A DNA stretch of 41,185 bases from Bacteroidales bacterium (GTDB lineage: Bacteria; Bacteroidota; Bacteroidia; Bacteroidales; UBA7960), in assembly GCA_007123065.1 (NCBI GenBank), contig SKSI01000099.1, positions 1 through 41,185 on the forward strand, written 5' to 3'. The notes under the pieces are model-generated. The model did not search any database and was not told where the DNA came from. It saw nothing but the letters and a program-made list of their open reading frames with translations. Shown here piece by piece: positions 1 through 41,185 of this stretch (position 1 is the first letter of the stretch; each line of letters starts with the position of its first letter). Position numbers and translations under genes: made by a program.

Positions 1-134
1 ATTCTTGTTCGTCAACAGCCTGGTCAGGTTGCTTGTCCGGGACAGATTCTTGTTCGTCAACAGCCTGGTCAGGTTGCTTGTCCGGGACAGATTCTTGTTC
101 GTCAACAGCCTGGTCAGGTTGCTTGTCCGGGACA
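1..134. repeat. 45-bp in-frame tandem repeat, about 3 copies visible (15-aa unit SVPDKQPDQAVDEQE)
   Basis: attcttgttcgtcaacagcctggtcaggttgcttgtccgggacag at 1-45 and 46-90, and at 91-134 lacking the last base; no spacers. Confidence 0.95.
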
Positions 135-340
135 TCTGCGTCATCCAGAGGTTCCATGGAGGCTTGTGCATCCTTTGGTTTTAATCCATCGGAATCATTT
201 TTCTCCGGATCAGTCAGATCAGCAGCAGTTTTTTCTTCGATGTCATTCTTTAGTTCAGCCCTCTCTTCGGCCGTGTGTTTATCCTCTGAAGCATTTTTTT
301 CATTTTCTGCCTGAGGATTCAGTTCTTCTTTTTTTTCCAT
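1..340 (-). CDS. N-terminal part of an acidic, low-complexity protein that runs off the window edge (possibly DUF349-like)
   Basis: ATG at 340 opens MEKKEELNPQAENEKNASEDKHTAEERAELKNDIEEK...VPDKQPDQAVDEQES repeats with no stop before position 1. Missing from the ORF track because it is truncated. A TATTTTTG promoter element lies upstream at 477-484 on the - strand. The family call is a guess from composition only. Confidence 0.75.
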   Translation of the reverse strand, partial: MEKKEELNPQAENEKNASEDKHTAEERAELKNDIEEKTAADLTDPEKNDSDGLKPKDAQASMEPLDDADVPDKQPDQAVDEQESVPDKQPDQAVDEQESVPDKQPDQAVDEQE

Positions 341-536
341 TGGAAAACAGTTTCTGATTACTAATTAAAGTTGTTAGGCGATCTGCGTAAAAATACACTC
401 ATTTGATTAAGTGTGATTGCCAAAATAGTTCGGCATGATCCTTATATTTTCAATTCCTATTGATTTCGAAACGCTGCAAAAATAGGAATATTTTTCAGCC
501 TGCAATATAAAATCCCGACAAGAAAAGCAGAATAAA

Positions 537-1718
537 TTAAACCTTGTCGAAAGCCTGTTCCAGGTCGCTTAAAATATCCTCTACATCTTCAATACCGACT
601 GACAAGCGAACCAGCCCGTCAGTTATACCTGAACGCTCACGTGCCTGCTGGTTTATCTTTGAGTGCGTCATAGAGGCCGGATGCTGGATCAGGGTTTCCA
701 CACCCCCCAGAGAAACAGCCAAAATACAAAGATTAACGCTGTTCATCAAAGTTTTACCGGCTGATATTCCCCCTTTCATTTCAAAACTGATCATGGCACC
801 GGGGCCTTTCATCTGCCTTTTGGCCAATTTATATTTTGGATGGGAGGGCAAACCGGGGTATTTTACCCAGGCTACCTTGGGGTGATTTTCCAGGTAGTGT
901 GCAATTTTCATCGCATTTTCCTGTGACCTTTCCATTCGCAAAGACAAAGTCTTTAACCCCCTGATAACCATATATGCCTGATGGGGGTCCATATTGCAAC
1001 CCAGGTTTACCATCATCGGTCGCAGGATATCGTACATCTCTTTTTCCCTGGTAACAATAATTCCGCCAACGATATCTGCATGTCCGTTCAGAAACTTCGT
1101 AATGGAATGAAAAACAATATCAAAACCATAATCAAGCGGTTTTTGCAGGTAAGGACTGCAAAATGTATTATCAGCCACAGTGATTAGTTGGTGCTCGCGG
1201 GCGATCTTAACGACCTCCTCAAGATCTGATATATCCATTGTTGGATTCGCTGGTGTTTCGATAAACAACATCCGGGTGTTCGGACGAATTGCTTCCCGGA
1301 TTTTTGCAGGATCTCCGGTATCAATATAAGATGATTCAATCCCGTACTTGCTGTAATGTTTCTCCATAATTACCCTTGAAGGGCCATAAACAGCAGCTGT
1401 GCTGATCATATGGTCGCCCTGCTCGAGCAATGCACTGTAAATGGTATTAACAGCACCCATACCGGAACTCACCGCAATTCCTTTATATCCGTCCTCCAGA
1501 GATGCCACAAGTTGCTCAAGAGAGTTGATGGTCGGGTTGTTGATGCGCGTATAAATGTAACCATCCGATTCGCCTGCAAAACAAGCAGCACCATGATCTG
1601 CATTCTTAAACTTGAAAGTGCTGGTCTGGTATATTGGCACGGTTGCGCTACCAAACTGATCATCAATCATTCCCGCATGGATGAGCCGGGAATTGAATCC
1701 TATTTTTTTTGAATCCAT
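537..1718 (-). CDS. Cys/Met metabolism PLP-dependent lyase (methionine gamma-lyase-like)
   Basis: Motifs PIYQTSTF, YIYTR..NPT, ETPANP, DNTF, HSITKFLNGH (PLP Lys), AVSLGG and RLSVGIED. Confidence 0.9.
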   Translation of the reverse strand: MDSKKIGFNSRLIHAGMIDDQFGSATVPIYQTSTFKFKNADHGAACFAGESDGYIYTRINNPTINSLEQLVASLEDGYKGIAVSSGMGAVNTIYSALLEQGDHMISTAAVYGPSRVIMEKHYSKYGIESSYIDTGDPAKIREAIRPNTRMLFIETPANPTMDISDLEEVVKIAREHQLITVADNTFCSPYLQKPLDYGFDIVFHSITKFLNGHADIVGGIIVTREKEMYDILRPMMVNLGCNMDPHQAYMVIRGLKTLSLRMERSQENAMKIAHYLENHPKVAWVKYPGLPSHPKYKLAKRQMKGPGAMISFEMKGGISAGKTLMNSVNLCILAVSLGGVETLIQHPASMTHSKINQQARERSGITDGLVRLSVGIEDVEDILSDLEQAFDKV

Positions 1719-1767
1719 AAGTAATGTAATTAATATAAGTGAAATAAACGATTAACTCTGAAAATGA

Positions 1768-2124
1768 TCAATAACTGTCCGAAGCAAGCATAACCAGCGT
1801 GCAGTCTCTGATGCACTCAATTCCTGCCGCTTCAGCTTTGCTAATTAAAATTTCGTTGTATGTACCCGGATTGAATACAATCCTTTCAGGCTTCAGCGAG
1901 ACAATGTAGTCGATATATGAAGATTGATTCTGAGGCCCGACATATAGCGTAACTGTATGCAGATCCTCAATCCAGGGCTTATCTGTTATGACCTGCACAT
2001 CCTCAATTACAGTTTCTCTTTTACCGATCGCCACAACTTCAATTCCGGATTCACGAAGGGCTTTTACAGCCTTAAATGAATACCTCAAAGGGTTAGGGCT
2101 TGCTCCAATAACCAGTGTTTTCAT
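1768..2124 (-). CDS. CoA-binding protein (YccU-like)
   Basis: TLVIGASPNP.RYS, TVTLYVGP, VFNPGT and CTLVML. Confidence 0.85.
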   Translation of the reverse strand: MKTLVIGASPNPLRYSFKAVKALRESGIEVVAIGKRETVIEDVQVITDKPWIEDLHTVTLYVGPQNQSSYIDYIVSLKPERIVFNPGTYNEILISKAEAAGIECIRDCTLVMLASDSY

Positions 2125-2138
2125 AGAATCAAAATAAT

Positions 2139-2534
2139 CTAAACAATTTTTACAGAAAACTCGGGTGCATTTGAGATGTGTTTCTTAACAGCACAGGCCT
2201 CTGCGGCTTTGATGACACTTTTTTTGTATTGATCCGGAAAATCAGGTGGAAGAAATATTCTGATCTCGATCTCCCCAATCATTCTGGTTGCTTCATCAAC
2301 GTGCATCAATTGTTCGAGAAAAATGCCATCGGTTGGAATCTTTCTTTGCTGGCAGAACGATTGCACGTAATATCCGGCGCAGGTACCTACTGACGCAAGG
2401 AACAAGTCAAATGGCGATGGGGCACTGTTATCCCCTCCCACTTTTTCCGGTTGATCGGTTTGTATTACAAAGTCTTTGTAATGCGCTTCAACCAAATGCT
2501 TTCCTCCTAAAACAATCCTCATATTTCTCATCAT
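2139..2534 (-). CDS. OsmC family protein
   Basis: TDQP...GGDNSAPSPFDLFLASVGTCAG plus a second Cys in ACAVKK. Confidence 0.85.
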   Translation of the reverse strand: MMRNMRIVLGGKHLVEAHYKDFVIQTDQPEKVGGDNSAPSPFDLFLASVGTCAGYYVQSFCQQRKIPTDGIFLEQLMHVDEATRMIGEIEIRIFLPPDFPDQYKKSVIKAAEACAVKKHISNAPEFSVKIV

Positions 2535-2587
2535 CAGTATATTAAATAAATTATGCTAAACAAATACTTTAAACCGGTTAAAGCTTC

Positions 2588-2995
2588 TTACTTATGATAT
2601 GCTATCAATCTATCAAGAAACCATTGCGGTGCAGGACAAGGCCTGCCGGTTTCCTTGCTAAGAAAGGCAAGCACGGTATAACCTTTATTAAGAAGCTTTC
2701 CTGCAGCATTGTAAACTTCGTAGTCGAAATGCATTCGCGCACCGGGCAAATCAGGGACTGTTGTTTTTATTGTAAGTAGGTCGTCATAGCGTGCGGGGCG
2801 GATATATTTCAGATGCATCTCTGCAATAGGCATCACAATACCTGTTTCCTCCATATCCTTGTAGCTGGTTCCAAGTTCCCGCATTGCTTCTGCCCTGCCA
2901 ACTTCGTAATACTGCGGATAGTTGCCATAATAAACAAATCCCATCTGATCGGTTTCTGCGTATCTGACACGCAGCTGCGTTGAAAAAGTCATCAT
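2588..2995 (-). CDS. Acyl-CoA thioesterase, YbgC/FadM hot-dog family
   Basis: RVRYAETDQMGFVYYGNY and PARYDD. Confidence 0.9.
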   Translation of the reverse strand: MMTFSTQLRVRYAETDQMGFVYYGNYPQYYEVGRAEAMRELGTSYKDMEETGIVMPIAEMHLKYIRPARYDDLLTIKTTVPDLPGARMHFDYEVYNAAGKLLNKGYTVLAFLSKETGRPCPAPQWFLDRLIAYHK

Positions 2996-3015
2996 TTTCT
3001 TATCGAATTAACAAA

Positions 3016-6000
3016 TCAGCCGGATTTACCGTGGCATTGTTTGAATTTTTTTCCACTCCCGCAAGGACAAGGCTCGTTGCGGCCAACCTTTTTCTCAACA
3101 CGCACAGGCTGTGCTTTTTGCTGGCTACCGCCACGGCCGGGAATATCGCTGCGACCGGTCTGCATCTTGCTCATATCAGTTCGTTCACGTTGCGTACCAC
3201 GTTCAATTTGATCCGGATCCCTCACAGGCAGGTGGGCTTTGCCCAGGAAGGAGATGATATCCTTGTTTACCTTCTGTAGCATCCGCTTGAACAATTCAAA
3301 CGATTCGAACTTATAAATCAGCAGTGGGTCTTTTTGTTCGTAGGCGGCACCCTGAACAGATTGCTTCAAGTCATCCATTTCCCTGAGATGGTCTTTCCAG
3401 GCATTATCAATATTTCCAAGCGTAATTCCTTTTTCTACCGATAATGAGACTTCGCGTCCTTCACTCTCGTACGCTTTTTTTAAATTGGCGATCACGCTGA
3501 GGGTTTTCATCCCATCTGTAATCGGAATGGCAATATTTTCATATTTCTGGGATGCCCGCTCATATACTTCCCTGATAACGGGAAAAGCGATACGGGCCAT
3601 CTCACCATTTTTTCGTTTATAGGTATCAATCGCTTTCTCATAAAGCGTTTCATTAAGCTTTTCTGTTTTTCCTTCCAGGAAGGTTTGCTGATCGAAAGGG
3701 GGTTCAATACCGAAAGTGCGGAGCAGTTCGAATGTAAAACCATCATAATCGCCTGTTTCCTGGTAGCTAAAGATCAGTTGTTCACAAGTATCATAGATCA
3801 TATTGGCGATATCGACGGCCAGACGCTCGCCAAATAGCGCATTGCGACGCTTTCTGTAAATTACCTCGCGCTGTGCATTCATCACATCATCATATTCCAG
3901 GAGGCGCTTACGAATACCAAAATTATTCTCTTCAACCTTTTTCTGCGCCCTTTCAATAGATTTTGTAATCATGGAATGCTGGATCACCTCTCCCTCTTTA
4001 AGGCCCATCCTGTCCATCAGCGACGATATCCTTCCTGAGCCGAATACACGCATCAGGTCATCTTCGAGTGACACAAAGAATTGCGAAGAACCCGGGTCTC
4101 CCTGTCGTCCGGCACGACCTCTGAGCTGTCGGTCAACACGCCTCGATTCGTGACGTTCGGTGCCCAGAATGGCCAACCCTCCGGCCTCACGCACACCGGG
4201 ACCCAGCTTGATGTCGGTACCACGACCGGCCATGTTTGTAGCAATCGTAACCATTCCAGGCTGACCAGCCTCTTTCACAACCTGTGCTTCTTTCTGGTGA
4301 TGCTTGGCATTCAATATATTATGAGCTACTGAGCGCAACTTTAGCATTCGACTGAGCAATTCTGACGTCTCAACGGATGTCGTACCTACCAATACCGGTC
4401 GACCGGCTTTCACCAATTCAGAAATCTCGTCAATCACTGCATTGTACTTCTCCCTTTTGGTTTTGTAGATCAGGTCCTCCATATCCTTTCGGACAATCGG
4501 CCTGTGTGTCGGGATTACCACAACATCAAGCTTATAGATGTTCCATAACTCACCCGCCTCTGTCTCAGCGGTTCCCGTCATACCGGCAAGTTTCCGGTAC
4601 ATCCGGAAGTAGTTCTGTAGTGTGATGGTTGCATAAGTCTGGGTTGCCGCTTCAATCCGGACATTCTCCTTAGCCTCTATCGCCTGGTGGAGTCCGTCGG
4701 AATACCTGCGCCCTTCCATAATCCTGCCCGTTTGCTCATCAACAATCTTGACCTTATTGTCCATGATCACGTATTCAGTATCCTTCTCAAACAAGGTATA
4801 TGCCTTCAGCAACTGGTTGATGGTATGAACGCGCTCGCTCTTGACCGAAAAATCATTCAAAAGCAGATTCTTCTTTTCAAGCTTCTCTTCAGTGGGTAGT
4901 TCAGACTTTTCAAGCTCCGCCATTTCGGATCCCATATCAGGCAAAATGAAGAAATTTGGATCATCTGTCTGGCCGGTGATCAGATCAATCCCTTTCTCCG
5001 TTAACTCTAATGAGTTGTTTTTCTCTTCAATAACAAAAAAGAGCACGTCATCAATGATGTGCATATGCTTGCTCTGTTCCTGCATATAAAAGTTTTCTGT
5101 CTTTTGCAGAATTGTTTTCATACCCGGTTCTGACAAAAACTTGATGAGTGCCTTATTCTTCGGAAGACCACGGTGACATCTGAGCAGAAGCTCTCCGCCT
5201 TTTTTTTCATCGGGCTCCCCTTCTTTGGGTAATAACAGTTTACGTGCCTCAGCAAGCAGATTGGTAACAAGTGTTTTTTGAGCCCCATACAATTTCTCCA
5301 CCTTAGGTTTCATCTCCTGAAACTCGTGCTTCTCTCCACGCGGTGTTGGTCCGGATATGATCAGCGGGGTTCGTGCATCATCGATTAATACGGAATCAAC
5401 CTCATCGACGATCGAATAGTTCAGCTTACGTTGTACAAGCTCTTCAGGGTTGCGAGACATATTGTCGCGCAGGTAATCAAAACCAAACTCGTTATTGGTA
5501 CCGTATGTAATGTCAGCAAGGTAGGCACGTCTTCTTTCCTCAGAATGGGGCTGATGCTTGTCAATACAGTCGACCCTTAAACCGTGAAATTCAAAAAGCA
5601 TTCCCATCCATTCGCTATCCCTCTTAGCCAGATAATCATTCACGGTAATGATATGAACACCTTTACCCGGTAGGGCATTCAGGTAAATCGGCAAGGTCGC
5701 GACAAGGGTTTTACCCTCCCCGGTTGCCATCTCGGCAATCTTGCCTTTATGCAAATGGATACCGCCAATCAGCTGCACATCGTAATGAACCATATCCCAG
5801 GTGATCATATTCCCCCCGGCCATCCATTGATTTTTATAATATGCCTGAGAGCCTTTTATTTCAATGCTGGGATGAACGGCAGCAAGCTCACGGTCATGAT
5901 CTGTGGCCGTAACAATCACAAATTCATCGTCATTGAATCGCCTGGCCGTCTCCTTTACCACTGAAAAAGCCTCAGGTATCAGCTCATAAAGGATGGCCTC

Positions 6001-6300
6001 TGTTTTTTCATTCTGTTTGTCATCCAGACGATCTATCTGAGCGTAAATCTTTTCCTTCTCTTCAACATCCAGACTGTAGTTGGTATCCAGATACTCCTTC
6101 AGTGTATCAATCTGTTTCTGCTCTTCATCAACGTTTTCTGCAATGCGTTTTTTAAGCTCGGCTGTTCTGGCCCTGAGCTGATCGTTGTCAAGCTTCTTAA
6201 TCTCTTCATAAACCAGAAGAGTTTGTTCATACACATCCTTGATTTCACGATAATCCCGGTCGGCTTTACTTCCGAATATTTTCTTAATGATATTAAGCAT
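3016..6300 (-). CDS. secA: Preprotein translocase ATPase SecA
   Basis: [42 protein letters not shown] and a C-terminal SEC-C motif [19 protein letters not shown]. Confidence 0.99.
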
Positions 6301-6325
6301 ATACCTTCTTTTTTTTTAAGCGTAG

Positions 6326-6333
6326 CAAAGTTA
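6326..6333 (-). promoter_or_regulatory. Bacteroidetes sigma70 -7 element (TAACTTTG) of secA
   Basis: Matches TAnnTTTG, 26 bp upstream of the secA ATG. Confidence 0.6.
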
Positions 6334-6391
6334 AACAAATATGCCGACAAAGCCCGGCTAGCAAACCTTAATTTATCAGGCCCGCAAGGAT

Positions 6392-6414
6392 AAAAAAACC
6401 GGCCATGGCCGGTT
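6392..6414 (-). terminator. Rho-independent terminator of the DUF2795 gene
   Basis: Perfect inverted repeat AACCGGCC-AT-GGCCGGTT, followed by a T-run on the - strand. Confidence 0.7.
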
Positions 6415-6449
6415 ATATGGGTTCTTAATCAAGAAAGAAAAGGAAGTGG

Positions 6450-6671
6450 TCAATACTCATCTTCGTGAAAAAAGAAATCATCTTTAGTGGGATAATCGGG
6501 CCAGATGTCTTCGATACTTTCGTAAACGTCGCCTTCATCTTCAATCTCCTGAAGATTTTCAATCACCTCCATGGGTGCACCCGAACGAAGGGCATAATCG
6601 ATCAACTCTTCTTTAGTTGCCGGCCAGGGTGCATCTTCCAGTTTTGAAGCAAGTTCGAGTGTCCAGTACAT
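6450..6671 (-). CDS. DUF2795 domain small protein
   Basis: MYWTLELASKLEDAPWPATKEELIDYA.RSGAP.EV.ENL is the conserved Bacteroidetes form. Start moved to ATG 6671 because a TACTTTTG promoter element (6699-6706) overlaps the longer ORF start. Confidence 0.9.
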   Translation of the reverse strand: MYWTLELASKLEDAPWPATKEELIDYALRSGAPMEVIENLQEIEDEGDVYESIEDIWPDYPTKDDFFFHEDEY

Positions 6672-6864
6672 AAATAGTTGTATTGGTTTGATTTTTTGCA
6701 AAAGTATGTTTTTTTATAAATAAACCAACATTTAATTCTCATTTTGGCTTGAAGAATCGTTAAAAAATCGCAAAAGCCTTATTTTTCTTATATTTGCCAT
6801 GCAATAAGACCATCCGGAAAAAACGTTTTATACCAAAATTTATGTGCGTGGATGGGTATGCAAC

Positions 6865-7305
6865 ATGGACGTGATGGAAATTAAAAATAAAAAAGCTGCA
6901 TTCGAGTATTATCTCCTTGACGCCTTTACAGCGGGGATTGTGCTTACCGGAACCGAGATCAAATCGATCCGTTCCGGGAAAGCCAGCCTGAAAGAATCCT
7001 ATTGCGCTTTTCAGGAAGAGGAGCTTTTTGTGCGCAATATGCATATTTCCACTTATGATTATGGAACTTACAACAACCACGAGCCCAAAAGGGAGCGAAA
7101 ACTGCTACTTCAGGCCAGGGAATTGCGCAAATTAAAAACGAAGCTTGAAGAAAAGGGGTTTACACTTGTTCCAACCCGTCTTTTCATTAATGAAAAAGGA
7201 CTTGCAAAGCTGGAAATATCGCTGGCGAAAGGGAAAAAGCTTTACGACAAACGTGATACCATCAAGAAAAAAGACCAGCAACGGGACTTGGATCGTGAAC
7301 AATAA
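6865..7305 (+). CDS. smpB: SsrA-binding protein SmpB
   Basis: [26 protein letters not shown] and [13 protein letters not shown] 6865 preferred over GTG 6844. TATATTTG element at 6789-6796. Confidence 0.97.
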
Positions 7306-7409
7306 GTGGATAATTGCATTTTATCAAAAAAACAACAATCGATCCAATTTGTTACCTTTGCAGAGATAGAAAACAACGTTTATAAATAATCGAATACAAG
7401 GAAATTATA

Positions 7410-9017
7410 ATGAAGATGCTTGACCAAATAACCAACCGGATTTTACTTGGAATAACAATTTTTCTTCTGCTTGCTTTAAGCTCGGTAGCCCAGGTGCGGC
7501 AGGAACAGATGGAGAAATTACAACGGGCCATTCAGTTTATTGAATATGCCTATATCGAAGATCTTAACGATGAAGACCTTGTGGAGCAAGCCATACGTGG
7601 CATATTGAGAGAACTGGATCCACACAGCGCTTACCTGTCTGCAGACGAATTACGCAGGGCAAACGAACCGCTGGAAGGCAGTTTCGAAGGGATCGGCATA
7701 CAGTTTAACATTATCAACGACACCATCGTTGTGGTAAGTCCCATACCGGGAGGTCCATCCGAAAAAGTTGGCTTGATGCCGGGCGACAAGATCGTTGAAA
7801 TTGATGGAGAAACAAGCTATGGCAGTAAGATAAACAACCAATATGTCCAGGAGAAACTAAGAGGTGAACGTGGCTCACAAGTGGATATAGCCATTCATCG
7901 GATTGGAACCGAAAGCCTGCTGGATTTCACCATCACACGCGACCGCATACCGATTCATTCATTGGACGCCGCCTTTATGGCAACCCCCGAAATTGGATAC
8001 ATCAAGCTAAATCGCTTCGCCAGAACAACCATGCGAGAATATCGTGAAGCCACAAGAAAACTTCAGGAACAGGGAATGAAACACCTTATCCTGGACCTGA
8101 ACTACAATTCTGGCGGATACCTGGATGTAGCCATTGATCTGGCCGATCAGTTTCTTGAACGCGACCAGCTGATCGTATATACCGAAGGACATACTTCTCC
8201 CCGTCAGGATTTCAGAAGCTCATTCAGAGGTAACTTTAAAAACGGTAAACTCGTAATCCTGGTAAACGAAGGGAGCGCGTCAGCCAGTGAGATCGTTTCC
8301 GGCGCTATTCAGGACTGGGACCGCGGTTTACTCGTCGGAAGAAGAACTTTTGGTAAAGGTCTGGTGCAACGGCCGTTTGAACTTCCCGACGGTTCAGCCA
8401 TAAGGCTCACAACTGCACAATACCTTACGCCAACAGGCAGAAGTATTCAAAAGCCATATGATGAGGGTATTGACAAGTATTATGAAGACCTTAGAAACCG
8501 GCTATCATCCGGCGAACTGGTGAGTCCCGAAAACATCACCTTCCCCGATTCACTGAAATTCTATACCAAAAATAATCAAAGAGCTGTGTTTGGCGGCGGT
8601 GGCATTATGCCAGATTTCTTTATACCACTTGACACCACGAGAGTTTCTGACTTCTATTCCCGTCTGATGCGCAGAGGGATCATGAACCATTTCAGTATTG
8701 AATATACCAACAGAAACCGTCAGCAACTTTCTGAACTTTATCCTGATGTCGAAACCTACATCCAGGACTTTGTTGTTGGTGAGGACTTACTGAATGAGTT
8801 GTTTGAATACGCTGAAGCCAATAACCTGGTAAGTGATGAAGACGGGTCGGAGCAGGAAATGACCTTTCTGGAAAATCAGCTTAAAGGGATCATCGCCCGC
8901 AATCTTTTTGATTTCGCAGCCTATACACAAGTTGTTATGCAATCCGATGATGCTTTCCAAAAAGCAATTTATCTCATTGAAAACAATACTTTTGATGCAA
9001 TGAATATCCGGTATTGA
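7410..9017 (+). CDS. ctpA: S41 family carboxyl-terminal processing peptidase (PDZ + S41)
   Basis: Signal peptide, LDPHS.Y, GIGI, ASASEIVSGAIQD and TFGKGLVQ; TACCTTTG promoter element at 7353-7360. Confidence 0.93.
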   Translation: MKMLDQITNRILLGITIFLLLALSSVAQVRQEQMEKLQRAIQFIEYAYIEDLNDEDLVEQAIRGILRELDPHSAYLSADELRRANEPLEGSFEGIGIQFNIINDTIVVVSPIPGGPSEKVGLMPGDKIVEIDGETSYGSKINNQYVQEKLRGERGSQVDIAIHRIGTESLLDFTITRDRIPIHSLDAAFMATPEIGYIKLNRFARTTMREYREATRKLQEQGMKHLILDLNYNSGGYLDVAIDLADQFLERDQLIVYTEGHTSPRQDFRSSFRGNFKNGKLVILVNEGSASASEIVSGAIQDWDRGLLVGRRTFGKGLVQRPFELPDGSAIRLTTAQYLTPTGRSIQKPYDEGIDKYYEDLRNRLSSGELVSPENITFPDSLKFYTKNNQRAVFGGGGIMPDFFIPLDTTRVSDFYSRLMRRGIMNHFSIEYTNRNRQQLSELYPDVETYIQDFVVGEDLLNELFEYAEANNLVSDEDGSEQEMTFLENQLKGIIARNLFDFAAYTQVVMQSDDAFQKAIYLIENNTFDAMNIRY

Positions 9018-9889
9018 TGCAAACCCTGCTCTCATTAAACGGAAATATCCTGAACCGGGAAGATTTTACCATTTCGCCCGCTAACAGAGCTTTTCGTTAT
9101 GGAGATGGCGTTTTTGAAACAATACGCGTGAGCAGCGGTTGCGTATTATGGGCTGAACACCATTTTGCAAGACTTTCTCATGCATCTGATATCTTACAGT
9201 TTATTCCGGACCAAAAATGGTCTCAGCAATTGCTGACAGACCACGTGTTACAACTCTGTAAGGCAAATAGGCACTCCGATGGAGATGCAAGGGTCAGATT
9301 ATCCATGTATCGGAACGAGGGCGGATACTATACACCACTTACAAATAAAGCCTCTGTTCTGATTGAATCGGAAGCGCTGGATCAAACCCATTTTTCTTTG
9401 AATACGAAAGGGATATCTGTTGATATCTTTTCTGAAATTCCTAAAGCATACAACACCCTTTCCGCACTAAAAAGCACAAACGCTCAAATCTATGTTCTGG
9501 CAGGTATCCATAAACGAAACAAAGGGATTGGAGATGCAATCCTTTTGAACCAGGAAGGAAGGATAGCTGAAGCCACTGCATCAAACTTATTTGTTGTTCA
9601 AAACGACAAGCTGATAACACCATCTCTTTCTGAAGCTTGCGTAGACGGTGTGATGAGAAAAATAATCATTCAACTCGCGCGTGAAAATGGATTTGCTGTA
9701 AAAGAAACATCAGTTACCACAGACCGGTTGCTGCTGGCAGATGAATTGTTGCTGACAAATGCCATTCAAGGCATCAGATGGGTCAGAAGCTTCAGAGAAA
9801 AACGATTTGGCAATCGCCTTGGAAACAAACTAACCGGCCTGCTGAACGATTATGCAGCAGAATACATAAGAAAAAAGACAGCCCGCTGA
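9017..9889 (+). CDS. Class IV PLP aminotransferase (aminodeoxychorismate lyase/BCAT-like)
   Basis: NRAFRYGDGVFET, LKS (PLP Lys), AEATASNLF, GVMR and TNAIQG; start overlaps the ctpA stop. Confidence 0.88.
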   Translation: MQTLLSLNGNILNREDFTISPANRAFRYGDGVFETIRVSSGCVLWAEHHFARLSHASDILQFIPDQKWSQQLLTDHVLQLCKANRHSDGDARVRLSMYRNEGGYYTPLTNKASVLIESEALDQTHFSLNTKGISVDIFSEIPKAYNTLSALKSTNAQIYVLAGIHKRNKGIGDAILLNQEGRIAEATASNLFVVQNDKLITPSLSEACVDGVMRKIIIQLARENGFAVKETSVTTDRLLLADELLLTNAIQGIRWVRSFREKRFGNRLGNKLTGLLNDYAAEYIRKKTAR

Positions 9890-9943
9890 ACGGATGCAAA
9901 GTCTATTTTCGTAACTTAGCCTGAGTTCCGACAAAATCTTATT

Positions 9944-11071
9944 ATGATGATCCGATTGAAACTGTTGCCTGCACTGCTGATTTTCCCGGTATTATTGTGT
10001 GCCCAGATCACTGATCGGGATATGAGACAATCTCGCAATGCCTTTGCTGAAGGGATACGAAAAGGAGTTAATAACGACTTCGCTGATGCCCACGAACTGT
10101 TTAACAAAGCCATCCGGCTGGACTCTTTGTATAGTGAGGCCTATCTTTACAGAGGTCTTGCCCGGATCGAACTGGAACTTTTTGAGGCTGCCATTGATGA
10201 CTTCAGACAACTCATTCATCTGGAACATGATCTGGCATACCAGGCCATTTATTTTAGCGGCGTCGCACTGCTTGCATTGGATCGCTATCAGGAGGCACTC
10301 ATCCGTTTCAATGAAGCAGCAAGGCTCGATCCGGGTTTTTCATCATTCTTTCACCGGGGCAAAGCTTTCTTCTACCTGGAAAGATATGATGAAGCCTTGC
10401 AAGACTTTAATGTAAGTGACCGGCTGAATCCAGGTTATCCTGAAGTGCATTATTACCGGGGAAAAACTTACGCCAAAAAGGGACAACATGACAAAGCACT
10501 TGAAAACCTCCTGGATGCGAAACAAAGCTTTACCGGAAATCCTGAGTTTCATTATTTTCTTGGATCCGTACTTCAAAAAATGAATCGTACCGATGAAGCC
10601 GCCGGGCATCTGCAGATTGCTGAAGAAGCGTTTGGTAAATCAACATATCCGATAATTTCAAACCGGGATGACATCACAGGTGTAAATGATATCTTAACAC
10701 CCGAAGATGATTCAGCTACTGATGATATCGATCTCCCCATTGAACGCACTGCTGAGGAAAAGCCTGTTAAACCCGATATTGATGATTTAACTGAAGGTAT
10801 ATATGATACGGATCTTCAGGCTGTCTCGCTGCGCGGCCTGGGAGTGCAAATGGCATCTTATGCAGGCACTCACGAGCTTCTTGAGCATGCTGCAAGGTAT
10901 CAAAGGCAGTTCGGGCATCCTGCATTCATTGAAGTGGTTAAAATCAACAACAGGATCAGGTACCGACTTATCCTGGGGGTCTTTGAATCAAGGGATGAAG
11001 CTTTGATTTTGCGCGGAAGATTGAGAGACCAGGGCTTCCTCGACAGTTTCATTATCAGGTATTCCCAATAA
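9944..11071 (+). CDS. Exported TPR-repeat protein with a C-terminal SPOR domain
   Basis: Signal peptide, repeated AYxxRG/HYYRG TPR units, acidic linker, and GVQMASY...YRLILGVF.SRDEA SPOR-like end. Confidence 0.82.
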   Translation: MMIRLKLLPALLIFPVLLCAQITDRDMRQSRNAFAEGIRKGVNNDFADAHELFNKAIRLDSLYSEAYLYRGLARIELELFEAAIDDFRQLIHLEHDLAYQAIYFSGVALLALDRYQEALIRFNEAARLDPGFSSFFHRGKAFFYLERYDEALQDFNVSDRLNPGYPEVHYYRGKTYAKKGQHDKALENLLDAKQSFTGNPEFHYFLGSVLQKMNRTDEAAGHLQIAEEAFGKSTYPIISNRDDITGVNDILTPEDDSATDDIDLPIERTAEEKPVKPDIDDLTEGIYDTDLQAVSLRGLGVQMASYAGTHELLEHAARYQRQFGHPAFIEVVKINNRIRYRLILGVFESRDEALILRGRLRDQGFLDSFIIRYSQ

Positions 11072-11075
11072 AAAA

Positions 11076-11900
11076 TCACATAAAAAACACAAGACTTACT
11101 GCCATAAGAGCCATCCCTCCGGTAAGTCCGTATAAACTCAGATGGGGTTCTCCATACTCGCGTGCAGCCGGTAAAAGATTGTCGATAGAAATAAAGACCA
11201 TAATCCCCGCCACGGAAGCAAATAAAAAACCGAAAACAATTTCGTTCATAAAAGGCATCAGAATGAAAAAACCTATAACAGCGCCAAGAGGTTCTGCCAG
11301 TCCGGACAGAAAAGAATACATGAAAGCTTTTCTTTTGCTCCCGGTTGCGTAATGAATGGGAACTGAAATAGCGATCCCTTCAGGAATATTGTGCAAAGCA
11401 ATGGCAATGGCAATCGGCAACCCAAGCTTGATATCCTGCATCGCTGCGAGAAAGGTTACCAGACCTTCCGGAAAATTATGGATGGTGATCGCCAATGCCG
11501 ACATAACTCCCATACGGTAAAGCCTTTTGTTCTTCATTGCCTCCTGATCGTGTATTTGCTCCACACGTTTCAGCTCATGAGGGTTTTCAAAAGCAGGCAC
11601 AAGCTTGTCGATGATTGCTATCAGCAACATACCCGAGAAAAAAGCAACAACGGTCATCAAGTATCCCGCCTGTATTCCCATCTCTCCGCTTAGAATATCT
11701 TTTGCTTTTGGAAATATCTCAACAAAGGAAAGATAAATCATCACACCGGCTGAAAAACCCAGGGCAATCGACAGGAATTTGGTATTGGTTCTTTTGGCGA
11801 AAAAGGCTATTGCACTGCCAATTCCCGTTGAAAGTCCCGCAAAAAGGGTCAGACCGAAGGCGATCAGGATTTGATTAGTGCTGCCAAAAGCTTCTAGCAT
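11076..11900 (-). CDS. zupT: ZIP family divalent metal (Zn/Fe) transporter ZupT
   Basis: GLSTGIG, GFSAGVM, HNFPEG, HNIPEG and SGLAEPLGA. Confidence 0.93.
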   Translation of the reverse strand: MLEAFGSTNQILIAFGLTLFAGLSTGIGSAIAFFAKRTNTKFLSIALGFSAGVMIYLSFVEIFPKAKDILSGEMGIQAGYLMTVVAFFSGMLLIAIIDKLVPAFENPHELKRVEQIHDQEAMKNKRLYRMGVMSALAITIHNFPEGLVTFLAAMQDIKLGLPIAIAIALHNIPEGIAISVPIHYATGSKRKAFMYSFLSGLAEPLGAVIGFFILMPFMNEIVFGFLFASVAGIMVFISIDNLLPAAREYGEPHLSLYGLTGGMALMAVSLVFFM

Positions 11901-11926
11901 AAGGAATAGTCAATTAGAGCGTTCAA

Positions 11927-12337
11927 TCACGTACGTGCAACAAAATCCTCCAGGGTCTGCTCCTGGAAATATCGCTTGAATTGCATAGTTACATCAGTAA
12001 CCAGTCCATTCATCAGACATTTGTTAAACGGACATATCTGACGATCCAAAGGACATTCGGGTACATCTATTTTACCTTCAATGGCTTCATAAAGCTCTAA
12101 AATGCTGATCTGATCAGGCGGTTTGCTAAGTATAAAGCCACCACTCGGACCTCTCACTGATTTTAAAAAATTATGTTTTACCAGCTGTTGAAGAACTTTA
12201 GCCAGGTGGTTCTTTGATGCACCCATCTCACTGGCGATGCTGTTCACGTTCACGTGAGTTTTAGACTTGGATATCAACACCATGGCATGCAATGCCAGTG
12301 ATGCTGCTTCCGAAAAATGAACAAGTTTAGCCATCAT
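11927..12337 (-). CDS. Rrf2 family transcriptional regulator with three C-terminal Cys
   Basis: HLAKVLQQL, SVRGPSGGF.L, LYEAIEG and CPLDRQICPFNKC (Cx6Cx4C). Confidence 0.92.
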   Translation of the reverse strand: MMAKLVHFSEAASLALHAMVLISKSKTHVNVNSIASEMGASKNHLAKVLQQLVKHNFLKSVRGPSGGFILSKPPDQISILELYEAIEGKIDVPECPLDRQICPFNKCLMNGLVTDVTMQFKRYFQEQTLEDFVART

Positions 12338-12355
12338 TAATTGTTTTTATAATCA

Positions 12356-12607
12356 TCAGAAGACCATTTTTTGGACCTTTACACCATCAAGTGCCCACAG
12401 CTCGTTCTCCAGACGCAAACATTCATCCGGATTGCCTGTAAGTTCCAGCAATATGATCCCGCAATCCTTACATAAATTCGTATCAGGGGTATGCAAACCC
12501 AGTCGCGTCCTGATCGAACAGCCATACTTTGTGAGCACTTCCTGAACCTTACGGGCAGCATCGCCCCTGGTTTGTACATGAACACCTAAAATCCTGATTT
12601 CAGACAT
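12356..12607 (-). CDS. TM1266-like iron-only hydrogenase system regulator (ACT-like), copy 2
   Basis: VQEVLTKYGCSIRTRLGLH...CKDCGIILLEL; adjacent to hydG. Confidence 0.78.
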   Translation of the reverse strand: MSEIRILGVHVQTRGDAARKVQEVLTKYGCSIRTRLGLHTPDTNLCKDCGIILLELTGNPDECLRLENELWALDGVKVQKMVF

Positions 12608-12618
12608 CTTGATATAGT

Positions 12619-12885
12619 TTACTTGAACATATAGTCAAAGGATATTTTTTTTACTTCCACGCCACCGACCTCAGCAAGTTCAGACTCCAGCTGTTGCCAT
12701 TTCTCAGGATCTCCCTGAAGAATAAGTACAATGGTTCCTACCCTGCTACAAACGGTTTCTGAGAGTTCGTGAAAACCAAGCCGGGTTCTGATCACATCCG
12801 CATGTTTGCTTAACACTTCCTGGGTGCGACCGGCCTCTTTGATCCGGTCAAATACCAGTATACCTAAAATGATAGTCTTTTGCAT
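12619..12885 (-). CDS. TM1266-like iron-only hydrogenase system regulator (ACT-like), copy 1
   Basis: QEVLSKHADVIRTRLGFHE...CSRVG; paralogous to the next gene and directly downstream of hydG. Confidence 0.78.
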   Translation of the reverse strand: MQKTIILGILVFDRIKEAGRTQEVLSKHADVIRTRLGFHELSETVCSRVGTIVLILQGDPEKWQQLESELAEVGGVEVKKISFDYMFK

Positions 12886-12896
12886 GGTTCATATCT

Positions 12897-14324
12897 TTAA
12901 AAGTACAAATCCCTTTTACCGGTTTTAATTTGCTCAATTTTCTTTTTAAGGCTTTCGACCCTTTGATCTTTAGCCAAATCGGTGAGTTTTTCGTTTATTA
13001 GGGCATATCCTTTTTCACGGGTATCCCCAGAAGCATAATCTTCAAGGTATTCAGCCATTGTAAGCAGCGCATTAGGCGTACAGTATCGTTTGATGAAACC
13101 CGGAACAGAGAACTCCATAAAATGCTCCCCCGTGCGTCCTAGACGATAACAAGCGGTACAGAAAGAGGGAATATAACCCTTGTTTATCAGTTCATCCATG
13201 ATCTCTGACAATGAACGGTTGTCATTAATCTGAAACTGTCCCTTGCTTAAATCCTGAGTTTCTCTTTTGCCTTTTGAATAACCACCAAGCTCCAGGTTTG
13301 TACCACCGTCGATCTGAGATACACCAAATCTGAGGATCTGGTCCCTCGTATGCGCAGGTTCACGAGCGGTAAGGATCATGCCTGTATAAGGAACAGCGAG
13401 ACGCAAAACAGAAACCAGACGGATGAATTCTTCATCAGAAACCAGGTGGTCTTTTGAAATATCAAGTGATAGAGCGTTCTGGATCCTGGGAAAAGAGATT
13501 GTATGAGGACCTACGTTATAGACTGCTTCAAAGTGGTTCACGTGCCTGACCAGCCCCATCACCTCAAATCGCCAGTCGTACAAACCAAACAAGGCACCGA
13601 TTCCCACATCATCTATCCCCGCCTCCTGGGCTCTGTCAAGCGATGTAAGGCGCCATTCATAATTGCGTTTCAGACCTCCCAGATGCACTTTCTCATAGGT
13701 TGGCTTATGATAGGTTTCCTGGAAAATCTGGTATGTACCGATGCCTGCATCCTTCACCTTCCGGAAGCCAGGAATGTCAAAAGGAGCGGCATTGATATTT
13801 ACCCTCCTGATCTCTCCGTTGCCATGCTTCACCCCATAAACTACCCTGACCGTTTCTGCAATGAAGTCAGCCGAATACTTGGGATGTTCTCCATAAACCA
13901 GAATGAGACGCTTGTGCCCCTGATCAACAAGAGCAGTGGCTTCTACCTTTAATTCATCGGTATTCAGGGTGATTCTTTTGACATCTTTGTTGGTAGACCT
14001 GAAACCACAGTACTGACAGTTATTGGTACACAAATCACCCACATAAAGCGGGGCAAACAACACAATGCGTTCTCCGTAAACCCGTTCCTTGAGAGTTCTT
14101 GCGCCATCCTTGATCTCCTCTATCAGCTCCGGATCAGTAGCATTCAGCAACACCGCAGTTTCTTCCAATGAAAGCCTTTTTTTATCCAATGAAGCCTGGA
14201 TCACTTCGCGCACCCTGATCTTGTCAGCCTTTACATGATTGATGTAATCCCAGATCTCATCAGCATCAATAAACGGCTGCATCCTTTTATCCGGAATACG
14301 ATATTTTTCAGGAGAATAAATCAT
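12897..14324 (-). CDS. hydG: [FeFe]-hydrogenase H-cluster radical SAM maturase HydG
   Basis: LFAPLY, CTNNCQYC (radical SAM), FQETYH, GPHTISFPR and the auxiliary-cluster motif PSFCTACYR...CTPNA. Confidence 0.96.
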   Translation of the reverse strand: MIYSPEKYRIPDKRMQPFIDADEIWDYINHVKADKIRVREVIQASLDKKRLSLEETAVLLNATDPELIEEIKDGARTLKERVYGERIVLFAPLYVGDLCTNNCQYCGFRSTNKDVKRITLNTDELKVEATALVDQGHKRLILVYGEHPKYSADFIAETVRVVYGVKHGNGEIRRVNINAAPFDIPGFRKVKDAGIGTYQIFQETYHKPTYEKVHLGGLKRNYEWRLTSLDRAQEAGIDDVGIGALFGLYDWRFEVMGLVRHVNHFEAVYNVGPHTISFPRIQNALSLDISKDHLVSDEEFIRLVSVLRLAVPYTGMILTAREPAHTRDQILRFGVSQIDGGTNLELGGYSKGKRETQDLSKGQFQINDNRSLSEIMDELINKGYIPSFCTACYRLGRTGEHFMEFSVPGFIKRYCTPNALLTMAEYLEDYASGDTREKGYALINEKLTDLAKDQRVESLKKKIEQIKTGKRDLYF

Positions 14325-14350
14325 TATTCAGGTATTTGCTATATTTTTTA

Positions 14351-14358
14351 CAAAATTA
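14351..14358 (-). promoter_or_regulatory. Internal Bacteroidetes -7 promoter element (TAATTTTG) for hydG-TM1266x2-rrf2-zupT
   Basis: Matches TAnnTTTG, 27 bp upstream of the hydG ATG. Confidence 0.55.
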
Positions 14359-14369
14359 GCAAAACTTTC

Positions 14370-15158
14370 TCACACATGCACCTTTAATCCGTCAAAAGCG
14401 AGAAATACGTTCTCAGGCAAACCGGCCTGTATACTTTCGTGCAGGCCCATGAAATGGCTCAGATGGGTAATGTAGGCAGTCTCCGGTTTTAGTTCCCTGA
14501 TGATATCCAAAGCTTCATCCAATGAGAAATGGGAAATATGGGGAGATTTTCTCAGTGCGTTGATAACCAAAACCCTGGAGCCGATAATTTTTTTCTTTTC
14601 CTCATCAGAGATAAAGCTGGCATCTGTGATGTAGGTAAAGTCATTCATGCGAAACCCGAAAACGGGTAATTTATGGTGCAGCACTTCAATGGGAGTGAAT
14701 TCAAAGCCATTAATTCCAAAGGGTTTATTTTCAATCACATGAAATTGCAATTGAGGCGCGCCAAAAAATCTCTTTTCCGTAAGGATATAAGGAAACTCTT
14801 TATTGACGGAGTCGATCACTTTTTCAGTGGCATAAATGTCAACAGTTTTATTCAGCACATAATTGAAGGCACGCACATCGTCGAGACCTGCAATATGGTC
14901 GCGGTGCCCGTGTGTAAACAGAATGGCTGATATATCCTCAACCTTTTCCCGAATCATTTGATAACGGAAATCGGGTCCGCAATCAATCACGAAATTGTCG
15001 TCCCCGACCTGAATCATCACCGAAGTACGCAGTCGCTGATCACGCGCATCTGCACTCTTACAAACCTTGCAGTCGCAAGCCACAACCGGCACGCCGGTTG
15101 AAGTTCCGGTGCCGAGAAAGGTGATGGTGATCGGTTTCTTATTTGTCATGGGATCCAT
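14370..15158 (-). CDS. Metallo-beta-lactamase fold hydrolase, PhnP-like
   Basis: FLGTGTSTGVP, DCGPDFR, THGHRDHIAGLDD, YITD and THLSH. Confidence 0.9.
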   Translation of the reverse strand: MDPMTNKKPITITFLGTGTSTGVPVVACDCKVCKSADARDQRLRTSVMIQVGDDNFVIDCGPDFRYQMIREKVEDISAILFTHGHRDHIAGLDDVRAFNYVLNKTVDIYATEKVIDSVNKEFPYILTEKRFFGAPQLQFHVIENKPFGINGFEFTPIEVLHHKLPVFGFRMNDFTYITDASFISDEEKKKIIGSRVLVINALRKSPHISHFSLDEALDIIRELKPETAYITHLSHFMGLHESIQAGLPENVFLAFDGLKVHV

Positions 15159-15169
15159 GTGCTCATTGT

Positions 15170-16090
15170 TTAATAAATCAGGTCTTCAACCATTTCGCGT
15201 GCTTCTTCCAAAACCTGGTCTGCCATCACTCCATTACCAAATGGGTTGCCAGACCAAACCAGTTTATAAAGATATAGTGTGCCTTCCTTTCCGTGGGGAT
15301 CGACCTTGTCATAAATCAACTGGTTCAGCAGTTTTTTGTTACCGAGATCGTCTTGCAGAATAAAACTCATGGCTTTCAAACAGCTGCCATCAACAAAAAG
15401 ATTGCCGGCATAGATGCCTGTAGGGGGAATCAGCTTCTCTACGGTAGTAATTTCAATACCCACGGGCGGTTCTCTGAAGCTGTCGTGGATTTGTCCATCG
15501 GCATACAGCGAGCCTTTTACAATGTATTGGTGATCAAGATATGCATTGGCCCTTTGTATGTTGCCATCCTTGAGTGCTTTTCGGATTTTTGTTGAGCTTA
15601 CTGTTTCATTCTCGATCAGTTTCAATGGTATCTCCTCCACCTTAAAGTCCATATCCCGGCTTAAACCGTGCAAATAGGAATAATCTCCTTCTCTGGCGTG
15701 ACCAAAATGGTGGTTATGTCCAACTACCACAACTTTTGCCATAAGATCACCAATCAGCATAGTTGTTACAAAATCGCGGGAGCTGGTTTTGCTGAATTCA
15801 AGCGTAAAAGGGATGATTATCAGGTTATCCAGCCCCGCTTTACGCAGTAGCTCAATTTTTTCATCTTGCGAATTAATCAATTTCAGATCTTTTTGATCAG
15901 GGTAGAGAACTTTGCGTGGATGCGGATCAAAGGTGATCAAAACCGACTCGCCATCAATTTCATCAGCAATTTCATTCAAACGGTTGATGATCAATTTATG
16001 TCCGATATGCACCCCGTCAAAGGAGCCGGTTGTAACAACTGCATTTTTAATCTTACCGGCAGCTTCGGCAGTGTGATGGTATACATTCAT
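15170..16090 (-). CDS. FAD synthetase (FMN adenylyltransferase), RibF-like, with a degenerate riboflavin-kinase domain
   Basis: N-terminal GSFDGVHIGH, TFDPHPR, VVGHNHHFG and VSSTKIR are intact. The C-terminal half lacks GRxxGFPTAN and the catalytic Glu motif, retaining only LIPPTGIYA. Confidence 0.85.
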   Translation of the reverse strand: MNVYHHTAEAAGKIKNAVVTTGSFDGVHIGHKLIINRLNEIADEIDGESVLITFDPHPRKVLYPDQKDLKLINSQDEKIELLRKAGLDNLIIIPFTLEFSKTSSRDFVTTMLIGDLMAKVVVVGHNHHFGHAREGDYSYLHGLSRDMDFKVEEIPLKLIENETVSSTKIRKALKDGNIQRANAYLDHQYIVKGSLYADGQIHDSFREPPVGIEITTVEKLIPPTGIYAGNLFVDGSCLKAMSFILQDDLGNKKLLNQLIYDKVDPHGKEGTLYLYKLVWSGNPFGNGVMADQVLEEAREMVEDLIY

Positions 16091-16119
16091 AATTGAAATT
16101 TTTTCTTTTTCGCAGGATT

Positions 16120-16752
16120 CTATTTTGATTTCACAAGGTATGCCAGTTTTTCAAGGGAGGTGATGATATCATATTCTTCGAGATAAATATCATCCGGGAC
16201 AGTCAGCGGAACAGATGTATAATTTAAAAGGCCTTTGATGCCGCAATCCAAAAGGTGTTTTGCTACTTCATGAGCAGCTTCAGGTGAAACAGTCAGTATG
16301 GCAATGGGAGATTGTTCTTCTTCAATTACGGATTGAACGTCTTTGATGTGATGGCAAGGGATCCCTGCTATGATCCGGTCTGTTTTTTGCGGGTCATTAT
16401 CAAAAGCTGCTACAATGCTCAGCTTATCCCGCTTACCGGAAAAATAGCTTGTAATGGCTCTTCCAAGGTTTCCCATCCCGACGATGATTACTTTTTGCCC
16501 ATCACTGCTGTCTATAATTTTCCCTATCAGGGCAACAAGATCTTTAATGACATAGCCTTTGCTCTGACTTCCTGAATAACCGATCAACATCAGATCCCGC
16601 CGAACCTGAACCGGCGTAAGGTTCATCATTCGGGCAAGCTCGTGCGAATAAATATTGGTTTTTCCTTCCCGTATGCTGTTGTATAAAATCCGCCGGTATT
16701 GACTAAGGCGTTCAATTGTTTTACCTGGAAGCTCTGACAATTTTTCTTTCAT
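16120..16752 (-). CDS. rex: Redox-sensing transcriptional repressor Rex
   Basis: TIERLSQY, SHELA, QVRRDL, Rossmann motif IVGMGNLGRA and AAFD. Confidence 0.93.
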   Translation of the reverse strand: MKEKLSELPGKTIERLSQYRRILYNSIREGKTNIYSHELARMMNLTPVQVRRDLMLIGYSGSQSKGYVIKDLVALIGKIIDSSDGQKVIIVGMGNLGRAITSYFSGKRDKLSIVAAFDNDPQKTDRIIAGIPCHHIKDVQSVIEEEQSPIAILTVSPEAAHEVAKHLLDCGIKGLLNYTSVPLTVPDDIYLEEYDIITSLEKLAYLVKSK

Positions 16753-16778
16753 ATTTATGATTTGAAATGGTTGCTATT

Positions 16779-17900
16779 TTATGTAATTGGAAACTGAACG
16801 GTAAAACAGCTACCCTCGTTGGGCATGCTATCAACATTGATGCTCGCACCATATAACTCAAGAAGCTTTTTAACGATGGAAAGGCCCAGTCCGGTACCCG
16901 TGATGTGTTTGGTCTGTTCACTTTTAATGCGAACAAAATCTTCAAACAAAGATTTAATATCCTCTTCTTCCATACCGATTCCTGTATCCTGAACCTCTAT
17001 CAGGGTGCCGGAATTCTTACGTTTGAGGTTCACATCTACCCTGCCGCCTTGTTTGTTGTATTTAATAGCATTTGATATCAGATTATTCATAATGATCTCC
17101 ATCTCCTGCCTGTCAGCTTCCATAGATACCTTTTCGCCACAGTTCAGATAGACATCCACATCTTTTTGTATTGCCAGGGGTTGAAATGCATCGATGCATT
17201 GTTGTGCCAGTTCACAAAGCAACACCGGTTCCATCTTTCTTTTTTTCTTTCCTGATTCAATGCGTGTGATATCAAGCAAGTCAAGGATCAGGTTACGCAT
17301 ACCCTGAAGTCGGTGCATCGAGCGGTCGATGATATCCTGGTATTCGTGCAGGGAATCTCCCATTTTGCGATCCTGCATGAGCTGTAAATAACCTTCAACG
17401 GCATTCAATGGTGCCTTCAGTTCGTGAGAGAGTACCGACAGAAACTGAAAACGCACCTGACGTCCTTCCACATTTAGTTTCTGTGTCATCCTGCGCAGAA
17501 AAAGCTGCTTGGTGATCGTTTCGATGGAAGCCCTCAGTTCTTTGGGTGTAAAAGGCTTAGGGACAAAATCGTACGCACCCTGTTTGGTTGCTTTTACAGC
17601 CAGTTCGAGTGATGCATAAGAAGTGATCATCACCACAACAACATCCAGGTTGTTGTTATTAATAAACTCCAAAACATCAATACCTTGAATACCAGGAAGT
17701 TTATTATCCAGCAAAATGATGTCCAGATCGTTTTTTCGAAGAATTTCAAGAGCCTCCTCTCCTGTTTCAACGGCCTGGACATCAAACCCGAAATCTTCAT
17801 CCATAAAGGGATAGCTTACAGAATAGTTATCAAGTATCCTGCAAACTCCCATACGGATACCGGGTTCATCATCCACCACGAGGAGCTTTAGCTTTTCCAT
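16779..17900 (-). CDS. Hybrid receiver-histidine kinase (REC-HisKA-HATPase), cytoplasmic
   Basis: VVDDE, ILLD, MITS and KPF in REC; SHELKAPL H-box; NLISNAIKY, DTGIG and GTGLGL. Confidence 0.92.
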   Translation of the reverse strand: MEKLKLLVVDDEPGIRMGVCRILDNYSVSYPFMDEDFGFDVQAVETGEEALEILRKNDLDIILLDNKLPGIQGIDVLEFINNNNLDVVVVMITSYASLELAVKATKQGAYDFVPKPFTPKELRASIETITKQLFLRRMTQKLNVEGRQVRFQFLSVLSHELKAPLNAVEGYLQLMQDRKMGDSLHEYQDIIDRSMHRLQGMRNLILDLLDITRIESGKKKRKMEPVLLCELAQQCIDAFQPLAIQKDVDVYLNCGEKVSMEADRQEMEIIMNNLISNAIKYNKQGGRVDVNLKRKNSGTLIEVQDTGIGMEEEDIKSLFEDFVRIKSEQTKHITGTGLGLSIVKKLLELYGASINVDSMPNEGSCFTVQFPIT

Positions 17901-17903
17901 GGA

Positions 17904-18302
17904 TCAGATTTTTAACAATTTATGGATCTCTTTTTGCAACTGGTCGTTACGTATCCCTTTATCAAGAAACAGTTCCGCCTTAATCCAGTCGCGCTCCTCC
18001 TCGGTGGTGACGTCAAACAACATACCCGTTTCTGCAGTAACGGCAGAAGCAATGATAACAGGAACATCCGGGTATTTATTCTTAATAATATGGCAAAGAA
18101 TAAAGCCGGTATCTTGCTGTTCCATCATCAGATCCAGAATGGCCAGATCCGGTTTTGTCTTTTCGATGATGGTTTCTGCTTCTTTTAGGGTATCGGCAGT
18201 TATCACTTCAAAACCCATATCCTCAATGGCTATTTTAAGCTGAAACAGATAATCGGTATCATCATCAACGATCAAAATCATTTTTTTTTCTTTTTTCAAC
18301 AT
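17904..18302 (-). CDS. Single-domain response regulator (receiver only)
   Basis: LIVDDD, LAILDLMME (phospho-Asp) and FLDK; no output domain. Confidence 0.9.
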   Translation of the reverse strand: MLKKEKKMILIVDDDTDYLFQLKIAIEDMGFEVITADTLKEAETIIEKTKPDLAILDLMMEQQDTGFILCHIIKNKYPDVPVIIASAVTAETGMLFDVTTEEERDWIKAELFLDKGIRNDQLQKEIHKLLKI

Positions 18303-18314
18303 ACCTGGTGGCTT

Positions 18315-20345
18315 TTATTGCTGTTTTTCTTCTTTTGATTTTCGGGGTAGTTTCAGAATGAAAGTAGTTCCGGTCGCACCATCATTGGGATCAGCATTGG
18401 ATTCCACTTTAATGCTGCCGCTGTGCATCTTGATGATGCCATAAATGATCGGTAGCCCGAGTCCTGTACCTTTACCATTTTCTTTTGTTGTGAAAAATGG
18501 TTCAAACATCCTTTCCAGATTCTCTTTGGGAATGCCAATTCCGGTATCGCAAATGCGAATTTCCATGGCACCTTCCGTTAAAATTTCTCCAACCTTAATA
18601 GTCAACGTGCCCCCATCGGGCATGGCATCAATTGCATTTTTAAACAGATTGGAGAATACCTGTACCATTTGATCCTGGTCGCATTCCAGCACCGGATCCT
18701 GACTGTTGATCTCGACATTAAGCCCAACGTTTTCAGGAATTACAAAGGTCTTTAATCCATTGTTGATTAGTTTCTTAACATTCACTTCTTCGATACTTAC
18801 CTTACTCTTGCGTGCAAAGTTCAGAAGGCCTCCCACAATTTTCTTGCACCTGTCTGCCTGTTCCACAATCATCTTTAGATCCCTGTAGAGCGGGGAGGAT
18901 GGATCCATTTCATCAAGCAAAATATGGCTGTACATGATCACAACTCCCAAAGGGTTGTTAACCTCATGAGCAATACCAGCAGCAAGTTGCCCCATTGATG
19001 CAAGTTTTTCGCTTTGTTTCAGGGCGGCCTGTGTAGACGCCAGCTTTAGATTTGACACATCCAGCTCCTTGATATATTCGTGCAACTGATCAATCGTGTA
19101 GGGCAAACACATTTCCGATTCCGCCAGGCCTTGCAGAATCGCTATGGCGTGCTCGTAGCAAGTATCATAACCACAAGCGCCGCAATTAAGCTCATCCTCC
19201 TGTTCTCTTTTTCCCAATCTGGCCAACACCTCTCTGATCTCTTCATCGCGCGGAGGGCTTGGAAAACGCTGATCACTGGCCTTAAAACCGCGTCCGAGTT
19301 CGAGCTCCAGATAAGTAGACAAATCCTTTTGCCATTGTTCCAGGTCAATCCTGTCATATTTCCGCTTGGCAAAATTCGATATGTTTTTTCGCTTGTAGAA
19401 GAACTGACGGCTATGGCTCATTCCCGGACCATTGATACAGCCGTTGCAGCATAGCAGGTCAAACATCTTGGCCTCCAGGTAACCTTCTTCAAATTCACGC
19501 AACACTTCTATGATGTCGCGGCGCCCTTCTGCCACAATGATGTCCCCTTTCACAAAATCCTCCTCCAAATCGACAGTCTGCAACATCCCACCACTTATTG
19601 GAAAAATTGCACCTTTCCCTGCCAATGGGGGATCAAACTCTGAAGGTTCCACGTTGTGTTCGGTAAGTTTCTTTTCAGCGAACATCCGTCTAAGCTCAAC
19701 GAAGGAGATTACTTCATCAATCAGGCCTTCAAATTGCTCTTCTGCCGCTTCCACTTTCTTTGCGATACAGGGACCGATAAAAACCACCCGGGTATTCTGA
19801 CCATATTTTTGCTTAACCACCTTAGCTGTAGCGATCATTGGAGACACAACCGGAACGAGTGAATCAATGATCTGTGGATGGTGTTTTTCTACGTAGCTTA
19901 CAATGGCCGGACAGCTTGTTGAGATCAGCGGACGGTTTGGTTTTGACTCAAGCAGTTCCTTGTATCTGTTAGCGATCAGCTCGGCACCAAAGGCCACTTC
20001 AGTAACATAATCAAAGCCCAGAGCACGTATCATGCCGACAAAATGCCTGTAATCGTTAATATCGGTAAATTCACCGGCTATGCTTGGGGCAATAATAGCA
20101 GCTACCGGCGCATGTTCGTGCAAAAGCTTTTTTACTTTATCAATTGAAAATGCAAACATTTTGGCATCACGACTGCACACGCGAATGCAGTTTCCACAAG
20201 CGATGCACCTGGAAGGAATGATCTCCGCCTGGCCGTTCGCGATCTTGATCGCTTTTGCGGGACACTCACGCACGCAGGTATAGCATACCTTGCAACGGTC
20301 CTTAACCGTATAGATGATCTCTGCATTTTTGTGACTTTCGGCCAT
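18315..20345 (-). CDS. Group C (sensory) [FeFe]-hydrogenase fused to a histidine kinase
   Basis: 2x[4Fe-4S] ([22 protein letters not shown]); H-cluster P1 STSCPA, P2 [10 protein letters not shown]3 [10 protein letters not shown]; FeS domain CGACGYDTC...C; His[14 protein letters not shown]; HATPase [19 protein letters not shown] and GTGLGL. Confidence 0.9.
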
Positions 20346-20359
20346 AAGGTTTCAATCGT

Positions 20360-22087
20360 TTACTTTAATACTGTCCGCTCTTTAAAATCAGTTTTGATCC
20401 AGTTCCGGGTAATTTCCTGATCAGGCTTAAAGCGATTGTCTTTAAAAAAAGCTGCTGTTGCTGGATTATCCTGTGGATATTGGAAAGCACAATTCTTTTC
20501 CAACTCCGCACACAGCTTCTTTCTGGCAATAACCTGTTCAAAGCCACGGCTGACAGGTTGTCCGCCACCGCCGACACAGCCATTCAAACAAGCCATCACT
20601 TCAACATAATGAATATCTTTGCGTCCATCCAGTAAAAGCTGTTGCATGTATTCTTCTGCATCACTGATAGAACTGACCCATGCAAAACCAATCTGGTGGT
20701 CACCAATCGTTACTTTGGTTTCCTTCCTCCCATAGATATTTTTCGGCGTATTAAACTTGAATGTATCCATTTTGCCACCCAACATCCGGTAAGTCTCCCT
20801 TGCTACCGCTTCTGCTTTTCCTCCTGAATAACCGAGCTTCCAGGCTGCTGCAGAAGATTGGACGTAAGGGTCGTCAAGTGCTTCACCTTCTGTATTTCGG
20901 ATGTCGATACCGGAGCTGCGCAACAGTTGAAGCAACTCACGTACGGTTAAAACAGCATCTGTTTCGGAGACCCCTTTATGGGTGTTTTCTTCCCTGGATG
21001 CTTCATACTTTTTCCCAACGCAAGGCATCACTGCAACGTTAAAAATCTGCTCCATCGGGATATCAGCTTCCGCGGCAAACTGCGTTTTAATTAACGTACT
21101 CAGAATTTGCTGCGGCGATTTGGTCTTAGACAAAGAGGTTATCCATTCAGGACGAAACTCCTCTACATAGCGCACCCATGCCGGGCAGCAAGATGACAAC
21201 AGTGGCAGGGAGTTTTCTTTATTCTGAATATGCGCAATCAGATTTCCGGCCTCCTCGCTGATGTTGATATCAGAGGCCACACCCAGATGAAATACCTTAT
21301 CGGCGCCACATCGTTTCAAAGCACCTGCGATTATATCCATCGGCTGGTCCTTTACTTTCAGACCCATCGCTTCAGCAACGGAACCGGCAACGGATGGACT
21401 GATCATAAACATTACCCTCACATCTTTTTTATCAAGTGCCGCATATACCTTTTCCTGATGCGAAATATCAGTCAGCGCCGCAGTCGGACACACCTGAATA
21501 CACTGTCCGCAATGTATGCAGCTGGAGATATTCAACCCTTTGTTAAATGCGCTGTTAACCATAGTCTGGTTGCCTCTTGAAATAAAATCAATGGCGGTTA
21601 CCAGTTGTACCTCTTCGCAGATACGGACACAGCGACTGCAAAGAACGCATTTGGCCGGGTCGCGCGCCACGCTGGTACTGGAATAATCAGGATAGTGTGT
21701 GTTTTTCTTACCAAAATACTTGCGTTCTTTCACATTCATCATCTCTGCCAGCCACTGCAGTTCACAATTTCCGTTGCGCTGGCAATAGAGGCAATCGTCG
21801 GGATGATTTGACAAGAGCAATTCGACCAAAGACTTGCGTGCCTGCATAACGCGCCGGGAATTGGTCTTGACTTTCATCCCCTCCTCCACAGGAAAAGAAC
21901 AGGATGTTACCAGATCACGCTTCCCTTCTACTTCCACGGCACACAACCTGCAAGCTCCTGTTGGAGAGAACCGGTTCATATGACAAAGCGTAGGGATCCG
22001 GATGCCGTGGCCACGCAGGGCAGCCAGCAGCGTTTCACCCTCTCTGACGGTTATGTGTTTATTGTTAACTTCGATCTGAAATTCCAT
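20360..22087 (-). CDS. hydA: [FeFe]-hydrogenase HydA/HndD-type subunit (M3 architecture), divergent
   Basis: [2Fe-2S] PTLCH...GACRLC...SC; His-ligated cluster HPDDCLYCQRNGNC; 2x[4Fe-4S]; P1 SSCCPAW, P2 MPCVGKKYE and P3 EVMACLNGCVGGGGQP. Confidence 0.88.
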   Translation of the reverse strand: MEFQIEVNNKHITVREGETLLAALRGHGIRIPTLCHMNRFSPTGACRLCAVEVEGKRDLVTSCSFPVEEGMKVKTNSRRVMQARKSLVELLLSNHPDDCLYCQRNGNCELQWLAEMMNVKERKYFGKKNTHYPDYSSTSVARDPAKCVLCSRCVRICEEVQLVTAIDFISRGNQTMVNSAFNKGLNISSCIHCGQCIQVCPTAALTDISHQEKVYAALDKKDVRVMFMISPSVAGSVAEAMGLKVKDQPMDIIAGALKRCGADKVFHLGVASDINISEEAGNLIAHIQNKENSLPLLSSCCPAWVRYVEEFRPEWITSLSKTKSPQQILSTLIKTQFAAEADIPMEQIFNVAVMPCVGKKYEASREENTHKGVSETDAVLTVRELLQLLRSSGIDIRNTEGEALDDPYVQSSAAAWKLGYSGGKAEAVARETYRMLGGKMDTFKFNTPKNIYGRKETKVTIGDHQIGFAWVSSISDAEEYMQQLLLDGRKDIHYVEVMACLNGCVGGGGQPVSRGFEQVIARKKLCAELEKNCAFQYPQDNPATAAFFKDNRFKPDQEITRNWIKTDFKERTVLK

Positions 22088-22105
22088 ATCAAAATATTAA
22101 TGATG

Positions 22106-24058
22106 CTATTTTATCGTGACGGCATTAAACTTGCAAACATCGTAGCAAGAACCACAGGCAATACATTTCTCCCTGACAATAAAGTGTGGATACCTGGGCG
22201 AGCCTATAATGGCATCTACGGGACATTTTTTAAGGCAGGCCGTACATCCCGTACATGCTTCGACATCAATTACAAAGATTCTTAAGTCTGTACAGTGGTT
22301 CGCCGGACATTTTCGTTCGAAAATATGCGAATCAAATTCATTTTTGAAAAACTTCAGGGTATTCAGAATCGCCATCGGCGATGACTTGCCCAATGCACAT
22401 AAGGAAGTATCACGGATCACTCCGGCAAGGCTTTTAAGCTGCATTACACCTTTAAAACGCTCCAGTGTCTGGAAGGACTGACCCTCTTCCGGTCGTCGCG
22501 TTGCTTGCTCCATGACCTCAAGCATACGTGCGGTGCCTTCCCTGCAGGGAATGCATTTCCCGCAACTCTCTTTTTTAAAGAATGCCGTAAAAAACTTGGC
22601 CATATCCACCATACACACTTCTTCATCAAGCACGACAAAGGCACCGCTGCCGAGCGCAGCACCAATTTGCTTCAAGGCATCAAAATCTATCAGTGTGTCA
22701 AGGGTTTCTTCCACAATGTAACTACCGCTGTTGATGCCCAGCACAATGGCTTTAAATGCCTTTTCATCCTTAAGTCCGCCTCCCACGAGGTCAATAACTT
22801 CCCTGAAACTGGCCCCCATAGGTACTTCGACCGTTCCATAATATTTTATGTTACCGGACAATGTAAACAACTTAGTCCCTTTACTGGTGTCAGTTCCCAG
22901 ATTCAAAAACCATTCCGGACCGTTTTTCAGTATGAGCGGGACATTGAAAAGGGTTTCCACGTTATTGACAATCGTAGGCTTATCCCATAACCCTCTTTCA
23001 GCAGGGAATGGAGGCTTGGAGGACGGCATGGCCCTTTTTCCCTCAATGCTGCTGTTAAGGGCTGTTTCTTCACCACAAACAAAAGCCCTTGCACCTTCTT
23101 TTACAACCACATCAATATTTACACCTGACTCGAATATGTGATGTCCGATGATACCGTATTCACGGGCTTGATCGATTGCCTCATTGAGTCTTTTGATAGC
23201 AAGTTTGAATTCTTTTCTGATAAAAATGAATGCTTTGCTGGCGCCGATGGCATACGCTGCGATCAAAACTGCTTCAATGAGCCTGTGGGGATTGCTTTCA
23301 ATGATCGCTCTGTTCATATAGCTACCCGGATCACTTTCTACAGCATTACAAACCAAATATTTCTGATCGCTGCCATACTGAAGTGCCGTGGCCCACTTTT
23401 TCCCGGCCAAATAACCACCTCCGCCACGACCTGCCAGTCTGCTTTGTTCAATTAACCCGCAAACCTGTTCGGGTGTGAGCCGTGATATCGTATCTACAAA
23501 GGCCTGGTAACCGCCTTTGGCAATACAGGCGGCCACAGATACCGGGTCTATTATTCCACAATGCTCAAGCAGGATACGATGCTGTGAGGAAAAGAAAGGA
23601 TGCTCCTCAACGGCATCTACACCCTCCCACTCCTGAAAAATTGGATTCTTATACTGACCGATTACCTCTGCCTCCGGGAGGTTGCCATTTAACACCTCAT
23701 CCAGCAGCAATTGAACTTTATCAGCCGTTACATTGGAAAATGAGATCCGTGATTTTCCCGGCAGCTGGACATCCACAATCGGTTCAGCTGCACACAAACC
23801 AACGCAACCACCTTCAACAAGTTCTGCATCGAACTCATGATCAACAAGGTAATTTCTGATCGCCTCAAAGCTTTTCTCTGCTCCGGCAATACGCCCGCAG
23901 CTGGCCATCCCGACATAAATGAGAGGCTTATGAACCCGTTCACCGGCAATATAAGACAACGGCTTTTTTAATGAAGGATCATTATGCCGTTGCGGATTCA
24001 GCAACACCTTGCTAATTAAAAATTCACGGACATCCCGGGTATGATCTAATGTCATCAT
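22106..24058 (-). CDS. hydB: HydB/HndC (NuoF-like) flavin subunit with an N-terminal thioredoxin-like Fe-S domain, divergent
   Basis: GMASCG...GCVGLC; GRGGGG; AFVCGEETAL; NNVETL; ESCGKCIPCREG; H...C...C motif; C-terminal 2x[4Fe-4S]. Confidence 0.88.
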   Translation of the reverse strand: MMTLDHTRDVREFLISKVLLNPQRHNDPSLKKPLSYIAGERVHKPLIYVGMASCGRIAGAEKSFEAIRNYLVDHEFDAELVEGGCVGLCAAEPIVDVQLPGKSRISFSNVTADKVQLLLDEVLNGNLPEAEVIGQYKNPIFQEWEGVDAVEEHPFFSSQHRILLEHCGIIDPVSVAACIAKGGYQAFVDTISRLTPEQVCGLIEQSRLAGRGGGGYLAGKKWATALQYGSDQKYLVCNAVESDPGSYMNRAIIESNPHRLIEAVLIAAYAIGASKAFIFIRKEFKLAIKRLNEAIDQAREYGIIGHHIFESGVNIDVVVKEGARAFVCGEETALNSSIEGKRAMPSSKPPFPAERGLWDKPTIVNNVETLFNVPLILKNGPEWFLNLGTDTSKGTKLFTLSGNIKYYGTVEVPMGASFREVIDLVGGGLKDEKAFKAIVLGINSGSYIVEETLDTLIDFDALKQIGAALGSGAFVVLDEEVCMVDMAKFFTAFFKKESCGKCIPCREGTARMLEVMEQATRRPEEGQSFQTLERFKGVMQLKSLAGVIRDTSLCALGKSSPMAILNTLKFFKNEFDSHIFERKCPANHCTDLRIFVIDVEACTGCTACLKKCPVDAIIGSPRYPHFIVREKCIACGSCYDVCKFNAVTIK

Positions 24059-24525
24059 GCTGAATTTTCTTTTTCCCTGAGTGATTTGATGAGTTCTTTG
24101 AGGCTTTGAAGATTCAGGTTGGTATGATACATATCATTCACCTCAATAAGGGGCGCAAGGCCGCAGGCACCAATGCAACTTACCACCTCCAGGCTAAAAA
24201 TTCCCTGTTTATCACATTCACCATCAGAAATTTTTAAAATGCGCTCAAGCTCTTTGAGCAAAGTGCCAGCACCGGCAACATGACAAGCGGTTCCGTGGCA
24301 TAACCGGATGTGGTATTTCCCAACAGGACCAAAACGGAAATTGTCATAAAACGTAGCTACCCCGTATATTTTGTTAACACTGATCCTGAGATAAGAACCT
24401 ACAGATGATATCATCTCTTCAGATAAAAAACCATTTTTATCCTGAATAGCCTGCAGCAAAGGAATCATATCCTCCCGCCGTCGATTCGGAAACTTTTCAA
24501 AAACATCTTCAAGTGAAATGCTCAT
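24055..24525 (-). CDS. hydC: HydC/HndA (NuoE-like) [2Fe-2S] subunit
   Basis: IPLLQAIQ, YGVATFY, CHGTACH and CIGACGLAP; stop overlaps the hydB start (ATGA). Confidence 0.92.
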   Translation of the reverse strand: MSISLEDVFEKFPNRRREDMIPLLQAIQDKNGFLSEEMISSVGSYLRISVNKIYGVATFYDNFRFGPVGKYHIRLCHGTACHVAGAGTLLKELERILKISDGECDKQGIFSLEVVSCIGACGLAPLIEVNDMYHTNLNLQSLKELIKSLREKENSA

Positions 24526-24535
24526 TTATTTTGCG

Positions 24536-24553
24536 TTGATATAAATTTCACAA
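24536..24553. promoter_or_regulatory. Candidate Rex operator upstream of hydC
   Basis: TTGATAT-AAAT-TTCACAA versus the Rex consensus TTGTGAA-N4-TTCACAA; right half is perfect; lies 11-28 bp from the hydC ATG; rex is in the same operon. Confidence 0.6.
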
Positions 24554-24734
24554 TACTCAACAAATATCGTAAAAAAATAAAGAACATACACATATAAATG
24601 ACAAACGACCTGAATAAAAAACACCAAAACCTACTTATTAAATTCATTTACAAATAGTTATACTTGTTAGAAAACTCCGTTTTTATAATAATGGCACGAA
24701 CTGTAGTTCCGTGATAAACAATAAAGTATGCAAG

Positions 24735-24752
24735 ATGTGAAGGAATTAACTG
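24735..24752. promoter_or_regulatory. Second, weaker candidate Rex operator upstream of the hfsA-like gene
   Basis: ATGTGAA-GGAA-TTAACTG, located where the -33 region of the TATTTTTG promoter (24773-24780) would fall. Confidence 0.4.
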
Positions 24753-24772
24753 GATTTATCAAAAGCTTTCTT

Positions 24773-24780
24773 TATTTTTG
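24773..24780 (+). promoter_or_regulatory. Bacteroidetes -7 element for the hfsA-hydS-phosphatase operon
   Basis: TATTTTTG, about 40 bp upstream of ATG 24821. Confidence 0.55.
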
Positions 24781-24820
24781 TTATCAGATATCAACTAATG
24801 CGAACAAATTGGGTTAAATT

Positions 24821-25078
24821 ATGAGCCAGGGGAAGGCGGGAGAAATTGTAATATGCATGGGAAGCAGTTGTTTCTCCAGGGGAAATAAAATAGCTCTGGG
24901 TATCATACGGAGTTATTTAAGAGAGAATAGCCTCGAGGCTGAGATCACATTTCGCGGAGCACATTGTCTGGGTATTTGCGAACAGGGTCCTGTTTTGATA
25001 CTAAACGAAAAGCAGCACAAAAAGGTTATGCCGGATGACATTCCCGGAATGCTGGATGATTTTTTTGCAGAAAACTGA
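24821..25078 (+). CDS. HfsA-like thioredoxin-fold [2Fe-2S] ferredoxin
   Basis: ICMGSSCFSRGN and HCLGICEQGP; typical first gene of hfs/hydS operons. Confidence 0.85.
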   Translation: MSQGKAGEIVICMGSSCFSRGNKIALGIIRSYLRENSLEAEITFRGAHCLGICEQGPVLILNEKQHKKVMPDDIPGMLDDFFAEN

Positions 25079-25153
25079 AGTAGAAATAACACCCTTCTTC
25101 GTTTTGCCAGTCTGCATCATCAAAAACCCAAAATTGAATAACCTGTCCAACAA

Positions 25154-27007
25154 ATGGAAACAATACGTATAGATCATGACCGTTGCAATAAATCGTATGC
25201 CTGCATCCGGGCGTGTCCGGTCAAAGCGATAACTACCCGGAACAAGGATGGCATGCCGGTTGTTAACCACGCGCGCTGTATAGGTTGCGGCAGCTGCCTT
25301 AGTGTTTGTGCCGTGGATGCCGTTTCACATTACAGCGATGTGGATACTTGCATCAACCTGCTTAAATCTGATGATCAAGTTGCGGCCATCGTAGATCCGA
25401 CGATCAGCGGAGAATTTCCGGACATCACCGATTACAGGAAGTTTGTGGAGATGATCCGACGACTTGGTTTCGACTATGTCAATGAAGTATCCTTTGGTGT
25501 CGATCTGGTGGCGTCCAAATACCATGACCTTCTTTCAAACTTTAAAGGGAAACACTACCTTTTGGCCAATTGCCCCACCCTGGTCTCCTATATTGAAAAG
25601 TTTTATCCGGAACTGACAGAAAACCTTGCGCCAATTGAAATTCCAATGACTGCAACGGCAAAAGTCGTGCGTGCTGCTTATGGCAAAAAATTAAAAGTGG
25701 TTTTTTTCGGCCCCTGCCTGTCTGCCAAACACGATGCACAATTGATTGATGGAGATGGGAAGGTGGATGCTGTGCTGACGTTCAGCGAGCTGCGGGCATT
25801 GTTCCGAAAGTTTGAAATCAAAGAGTCTAAAGTGGAATATTCCGATTTTGACCCTCCTATTGGATATTTGGGATCGATGTACCCCATTAGCAACGGCATC
25901 ATTTATGCAGCCGATATTGATGAGTCTGTGCTCAATGGAAAAGTGATCACTGTAGAATCGAAAAATAATTTTATGGATGCTGTTGAAGAATTCAGCAAGC
26001 ATCCGGAAAAATTGAAAAAACATTTCAATATTTTTTACCATTCAGGCTGCCTGACCGGGCCGGGTACAACTGATAGAAGCAATCAGTTTTTACGCCGTGC
26101 CCTGGTTACCAAATACGTGCATAAGCGTTTAAAAAAATTTGATAAGAAACAATGGCAGCTGGATATTGAAAAATACGGCAAACTGGATTTAAATCGCAGC
26201 TACATCAAAGATGACCAGCGCCTTCCTGAACCTGATCCTGATAGTGTTGAAGAGATCCTCAAAAGCCTTGGGAAACGTCTTGAAGAATCGGCCTCCTGCA
26301 ACGCATGTGGATTCAGAAGCTGCAACGACTTTGCCAGGTCAATAAGCCAGGGACTATCGAAACCTGAAATGTGCTTGAATTACTCTCTCTCCAGCAAGCA
26401 GGAATACATCAAAACACTGAAGAACAATAATGACAAGCTTCGAAAACAGCTTGATAAAACAGTTGAAAAGGATAAGGAACTGCATGAAGCACACCAGAAG
26501 ATCAAACAACGGTCGGAAACTACTTCCGCACTGCTTAAAAACCTGCCATCAGCTGCAGTAATTGTGGATGAAAAGCTCAAAGTGATCGAGTCAAACGAAA
26601 GCTTTATAAAAGTGCTTGGAGAAGATGCCGCAATGATCAATGAAGTGATTCCCGGCCTGATGGGTGCCGACCTGAAGACGCTGCTCCCCTACAATATATA
26701 CAATCTCTTTAACTATGTTCTTGAAAAAGGGGAGAATATCGTTGGAAAGGATGTAATGCACGAGGACAGGCTGCTGAATGTCAGCATCTACTCATTAAAG
26801 CCAAACAAGATCGTTGGTGGTGTTTTCAGAGATATGTATGTAGCCGAAGTGCGCCAGGAAGAAATCATCAACAGGGTTGGAGAAGTTATTGATGAAAATT
26901 TGAAGATGGTGCAGCAAATCGCCTTTTCTCTCGGGGAAGGAGCCAGCAATACAGAGAGAATGTTGAATTCAATCATCGAAACCTACAAAAAGACAGGAAA
27001 AAAATAG
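25154..27007 (+). CDS. PAS-linked group C sensory [FeFe]-hydrogenase homologue (HydS/HfsB-like) with degenerate ligands
   Basis: Ferredoxin motifs CNKSYACIRACP and CIGCGSCLSVC; P1 ANCPT; P2 GPCLSAKHD; P3 region NIFYHSGCLTGPG; FeS domain CNACGFRSC...C; coiled coil; PAS-like LPSAAVIVD...N.SF; C-terminal VQQIAFSLGEGA. Confidence 0.85.
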   Translation: METIRIDHDRCNKSYACIRACPVKAITTRNKDGMPVVNHARCIGCGSCLSVCAVDAVSHYSDVDTCINLLKSDDQVAAIVDPTISGEFPDITDYRKFVEMIRRLGFDYVNEVSFGVDLVASKYHDLLSNFKGKHYLLANCPTLVSYIEKFYPELTENLAPIEIPMTATAKVVRAAYGKKLKVVFFGPCLSAKHDAQLIDGDGKVDAVLTFSELRALFRKFEIKESKVEYSDFDPPIGYLGSMYPISNGIIYAADIDESVLNGKVITVESKNNFMDAVEEFSKHPEKLKKHFNIFYHSGCLTGPGTTDRSNQFLRRALVTKYVHKRLKKFDKKQWQLDIEKYGKLDLNRSYIKDDQRLPEPDPDSVEEILKSLGKRLEESASCNACGFRSCNDFARSISQGLSKPEMCLNYSLSSKQEYIKTLKNNNDKLRKQLDKTVEKDKELHEAHQKIKQRSETTSALLKNLPSAAVIVDEKLKVIESNESFIKVLGEDAAMINEVIPGLMGADLKTLLPYNIYNLFNYVLEKGENIVGKDVMHEDRLLNVSIYSLKPNKIVGGVFRDMYVAEVRQEEIINRVGEVIDENLKMVQQIAFSLGEGASNTERMLNSIIETYKKTGKK

Positions 27008-27036
27008 ATTCCTGCAAACCAACAAAGAGGCCTGAT

Positions 27037-28221
27037 ATGTCAGACAGATTCTATATTGAAGTCGGTTCAGCGCAGCGCAGCCATGTTGGCGAACGCATCT
27101 GCGGTGACGTGTTCCTTTCTGAAAAAGTGAAAGAGGAAGGGCGCACCGTGGTTGTATTATCGGATGGAATGGGACACGGAGTAAAAGCAAACCTCCTGGC
27201 AACCCTAACAGCAAAAATGTCACTGAATTTCACAAAAGAACACAAAGACGCACAAAAGATCGCAGAGATCATTATGAATACCCTGCCCGTATGCAGCGAA
27301 CGAAAAATCAGCTATGCAACCTTCTCTATTATAGATATTGAGAAAGACGGACAAACCACCATCCTGAACTATGATAATCCGGACCCGATTCATATTCGCG
27401 ACAATGAACTGTTAAAGCCGGAATGGCACAAAATGACGGTTGAAGGAGATGATCATACCAATAAAGAGATTACCGCGTGCACGTTTAAACTGCAGAAGGA
27501 AGATCGCATTGTAATCATGTCTGACGGGATTACCCAGTCGGGTCTGGGGAAAGGCCGTTATCTGCTAGGCTGGGGACTGGAAAATGTGGAGTATATGTTG
27601 CTCAGCCAGATTAAGGAGCAACCTGATATTTCAGCTGCAAAACTGTCGTCACTTCTGGTAAACAAGGCACACGCCAACGATGAATACCAGGCCAAGGATG
27701 ATACGAGCGTGGTTGTAGTATACTGCAGGGAACCCAGGCGCTTGCTGATCTCTTCTGGTCCACCCTTTGAGAAGGAAAAAGACGGGGAACTTGCAAATAT
27801 GGTTCGCGACTTTGAAGGGAAAAAAATAATTTGTGGCGGCACCACTGCTGACATCATCTCCCGCGAGCTGGATATCCGGATCGATGACTCGCTCGACTTT
27901 GACGACCCGGACCTCCCCCCCATATCACACATGAAAGGTATTGATCTTGTAACCGAAGGAATCCTGACTTTAAGCAAAACAGCCAATTTACTTGAACAAT
28001 ACGGGCCTGACTCAGATCCCGGCAAAGGGCCTGCAGACCTGATTGTACGTCAGATTATGGAAAGTGATGAGATCCATTTTATTGCGGGAACCGCCATCAA
28101 TGTAGCACACCAGGACCCAAATCTTCCTGTTGAGCTCGAGATCCGAAGATCTGTCATAAAAAAGATCGCCAATATTCTGGAACAGAAGTTTCTTAAAGAA
28201 GTAAGCCTGCGCTTCATCTGA
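27037..28221 (+). CDS. SpoIIE/PP2C-family Ser/Thr phosphatase (HfsC-like)
   Basis: CGDVF, VLSDGMGHG, YATF, MSDGITQSG, KDDTS and C-terminal IICGGTTA domain. Confidence 0.9.
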   Translation: MSDRFYIEVGSAQRSHVGERICGDVFLSEKVKEEGRTVVVLSDGMGHGVKANLLATLTAKMSLNFTKEHKDAQKIAEIIMNTLPVCSERKISYATFSIIDIEKDGQTTILNYDNPDPIHIRDNELLKPEWHKMTVEGDDHTNKEITACTFKLQKEDRIVIMSDGITQSGLGKGRYLLGWGLENVEYMLLSQIKEQPDISAAKLSSLLVNKAHANDEYQAKDDTSVVVVYCREPRRLLISSGPPFEKEKDGELANMVRDFEGKKIICGGTTADIISRELDIRIDDSLDFDDPDLPPISHMKGIDLVTEGILTLSKTANLLEQYGPDSDPGKGPADLIVRQIMESDEIHFIAGTAINVAHQDPNLPVELEIRRSVIKKIANILEQKFLKEVSLRFI

Positions 28222-28305
28222 TTATTGATTATCAGCCGGCTTCAATCAATCGACATAAAATACTGTTGAAAAAGCTATCTTTGACCTGAAATTTTTATCA
28301 GAAGA

Positions 28306-29352
28306 ATGCTTTCAGATGATATTTACATGCAAAGGTGTATTGACCTCGCCCTTCCCGGGCTTGGCCATGTTGCACCCAATCCGCTTGTAGGAGCTGTTGT
28401 TGTTTTGAAGGACAAAATTATTGGCGAAGGATTCCACAGACGATACGGTGGCCACCACGCTGAAGTGGAAGCAATTCAAGCTGTTGAAGATAAGTCATTG
28501 CTGAAAAGATCCACCTTGTACGTGAATCTGGAACCCTGCTGCCATCACGGCAAAACCCCTCCCTGCACAGACCTGATCATGAAGAGTGACATTCCACACG
28601 TTGTAATCGGAACGGTTGATCCGTTTGACGCCGTTGCAGGTAAGGGCATAGCCCGTTTAAGAAGCCAGGGAGTAAATGTTCGTGTGGGTGTTCTAAAGGA
28701 TGAGTGCAGAGAACTCAACAAACGCTTTTTCGCGTTTTATGAGAAAAAAAGGCCCTATATCATATTAAAATGGGCACAAACTGCTGATGGCTATATAGAT
28801 ATAAACCGATTGTCAAATGCAGAAAAACGTCCTACCTGGATCACCAGTGAGAAACTCCGAATGCTTGTACATAAATGGCGCACCGAAGAAGCTGCTATAA
28901 TGGTCGGAACTGAAACAGCACTTAAAGATAACCCCAAACTTAATGTCCGGGACTGGCACGGCCCAAACCCTTGTCGCATTGTTATCGACAGGAGGTTAAG
29001 GCTAAGTCCGGATTACAACCTGTTGGATGACACACAACCAACACTGGTATTTAACGAGATGCAAAGCAAAACGACAGGGAATACCAGATTCATTCAAATC
29101 CCCTTTAACCAGAACATATTGCCTCATGTAATGAAGTTTTTATTTGAAGAGCGGCTGCAATCATTAATTGTTGAGGGTGGAAGAAAGTTGCTGCAGTCAT
29201 TCATCGACAGCAACCTCTGGGATGAAGCAAGAATTTTCACAGGGAGTCAGTTTTTTTGTGATGGTATTAAGGCACCGAATTTGTTATCCGTAAAAAACAA
29301 AGCACACATCATCATCGGTCAGGAGGGCTTTTTTAGAATAAAAAACGCTTGA
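28306..29352 (+). CDS. ribD: Riboflavin biosynthesis deaminase/reductase RibD
   Basis: PNPLVGAV, HAEVEA, LEPCCHHGKTPPC, LKWAQTADG and VEGG; TATCTTTG element at 28276-28283. Confidence 0.96.
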   Translation: MLSDDIYMQRCIDLALPGLGHVAPNPLVGAVVVLKDKIIGEGFHRRYGGHHAEVEAIQAVEDKSLLKRSTLYVNLEPCCHHGKTPPCTDLIMKSDIPHVVIGTVDPFDAVAGKGIARLRSQGVNVRVGVLKDECRELNKRFFAFYEKKRPYIILKWAQTADGYIDINRLSNAEKRPTWITSEKLRMLVHKWRTEEAAIMVGTETALKDNPKLNVRDWHGPNPCRIVIDRRLRLSPDYNLLDDTQPTLVFNEMQSKTTGNTRFIQIPFNQNILPHVMKFLFEERLQSLIVEGGRKLLQSFIDSNLWDEARIFTGSQFFCDGIKAPNLLSVKNKAHIIIGQEGFFRIKNA

Positions 29353-29364
29353 CCCGTATTATCT

Positions 29365-29970
29365 ATGGACACTTATCAAACCATTAGCAACTCCTCCACG
29401 GGTTTATACAAGGACAAAGGGAGCAAGTTTATTGCCCTGGCAAAACCTGTCGCCAATGAGGAAGATATTTCCAGGATCCTTGACGATATAAAAAAGGAAT
29501 ATCACGATGCGCGGCATCACTGCTATGCCTGGGTGCTCGGATATCAGCAGGAGCATTATAAGGTCAATGACGACGGAGAACCCTCGGGAACGGCTGGAAG
29601 ACCAATCCACGGACAAATCCTGTCGGCGGGGTTAACCAACATCATCATTGTTGTTGTCCGCTATTTTGGAGGCACCAAGCTGGGCGTCAGAGGCCTGATC
29701 AATGCGTACAAAGGTGCTGCAAATGAAGCGATTCAAAACAATACCATCATCACCAAATCAATCAGAAAACATTACCGCCTGCATTTTGACTACCTTGCAA
29801 TGAATGATGTGATGCAAATCCTGAAAGAATTTGACCTCCCACAAAAAGCGCACGATTTTGATTTGAAATGTAAATTGGATTTTTCTGTCCGACTATCAAA
29901 ATCGAAAGAAGTAATTGGTAAGCTTGAGAAGGTCAACGACATACAAATTGAATTCCTTTTTACAAGATAA
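29365..29970 (+). CDS. yigZ: YigZ/IMPACT family protein
   Basis: KGSKFIA, ARHHCYAW, DDGEPSGTAGRP and VVRYFGGTKLG. Confidence 0.92.
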   Translation: MDTYQTISNSSTGLYKDKGSKFIALAKPVANEEDISRILDDIKKEYHDARHHCYAWVLGYQQEHYKVNDDGEPSGTAGRPIHGQILSAGLTNIIIVVVRYFGGTKLGVRGLINAYKGAANEAIQNNTIITKSIRKHYRLHFDYLAMNDVMQILKEFDLPQKAHDFDLKCKLDFSVRLSKSKEVIGKLEKVNDIQIEFLFTR

Positions 29971-30075
29971 TTTTTTAAAAAATCTTTTCAATTATCTTTT
30001 TAAGATGGTTGTTTATTTTGCGAAATAAGCTTAATATTGTATTGCGTTTACCAAAACCAAATTCAAATTCAGAAT

Positions 30076-30840
30076 ATGTATAATTACCGACACCTCAGGA
30101 TCGGTGGGGTATTTTTTGCACTCATATTTTTTGCTGCCTGTGGTCCCGCAACCGAACCAGTTCAGGTTGAAGGAAACATCTATGCTGTAGACTCTTTGCA
30201 TGCTCCTGAGAAGGATCCTGAAATTGATTCCATCATTGCAATTTATCGAGATGACCTTAAACAGGAGATGACGCAGATTCTGGCTTTTTCAGATCAAACG
30301 ATGACCCGGGGCACCCCGGAAGGTCTTCTGAACAACTTTGTTGCCGATCTGGTTTTCGAAACCGGTCAGGACATCTATCAGGGTGAAGAAACTATAGATT
30401 TTTGCCTGCTGAATTATGGAGGATTGCGTGCTCCTATTCCTGAAGGCCCCGTAACCATGTCTCACGCTTTTGAATTGATGCCATTTGAGAATGAAATGGT
30501 CGTGATAACTTTAAGTCCAGAAAGAACCCTTGAACTTTTCGATTACTTGGCCGAATCCAATGTTGGGATGCCGGTTTCCGGTATCAGGATAAATATTGAT
30601 GACGGCCAGGTAATGGATGTCAGCATTGGCGGGAAGGACTTTGATCCGGAAAGAAATTACAACGTGCTTACTTCCGACTATCTTGCCGGTGGTGGTGATA
30701 ATATGAATTTTTTTCTTGAACCTTTGGATTATGAATATCTGGGTTTAAGGATCAGGGATGCCATAATCCAATATTTGCAGAAACAACATCAACAAGGTCT
30801 ACCTATTCAAAGCCGTCTTGACGGCCGAATCAGCAATTAA
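30076..30840 (+). CDS. 5'-nucleotidase C-terminal domain lipoprotein
   Basis: Lipobox FFAAC, LNNFVAD, NYGGLR, LMPFEN and TSDYLAGGGD; ATG 30076 preferred over TTG 30037. Confidence 0.88.
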   Translation: MYNYRHLRIGGVFFALIFFAACGPATEPVQVEGNIYAVDSLHAPEKDPEIDSIIAIYRDDLKQEMTQILAFSDQTMTRGTPEGLLNNFVADLVFETGQDIYQGEETIDFCLLNYGGLRAPIPEGPVTMSHAFELMPFENEMVVITLSPERTLELFDYLAESNVGMPVSGIRINIDDGQVMDVSIGGKDFDPERNYNVLTSDYLAGGGDNMNFFLEPLDYEYLGLRIRDAIIQYLQKQHQQGLPIQSRLDGRISN

Positions 30841-30842
30841 TT

Positions 30843-31760
30843 ATGCAGCAATTTAACAGACGAAAATTTCTTAAAACTTTAGGCGTTGCAGGAGCAACGT
30901 CCTTAATCGGAATCCCTGCCTGGGCCTTGCGCAATTCCGGAACCGGACACCTTACCATCCTCCACACCAACGACACCCACAGCCGTATCGACCCCTATCC
31001 CGATAACGATCCCAATTTCCCGGGCCAGGCTGGGTATGCCCGACGCGCTCATCTCATAAAAAAGGTAAGAGAAGATAATTCAAACCTGCTTTTACTTGAT
31101 GCCGGAGATATCTTCCAGGGCACACCTTACTATAACTTGTATGGCGGAAAAGTCGAACTGAAGCTGATGAGCAAAATGGGCTATGATGCAGCAGCATTCG
31201 GCAACCACGAGTTCGACAACGGACTCGATGGTTTTCTTGATGTGCTTCCATACGCAAACTTTCCTTTCCTGATTGCAAATTACGATTTCAGCAATACAAT
31301 CCTGAAGGGGAAAACCAAAGAATACATCATCAAAGAAAAAAATGAGAAAAAAATTGGAATCTACGGTCTGGGAATCCAGTTTGAAGGCCTTGTGAGCCGT
31401 GCTATGTATGGTGACACTGTTTATATTGATCCGATAGAGAAAGCAAGGGAAGTCGAAAATATTCTCCGTAAACGTCACCGATGCGACCTGATCATTTGTC
31501 TTTCACATCTGGGTTTTAATTATGAAGATGACAGAGTCAGCGATACCGTCCTGGCCGAACACACAATGAATACCGATATAATTATTGGTGGCCATACGCA
31601 CAGCCTGTTAGACCCGCCGGCACAAATTCAAAATCAAGCCGGCAAAACCGTATACATTGCTCAGGCCGGATACGGGGGTGCTTATTTAGGACGTCTTGAT
31701 GTTTTCTTCGATCCCGATCATCATCAAAAATTCGTAGAATCCAATACAACAAAAATTTAG
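30843..31760 (+). CDS. 5'-nucleotidase N-terminal metallophosphatase with a Tat signal
   Basis: NRRKFLK twin-arginine signal, HTNDTHS, DAGDIFQG, GNHEFD, SHLG and GGHTH. Confidence 0.9.
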   Translation: MQQFNRRKFLKTLGVAGATSLIGIPAWALRNSGTGHLTILHTNDTHSRIDPYPDNDPNFPGQAGYARRAHLIKKVREDNSNLLLLDAGDIFQGTPYYNLYGGKVELKLMSKMGYDAAAFGNHEFDNGLDGFLDVLPYANFPFLIANYDFSNTILKGKTKEYIIKEKNEKKIGIYGLGIQFEGLVSRAMYGDTVYIDPIEKAREVENILRKRHRCDLIICLSHLGFNYEDDRVSDTVLAEHTMNTDIIIGGHTHSLLDPPAQIQNQAGKTVYIAQAGYGGAYLGRLDVFFDPDHHQKFVESNTTKI

Positions 31761-31908
31761 ATTATACAATAGCTTAATGATTTTTTTATTCACTTTTTTT
31801 GGCTAATATTTGTTGAAAACTTTTTTCAGGAAAAGAAAAAAACACAAGCCTTGGTAATCAGACTAAAAGCAATTTTCATCACTTATACTTTTTAACAGAG
31901 AAATACGA

Positions 31909-33360
31909 ATGGATAACGGATACGAAAAGGTATGGTCGGGATGTTTGGCAGTGATCAAGGACAATATCAGTCCTAACAGCTACAATACCTGGTTTGCCCC
32001 CATCAAACCTATTCGTCTAAAGGATAGTGTATTAACCCTTCAGGTGCCCAGTCAGTTTTTTTATGAATGGCTGGAGGAGCATTATATTGATTTGTTAAAA
32101 AAAACAATCAAAAAAGAACTGGGCCCAAAAGGCAGGCTGGAATACAGCATTATCATGGACAGTTCACACGGCGGTAACACCGGCAAGCCCTACACGGTGC
32201 ACGCTCCCACCCTGAATAAAAAGGCTTTGAAAAACCCGCCCATCAGTGTACCCATTGATCTGAATAAGGGAGCAAATACTGGCAGGACGTTACCAAATCC
32301 GTTTATTATACCCGGATTAAAAAAGATCAACATCCACCCCCAGCTTATTGAGTCATACAATTTTGATAATTTCGTTCAGGGCGATTGCAACCGTCTGGCC
32401 CGCAGTGCCGGAATGGCTGTTGGCCAGAATCCAGGTAAAACATCATTTAACCCGTTATTGATCTACAGCGCTAACGGATTAGGAAAAACACACCTTGTGC
32501 ACGCGATTGGAATTGAAGTTAAAAACCTCTATCCGGAAAAAACGGTTTTATATGTAACTGCAGAACAGTTTACCAATCAGTTTATAGACTCCATACGCAA
32601 CGGGAACCAAAACGACTTTGTCCACTTTTACCAGATGATTGACCTGCTGATTATGGATGATATCCATTGCCTTGCAGGCAAACCCAAGACTCAGGATGTC
32701 TTTTTTCACCTCTTTAATCATCTGCACCAAAACGGAAAACAGATCATCGTCACCAGCGATACACCACCGGTAGAAATGAGTGGTATTGAACCCAGATTGC
32801 TATCCCGCTTTAAATGGGGACTTTCGGCTGACCTTCAGGTGCCCGACTTTGAAACCAGAATGGCCATCCTGCAGAAAAAAATTCACAATGACGGAGTTCT
32901 GATGCCCAATGAGGTTATTGAGCTGATAAGCTCCAAAATCAACACCAGCATCCGTGAAATGGAGGGTGCCCTGATCTCGATTCTGGCCCAGTCTTCAATG
33001 AATAAGAAGGAAATCACATTGGATCTGGCTGCTAAGGTGATTGACAAATTCGTTAAGAATACCCCAAAAGAGATTTCCATTGATTACATCCAGAAAACGG
33101 TCAGCCAGTATTTTGATATCCCCCTGGAAAAATTGAAATCAAAAAGCAGAAAACGGGAAACCGTTCAGGCACGACAACTGGCTATGTATTTCTCAAAGTT
33201 GCATACCAAGGCATCTCTTGCAGTGATTGGCAATAAATGTGGCAATAAAGACCACGCAACTGTATTGCACGCCTGCAAAACCATCAAAAACCTAATGGAT
33301 ACCGATAAGAGGTTTAAAAAATATGTAGAAGATATCGATAACATCATAAAAATAAAATAA
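31909..33360 (+). CDS. dnaA: Chromosomal replication initiator DnaA
   Basis: YNFDNFV.G.CN, FNPL, GLGKTH, DDI, RLLSRFKWGL, REMEGAL, ARQLAMY and KDHATVLHA. Confidence 0.98.
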   Translation: MDNGYEKVWSGCLAVIKDNISPNSYNTWFAPIKPIRLKDSVLTLQVPSQFFYEWLEEHYIDLLKKTIKKELGPKGRLEYSIIMDSSHGGNTGKPYTVHAPTLNKKALKNPPISVPIDLNKGANTGRTLPNPFIIPGLKKINIHPQLIESYNFDNFVQGDCNRLARSAGMAVGQNPGKTSFNPLLIYSANGLGKTHLVHAIGIEVKNLYPEKTVLYVTAEQFTNQFIDSIRNGNQNDFVHFYQMIDLLIMDDIHCLAGKPKTQDVFFHLFNHLHQNGKQIIVTSDTPPVEMSGIEPRLLSRFKWGLSADLQVPDFETRMAILQKKIHNDGVLMPNEVIELISSKINTSIREMEGALISILAQSSMNKKEITLDLAAKVIDKFVKNTPKEISIDYIQKTVSQYFDIPLEKLKSKSRKRETVQARQLAMYFSKLHTKASLAVIGNKCGNKDHATVLHACKTIKNLMDTDKRFKKYVEDIDNIIKIK

Positions 33361-33384
33361 GAGCCATCAGGAAAACGGTTTCAT

Positions 33385-33414
33385 AACCCGGAAGCCACGG
33401 CTCTCCGGGTTTTT
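33385..33414 (+). terminator. Rho-independent terminator after dnaA
   Basis: AACCCGGA-AGCC-ac-GGCT-c-TCCGGGTT followed by TTT. Confidence 0.7.
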
Positions 33415-33423
33415 CTATCAACC

Positions 33424-33455
33424 AAACAACTAAACAACTCAACAACTAAACAACT
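33424..33455. repeat. 8-bp tandem repeat, (A/C)AACAACT x4
   Basis: aaacaact aaacaact caacaact aaacaact, ending 8 bp before ATG 33464. Confidence 0.9.
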
Positions 33456-33463
33456 TTAAACAC

Positions 33464-33931
33464 ATGAAGGTATTAATGGTTTGTTTGGGTAATATCTGCC
33501 GCTCACCCCTGGCAGAAGGGATCTTACGCAATAAACTTGAAATGCGGGGGCTGGCAGGTGAAGTGGATTCTGCCGGAACGGCCGCCTATCACACGGGAGA
33601 AAAACCCGACCGTCGTTCCATTGAAATAGCAAAAAAACACGGTATCGATATTTCCTATCAGCGTGGAAGGCAATTCGAAATGGCTGATTTCAAACGTTTT
33701 GATAAGATATATGCGATGGACAGGCACAATTATAACGACCTGATTGCCCTGGCCCGGGATCCGATAGAGCGGCAAAAAGTTGAGATGATCCTCAATGCAG
33801 TAAATCCCAAAGAAAATCGCAGTGTACCAGACCCTTATTATGGCGGCAAAGATGGGTTCATCAATGTGTATAATATGCTTGATGAAGCATGCGAGGTGAT
33901 CGTCAATATGATTGAGCAAAAATCCAATTAA
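33464..33931 (+). CDS. Low molecular weight protein-tyrosine phosphatase
   Basis: VCLGNICRSP, DSAGT and DPYYG. Confidence 0.95.
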   Translation: MKVLMVCLGNICRSPLAEGILRNKLEMRGLAGEVDSAGTAAYHTGEKPDRRSIEIAKKHGIDISYQRGRQFEMADFKRFDKIYAMDRHNYNDLIALARDPIERQKVEMILNAVNPKENRSVPDPYYGGKDGFINVYNMLDEACEVIVNMIEQKSN

Positions 33932-33949
33932 AGTCAGGAAGGATAAACC

Positions 33950-34924
33950 ATGGAGTGTATTCCAGGTGTTACGGATCTGAAGCGTGTCCGCGACATCATT
34001 GCGCCCTACATCCACAAAACACCCGTTCACAGCAGCAGAGCACTGGATACCATCTGTGGCTGCAGCCTTTTTTTTAAGTGTGAACAGTTTCAGAAGGTTG
34101 GAGCCTTTAAGTTCCGGGGAGCCACACACGCAGTAATGACACTTGATAAAAAAGAAGCCCTCAAAGGTGTCGCTACTCATTCTTCAGGAAATCACGCCCA
34201 GGCACTGGCACTGGCAGCAAGAAATCGCGGCATCACAGCACACATTGTAATGCCACAAAACGCTCCTAAAGTTAAGGTTGAAGCTGTTGTCTCTTATGGA
34301 GGAATAATTACTTTTTGTCAACCAACCCTCCCCGACAGAGAAGCCACCCTCCAAAAAGTAAGAAAGCAAACCGGTGCTGTCGAAATCCATCCCTATAACG
34401 ACTATCGCATCATTGCCGGACAGGCAAGTGCGGCAGCAGAATTTTACGACGATGTGCCGGATCTTGACTGCCTGATAGCACCTGTTGGAGGCGGCGGTCT
34501 GCTGAGCGGCAGCATATTGAGTACAAAATACTTTTCAAAACATACGAAAGTATATGGCGCAGAACCCGATCAGGCCAATGATGCATGGCAATCCTTCAAA
34601 CAAAAAAAGCTCATCCCTGTTGAAAAAGCTTTAACCATTGCAGACGGATTGCGCACCTCACTCGGAAGCCTTACATTTCCAATTATTGCTGATGGCGCCG
34701 AAGATATCTTGTGCGTACAGGAGGCAACAATCATCAGGGCAATGATGCTGATCTGGGAACGAATGAAGCTTATCGTGGAGCCAAGCGCTGCAGTCCCTTT
34801 GGCTGCCGTACTGGAACACCCTGCTGTATTTGCCGGCAAACGCGCCGGAATCATCCTCTCAGGAGGAAACGTTGACCTGATGAACCTTCCATGGCTGGAT
34901 CCACAACACTTTGGAAAACATTAA
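33950..34924 (+). CDS. PLP-dependent serine/threonine dehydratase or serine racemase family
   Basis: FKCEQFQKVGAFKFRG, SSGNHAQ, GGGGLL, EPSAA and SGGNVD. Confidence 0.9.
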   Translation: MECIPGVTDLKRVRDIIAPYIHKTPVHSSRALDTICGCSLFFKCEQFQKVGAFKFRGATHAVMTLDKKEALKGVATHSSGNHAQALALAARNRGITAHIVMPQNAPKVKVEAVVSYGGIITFCQPTLPDREATLQKVRKQTGAVEIHPYNDYRIIAGQASAAAEFYDDVPDLDCLIAPVGGGGLLSGSILSTKYFSKHTKVYGAEPDQANDAWQSFKQKKLIPVEKALTIADGLRTSLGSLTFPIIADGAEDILCVQEATIIRAMMLIWERMKLIVEPSAAVPLAAVLEHPAVFAGKRAGIILSGGNVDLMNLPWLDPQHFGKH

Positions 34925-34939
34925 CTATCAAATTTTTAT

Positions 34940-35662
34940 ATGGATAAAAGTCATAATAAAGGTGTTTTATACCTGATCCCGACACTGCTGGGAGATGCTC
35001 CCATTGAGGACTCGTTGCCGACAGGGAATCTGAAAACCATTAACAGTCTTCAGGTCTTTATCGTAGAAAATCTGCGCAGCGCAAGGAGGTTTCTGAAGCA
35101 GGCAGGCTATCAGCATCCGTTTGAGGAGGTTGTATTTCATATTCTGAACAAGCACACAGAAAAGGAGGATCTGATGTCGTTTCTGAATTCTGCACAATCA
35201 GGGAGTTCGATCGGATTGCTGTCCGAAGCAGGTTGTCCATGTATTGCAGATCCGGGCCAGCTGATTGTTAATCAAGCACATCAACTGGGAATCAGGGTAA
35301 AGCCACTGGTTGGTCCCAGTTCCATTATTCTCGCACTGATGGCTTCTGGCATGAACGGACAAGCTTTTCAGTTTCACGGCTATCTTCCGATTCAGAAACA
35401 GCAGCGGGTGCTTCAAATCAAAGAGCTGGAAAAGCATGCACACCATACAAGTACCACCCAGATCTTTATGGAAACCCCTTTCAGAAACATGCAGCTGCTT
35501 GAAGATATATTGAGAAGTTGCCGTCAGGATACACAATTATGTATTGCTGCCAACCTGACGACTGCTGATGAATATATACATACCAAAACCATCAAAGCCT
35601 GGTCTCGGAAAAAGCCACCCAACCTGCATAAGCAGCCGGCGATCTTCTTATTATTTCGCTGA
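34940..35662 (+). CDS. Tetrapyrrole methylase family SAM-dependent methyltransferase (RsmI-like paralogue)
   Basis: LYLIPT.LG, SEAGCPCIADPG, GPSSI.LAL.ASG, F.GYLP and ETPFRN. Confidence 0.88.
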   Translation: MDKSHNKGVLYLIPTLLGDAPIEDSLPTGNLKTINSLQVFIVENLRSARRFLKQAGYQHPFEEVVFHILNKHTEKEDLMSFLNSAQSGSSIGLLSEAGCPCIADPGQLIVNQAHQLGIRVKPLVGPSSIILALMASGMNGQAFQFHGYLPIQKQQRVLQIKELEKHAHHTSTTQIFMETPFRNMQLLEDILRSCRQDTQLCIAANLTTADEYIHTKTIKAWSRKKPPNLHKQPAIFLLFR

Positions 35663-36457
35663 AAGATTTTTCTTCCTCTTGATGGCAAGGTAAAGAAAAA
35701 CCACCCCGGCAATGATCAGCGGGATGCTTAATATCTGACCCATGTTGAGCAGCATGTTTTCCTCAAATCCCGATTGCGGTTCTTTAATAAACTCAATAAG
35801 AAAACGGGCCGTGAACATTACAACAGCAAACAAACCGGCAATAAATCCCGGAGCCAGACTTTTATACTTTTTTACATATAGAACCAACAACCCAATAAAT
35901 AGCACAAGGTAGGTTAAACCCTCGTAAAGCTGGGTCGGGTGCTTTGGCACCACCTCTCCCCTGTTTTCAAAAATGAATCCCCAGGGCAAAGCGGTTTCTA
36001 TTCCATAAATCTCCGAGTTCATCAGGTTACCCATACGGATAAAGAAAGCCGCGAGCGATATGGGGATCACTAAACGGTCGAGCAACCATAAGTAACCGGG
36101 TTTGGGATACTTCTTCTTGTAGAGCCACAAGGCGATCACAATGCCTATTGCGCCGCCGTGACTGGCAAGACCACCTTGCCAGATATAAAGCACCTCAATC
36201 AGGTTTTGTGAATAATACGACCAATCATAAAAAAAGCAATGGCCGAGCCTTGCACCGATGATGCTTCCTGCGGCCATATAAATCAAAAGACTGTCAGCCT
36301 GATTCAACGGGATTTTTTCATTTTTAAAGATGCGGACGGTAATCTCATATCCCATGTAAAAAGACAATGCCCAGAACAGACCGTACCATCTTACCGTCAA
36401 ACTGCCGATCCGGAATATCTCCGGACTGGCATCCCATGATATTTGCAATAGTTCCAT
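35651..36457 (-). CDS. lgt: Prolipoprotein diacylglyceryl transferase
   Basis: RWYGL, GARLGHC, WQGGLASHGG, RMGNLMNSEIYG, HPTQLYE and RFLIEF. Confidence 0.97.
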   Translation of the reverse strand: MELLQISWDASPEIFRIGSLTVRWYGLFWALSFYMGYEITVRIFKNEKIPLNQADSLLIYMAAGSIIGARLGHCFFYDWSYYSQNLIEVLYIWQGGLASHGGAIGIVIALWLYKKKYPKPGYLWLLDRLVIPISLAAFFIRMGNLMNSEIYGIETALPWGFIFENRGEVVPKHPTQLYEGLTYLVLFIGLLVLYVKKYKSLAPGFIAGLFAVVMFTARFLIEFIKEPQSGFEENMLLNMGQILSIPLIIAGVVFLYLAIKRKKNLSAK

Positions 36458-36541
36458 AAATAGAATGATAAGAATTTTTTTATTGATTAATCATAAAGGA
36501 TGAATGCGAATTCTCAGGATCCTTAAAAGGGATCAACCACG

Positions 36542-37441
36542 TTATCTAAGTACCTCTAACAATTCCACATCGAAAAAGATGGTTTCATCGGGGGGTACAA
36601 TGTCTGCGCCCTTATCACCGTAAGCGAGCCATGGCGGAAGGATCATACGCGCCCTTGAACCCTCTTTCAGCAAAGCAAACCCTTCATCCCAACCCCTGAT
36701 TACCTGCGATGAACCCAGCACAAACCTTACCGGTACCCCCCGTTGTATGGAAGAGTCGAAAAGTGTGCTGTCATTCAGGTATCCTGAGTAATGAGCCACA
36801 ATGATGTTTCCGGGAACAGGCAATGCACCGCTTCCTTTCTGCTTGACAATGATCTGAAGACCTGATTCGGTAACCAATGTGTCCGGTTCTTCAAACTCGA
36901 ACAAAACAGGAATATCAATTTCACCGGCATCAAGGATTTCCAGGTCAAAAATCAGATCAGCATTGGGTGGAATGGGGGCCCTTCCCGCTTTACCGTAGGC
37001 CAATGAATCAGGGATCCATAACCTTGCTTTATCCCCAACCCGAAGATTGGGTAAGGCTTTTTCCCAACCCTCAATCACCATTCCAGCTCCCAGAACAAAA
37101 GATATGGGTTCATCACGCTCATAGGAACTGTCAAACCTTGTCCTGTTTTCAGCCAAATAGGCTGCATAATGAACTTCAACACGCATATTCTTCGTCAGGC
37201 GCGGGCCTTCGCCATATTCCAGCAGAGTATAGGAAATACCAGAAGCTGTGGTTTTTTTTTCAAGTGCTGCCGTTTCCGTAAGATCAATCACATCAACTTC
37301 TTCCAGCTCCTCAGCAGGTATTTCCTCTACAACCGGAGCAGGCTCATCATCTTTTTCTGCAACCTGAAGCAGGCTACAGCCATTGAAGAGCAATGCAGAC
37401 AGCATAACTGTCGTTAAAAGCCACCTTAAGATCTTTTGCAT
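36542..37441 (-). CDS. Two-domain FKBP-type PPIase lipoprotein
   Basis: Lipobox FNGC and two FDSS...VI.GW...LAYG FKBP domains. Confidence 0.92.
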   Translation of the reverse strand: MQKILRWLLTTVMLSALLFNGCSLLQVAEKDDEPAPVVEEIPAEELEEVDVIDLTETAALEKKTTASGISYTLLEYGEGPRLTKNMRVEVHYAAYLAENRTRFDSSYERDEPISFVLGAGMVIEGWEKALPNLRVGDKARLWIPDSLAYGKAGRAPIPPNADLIFDLEILDAGEIDIPVLFEFEEPDTLVTESGLQIIVKQKGSGALPVPGNIIVAHYSGYLNDSTLFDSSIQRGVPVRFVLGSSQVIRGWDEGFALLKEGSRARMILPPWLAYGDKGADIVPPDETIFFDVELLEVLR

Positions 37442-37471
37442 GGTAAAACCAGGTTATTGGTTTAACATTAG

Positions 37472-38362
37472 TTACTGTGCGATTTGTGCATCCACCACCT
37501 CTACATCAAAAATCAATGTGCTATATGGAGGAATTACAGGAATATCCATTCTGTCACCATATCCAAGATAAGAAGGGATGATCAGTGTTGCATTTCCTCC
37601 GACATGCATCATACCGATTCCTTCGTCCCAGCCGGGAATAACCCACCCTTGTCCAACAATGAACTCCAGAGGTTCTCCCCTGTCGTGAGATGAATCAAAA
37701 ACTGTCCCATCAAGCAAACGGCCTTCATAATGCACGGATACCATATCTCCGGATTCCACTTTCCGCCCTTCACCCCGTTCAAGCTGTATGTAATACAATC
37801 CACTAGAGGTAGGAGTCACATCGATTCCCTCTTCCTTAATATATTCCAGCAGCTTTTCATCTTCCTCTTCAGCACGTTGAAGATTCTTTTTCATTTGCTC
37901 CTCCATAATCCTTTGCTCTTCAAGAGCAAACTCTTCATCTGTAAAAGCAGCGATCAGCCTGATATGAAAAAGCAGATCATCGCCAGACTCCACAAAAGGC
38001 GGAGGCTCCATCATGCCGGCGGTATTGATAAAAAAGTTTCTGGCATTCAGCTTAAAAGATGCACTGTCACCAACAGCCATCATTCCCATTGCTTCATAAA
38101 TGTCACCAGAATAGCCCGATGTATCAAGCGGAATAAAAACGGGCATATCCGTATCCGCGCTATTGAAAAGAATGCTATCGTTTACACTATAAGACATATG
38201 CATACTGAGCATCATACCCATCTCGGGTTTTTCCTTTCCGCTCTTCTCGTGAAATACATATTTAATGCCACTCTCTGTTTCCTGAAACTGTAAATCACCG
38301 CTTGAGCAGGAGCCCATAATCAGGGCTATCAAGGCGATGAACAAAATTTGAATGTTTTTCAT
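37472..38362 (-). CDS. FKBP-type PPIase lipoprotein (degenerate N-terminal FKBP plus intact C-terminal FKBP)
   Basis: Lipobox MGSC; VHYEG.L.DGTVFDSS, VIPGWDEG and IPSYLGYG. Confidence 0.92.
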   Translation of the reverse strand: MKNIQILFIALIALIMGSCSSGDLQFQETESGIKYVFHEKSGKEKPEMGMMLSMHMSYSVNDSILFNSADTDMPVFIPLDTSGYSGDIYEAMGMMAVGDSASFKLNARNFFINTAGMMEPPPFVESGDDLLFHIRLIAAFTDEEFALEEQRIMEEQMKKNLQRAEEEDEKLLEYIKEEGIDVTPTSSGLYYIQLERGEGRKVESGDMVSVHYEGRLLDGTVFDSSHDRGEPLEFIVGQGWVIPGWDEGIGMMHVGGNATLIIPSYLGYGDRMDIPVIPPYSTLIFDVEVVDAQIAQ

Positions 38363-38383
38363 GAATGATAAGTTTGTTTAAGA

Positions 38384-38914
38384 TTATAAAAGATTAATTA
38401 ATTCTATTTTGTAAACCAGACTGGCACGTCGTGGAATTTTATTACCGTCACCAGGTACTCCGTAAGCCAGATGTGATGGAAGGACGAAGGTAGCTTGATC
38501 ACCTTCTCGCATCATCAATATCCCTTCTTCTATACCGCTTTCAATACCCCCTCTGCCAACTGTAAATACTTTTGTTCCCAGGTTCTCTGACGAATAAACC
38601 GGATCACCTGTAATCAGGTAGATGGCATACCTGATCTCTGCCCTGTCGCCATATGAAGCCTTTGGTCCGTAACCCAGACGCTCAATACTGTAACGCAACC
38701 CACTGCCGCTCCTGTTCATTTCCCAGCCATATCTTTCAATAAAATCATCAATAGCCTCCTCCTCCAGATCGATCAGGTATATGTTGCTCTCAACAAAAGC
38801 TTCGTGAACTGACGAATGGTCAGGTAAAGGTTGCTTATCCACCTTACTTTGACAGCCCTGCAGGATAAAAAGCAGACCCAACATAATGGTTGAATACATC
38901 AAATACCTGAACAT
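38384..38914 (-). CDS. GldI-like FKBP-type PPIase lipoprotein
   Basis: Lipobox LQGC; SGSGLRY, GIEEGI.MM.EG and PSHLAYG..GDG.KIP; follows the DHH gene as in other Bacteroidetes. Confidence 0.82.
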   Translation of the reverse strand: MFRYLMYSTIMLGLLFILQGCQSKVDKQPLPDHSSVHEAFVESNIYLIDLEEEAIDDFIERYGWEMNRSGSGLRYSIERLGYGPKASYGDRAEIRYAIYLITGDPVYSSENLGTKVFTVGRGGIESGIEEGILMMREGDQATFVLPSHLAYGVPGDGNKIPRRASLVYKIELINLL

Positions 38915-38915
38915 A

Positions 38916-39926
38916 TTATTTATGTGCTCCTTTCTTTACCAATGCTTCAAAATGCATTAATGCTTCTTCCATACCAAAATAGACCTTACCTCCGGCAGCA
39001 TTCTGATGACCGCCACCTTCATAATGCAATCTGGCAAATAAATTGACATTGACTTCGCCGGCTGATCTGAAAGAAGCCTTTATATGGTCGTCATTCTCTA
39101 TAAACATTGCTGCCAGGTTGACCCCTTTGAGACTCAAAGCATAATTAACAATTCCCTCGGTATCGCCTTCCTTATGATTAAAACCGGCAAGCTCCTGTTT
39201 TGTCAAACCAATATAAGCCGCCTGGTGTCCATCAATAACCTTTAATTTTTCACTGAGACAATAACCCAGCAAACGCATTCGGTCAAGACTGTAGGTACTG
39301 TAAATCAGACGTTGTATTGCAGCTCCGTCAATCCCCAGACGCATCAGTTCAGCAACGATATCATACGTACGCGGATTGTTGCAGGAAAAGCTAAATGAAC
39401 CTGTATCAGTAACAATAGCTGCATATAAACATTCAGCAATACTTTGATCGATAAGATCTTTCAATCCAAGGGATTCAATCGCTTCATAAACCAGTTCAGC
39501 AGTACTGCTTGCTGACGGGTCTGAAAAAACAAGATCGAATCCGGCTTCAGGAGAAGGATGATGGTCAACCATCACTTTAAATGCATTGCTTTTCTTAAGA
39601 TGTTTGGCAAGTTGATCGGTACGGCTAAAACCGTTAAAGTCAAGACAAAACAACAACTGCGCTTTTTTTATTGCTTCATTTGCCGCTTGTTCAGATTTTT
39701 TTGCAATGATCACCTGTTCATTATATGGCATCCAATGCAGGAAGGCAGCATAAGAATTTGGGGCAACAACCTGCAAGTCTTCAAAACCTATCTTTTTCAT
39801 CAGACCATACAACGCCAAAGCAGAACCAATGGCATCACCATCCGGATTGGTATGCACAACGATACAAACGGATTGATGTACATCATCAAAAATATTGCGC
39901 AATCTGCTTATGAGCAAGGGATCCAA
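38916..39926 (-). CDS. nrnA: DHH/DHHA1 family phosphoesterase (NrnA-like)
   Basis: HTNPDGDAIGS, DHH, TDTGSF, SFRS and GGGHQNAAG; TACCTTTG element at 39956-39963. Confidence 0.9.
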   Translation of the reverse strand: MDPLLISRLRNIFDDVHQSVCIVVHTNPDGDAIGSALALYGLMKKIGFEDLQVVAPNSYAAFLHWMPYNEQVIIAKKSEQAANEAIKKAQLLFCLDFNGFSRTDQLAKHLKKSNAFKVMVDHHPSPEAGFDLVFSDPSASSTAELVYEAIESLGLKDLIDQSIAECLYAAIVTDTGSFSFSCNNPRTYDIVAELMRLGIDGAAIQRLIYSTYSLDRMRLLGYCLSEKLKVIDGHQAAYIGLTKQELAGFNHKEGDTEGIVNYALSLKGVNLAAMFIENDDHIKASFRSAGEVNVNLFARLHYEGGGHQNAAGGKVYFGMEEALMHFEALVKKGAHK

Positions 39927-40064
39927 AATTCTGTTTCTTTTACTTTTCTAAATAACAAAGGTAAAAAAAATGCCCTGAACTTGCCGGTTAAACGAATTTT
40001 ATTATTAATATTGATATTCAGGACTGAAATAATTTTCAATCTGATCAATTCATAAGGTTTCAAA

Positions 40065-40484
40065 ATGAAAGGGAATATTACGCTCACACTGATTAAGCCG
40101 TATGCCGTACAACACGGCTATGTTGGCTCAATACTCGCAAAGATCAATGAAGCATCTTTCCGCATATCAGCAATGAAATACCTCCAAATGAACAAAAAAC
40201 AGGCAGAGCAATTTTATGCAATCCATAAAGGCAAGCCGTATTTTGAAAAACTGGTCCGGTTTATTACCGATGGTCCACTGGTAGTGGCACTTCTGGAACG
40301 AGAGAACGCTGTAGAAATATATAGAAAGCTTATTGGTGCCACCGATCCTAAAATAGCCGCAGAAGGCACGCTGAGAAAGCTATTTGGGGCATCAATAGAG
40401 CTCAATGCAGTACACGGGTCCGATTCTGATGAAAACGCAGTATGGGAGGCCAATTTTTTCTTTTCAGAAATGGAAAGATTCTAA
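40065..40484 (+). CDS. ndk: Nucleoside diphosphate kinase
   Basis: TL.LIKP, GATDP, GTLR and NAVHGSDS (catalytic His). Confidence 0.96.
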   Translation: MKGNITLTLIKPYAVQHGYVGSILAKINEASFRISAMKYLQMNKKQAEQFYAIHKGKPYFEKLVRFITDGPLVVALLERENAVEIYRKLIGATDPKIAAEGTLRKLFGASIELNAVHGSDSDENAVWEANFFFSEMERF

Positions 40485-40945
40485 GCATAAGGGTTCTGAG
40501 AAGGCTTGTATTCCAAAAATGTTCCGTCAGATTGCAGAACGATAACCTTCACCGCCTTGGATGGTATTATTTCATTCCGTTTTTCATATTCAGTTGTCGA
40601 TTTGTGTTTAGAAATAGCTGAAGATCTGTTTTCTTCAATCAACTCCTCGCTTTTAAAATCAACATCATGCCCTTTATTATCCTCCTGATTTGGATTTTCG
40701 ATATCCTCCTTCATGGTATCAAATAGAGAATACTCGCCTGATTTAAAAAAACCCTTACCTAAAACCAACCAATCAACAGGAATATCAGGAAAAGCATCCA
40801 AAATTTTTTGTATAACCTCCAAACTTGGCTTATTGCGTTCGGAAAGAATGTGAGATATCGTAGATCTAGGTACGCCAATGCGATCTGCAAAACGTGAAGG
40901 AGAAATTCCTTTCTCTTCAATTATACGCCTGATCCGTGAAACCAT
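40481..40945 (-). CDS. XRE-family HTH transcriptional regulator
   Basis: FADRIGVPRSTISHILS.RNKPSL, WLVLGKG and C-terminal VIVLQSDGTF.EY. Confidence 0.88.
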   Translation of the reverse strand: MVSRIRRIIEEKGISPSRFADRIGVPRSTISHILSERNKPSLEVIQKILDAFPDIPVDWLVLGKGFFKSGEYSLFDTMKEDIENPNQEDNKGHDVDFKSEELIEENRSSAISKHKSTTEYEKRNEIIPSKAVKVIVLQSDGTFLEYKPSQNPYA

Positions 40946-41185
40946 TTTTATTTTTTTGAGAATTTACATATGTGTAAAGGTAAAAAATATATTGCATAAA
41001 CAATTTTAAAAACAACCAAAAGTTTACTATTTACATTTGTATACTATTGTTTTATTTAAATTATTACTTTAATTATTATATATATTATTCTCTATTATGG
41101 TATTTTATATTATTTTTTGATACTCAGGATCAGAAAACCAATAAAACACGATTTATTTAAATAAATAGTTTAGTTATAATTCATA

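Follow-up and report, generated by a model that had tools for sequence, protein, structure and literature searches.

It is fairly likely that the genes described here, which are conserved in many Bacteroidales, control hydrogen metabolism as a Rex-gated divergon in which HydABC is a divergent low-turnover paralogue. The probable role of the locus is to adjust hydrogen metabolism, not to conduct the bulk of it. It lies in a 41,185-nucleotide stretch of DNA (the window) from a metagenome-assembled genome (MAG) of the order Bacteroidales.

Organization of the locus

Two arms of genes point away from each other. The minus-strand arm begins with hydC (24055-24525), which encodes a NuoE-like [2Fe-2S] subunit (Pfam 2Fe-2S_thioredx, E 5.7e-45). 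It is followed by hydB (22106-24058), whose NuoF-like flavoprotein product contains an N-terminal [2Fe-2S] domain and a C-terminal 2x[4Fe-4S] domain (Pfam), and by hydA (20360-22087), encoding a divergent group A3-type catalytic subunit. The next genes encode a 676-residue kinase-fused H-cluster protein (18315-20345; Pfam Fer4 x2, Fe_hyd_lg_C with E 4.6e-52, FeS (PF04060), HisKA and HATPase_c), a single-domain REC response regulator (17904-18302; Pfam Response_reg, E 4.5e-16), and a REC+HisKA+HATPase kinase that has an N-terminal receiver and neither a sensor nor an output domain by Pfam (16779-17900). The seventh gene is rex (16120-16752; NCBIfam NF003995, 206 bits against a cut-off of 126), and its product is assigned to the NADH/NAD+-sensing Rex repressors, a family with a winged helix and a Rossmann fold. 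The order, strands and domains of this arm are as described in the first-pass annotation, and were confirmed with Pfam and NCBIfam.

The plus-strand arm encodes an 85-residue HfsA-like thioredoxin-like [2Fe-2S] protein (24821-25078; Pfam 2Fe-2S_thioredx, E 3.7e-9, matched over the C-terminal half of the profile), HydS, a sensory-type [FeFe]-hydrogenase with a putative PAS domain (25154-27007; Pfam Fer4 x2, Fe_hyd_lg_C with E 2.5e-34, and FeS), and a PP2C phosphatase of the SpoIIE/RsbU/RsbX type (27037-28221; Pfam SpoIIE, E 3.1e-17). Intergenic gaps had been put at about 50 bp or less, which holds for the minus strand (-4, 18, 14, 12, 3, and 26 bp) but not for the first of the two gaps on the plus strand (75 and 29 bp). 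In the window, the PP2C gene is followed by ribD and a UPF0029 gene.

The conserved unit extends past 16120-28221, the coordinates first assigned to it. Directly after rex on the minus strand is ribF, encoding riboflavin kinase/FAD synthetase (15170-16090; Pfam FAD_syn, E 2.7e-46, and the NCBIfam ribF families). It is followed by a gene for an MBL-fold metallo-hydrolase (14370-15158; Pfam Lactamase_B_2, E 3.3e-34) and by hydG, the H-cluster radical-SAM maturase gene (12897-14324; NCBIfam TIGR03955, 514.5 bits against a cut-off of 312), which is the last conserved gene of this arm. Among the related loci with enough flank, ribF comes next in 61 of 64 and hydG is found in 60 of 64; the MBL gene, restricted to the nearer clade, occurs in 36 of 64. 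The MAG also contains hydE and hydF. Contigs from an RNA-labelled library, which represents one sample and may contain DNA, span the locus and cross junctions between genes (19316-23957, 14041-16911, and 24807-25712).

Conservation across Bacteroidales

The co-occurrence of both sensor types had been regarded as unusual; it is instead the rule in the order and no peculiarity of this genome. A survey of gene neighbourhoods showed that the arrangement is conserved rather than strain-specific: of 49 related loci whose flanks were long enough, 42 had all ten genes. The kinase-hydrogenase was matched, over its full length or in part, in 146 of 301 sampled Bacteroidales genomes. The hydCBA genes were upstream of it in every locus (64/64), and the HydS arm was found in 49 of 53; in the other four something else took its place, such as the Hox-type [NiFe] operon of L050. 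REC was kept in all 67 loci, and the second kinase and rex in 64 each. The second kinase is missing from three loci (L015, L016, and L037), in which REC still adjoins rex. Reading the locus as a regulatory module that includes a divergent HydABC is supported.

The divergent HydABC and its canonical paralogues

The locus HydABC has the group A3 architecture: HydA carries N-terminal [2Fe-2S]/[4Fe-4S] domains and canonical L1-L3 motifs, HydB is NuoF-like with extra Fe-S domains, and HydC is NuoE-like. The three subunits share their domain order and cluster-binding motifs with the bifurcating enzymes of T. kivui (8a6t), A. woodii (7q4v), and T. maritima (7p5h). The best solved relative of HydA is T. 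kivui bifurcating HydA1 (8a6t, 411.8 bits), and the PDB relatives of HydB include HydB of all three organisms. Remodelled active-site motifs had been proposed for HydS, HydB, and HydA. This was borne out for HydS and HydB, but the H-cluster signature motifs of HydA (SSCCPAW, MPCVGKKYE, and EVMACLNGCVGGGGQP) are all intact, and the outer proton path is changed instead, by E282N and R286H (CpI numbering). Window HydA retains C299, E279, S319, K358, and every cluster ligand. The conserved group A3 proton path, C299-E279-S319-E282(-R286), is nevertheless incomplete, whereas all five residues are retained in the genus's canonical paralogues, which read TIMEEGTELLxRL where the locus HydA has the two substitutions. 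The substitutions also set the locus HydA apart from the enzymes in 8a6t, 7q4v, and 7p5h, as does the lack of a match to the Pfam small-subunit domain Fe_hyd_SSU.

These changes are not confined to one strain. The E282 position is hypervariable in HydA orthologues, and the full E279/E282/R286/S319 set occurs in 6 of 78 aligned rows, two of which are canonical paralogues added to the alignment. K358 is often lost (Asn in 24 and Met in 20 of 76 orthologues), and C299 is replaced by Ala in 19 of 76. In HydB, the window protein reads GRGGGGYLAGKKW (GGGGYLAGKKW) in the FMN loop and GARAF in the NAD loop. The corresponding loops are GRGGGGFPTGLKW and GAGAF in the genus's long canonical HydB, and GRGGAGFPTGLKW and GAGAF in the solved relatives. 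The Gly-to-Arg change in the NAD loop is shared by 45 of 72 orthologues.

The locus HydABC evolves much faster than the canonical paralogues of the same genus. Locus HydA scores 221.8 bits in Pfam, compared with 325-334 for the canonical paralogues, and its median identity of 64% is the lowest among the large proteins of the locus (others, 70-83%). In the one same-genus genome pair compared (G002 and G016), the locus HydAs are 64% identical and the canonical copies 91-92%. The fast evolution of HydA may reflect low expression only.

A further question was whether a second, canonical hydABC exists. Neither it nor a DRTGG gene or an RsbW-like gene was found in the 81%-complete MAG, but of 24 other genomes in the genus, 20 have an extra canonical-scoring HydA, and these 20 include each of the 11 with a completeness of 90% or more. 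These extra HydAs are arranged as two more hydABC sets. The second supercluster of G016 reads hydC-shortHydB-hydA-rex-DRTGG-HATPase_c_2-DRTGG-PHP-HATPase-2Fe2S-hydB-hydA-hydC. In G281, a complete chromosome, the PP2C arm is directly adjoined by another hydA-hydC pair, taken here as the end of the canonical set. The MAG, at 81% completeness, contains three H-cluster genes in all, and locus HydA is the sole catalytic-type site among them. The locus enzyme may be the only hydrogenase there.

The kinase-fused hydrogenase and the phosphorelay

An H-cluster domain and a histidine kinase are joined in one protein, which by its sequence would represent the group C1 architecture. Its pocket is of the sensory type, with C299 replaced by Ser (TSCP) and M353 by Gly (GPC), while the motif LLCCNGC keeps the [4Fe-4S]H cysteines, all four of which are retained. 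The motifs are near-invariant in 79 sequences. A Cx2Cx4Cx16C motif is located directly upstream of the coiled coil. The two sensors of the locus are paralogues, as had been suggested (BLASTP 34% identity, E 2e-119, collinear to about residue 430), and share the group C hallmarks, namely C299 replaced by Ser or Asn, M353 replaced by Gly, and the Cx2Cx4Cx16C motif.

The phosphorelay appears competent. D13, D14, D57, and K115 of REC are invariant or nearly so across 74 orthologues, and D65, H159, and the N/G1/G2 boxes of the REC-kinase are invariant in 66 of 66. The earlier description of the relay as output-less was upheld: no response regulator with an output domain was found in the locus, which has only the 132-residue REC and the REC-kinase, and the 67 related loci with flank hold only REC, REC-kinase, and rex after the sensor.

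HydDB group C1, the putative histidine-kinase-linked class (PMC5037454), is defined by clustering only and is not known to have a characterised member. A comparable Bacteroidales protein described in an excerpt of PMC7768429 is Petrimonas mucosa ING2E5A_0849, a kinase-linked H-cluster protein near a multimeric NAD-linked [FeFe]-hydrogenase. Compared with group C1 and ING2E5A_0849, the kinase here is fused and is followed by REC, REC-kinase, and rex, without a DNA-binding regulator. Hydrogenase is also coupled to a histidine kinase in the HoxBC-HoxJ/HoxA system, in which a low-activity [NiFe] hydrogenase and the kinase control hydrogenase genes (from a passage of PMC5707799). However, the metal site is unrelated, and a counterpart of the DNA-binding response regulator HoxA is missing in the window locus.

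HydS, the small [2Fe-2S] protein, and PP2C

HydS shares with group C3/M2f an N-terminal 2x[4Fe-4S] domain, an H-domain, and a C-terminal Cx2Cx4Cx16C motif. Sections of PMC8163306 and PMC10055695 give the defining features of group C (M2f), for example in Thermotoga maritima HydS. As far as those sections describe it, T. maritima HydS resembles the window protein in its N-terminal 2x[4Fe-4S] domain, in the replacement of C299 and M353 (the latter by Gly), in a C-terminal Cx2Cx4Cx16C motif followed by PAS (putative in the window protein), and in being encoded beside a group A3 enzyme. Unlike it, window HydS, with the motifs ANCP, GPCLSAKHD, and FYHSGC, has His at the fourth [4Fe-4S]H cysteine (C499-equivalent), leaving the set of four incomplete. 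It is also paired with a small [2Fe-2S] protein and PP2C, and belongs to Bacteroidota. Among 56 sequences, the C499-equivalent residue is Cys in 21, His in 18, Asp in 9, and Asn in 8. Because Cys is found almost only in a distant clade, this mix points to several independent replacements. In 34 sequences, neither the GPG loop nor any of the other three Cys ligands varies, and the H-domain is conserved as much as the rest of the protein.

The proposed gene order of this arm was correct, but the PAS domain falls below the Pfam cut-off in the window protein (best E 0.015). Residues 463-562 show the strand-strand-helices-three-strands order of the PAS fold in an AlphaFold model (pLDDT 72-86), and Pfam PAS_8 and PAS are matched in 23 (best E 3.8e-4) and 18, respectively, of 34 orthologues. 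The fold search with HydS was dominated by the H-domain, and no solved group C enzyme structure was among its PDB matches.

The gene for the Ser/Thr phosphatase PP2C is adjacent, 29 bp downstream of hydS. In its fold, the PP2C comes closest to partner-switching phosphatases; its top Foldseek matches are SpoIIE (5mqh, E 6.5e-12), RsbX, the RsbU-RsbW protein Rv1364c, and RssB. The C-terminal domain (residues 232-394) is conserved, has no Pfam match, and has unnamed proteins of 150-180 residues as its Atlas neighbours. The HfsA-like protein has four cysteines in a Cx4C...Cx3C pattern, read from the DNA. The order of small protein, H-cluster/PAS protein, and PP2C is also that of hfsABCD in Thermoanaerobacterium saccharolyticum and of the Ruminococcus albus HydS cluster, as given in part of PMC5707799. 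According to the same part, hfsA and hfsB act as regulators by genetics, their deletion raising adhE, and hfsC/D are needed. In contrast to hfsABCD, the window locus has no Ser/Thr kinase gene, and neither hfsD nor another fourth hfs-like gene was found after the PP2C gene in the window or in the related loci. In the genus, an RsbW-like ATPase is instead encoded in the canonical hydABC supercluster.

Rex-like operators

Rex regulons that include hydrogenase operons are known in Clostridia and Thermotogae, where a palindromic TTGTGAA/TTGTTAA-type operator precedes the hyd genes and rex lies beside them. Compared with these, rex is here the seventh gene of the operon and adjoins the phosphorelay in 64 of 67 loci, in Bacteroidota. 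A Rex-like box located 11-28 bp upstream of the hydC start (24536-24553; TTGTGAAATTTATATCAA on the hydC strand) agrees with the Rex consensus in 11 of 14 positions; in the window alone, the Rex-like boxes are no better than chance. However, a box with at least 11 of 14 matches is present in 47 of 52 orthologous spacers but in only about 10% of spacers after shuffling, and within a clade its distance from hydC is constant. A second element, about 68 bp upstream of the hfsA-like gene (24736-24753), is conserved among the nearest relatives: at least 14 of its 18 positions are kept in 18 of 52 spacers, compared with about 0.2% of shuffles. Read by eye, it contains one TTGTTAA-type and one TTCACAA-type half-site. 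Both elements are candidate Rex-like operators, at conserved positions upstream of the two arms.

Discussion

In the mechanism that we propose, Rex, encoded in the long arm, would bind operators upstream of both arms and let go when NADH rises. The kinase-fused hydrogenase would act as a group C1-type H2 sensor, in which H2 at the H-cluster shifts the redox state of the Cx2Cx4Cx16C cluster; this cluster, directly before the signalling helix, would set autokinase activity. Phosphate would then pass to the single-domain REC, to the receiver of the second kinase, or to both, and the final target may be encoded elsewhere or may be a protein partner. HydS would be a group C3-type sensor and, jointly with the small [2Fe-2S] protein, would control the SpoIIE/RsbU-like PP2C encoded next to it. 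The counter-kinase of PP2C is probably the RsbW-like ATPase encoded beside the canonical hydABC in same-genus genomes. The locus HydABC would be a fast-evolving third paralogue whose H-cluster site is intact but whose outer proton path has degenerated and whose flavin/NAD loops are altered. Most likely it turns over slowly and either works under certain conditions or serves the sensors, and canonical bifurcating enzymes elsewhere would carry the bulk flux.

The locus could alternatively be an ordinary self-regulated group A3 bifurcating operon, in which HydABC is a fully competent metabolic enzyme and the main one here, and the sensors and Rex do no more than switch the expression of this operon. 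Window HydA keeps C299, E279, S319, K358, and all cluster ligands, the best solved relatives of HydA and HydB are bifurcating, no other catalytic-type H-cluster protein was found in the MAG, and maturase genes are present. Moreover, the CpI variants E282A/D and R286A retain 30-90% activity in the part of PMC6226526 that reports them; with the retained residues and ligands, HydA may therefore be a real catalyst. However, all 11 same-genus genomes that are at least 90% complete have extra canonical-scoring HydAs, locus HydA evolves several-fold faster than these, its orthologues often lack K358 or C299, and the FMN and NAD loops of HydB are non-canonical. We consider an ordinary operon rather unlikely. 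A physical signalosome, one complex of HydABC, the kinase-hydrogenase, and HydS that brings together the electrons of NADH, ferredoxin, and H2 and reports their redox balance as phosphorylation, seems very unlikely. It would agree with the invariable co-operonic position of hydCBA, the N-terminal 2x[4Fe-4S] domains of the sensors, and the sensor-like degeneration of the HydA proton path; but such linkage is equally expected of a regulator and its target, and the replacement of the HydS arm in four of 53 loci implies that HydS is dispensable beside HydABC.

HydS of this lineage may no longer sense H2 and, lacking a standard H-cluster, may be a plain Fe-S/redox sensor or a scaffold for PP2C. The variable C499-equivalent residue, His in the window, favours this. 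His and Asp can ligate [4Fe-4S] clusters, though, and the invariance of the other three Cys ligands and the GPG loop and the even conservation of the H-domain argue against a lost site, so that this loss of function has a low but appreciable likelihood. It is quite doubtful that HydABC is no metabolic hydrogenase but a dedicated redox reference module whose slow H-cluster links the NADH/ferredoxin pools to both sensors, with REC, which adjoins rex even in the loci without the second kinase, acting directly on Rex or on some enzyme instead of via a DNA-binding regulator, and PP2C resetting an RsbW/DRTGG switch on the canonical hydrogenase. If true, three H-cluster proteins would jointly compare H2 pressure with the cellular redox state.

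H2 sensing in fermenting bacteria is a long-standing question. The [FeFe]-hydrogenases of group C have been called sensors from domain evidence alone, and the kinase-linked C1 type is not known to have a characterised member. A control locus of the kind favoured here, in a widespread and strictly conserved Bacteroidales arrangement, makes the pieces testable together: a kinase-fused sensor with a competent phosphorelay, candidate Rex operators, a PP2C-linked sensor with a putative PAS domain in which one H-cluster ligand varies naturally between Cys, His, Asp, and Asn, and a HydABC paralogue with a proton path decayed like that of sensory enzymes. The A3 enzyme of B. thetaiotaomicron, whose membership in this locus type is not presumed, shows low transcription and low activity in the section of PMC12578642 that deals with it. 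The locus is also a caution that enzymes annotated as 'group A3' in genomes and metagenomes of Bacteroidales may include, besides true bulk producers of H2, others that are tied to sensors and probably slow.

Organization of the locus

The source MAG is 1.77 Mb in size and 81% complete, and the window is its contig C202. On the minus strand, hydC (24055-24525), hydB (22106-24058), hydA (20360-22087), a kinase-hydrogenase gene (18315-20345), a REC gene (17904-18302; 132 aa), a gene for a REC-HisKA-HATPase protein (the second kinase; 16779-17900) and rex (16120-16752) follow each other with gaps of −4 to 26 bp. The kinase-hydrogenase (676 aa) combines two Fer4 motifs, an H-cluster domain, a PF04060 Fe-S motif, HisKA and HATPase_c. 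Beyond rex, the strand continues with ribF (15170-16090), an MBL-fold hydrolase gene and hydG, after gaps of 29, 11 and 45 bp. A spacer of 295 bp separates this arm from a divergent plus-strand arm, which encodes a half thioredoxin-like [2Fe-2S] protein (85 aa), HydS (25154-27007; 617 aa, an Fer4x2/H-cluster/Fe-S protein) and a SpoIIE-type PP2C (394 aa).

Kinase-hydrogenase and HydS are paralogues with 34% identity (E 2e-119) and are collinear up to the C-terminal cluster. Three tandem genes for FKBP-type peptidyl-prolyl isomerases (299, 296, and 176 aa) are located on the minus strand at 36542-38914. The dnaA gene (31909-33360) lies 3.7 kb past the plus arm, and the replication origin may therefore be close to the locus. 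The cumulative GC skew declines across the whole window without a clear turn.

Conservation of the arrangement

A scan of species-representative genomes yielded 244 relatives of the kinase-hydrogenase. The 79 loci that were kept all belong to Bacteroidales or Bacteroidota MAGs and show 50-94% identity. Gene presence was counted only in loci with enough flank. The hydCBA genes precede the kinase-hydrogenase gene in 64/64 loci, REC is present in 67/67, the second kinase and rex each in 64/67, hydG in 60/64, and the divergent HydS arm in 49/53. The neighbourhood survey proposed in the first-pass annotation thus found the arrangement kept, with the complete set of ten genes in 42 of 49 loci. In three loci (L015, L016, and L037), REC is directly followed by rex, without the second kinase. 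Instead of the HydS-PP2C arm, the annotated locus L050 has a divergent operon for a Hox-type NAD-linked [NiFe]-hydrogenase (251-4815; fused HoxE/F, HoxU, HoxY, and HoxH), and an additional single-domain REC gene lies ahead of hydC. Locus L055 gave the same tblastn pattern.

Among 301 genomes sampled evenly across the order, 146 have a kinase-hydrogenase match at E ≤ 1e-100 (138/291 of the high-quality ones), typically with a HydS paralogue about 6 kb away on the opposite strand. The protein was also seen in MAGs labelled Ignavibacteria and Kapaibacteria. These counts and the order-wide spread indicate that the dual-sensor arrangement is the norm of a large clade, and the earlier view that the co-occurrence of both sensor types is unusual does not hold.

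Flavin genes lie next to both arms of the locus. The ribD gene (28306-29352) follows the PP2C gene only in the nearest relatives (14 loci), whereas ribF is kept in place in 61/64 loci. This flanking could be linked to the FMN supply of HydB or could be a coincidence.

Divergence of HydABC

The solved relatives of HydABC are bifurcating enzymes. The first-pass annotation described remodelled active-site motifs in HydA and HydB. For HydA, this is only partly correct, because the three H-cluster signatures are intact, but the outer proton path is altered (E282N and R286H in CpI numbering). Both canonical HydA paralogues of G002, a genome of the same genus, have TIMEEGTELLxRL at this stretch. The full E279/E282/R286/S319 set occurs in 6 of 78 aligned HydA rows, and two of the six are added canonical paralogues. 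The K358 column contains K (30), N (24) and M (20), and C299 is replaced by Ala in the distant clade (19/76). The window HydA still possesses C299, E279, S319 and K358, which cautions against over-reading its divergence. According to excerpts of a study of CpI, the E282A/D and R286A variants have 30-90% activity left, and E282Q has only 0.4-8% (PMC6226526).

The altered HydB motifs were confirmed. The window HydB has the loops GRGGGGYLAGKKW and GARAF, compared with GRGGAGFPTGLKW and GAGAF in the solved relatives and GRGGGGFPTGLKW and GAGAF in the canonical long HydB of the genus. The Arg residue of GARAF is present in 45/72 orthologues.

Three sequence-based measures set the locus HydA apart from the canonical copies. 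Its Pfam H-domain score is 222 bits versus 323-334 for the canonical copies, and the small-subunit domain has no match in it. Between G002 and G016 (one genome pair of the genus), the canonical HydAs are 92% and 91% identical and the canonical HydBs 89-90%. The proteins of the locus have lower values: 64% (HydA), 75% (HydB), 82% (kinase-hydrogenase) and 74% (both HydS and PP2C). Across 47 near-clade loci, the locus HydA has the lowest median identity among the large proteins.

A second, canonical hydABC was not found in this 81%-complete MAG, and its three H-cluster genes all lie within the window. Contig C121 of the MAG carries another NuoF-like gene, which was rejected as a second hydABC because it belongs to a NuoE-NuoF-molybdopterin, formate-dehydrogenase-like set. 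This set (G000; L150, 5125-8715) resembles an NAD-linked formate dehydrogenase and is interrupted by the contig end. Of the 24 other genomes of the genus, 20 have a canonical-scoring HydA. All 11 genomes with a completeness of 90% or more are among these 20, and the four genomes without it are 64-86% complete. Therefore, its absence from this MAG may be an assembly gap.

The canonical HydA that is accompanied by a second rex and a short HydB of 385 aa has TSCSPGW as motif L1 (L083, 7706-9496, in G002; L092, 7357-9147, in G016). Ser occupies the second cysteine of the pair, which is normally an H-cluster [4Fe-4S] ligand. The motif also occurs in the second hydA of L073.

Putative H2 sensors

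Excerpts of the literature give the features of group C as an N-terminal 2x[4Fe-4S] domain, non-conserved C299 and M353, and a C-terminal Cx2Cx4Cx16C motif (PMC8163306, PMC10055695), and both the kinase-hydrogenase and HydS have them. The HydDB classes C1 (kinase-linked) and C3 (phosphatase-linked) have only putative status (PMC5037454). A C1 gene near hnd genes is mentioned for Petrimonas mucosa in an excerpt of PMC7768429.

The kinase-hydrogenase motifs, including LLCCNGC, are almost invariant in 79 sequences. HydS has the motifs ANCP, GPCLSAKHD and FYHSGC. At the alignment position of the fourth [4Fe-4S]H cysteine, the window protein has His, and the 56 orthologues have C (21), H (18), D (9) or N (8), with Cys almost solely in the distant clade. 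The remaining three H-cluster cysteines are invariant. The motif change proposed for HydS was thus borne out, although this C/H/D/N series had not been foreseen in that form.

HydS had also been read as an H-cluster protein with a PAS domain. The PAS match of the window protein in Pfam (E 0.015) falls short of the cut-off, but orthologues match PAS_8 (23/34) and PAS (18/34). An AlphaFold model from 34 orthologues (mean pLDDT 75) has a long coiled coil (414-462), followed by two strands, four helices and three strands (463-562), which is the PAS order. A fold search with the whole model returned hydrogenases only, so PAS is not confirmable in this way. From the model topology and the orthologue matches, we accept a predicted PAS-like domain in HydS.

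Phosphorelay and PP2C branch

In the receivers of REC (74 sequences) and the second kinase (66 sequences), the phospho-acceptor Asp, the acidic pocket, Thr/Ser and Lys are invariant or, in REC, nearly so, and the second kinase also has invariant H, N, G1 and G2 boxes. This conservation argues that the phosphorelay is functional and under selection. An output domain was found in none of the loci compared, which, at the level of observation, bears out the description of the relay as output-less.

The nearest folds to the PP2C model (pLDDT 77) are the partner-switching phosphatases SpoIIE, RsbX, RsbU and RssB. The C-terminal ~160 residues (232-394; window 27730-28221) form a highly conserved alpha/beta domain, in which the stretches GGTT, LPP and AHQDP are invariant. 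No named family matched it in Pfam or the Protein Atlas, and a DRTGG domain was rejected (hhalign probabilities of 0.8% and 2.3%). The Atlas matches are only unnamed stand-alone proteins of 150-180 aa, from Spirochaetota, Bacteroidota and Bacillota. Complex prediction for HydS residues 460-617 with PP2C, both as alignments, gave 0.02 versus a mark of 0.32, and no inference was drawn from it.

Neither a DRTGG nor an RsbW-like gene was found in the 81%-complete MAG. G016 has a second supercluster in the order hydC, short hydB, hydA, rex, DRTGG, HATPase_c_2, DRTGG, PHP, HATPase_c, 2Fe2S, hydB, hydA and hydC; it includes an RsbW-like ATPase, the natural antagonist of a partner-switching-type phosphatase. 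In G281, a complete chromosome, the PP2C arm directly adjoins another hydA-hydC pair, which was seen by tblastn only and is taken as the end of the canonical set. From this ATPase and this pair, we infer that the HydS-PP2C arm might talk to the canonical enzyme cluster.

Rex-like elements and expression

Predicted Rex boxes were scored against what we take to be the Rex consensus. Boxes with 11 or more of 14 positions matched occur in 47/52 orthologous spacers versus about 10% of shuffles, and their position is constant within a clade. Near-clade spacers have the box 23-35 bp ahead of hydC (24536-24553 in the window), and those of the distant clade have boxes in tandem, near −84 and −67. The signal comes only from the orthologous-spacer comparison; the window alone has 5 matches versus 4.47 expected. 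A second element (24736-24753) is conserved in 18 of the 52 spacers, those of the nearest relatives. Shortly downstream, a sequence found by eye (24773-24780) resembles TAnnTTTG, presumably the Bacteroidetes promoter motif. A scan of 11500-30500 for sigma-70 promoters and terminators gave 37 and 22 sites versus 35.3 and 18.0 expected, and Bacteroidota promoters are outside its coverage.

One RNA-labelled library from a single sample, in which DNA carry-over is possible, contains 0.89 of the sampled words, shows some depth in every bin, and yields contigs that bridge several gene junctions. Among the RNA contigs listed (38 pieces are not), one ends at 24546 and the next begins at 24807, and a DNA contig spans the spacer. 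This break is at most a hint of transcript starts in the spacer. One contig of the RNA-labelled run has single-T insertions at 18280 and 18323, close to where REC starts and where the kinase-hydrogenase gene ends. The DNA run lacks these insertions, which may reflect either strain variation or errors in assembly.

Implications

The first-pass annotation proposed a candidate H2/redox signalosome. Its observation of the gene arrangement stands with corrections, and its interpretation is supported in part. The locus is a conserved regulatory unit whose divergent HydABC paralogue probably carries a low flux and would be controlled by Rex and two putative H2-sensor branches. The C/H/D/N variants at the fourth [4Fe-4S]H ligand of HydS constitute an unusual natural series.

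Follow-up and report, generated by a model that had tools for sequence, protein, structure and literature searches.

Does a protein built like a sensory [FeFe]-hydrogenase still sense H2 when it lacks cysteines that would hold its clusters? A HydS/HfsB-like gene (25154..27007, + strand; 617 aa) raises this question. It lies in a 41,185-nucleotide stretch of Bacteroidales DNA, hereafter the window, taken from a metagenome-assembled genome that is 81% complete and consists of 207 contigs. The initial annotation had described an intact reading frame with a CNKSYAC motif, a GPCLSAKHD motif, and noncysteine residues in P3, and all of these read as described. In the encoded protein, a 2-cluster ferredoxin domain precedes the H-domain, and these are followed by the C-terminal 4-Cys motif, a coiled coil, and a PAS domain, with helices at the C-terminal end.

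The HydS type has two complete N-terminal [4Fe-4S] motifs, the full set of H-cluster Cys ligands, and the residues that fix the CN ligands, and the target departs from it in all three. The first ferredoxin motif (CNKSYACIRACP, residues 11-22; 25184..25219, +) has Ser14 (TCG, 25193-25195) for its second Cys, in the column of CpI C150, i.e. CNKSYAC within a CxxSxxCxxxCP pattern, and the second motif (CIGCGSCLSVCA, residues 42-53; 25277..25312, +) is complete with four Cys. Three of the four H-cluster ligands are present, in the columns of CpI C300, C355, and C503. Specifically, P1 (25568..25573, +) consists of Asn139 in the column of the proton-relay residue C299 and Cys140 in that of C300, and P2 (25715..25735, +) holds Cys188 (C355). 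P3 (NIFYHSGCLTGPG; 26033..26050, +) aligns Phe294 with M497, Tyr295 with A498, His296 (26039-26041) with C499, and Cys299, at the bridging position, with C503; the codons TAC CAT TCA GGC TGC occupy 26036-26050. The missing P3 ligand had been given as either Tyr or His. The absence of the Cys holds, and the Tyr option falls, because the subfamily of the target has a CxxC rather than a CxxxC spacing in P3, with Cys-complete members reading FYCEGC, which places His296 in the C499 ligand column and Tyr295 in the A498 column.

The stretch that fixes the CN ligands is also altered. In the phmmer alignment with CpI, the P2 motif GPCLSAKHD has Ala191 (25724-25726) in place of K358 and retains the K359 and E361 positions as Lys192 and Asp194; A230 is replaced by Asp81 (25394..25396, +), P231 is kept, and S232 becomes Thr83. 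We take CpI A230 to be equivalent to CrHydA1 A94. In CrHydA1, A94 is described as contacting the proximal CN ligand, and the Lys at the K358 position, K228, as extremely well conserved, with K228 variants preventing H-cluster assembly (PMC9516953).

The remaining architecture is that of the HydS type. Pfam finds two Fer4 motifs, Fe_hyd_lg_C (PF02906, residues 75-302; 25376..26059, +; E 2.5e-34), and the FeS motif PF04060 at residues 382-407. The H-domain fold agrees with the PF02906 match, as the AF2 model of the target (mean pLDDT 86.8) has CpI and the HydA subunit of HydABC as its top Foldseek matches (E 2e-19). The PF04060 region (26297..26374, +) contains a Cx2Cx4Cx16C motif (Cys382, Cys385, Cys390, and Cys407), of the kind named for the M2e and M2f subclasses (PMC8163306), and, as in the HydS type, it is followed by a PAS fold at about residues 466-560 (26549..26833, +). 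The earlier description of the PAS domain as intact stands on the fold and not on Pfam, whose match alone is below the cut-off (E 0.014); the fold search used instead shows that a model of residues 455-617 (pLDDT 78.8) matches solved PAS domains, including those of Aer2, CitA, PYP, NifL, and FixL (best E 7.5e-06), with a TM of 0.77 normalised to the CitA PAS domain. The C-terminal helices (residues 563-617; 26840..27004, +; pLDDT 52-64) are a possible partner interface.

The target lies between two genes on the same strand. Immediately upstream is a gene for an 85-aa thioredoxin-like [2Fe-2S] ferredoxin (24821..25078, +; PF01257, E 3.7e-09), and in 97 of 130 orthologue loci a homologue of this gene likewise directly precedes the sensor gene in the same orientation. 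The next gene downstream encodes a SpoIIE/PP2C-type serine phosphatase (27037..28221, +; 394 aa; PF07228), whose profile matches PDB SpoIIE and RsbX phosphatases and which has a conserved C-terminal domain of unassigned family. A complex prediction of target residues 455-617 with the PP2C protein, run with alignments, is neutral on binding (score 0.02, mark 0.32).

Divergently transcribed from this operon are the genes of a trimeric group A [FeFe]-hydrogenase (20360..24525, -), i.e. hydC (24055-24525), hydB (22106-24058), and hydA (20360-22087). Next to these stands a paralogue of the target (18315..20345, -), in which a HydS-like H-domain with four H-cluster Cys and K358 is fused to HisKA and HATPase domains. 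Downstream of the paralogue, also on the - strand, are genes for a response regulator (17904-18302), a receiver-histidine kinase (16779-17900), Rex (16120-16752), and HydG (12897-14324), together with an FAD synthetase and an MBL-fold protein (both within 12897..18302). A Rrf2-type regulator is found nearby, at 11927-12337. The target's genome also encodes HydE and HydF. Across the 128 genomes that bear an orthologue, a HydG match is absent in 15, and in the five of these checked in detail HydF and HydE are also absent, yet a canonical-looking HydA is present. Maturase co-occurrence thus does not discriminate as a test for [2Fe]H.

We compared the target with a clade of its 120 closest homologues (64-100% identity to the target), 116 of which are full-length and include the N-terminus. 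On the question raised earlier of whether the C-to-H and C-to-S changes define a clade, the alignment shows that they do, as close homologues are noncysteine at both sites: the first-ferredoxin column is Ser in 113 and Thr in 3 of the 116, and the C499 column contains His (42), Asp (43), Asn (32), Ser (2), and a single Cys among the 120. The K358 column is likewise Ala (108), Ser (7), Val (3), or Thr (2). Other positions are fixed or nearly so. Cys140, Cys188, and Cys299 are each Cys in 120/120. The second ferredoxin motif is equally constant in its four Cys (120/120), and the C-terminal 4-Cys motif is invariant. In P1, the Asn139 column is Asn in 114/116 and the Cys140 column Cys in 116/116; Asp81 is Asp in 116/116, and this residue and the other pocket residues Gly186, Ser190, and Phe294 are near-invariant. 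Only 14 Cys columns are conserved in the clade, and none offers a substitute ligand, which removes the earlier suggestion that an alternative Cys might hold a normal H-cluster. Cys66 was considered as a rescue ligand and rejected, being Cys in 4/130 orthologues and in <30% of the clade.

Conservation is also uneven along the protein. The mean column entropy of the H-domain (0.94 bits) is below that of the ferredoxin and linker domains, the PAS domain reaches 0.61 bits, and the C-terminal helices, at 0.39 bits and with 31/55 columns invariant, are the most conserved stretch in the clade.

These data bear on whether the unusual residues could stem from sequencing or assembly error, or from a nascent pseudogene, a reading to which we assign a negligible chance. 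The initial annotation had judged a read error unlikely, noting that two base changes separate CAT or TCG from a Cys codon (TGY) and a single one separates TAC from TGC; these distances are correct, and the judgement is borne out by contigs of DNA runs from three independent studies (2012, 2019, and 2022), which cover the Ser14 and His296 codons with no difference listed, so the residues are not an assembly error. One RNA library also covers both codons with no difference listed, and a protein identical to the target is recorded on 6 contigs. Contigs of RNA library X7 span most of the gene, which is not taken as evidence of expression, since RNA libraries of this kind can contain DNA. The 617-aa reading frame is unbroken, and the residue states are conserved in 116-120 homologues. 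Among five clade members, the pN/pS of the H-domain is 0.05-0.26, with pN (0.05-0.23) far below a pS (0.76-0.86) whose saturation rules out dN/dS proper. The selection check that had been proposed earlier therefore returns, by pN/pS, an H-domain under purifying selection: the gene is not decaying, and this selection, together with the conserved residue states, shows that the changes are not private decay.

The changes extend beyond the closest homologues. We assembled 130 orthologues, spread over 128 of the order's 401 sampled genomes, leaving out six partial matches and a kinase-type match at 390 bits; for the trees, four fragments of <540 aa were dropped, and thinning at 90% identity reduced the IQ-TREE set from 140 rows to 134. 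We define the PP2C-linked HydS-like Bacteroidales family by the lack of Lys at K358, a CxxC-type P3, a PP2C gene next downstream, and monophyly apart from the K358-bearing sensory types, and the target shows all of these traits. None of the 130 orthologues has Lys at the K358 column, which is Lys in 8/8 outgroup sensory types, and on both trees this residue changes once, at the base of the family (branch support on FastTree 0.89-1.00). The PP2C gene is next downstream in 120/130 loci, and no orthologue has lost either the second ferredoxin motif or the Cx2Cx4Cx16C motif at the C-terminal end (130/130 for each).

Unlike that single change, the loss of C499 is recurrent, with 9-11 changes across the two trees, against 8-10 for the ferredoxin Cys. 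A topology that unites all 42 C499-less rows in one clade is rejected (p-AU 8e-07), and a single origin of the 31 three-Cys rows with Asp, Asn, His, or Ser only weakly so (p-AU 0.024, for a group named after the tree was seen). The number of H-cluster Cys varies, with four in 92 orthologues, three in 26 (all with D, N, or H at C499), two in 2, and one or none in 10. These last 10 all retain the C-terminal four Cys, a PAS-bearing architecture, and Lys192 in the K359 column, and 7 of them have the PP2C gene next downstream. Coupling between the two losses was considered and rejected: the ferredoxin motif is changed in 12 orthologues that have four H-site Cys and intact in 18 that have three.

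We find that these observations fit best, and on balance probably, with the target being an iron-sulfur-only pseudo-hydrogenase that lacks the diiron subsite and reports redox state to the phosphatase, as one of a family of HydS-derived, PP2C-linked "pseudo-hydrogenase" sensors in Bacteroidales. This reading is favored because K358 is absent family-wide (0/130) and K228 variants are described as blocking H-cluster assembly (PMC9516953). It is further supported by the recurrent loss of C499, the invariant Asp81, Asn139 in place of C299, and the lack of a compensating Cys. In addition, the H-cluster ligands appear dispensable in this family, as orthologues with one or no H-site Cys stay intact and keep the other Cys motifs and, in 7 of 10 cases, the PP2C neighbor. 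Lys192 might substitute for K358; its retention in 10/10 orthologues with at most one H-site Cys argues for a structural role instead. The initial annotation had offered a His-ligated or [3Fe-4S] variant, or a diiron-less sensor of redox, O2, or iron. Its diiron-less redox sensor fits best, and a specifically His-ligated cubane does not, as the column alternates among His (40), Asp (41), and Asn (32) in the 116 full-length clade members, with His derived and nested among Asp and Asn bearers.

Under this pseudo-hydrogenase reading, the H-domain site would no longer house [2Fe]H; Cys140, Cys188, and Cys299 would instead bind either a plain iron-sulfur cubane or a [3Fe-4S] cluster, with a variable polar residue at the fourth position (His296 in the target, Asp or Asn in its sisters). 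The first ferredoxin cluster would likewise be down to three Cys, with Ser14 at the remaining site. Electrons from the low-potential pool, likely donated by the adjacent 85-aa [2Fe-2S] ferredoxin, could enter the Fe-S chain, whose redox state or occupancy may then reach the SpoIIE/PP2C phosphatase by way of the invariant C-terminal 4-Cys cluster, the coiled coil, and the PAS domain with the helices that follow it. Phosphatase output, the kinase-linked HydS paralogue, and Rex may together tune the divergent hydABC operon.

Several observations count against a diiron-less site. All four H-cluster Cys are present in 92 of the 130 orthologues, and the clade never varies at the bridging Cys299, a pattern to be expected of a site where a cluster, perhaps even a full H-cluster, still matters. 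The C499 substitutes are strongly biased to D, N, or H, any of which could be the fourth ligand of a working, altered H-cluster, and maturation is possible given the adjacent hydABC and HydG and the HydE and HydF of the genome. All but the first of these features, together with the constancy of Cys140 and Cys188 (120/120) and the purifying selection on the H-domain, speak for a target that still senses H2 through a variant H-cluster, with a cubane on three Cys and His, Asp, or Asn, distal CN stabilized by Lys192 or other residues, and an H2 response unlike that of the kinase-linked paralogue. We nonetheless consider this unlikely. The Lys whose variants are described as blocking assembly (PMC9516953) is missing in all 130 orthologues, the Asp81 carboxylate sits where the proximal CN contact lies, Asn, a poor Fe ligand, fills the C499 column in 32/120, and relatives without any H-site Cys share the architecture and the phosphatase neighbor. 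The narrower proposal of a natural H-cluster variant, in which Cys299 would bridge that three-Cys cubane to a diiron subsite held without K358, appears decidedly improbable; if true, Bacteroidales would carry a second, chemically distinct H2-sensing center beside the canonical kinase-linked HydS.

Two other readings also dispense with H2. The two clusters that are each one Cys short are so at positions that are classically substituted in [3Fe-4S] or non-Cys-ligated cubanes, and both substitutions recur across the trees. Labile or site-differentiated clusters at the Ser14 and His296 sites could thus serve a sensor of O2, reactive species, NO, or iron, in which cluster loss or [4Fe-4S]/[3Fe-4S] conversion, rather than reversible electron loading, signals to the PAS domain and phosphatase. 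The Rrf2-type regulator would fit such a role, but the two substitutions are uncoupled across the family, the neighborhood is without genes specific to oxidative stress or iron uptake, and the conserved partners are ferredoxin and hydrogenase genes, which together make this reading rather improbable. Less probable still, with only a slight chance, is an H-site and first ferredoxin site without functional cofactor, where the H-domain would act as a scaffold only and sensing would fall to the C-terminal 4-Cys cluster and a PAS-bound ligand. The 10 orthologues with at most one H-site Cys, all with the C-terminal four Cys and the PAS architecture, and the low entropy of the PAS domain and C-terminal helices are consistent with a scaffold, yet the three constant H-site Cys and the near-invariant pocket are difficult to reconcile with an empty site. 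In TamHydS, the C-terminal cluster is also described as unresponsive to H2, a result that says little on other signals (PMC13104023).

These distinctions matter because surveys count "group C sensory hydrogenases" by homology in genomes and metagenomes. If the PP2C-linked family, which occurs in 128 or more of the 401 genomes sampled from the order, is without the determinants of a diiron site, such counts overstate H2-sensing capacity. Where H-cluster ligands are lost, the ferredoxin domain, the C-terminal cluster, the PAS domain, and the PP2C module all remain, and hence the conserved signaling core can work without H2 chemistry. The family also forms a natural series on what the H-domain contributes, as its members share one architecture while their H-site Cys number four, three, two, or none. 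Our literature search found no experiment on any member of this family and, for sensory relatives without H-cluster ligands, one passing remark on another phylum (PMC11406978); the figures and supplementary alignments of HydS papers, which lay outside that search, might show K358 variation. That remark concerns the group C1 [FeFe]-hydrogenases of Hydrogenedentota, in which P1-P3 motifs could hardly be recognised and H2 sensing is called doubtful; these belong to a kinase-linked subgroup and are compared here by description only.

The PP2C-linked family can be seen as a bacterial counterpart to the eukaryotic hydrogenase-like Fe-S proteins. Nar1/NARFL (CIAO3) is an H-domain homologue with Fe-S clusters, no diiron subsite, and a nonhydrogenase role. 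The likeness is one of principle only, as Nar1/NARFL is a eukaryotic cytosolic Fe-S assembly factor with neither a PAS domain nor a phosphatase link (Narf is referred to in PMC8924675).

Among bacterial proteins, TmHydS of Thermotoga maritima, a putative sensory group C (M2f) enzyme, shares with the target a two-cluster ferredoxin domain, an H-domain, the Cx2Cx4Cx16C motif, and a PAS domain, as well as a nonconserved proton-relay Cys299, a Gly at M353, and a gene that adjoins the trimeric HydABC (PMC8163306; PMC10055695). TmHydS, to which RaHydS of Ruminococcus albus is a related case, differs in that it is reported to keep all ligating Cys and the residues that hydrogen-bond the [2Fe] ligands and to take up the synthetic cofactor (PMC10055695). 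Compared with TmHydS, which is known to us by description only, the target lacks the C499 ligand and K358, is one ferredoxin Cys short, and has CxxC in P3; M2f-type representatives are ~29-34% identical to it. HfsB, from the hfsABCD operon of Thermoanaerobacterium saccharolyticum, is also a PAS-bearing, hydrogenase-like protein encoded after a small gene, hfsA, and genetic data assign it a regulatory and not a catalytic role (PMC5707799). It differs from the target in being from Firmicutes and in that our search found no report of ligand loss for it, a comparison made by description and not by sequence. The next gene of the hfs operon, hfsC, encodes a phosphatase.

The closest comparison within the window is the kinase-linked HydS paralogue, of group C1 type, which matches the target at 34% identity across their common region and has the same core of ferredoxin domain, H-domain, and C-terminal 4-Cys motif, with CxxC in P3. 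It differs in carrying four H-cluster Cys, K358, and a full ferredoxin motif, and its output is a histidine kinase rather than PAS and PP2C.

The ORF at 25154..27007 (+) is intact in the window sequence and encodes 617 aa, and the motifs read in the initial annotation (CNKSYAC, GPCLSAKHD, and the P3 codons) stand as written. Specifically, on the plus strand the first ferredoxin motif translates as CNKSYACIRACP, with a TCG codon for Ser14 at 25193-25195, P2 is FFGPCLSAKHD, and P3 is NIFYHSGCLTGPG (TAC CAT TCA GGC TGC, 26036-26050). In Pfam, residues 75-302 match the H-domain PF02906 (E 2.5e-34) and residues 382-407 the small FeS motif PF04060, in addition to two ferredoxin-type motifs. The C-terminal cysteines have the spacing Cx2Cx4Cx16C, which PMC8163306 gives as a motif of the M2e/M2f subclasses. 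The full-length AlphaFold model (mean pLDDT 86.8) has CpI and HydA chains as its best Foldseek matches (E 2e-19). The Pfam PAS match falls under the cut-off (E 0.014); residues 455-617, modelled separately (pLDDT 78.8), match the solved PAS domains of Aer2, CitA, PYP, NifL, and FixL (best Foldseek E 7.5e-06).

Aligned by phmmer with solved structures, the target can be followed along CpI up to residue 253, with P3 outside. In this alignment, Ser14 occupies the C150 column, Asp81-Pro82-Thr83 that of A230-P231-S232, Asn139 C299, Cys140 C300, Gly186 M353, Cys188 C355, Ala191 K358, Lys192 K359, and Asp194 E361. The P3 register was taken from the family instead, where relatives at 39-56% identity carry FYCEGC, gapless against the target's FYHSGC, and kinase-linked types read L[FC]C[EN]GC. 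Given this gapless register, the C499 ligand column holds His296, with Tyr295 at A498 and Phe294 at M497; of the initial "Tyr or His" as replaced ligand, His stands and Tyr does not. By the CpI alignment, Ser14 occupies a ligand column of FS4B (C147, C150, C153, and C200), which of the two ferredoxin clusters is the more distant from the H-site. In [3Fe-4S] or Asp-ligated ferredoxin clusters, this is the motif position classically replaced. Two changes go beyond the initial annotation, namely the loss of K358 and a carboxylate at the A230 column, the equivalent of Cr A94. According to PMC9516953, A94 contacts the proximal cyanide, the K358 equivalent of CrHydA1 (K228) is "extremely well conserved", and K228 variants fail to assemble the H-cluster.

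In the DNA runs of three studies and in one RNA library, contigs cover the codons for Ser14 and His296 with no difference listed at either, which excludes assembly error as their source. Soda-lake, alkali-sediment, and salt-lake metagenome runs from three studies (2012, 2019, and 2022) hold 0.90-0.95 of the sampled words of 24800-28300, and a single 5258-base contig spans this region, differing from it at 7 letters and by one inserted base. Alkaline saline sediments have thus yielded this organism repeatedly.

The substitutions are also shared by close relatives. Among the best 120 of 2958 matches in a word-indexed search (64-100% identical, mostly labelled Bacteroidales metagenome-assembled genomes), the Ser14 column holds Ser in 113 and Thr in 3, the other 4 being without the N-terminus; the C499 column holds His (42), Asp (43), Asn (32), Ser (2), or Cys (1); the K358 column holds Ala (108), Ser (7), Val (3), or Thr (2); and Cys140, Cys188, and Cys299 are Cys in all 120. 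These clade-wide states rule out private decay of the target. A compensating cysteine was sought and not found in the clade, which has exactly 14 conserved Cys columns, Cys66 lying outside them; the alternative raised initially, a normal H-cluster bound through another Cys, consequently fails. For five clade members with DNA, pS is saturated (0.76-0.86) against a pN of 0.05-0.23, with a pN/pS of 0.05-0.26 in the H-domain. Column entropy across 116 full-length members is 1.32 bits in the linker, 1.18 in the ferredoxin domain, 0.94 in the H-domain, and lowest in the PAS domain (0.61) and C-terminal helices (0.39). Pocket columns Asp81, Asn139, Gly186, Ser190, and Phe294 vary little or not at all, and C499 is the most variable of the pocket. 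Within the clade, the C-terminal helices (residues 563-617, window 26840-27004) are the most conserved part of the protein, with 31 of 55 columns invariant, and also the least confident region of the model (pLDDT 52-64), which suggests a surface that takes shape only when a partner binds.

Searching 50% representatives exhaustively, and also 401 genomes of the window's order, 229 of which have a match at E <= 1e-30, placed the target in a large orthologous family. All full-length listed matches, leaving out six partial ones, give 130 orthologues in 128 genomes (37-100% identical to the target). None has Lys at K358: the residue is Ala in 74, Ser in 21, Asn in 16, Thr in 8, and a different one in the rest, among them Arg in 2. 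All four H-cluster cysteines are present in 92, three in 26 (with Asp, Asn, or His at C499 in 12, 11, and 3), two in 2, and one or none in 10. The second Cys of the first ferredoxin motif is replaced in 22, mostly by Ser; the four cysteines of the second ferredoxin motif and the C-terminal four are complete in 130/130. Lys192 and an acidic residue at E361 persist even where no H-site Cys is left, so their conservation is structural and uninformative on cyanide binding.

On a FastTree phylogeny (178 rows, 410 columns, scored columns masked) rooted with K358-bearing kinase-type and M2f-type sequences, the family forms one group in which K358 changes once, C499 11 times, and the ferredoxin Cys 10 times; a quick IQ-TREE run on 134 rows gives 1, 9, and 8 changes, respectively. 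Forcing the 42 rows without C499 into one group lowers the log-likelihood by 287 units (p-AU 8e-07); for the 31 three-Cys rows with Asp, Asn, His, or Ser alone, the cost is 97 (p-AU 0.024). Both groups were named after seeing a tree, and given this post hoc choice the second value is only suggestive of separate origins among those 31 rows. The target's clade (Ser14 plus His, Asp, or Asn) has a support of 1.00, and His at C499 is derived on the FastTree, nested among Asp and Asn bearers; the three residues' codons lie a single base apart. Two subclades (loci L092, L094, L096-L098, L103-L105, and L109, and L080) have all H-cluster cysteines replaced, or all but one, with NDP at P1, GP[DEL] at P2, and YGNS or FYKE at P3, and retain full length and both accessory cluster sets.

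The target lies in a plus-strand operon, between a small [2Fe-2S] ferredoxin gene and a PP2C gene (27037..28221) whose profile matches SpoIIE and RsbX phosphatases. At 120 of 130 loci the PP2C gene follows directly on the same strand, as it does for 7 of the 10 orthologues whose H-site has a single Cys or none, and the ferredoxin gene directly precedes at 97. In the two subclades that lost H-cluster cysteines, L097, L104, and L105 have no PP2C gene within the flank covered. The C-terminal ~165 residues of the window's PP2C (about 229-394, window 27721-28218) form a domain in which numerous Gly, Pro, and Asp columns are invariant and which matched no Pfam family and no solved chain. Divergent from the operon run hydC, hydB, and hydA of a trimeric group A hydrogenase and the HydS-like paralogue fused to a histidine kinase (18315..20345, -), which retains all four Cys and K358. 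Beyond it lie a response regulator, a receiver-kinase, Rex, FAD synthetase, an MBL-fold protein, and HydG; a separate contig of the 81%-complete assembly carries HydE and HydF, and the assembly's three H-domain ORFs all fall inside the window. The neighbourhood of HydG and the hydrogenase genes includes, besides the Rex-type redox repressor (16120-16752, -), an Rrf2-family regulator (11927-12337, -).

On the reading that the data support best, the family descended from a HydS-type sensor and no longer needs H2 chemistry. The distal-cyanide-binding determinant was lost a single time, at the family base, after which the H-cluster ligands became dispensable and were lost repeatedly, completely in some lineages, with the accessory clusters, PAS domain, and phosphatase neighbour retained throughout. 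Given the strong conservation of the three remaining cysteines and the pocket, we infer that the target's clade still binds a cluster at the H-site, either [3Fe-4S] or a cubane whose fourth position is not a Cys, probably with no diiron subsite. The signal we favour is how far the Fe-S chain is redox-loaded, a state that would pass by way of the C-terminal cluster, the coiled coil, and the PAS domain before reaching the phosphatase. Several observations count against this reading: most orthologues have four cysteines, the bridging Cys is invariant in the clade, Asp, Asn, and His are all polar and two of them good ligands, and the genome has maturases. With these, a variant H-cluster in the target is conceivable, if unlikely. 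Labile clusters that sense O2, NO, or iron are a further, improbable option. The initial proposal of a His-ligated or [3Fe-4S] variant, or of a diiron-less sensor of redox, O2, or iron, is partly supported overall, and the observation behind it is confirmed with the register corrected to His296.

TmHydS and its relatives have the same architecture as the target. In the operon of HfsB, hfsC presumably encodes a phosphatase. PMC10055695 describes the ligating Cys and H-bonding residues as kept in TmHydS-type proteins. HfsB, compared by description only, likewise has a PAS-bearing hydrogenase-like design, with a regulatory phenotype (PMC5707799). A passing remark in PMC11406978 has the H-cluster motifs of Hydrogenedentota group C1 proteins as hardly findable. 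Our search of article text returned no account, by residue or by phylogeny, of how such motifs are lost, and nothing on a PP2C-linked family in Bacteroidales; figures or supplementary alignments might show K358 variation in group C. As the target lacks the four Cys ligands, the CN-fixing residues, and two complete ferredoxin motifs, its sequence argues for filing it as a hydrogenase-derived Fe-S sensor, apparently a new variant, and not as a hydrogenase.

HydG has no match in 15 of the 128 orthologue-bearing genomes. Five genomes of the order (G276, G018, G097, G099, and G183; 95-100% complete, one closed), each with 5-6 Fe_hyd_lg_C ORFs, have no HydG even at E 1e-3, and their best HydF and HydE scores are 94 bits against a cut-off of 325 and 25 bits against 254.6; they resemble the maturase-less archaea of PMC11216029. 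For example, an island in G276 (C1:3092500-3112499, locus L131) has three HydA genes, of which one shows TSCCP, MPCxAKKYE, and MACPGGC and another MPCxAKKYE and MACPGGC, together with two HydB, two HydC, a 446-aa group-D-like HydS, a kinase-linked HydS, a PP2C gene, and the target's orthologue.
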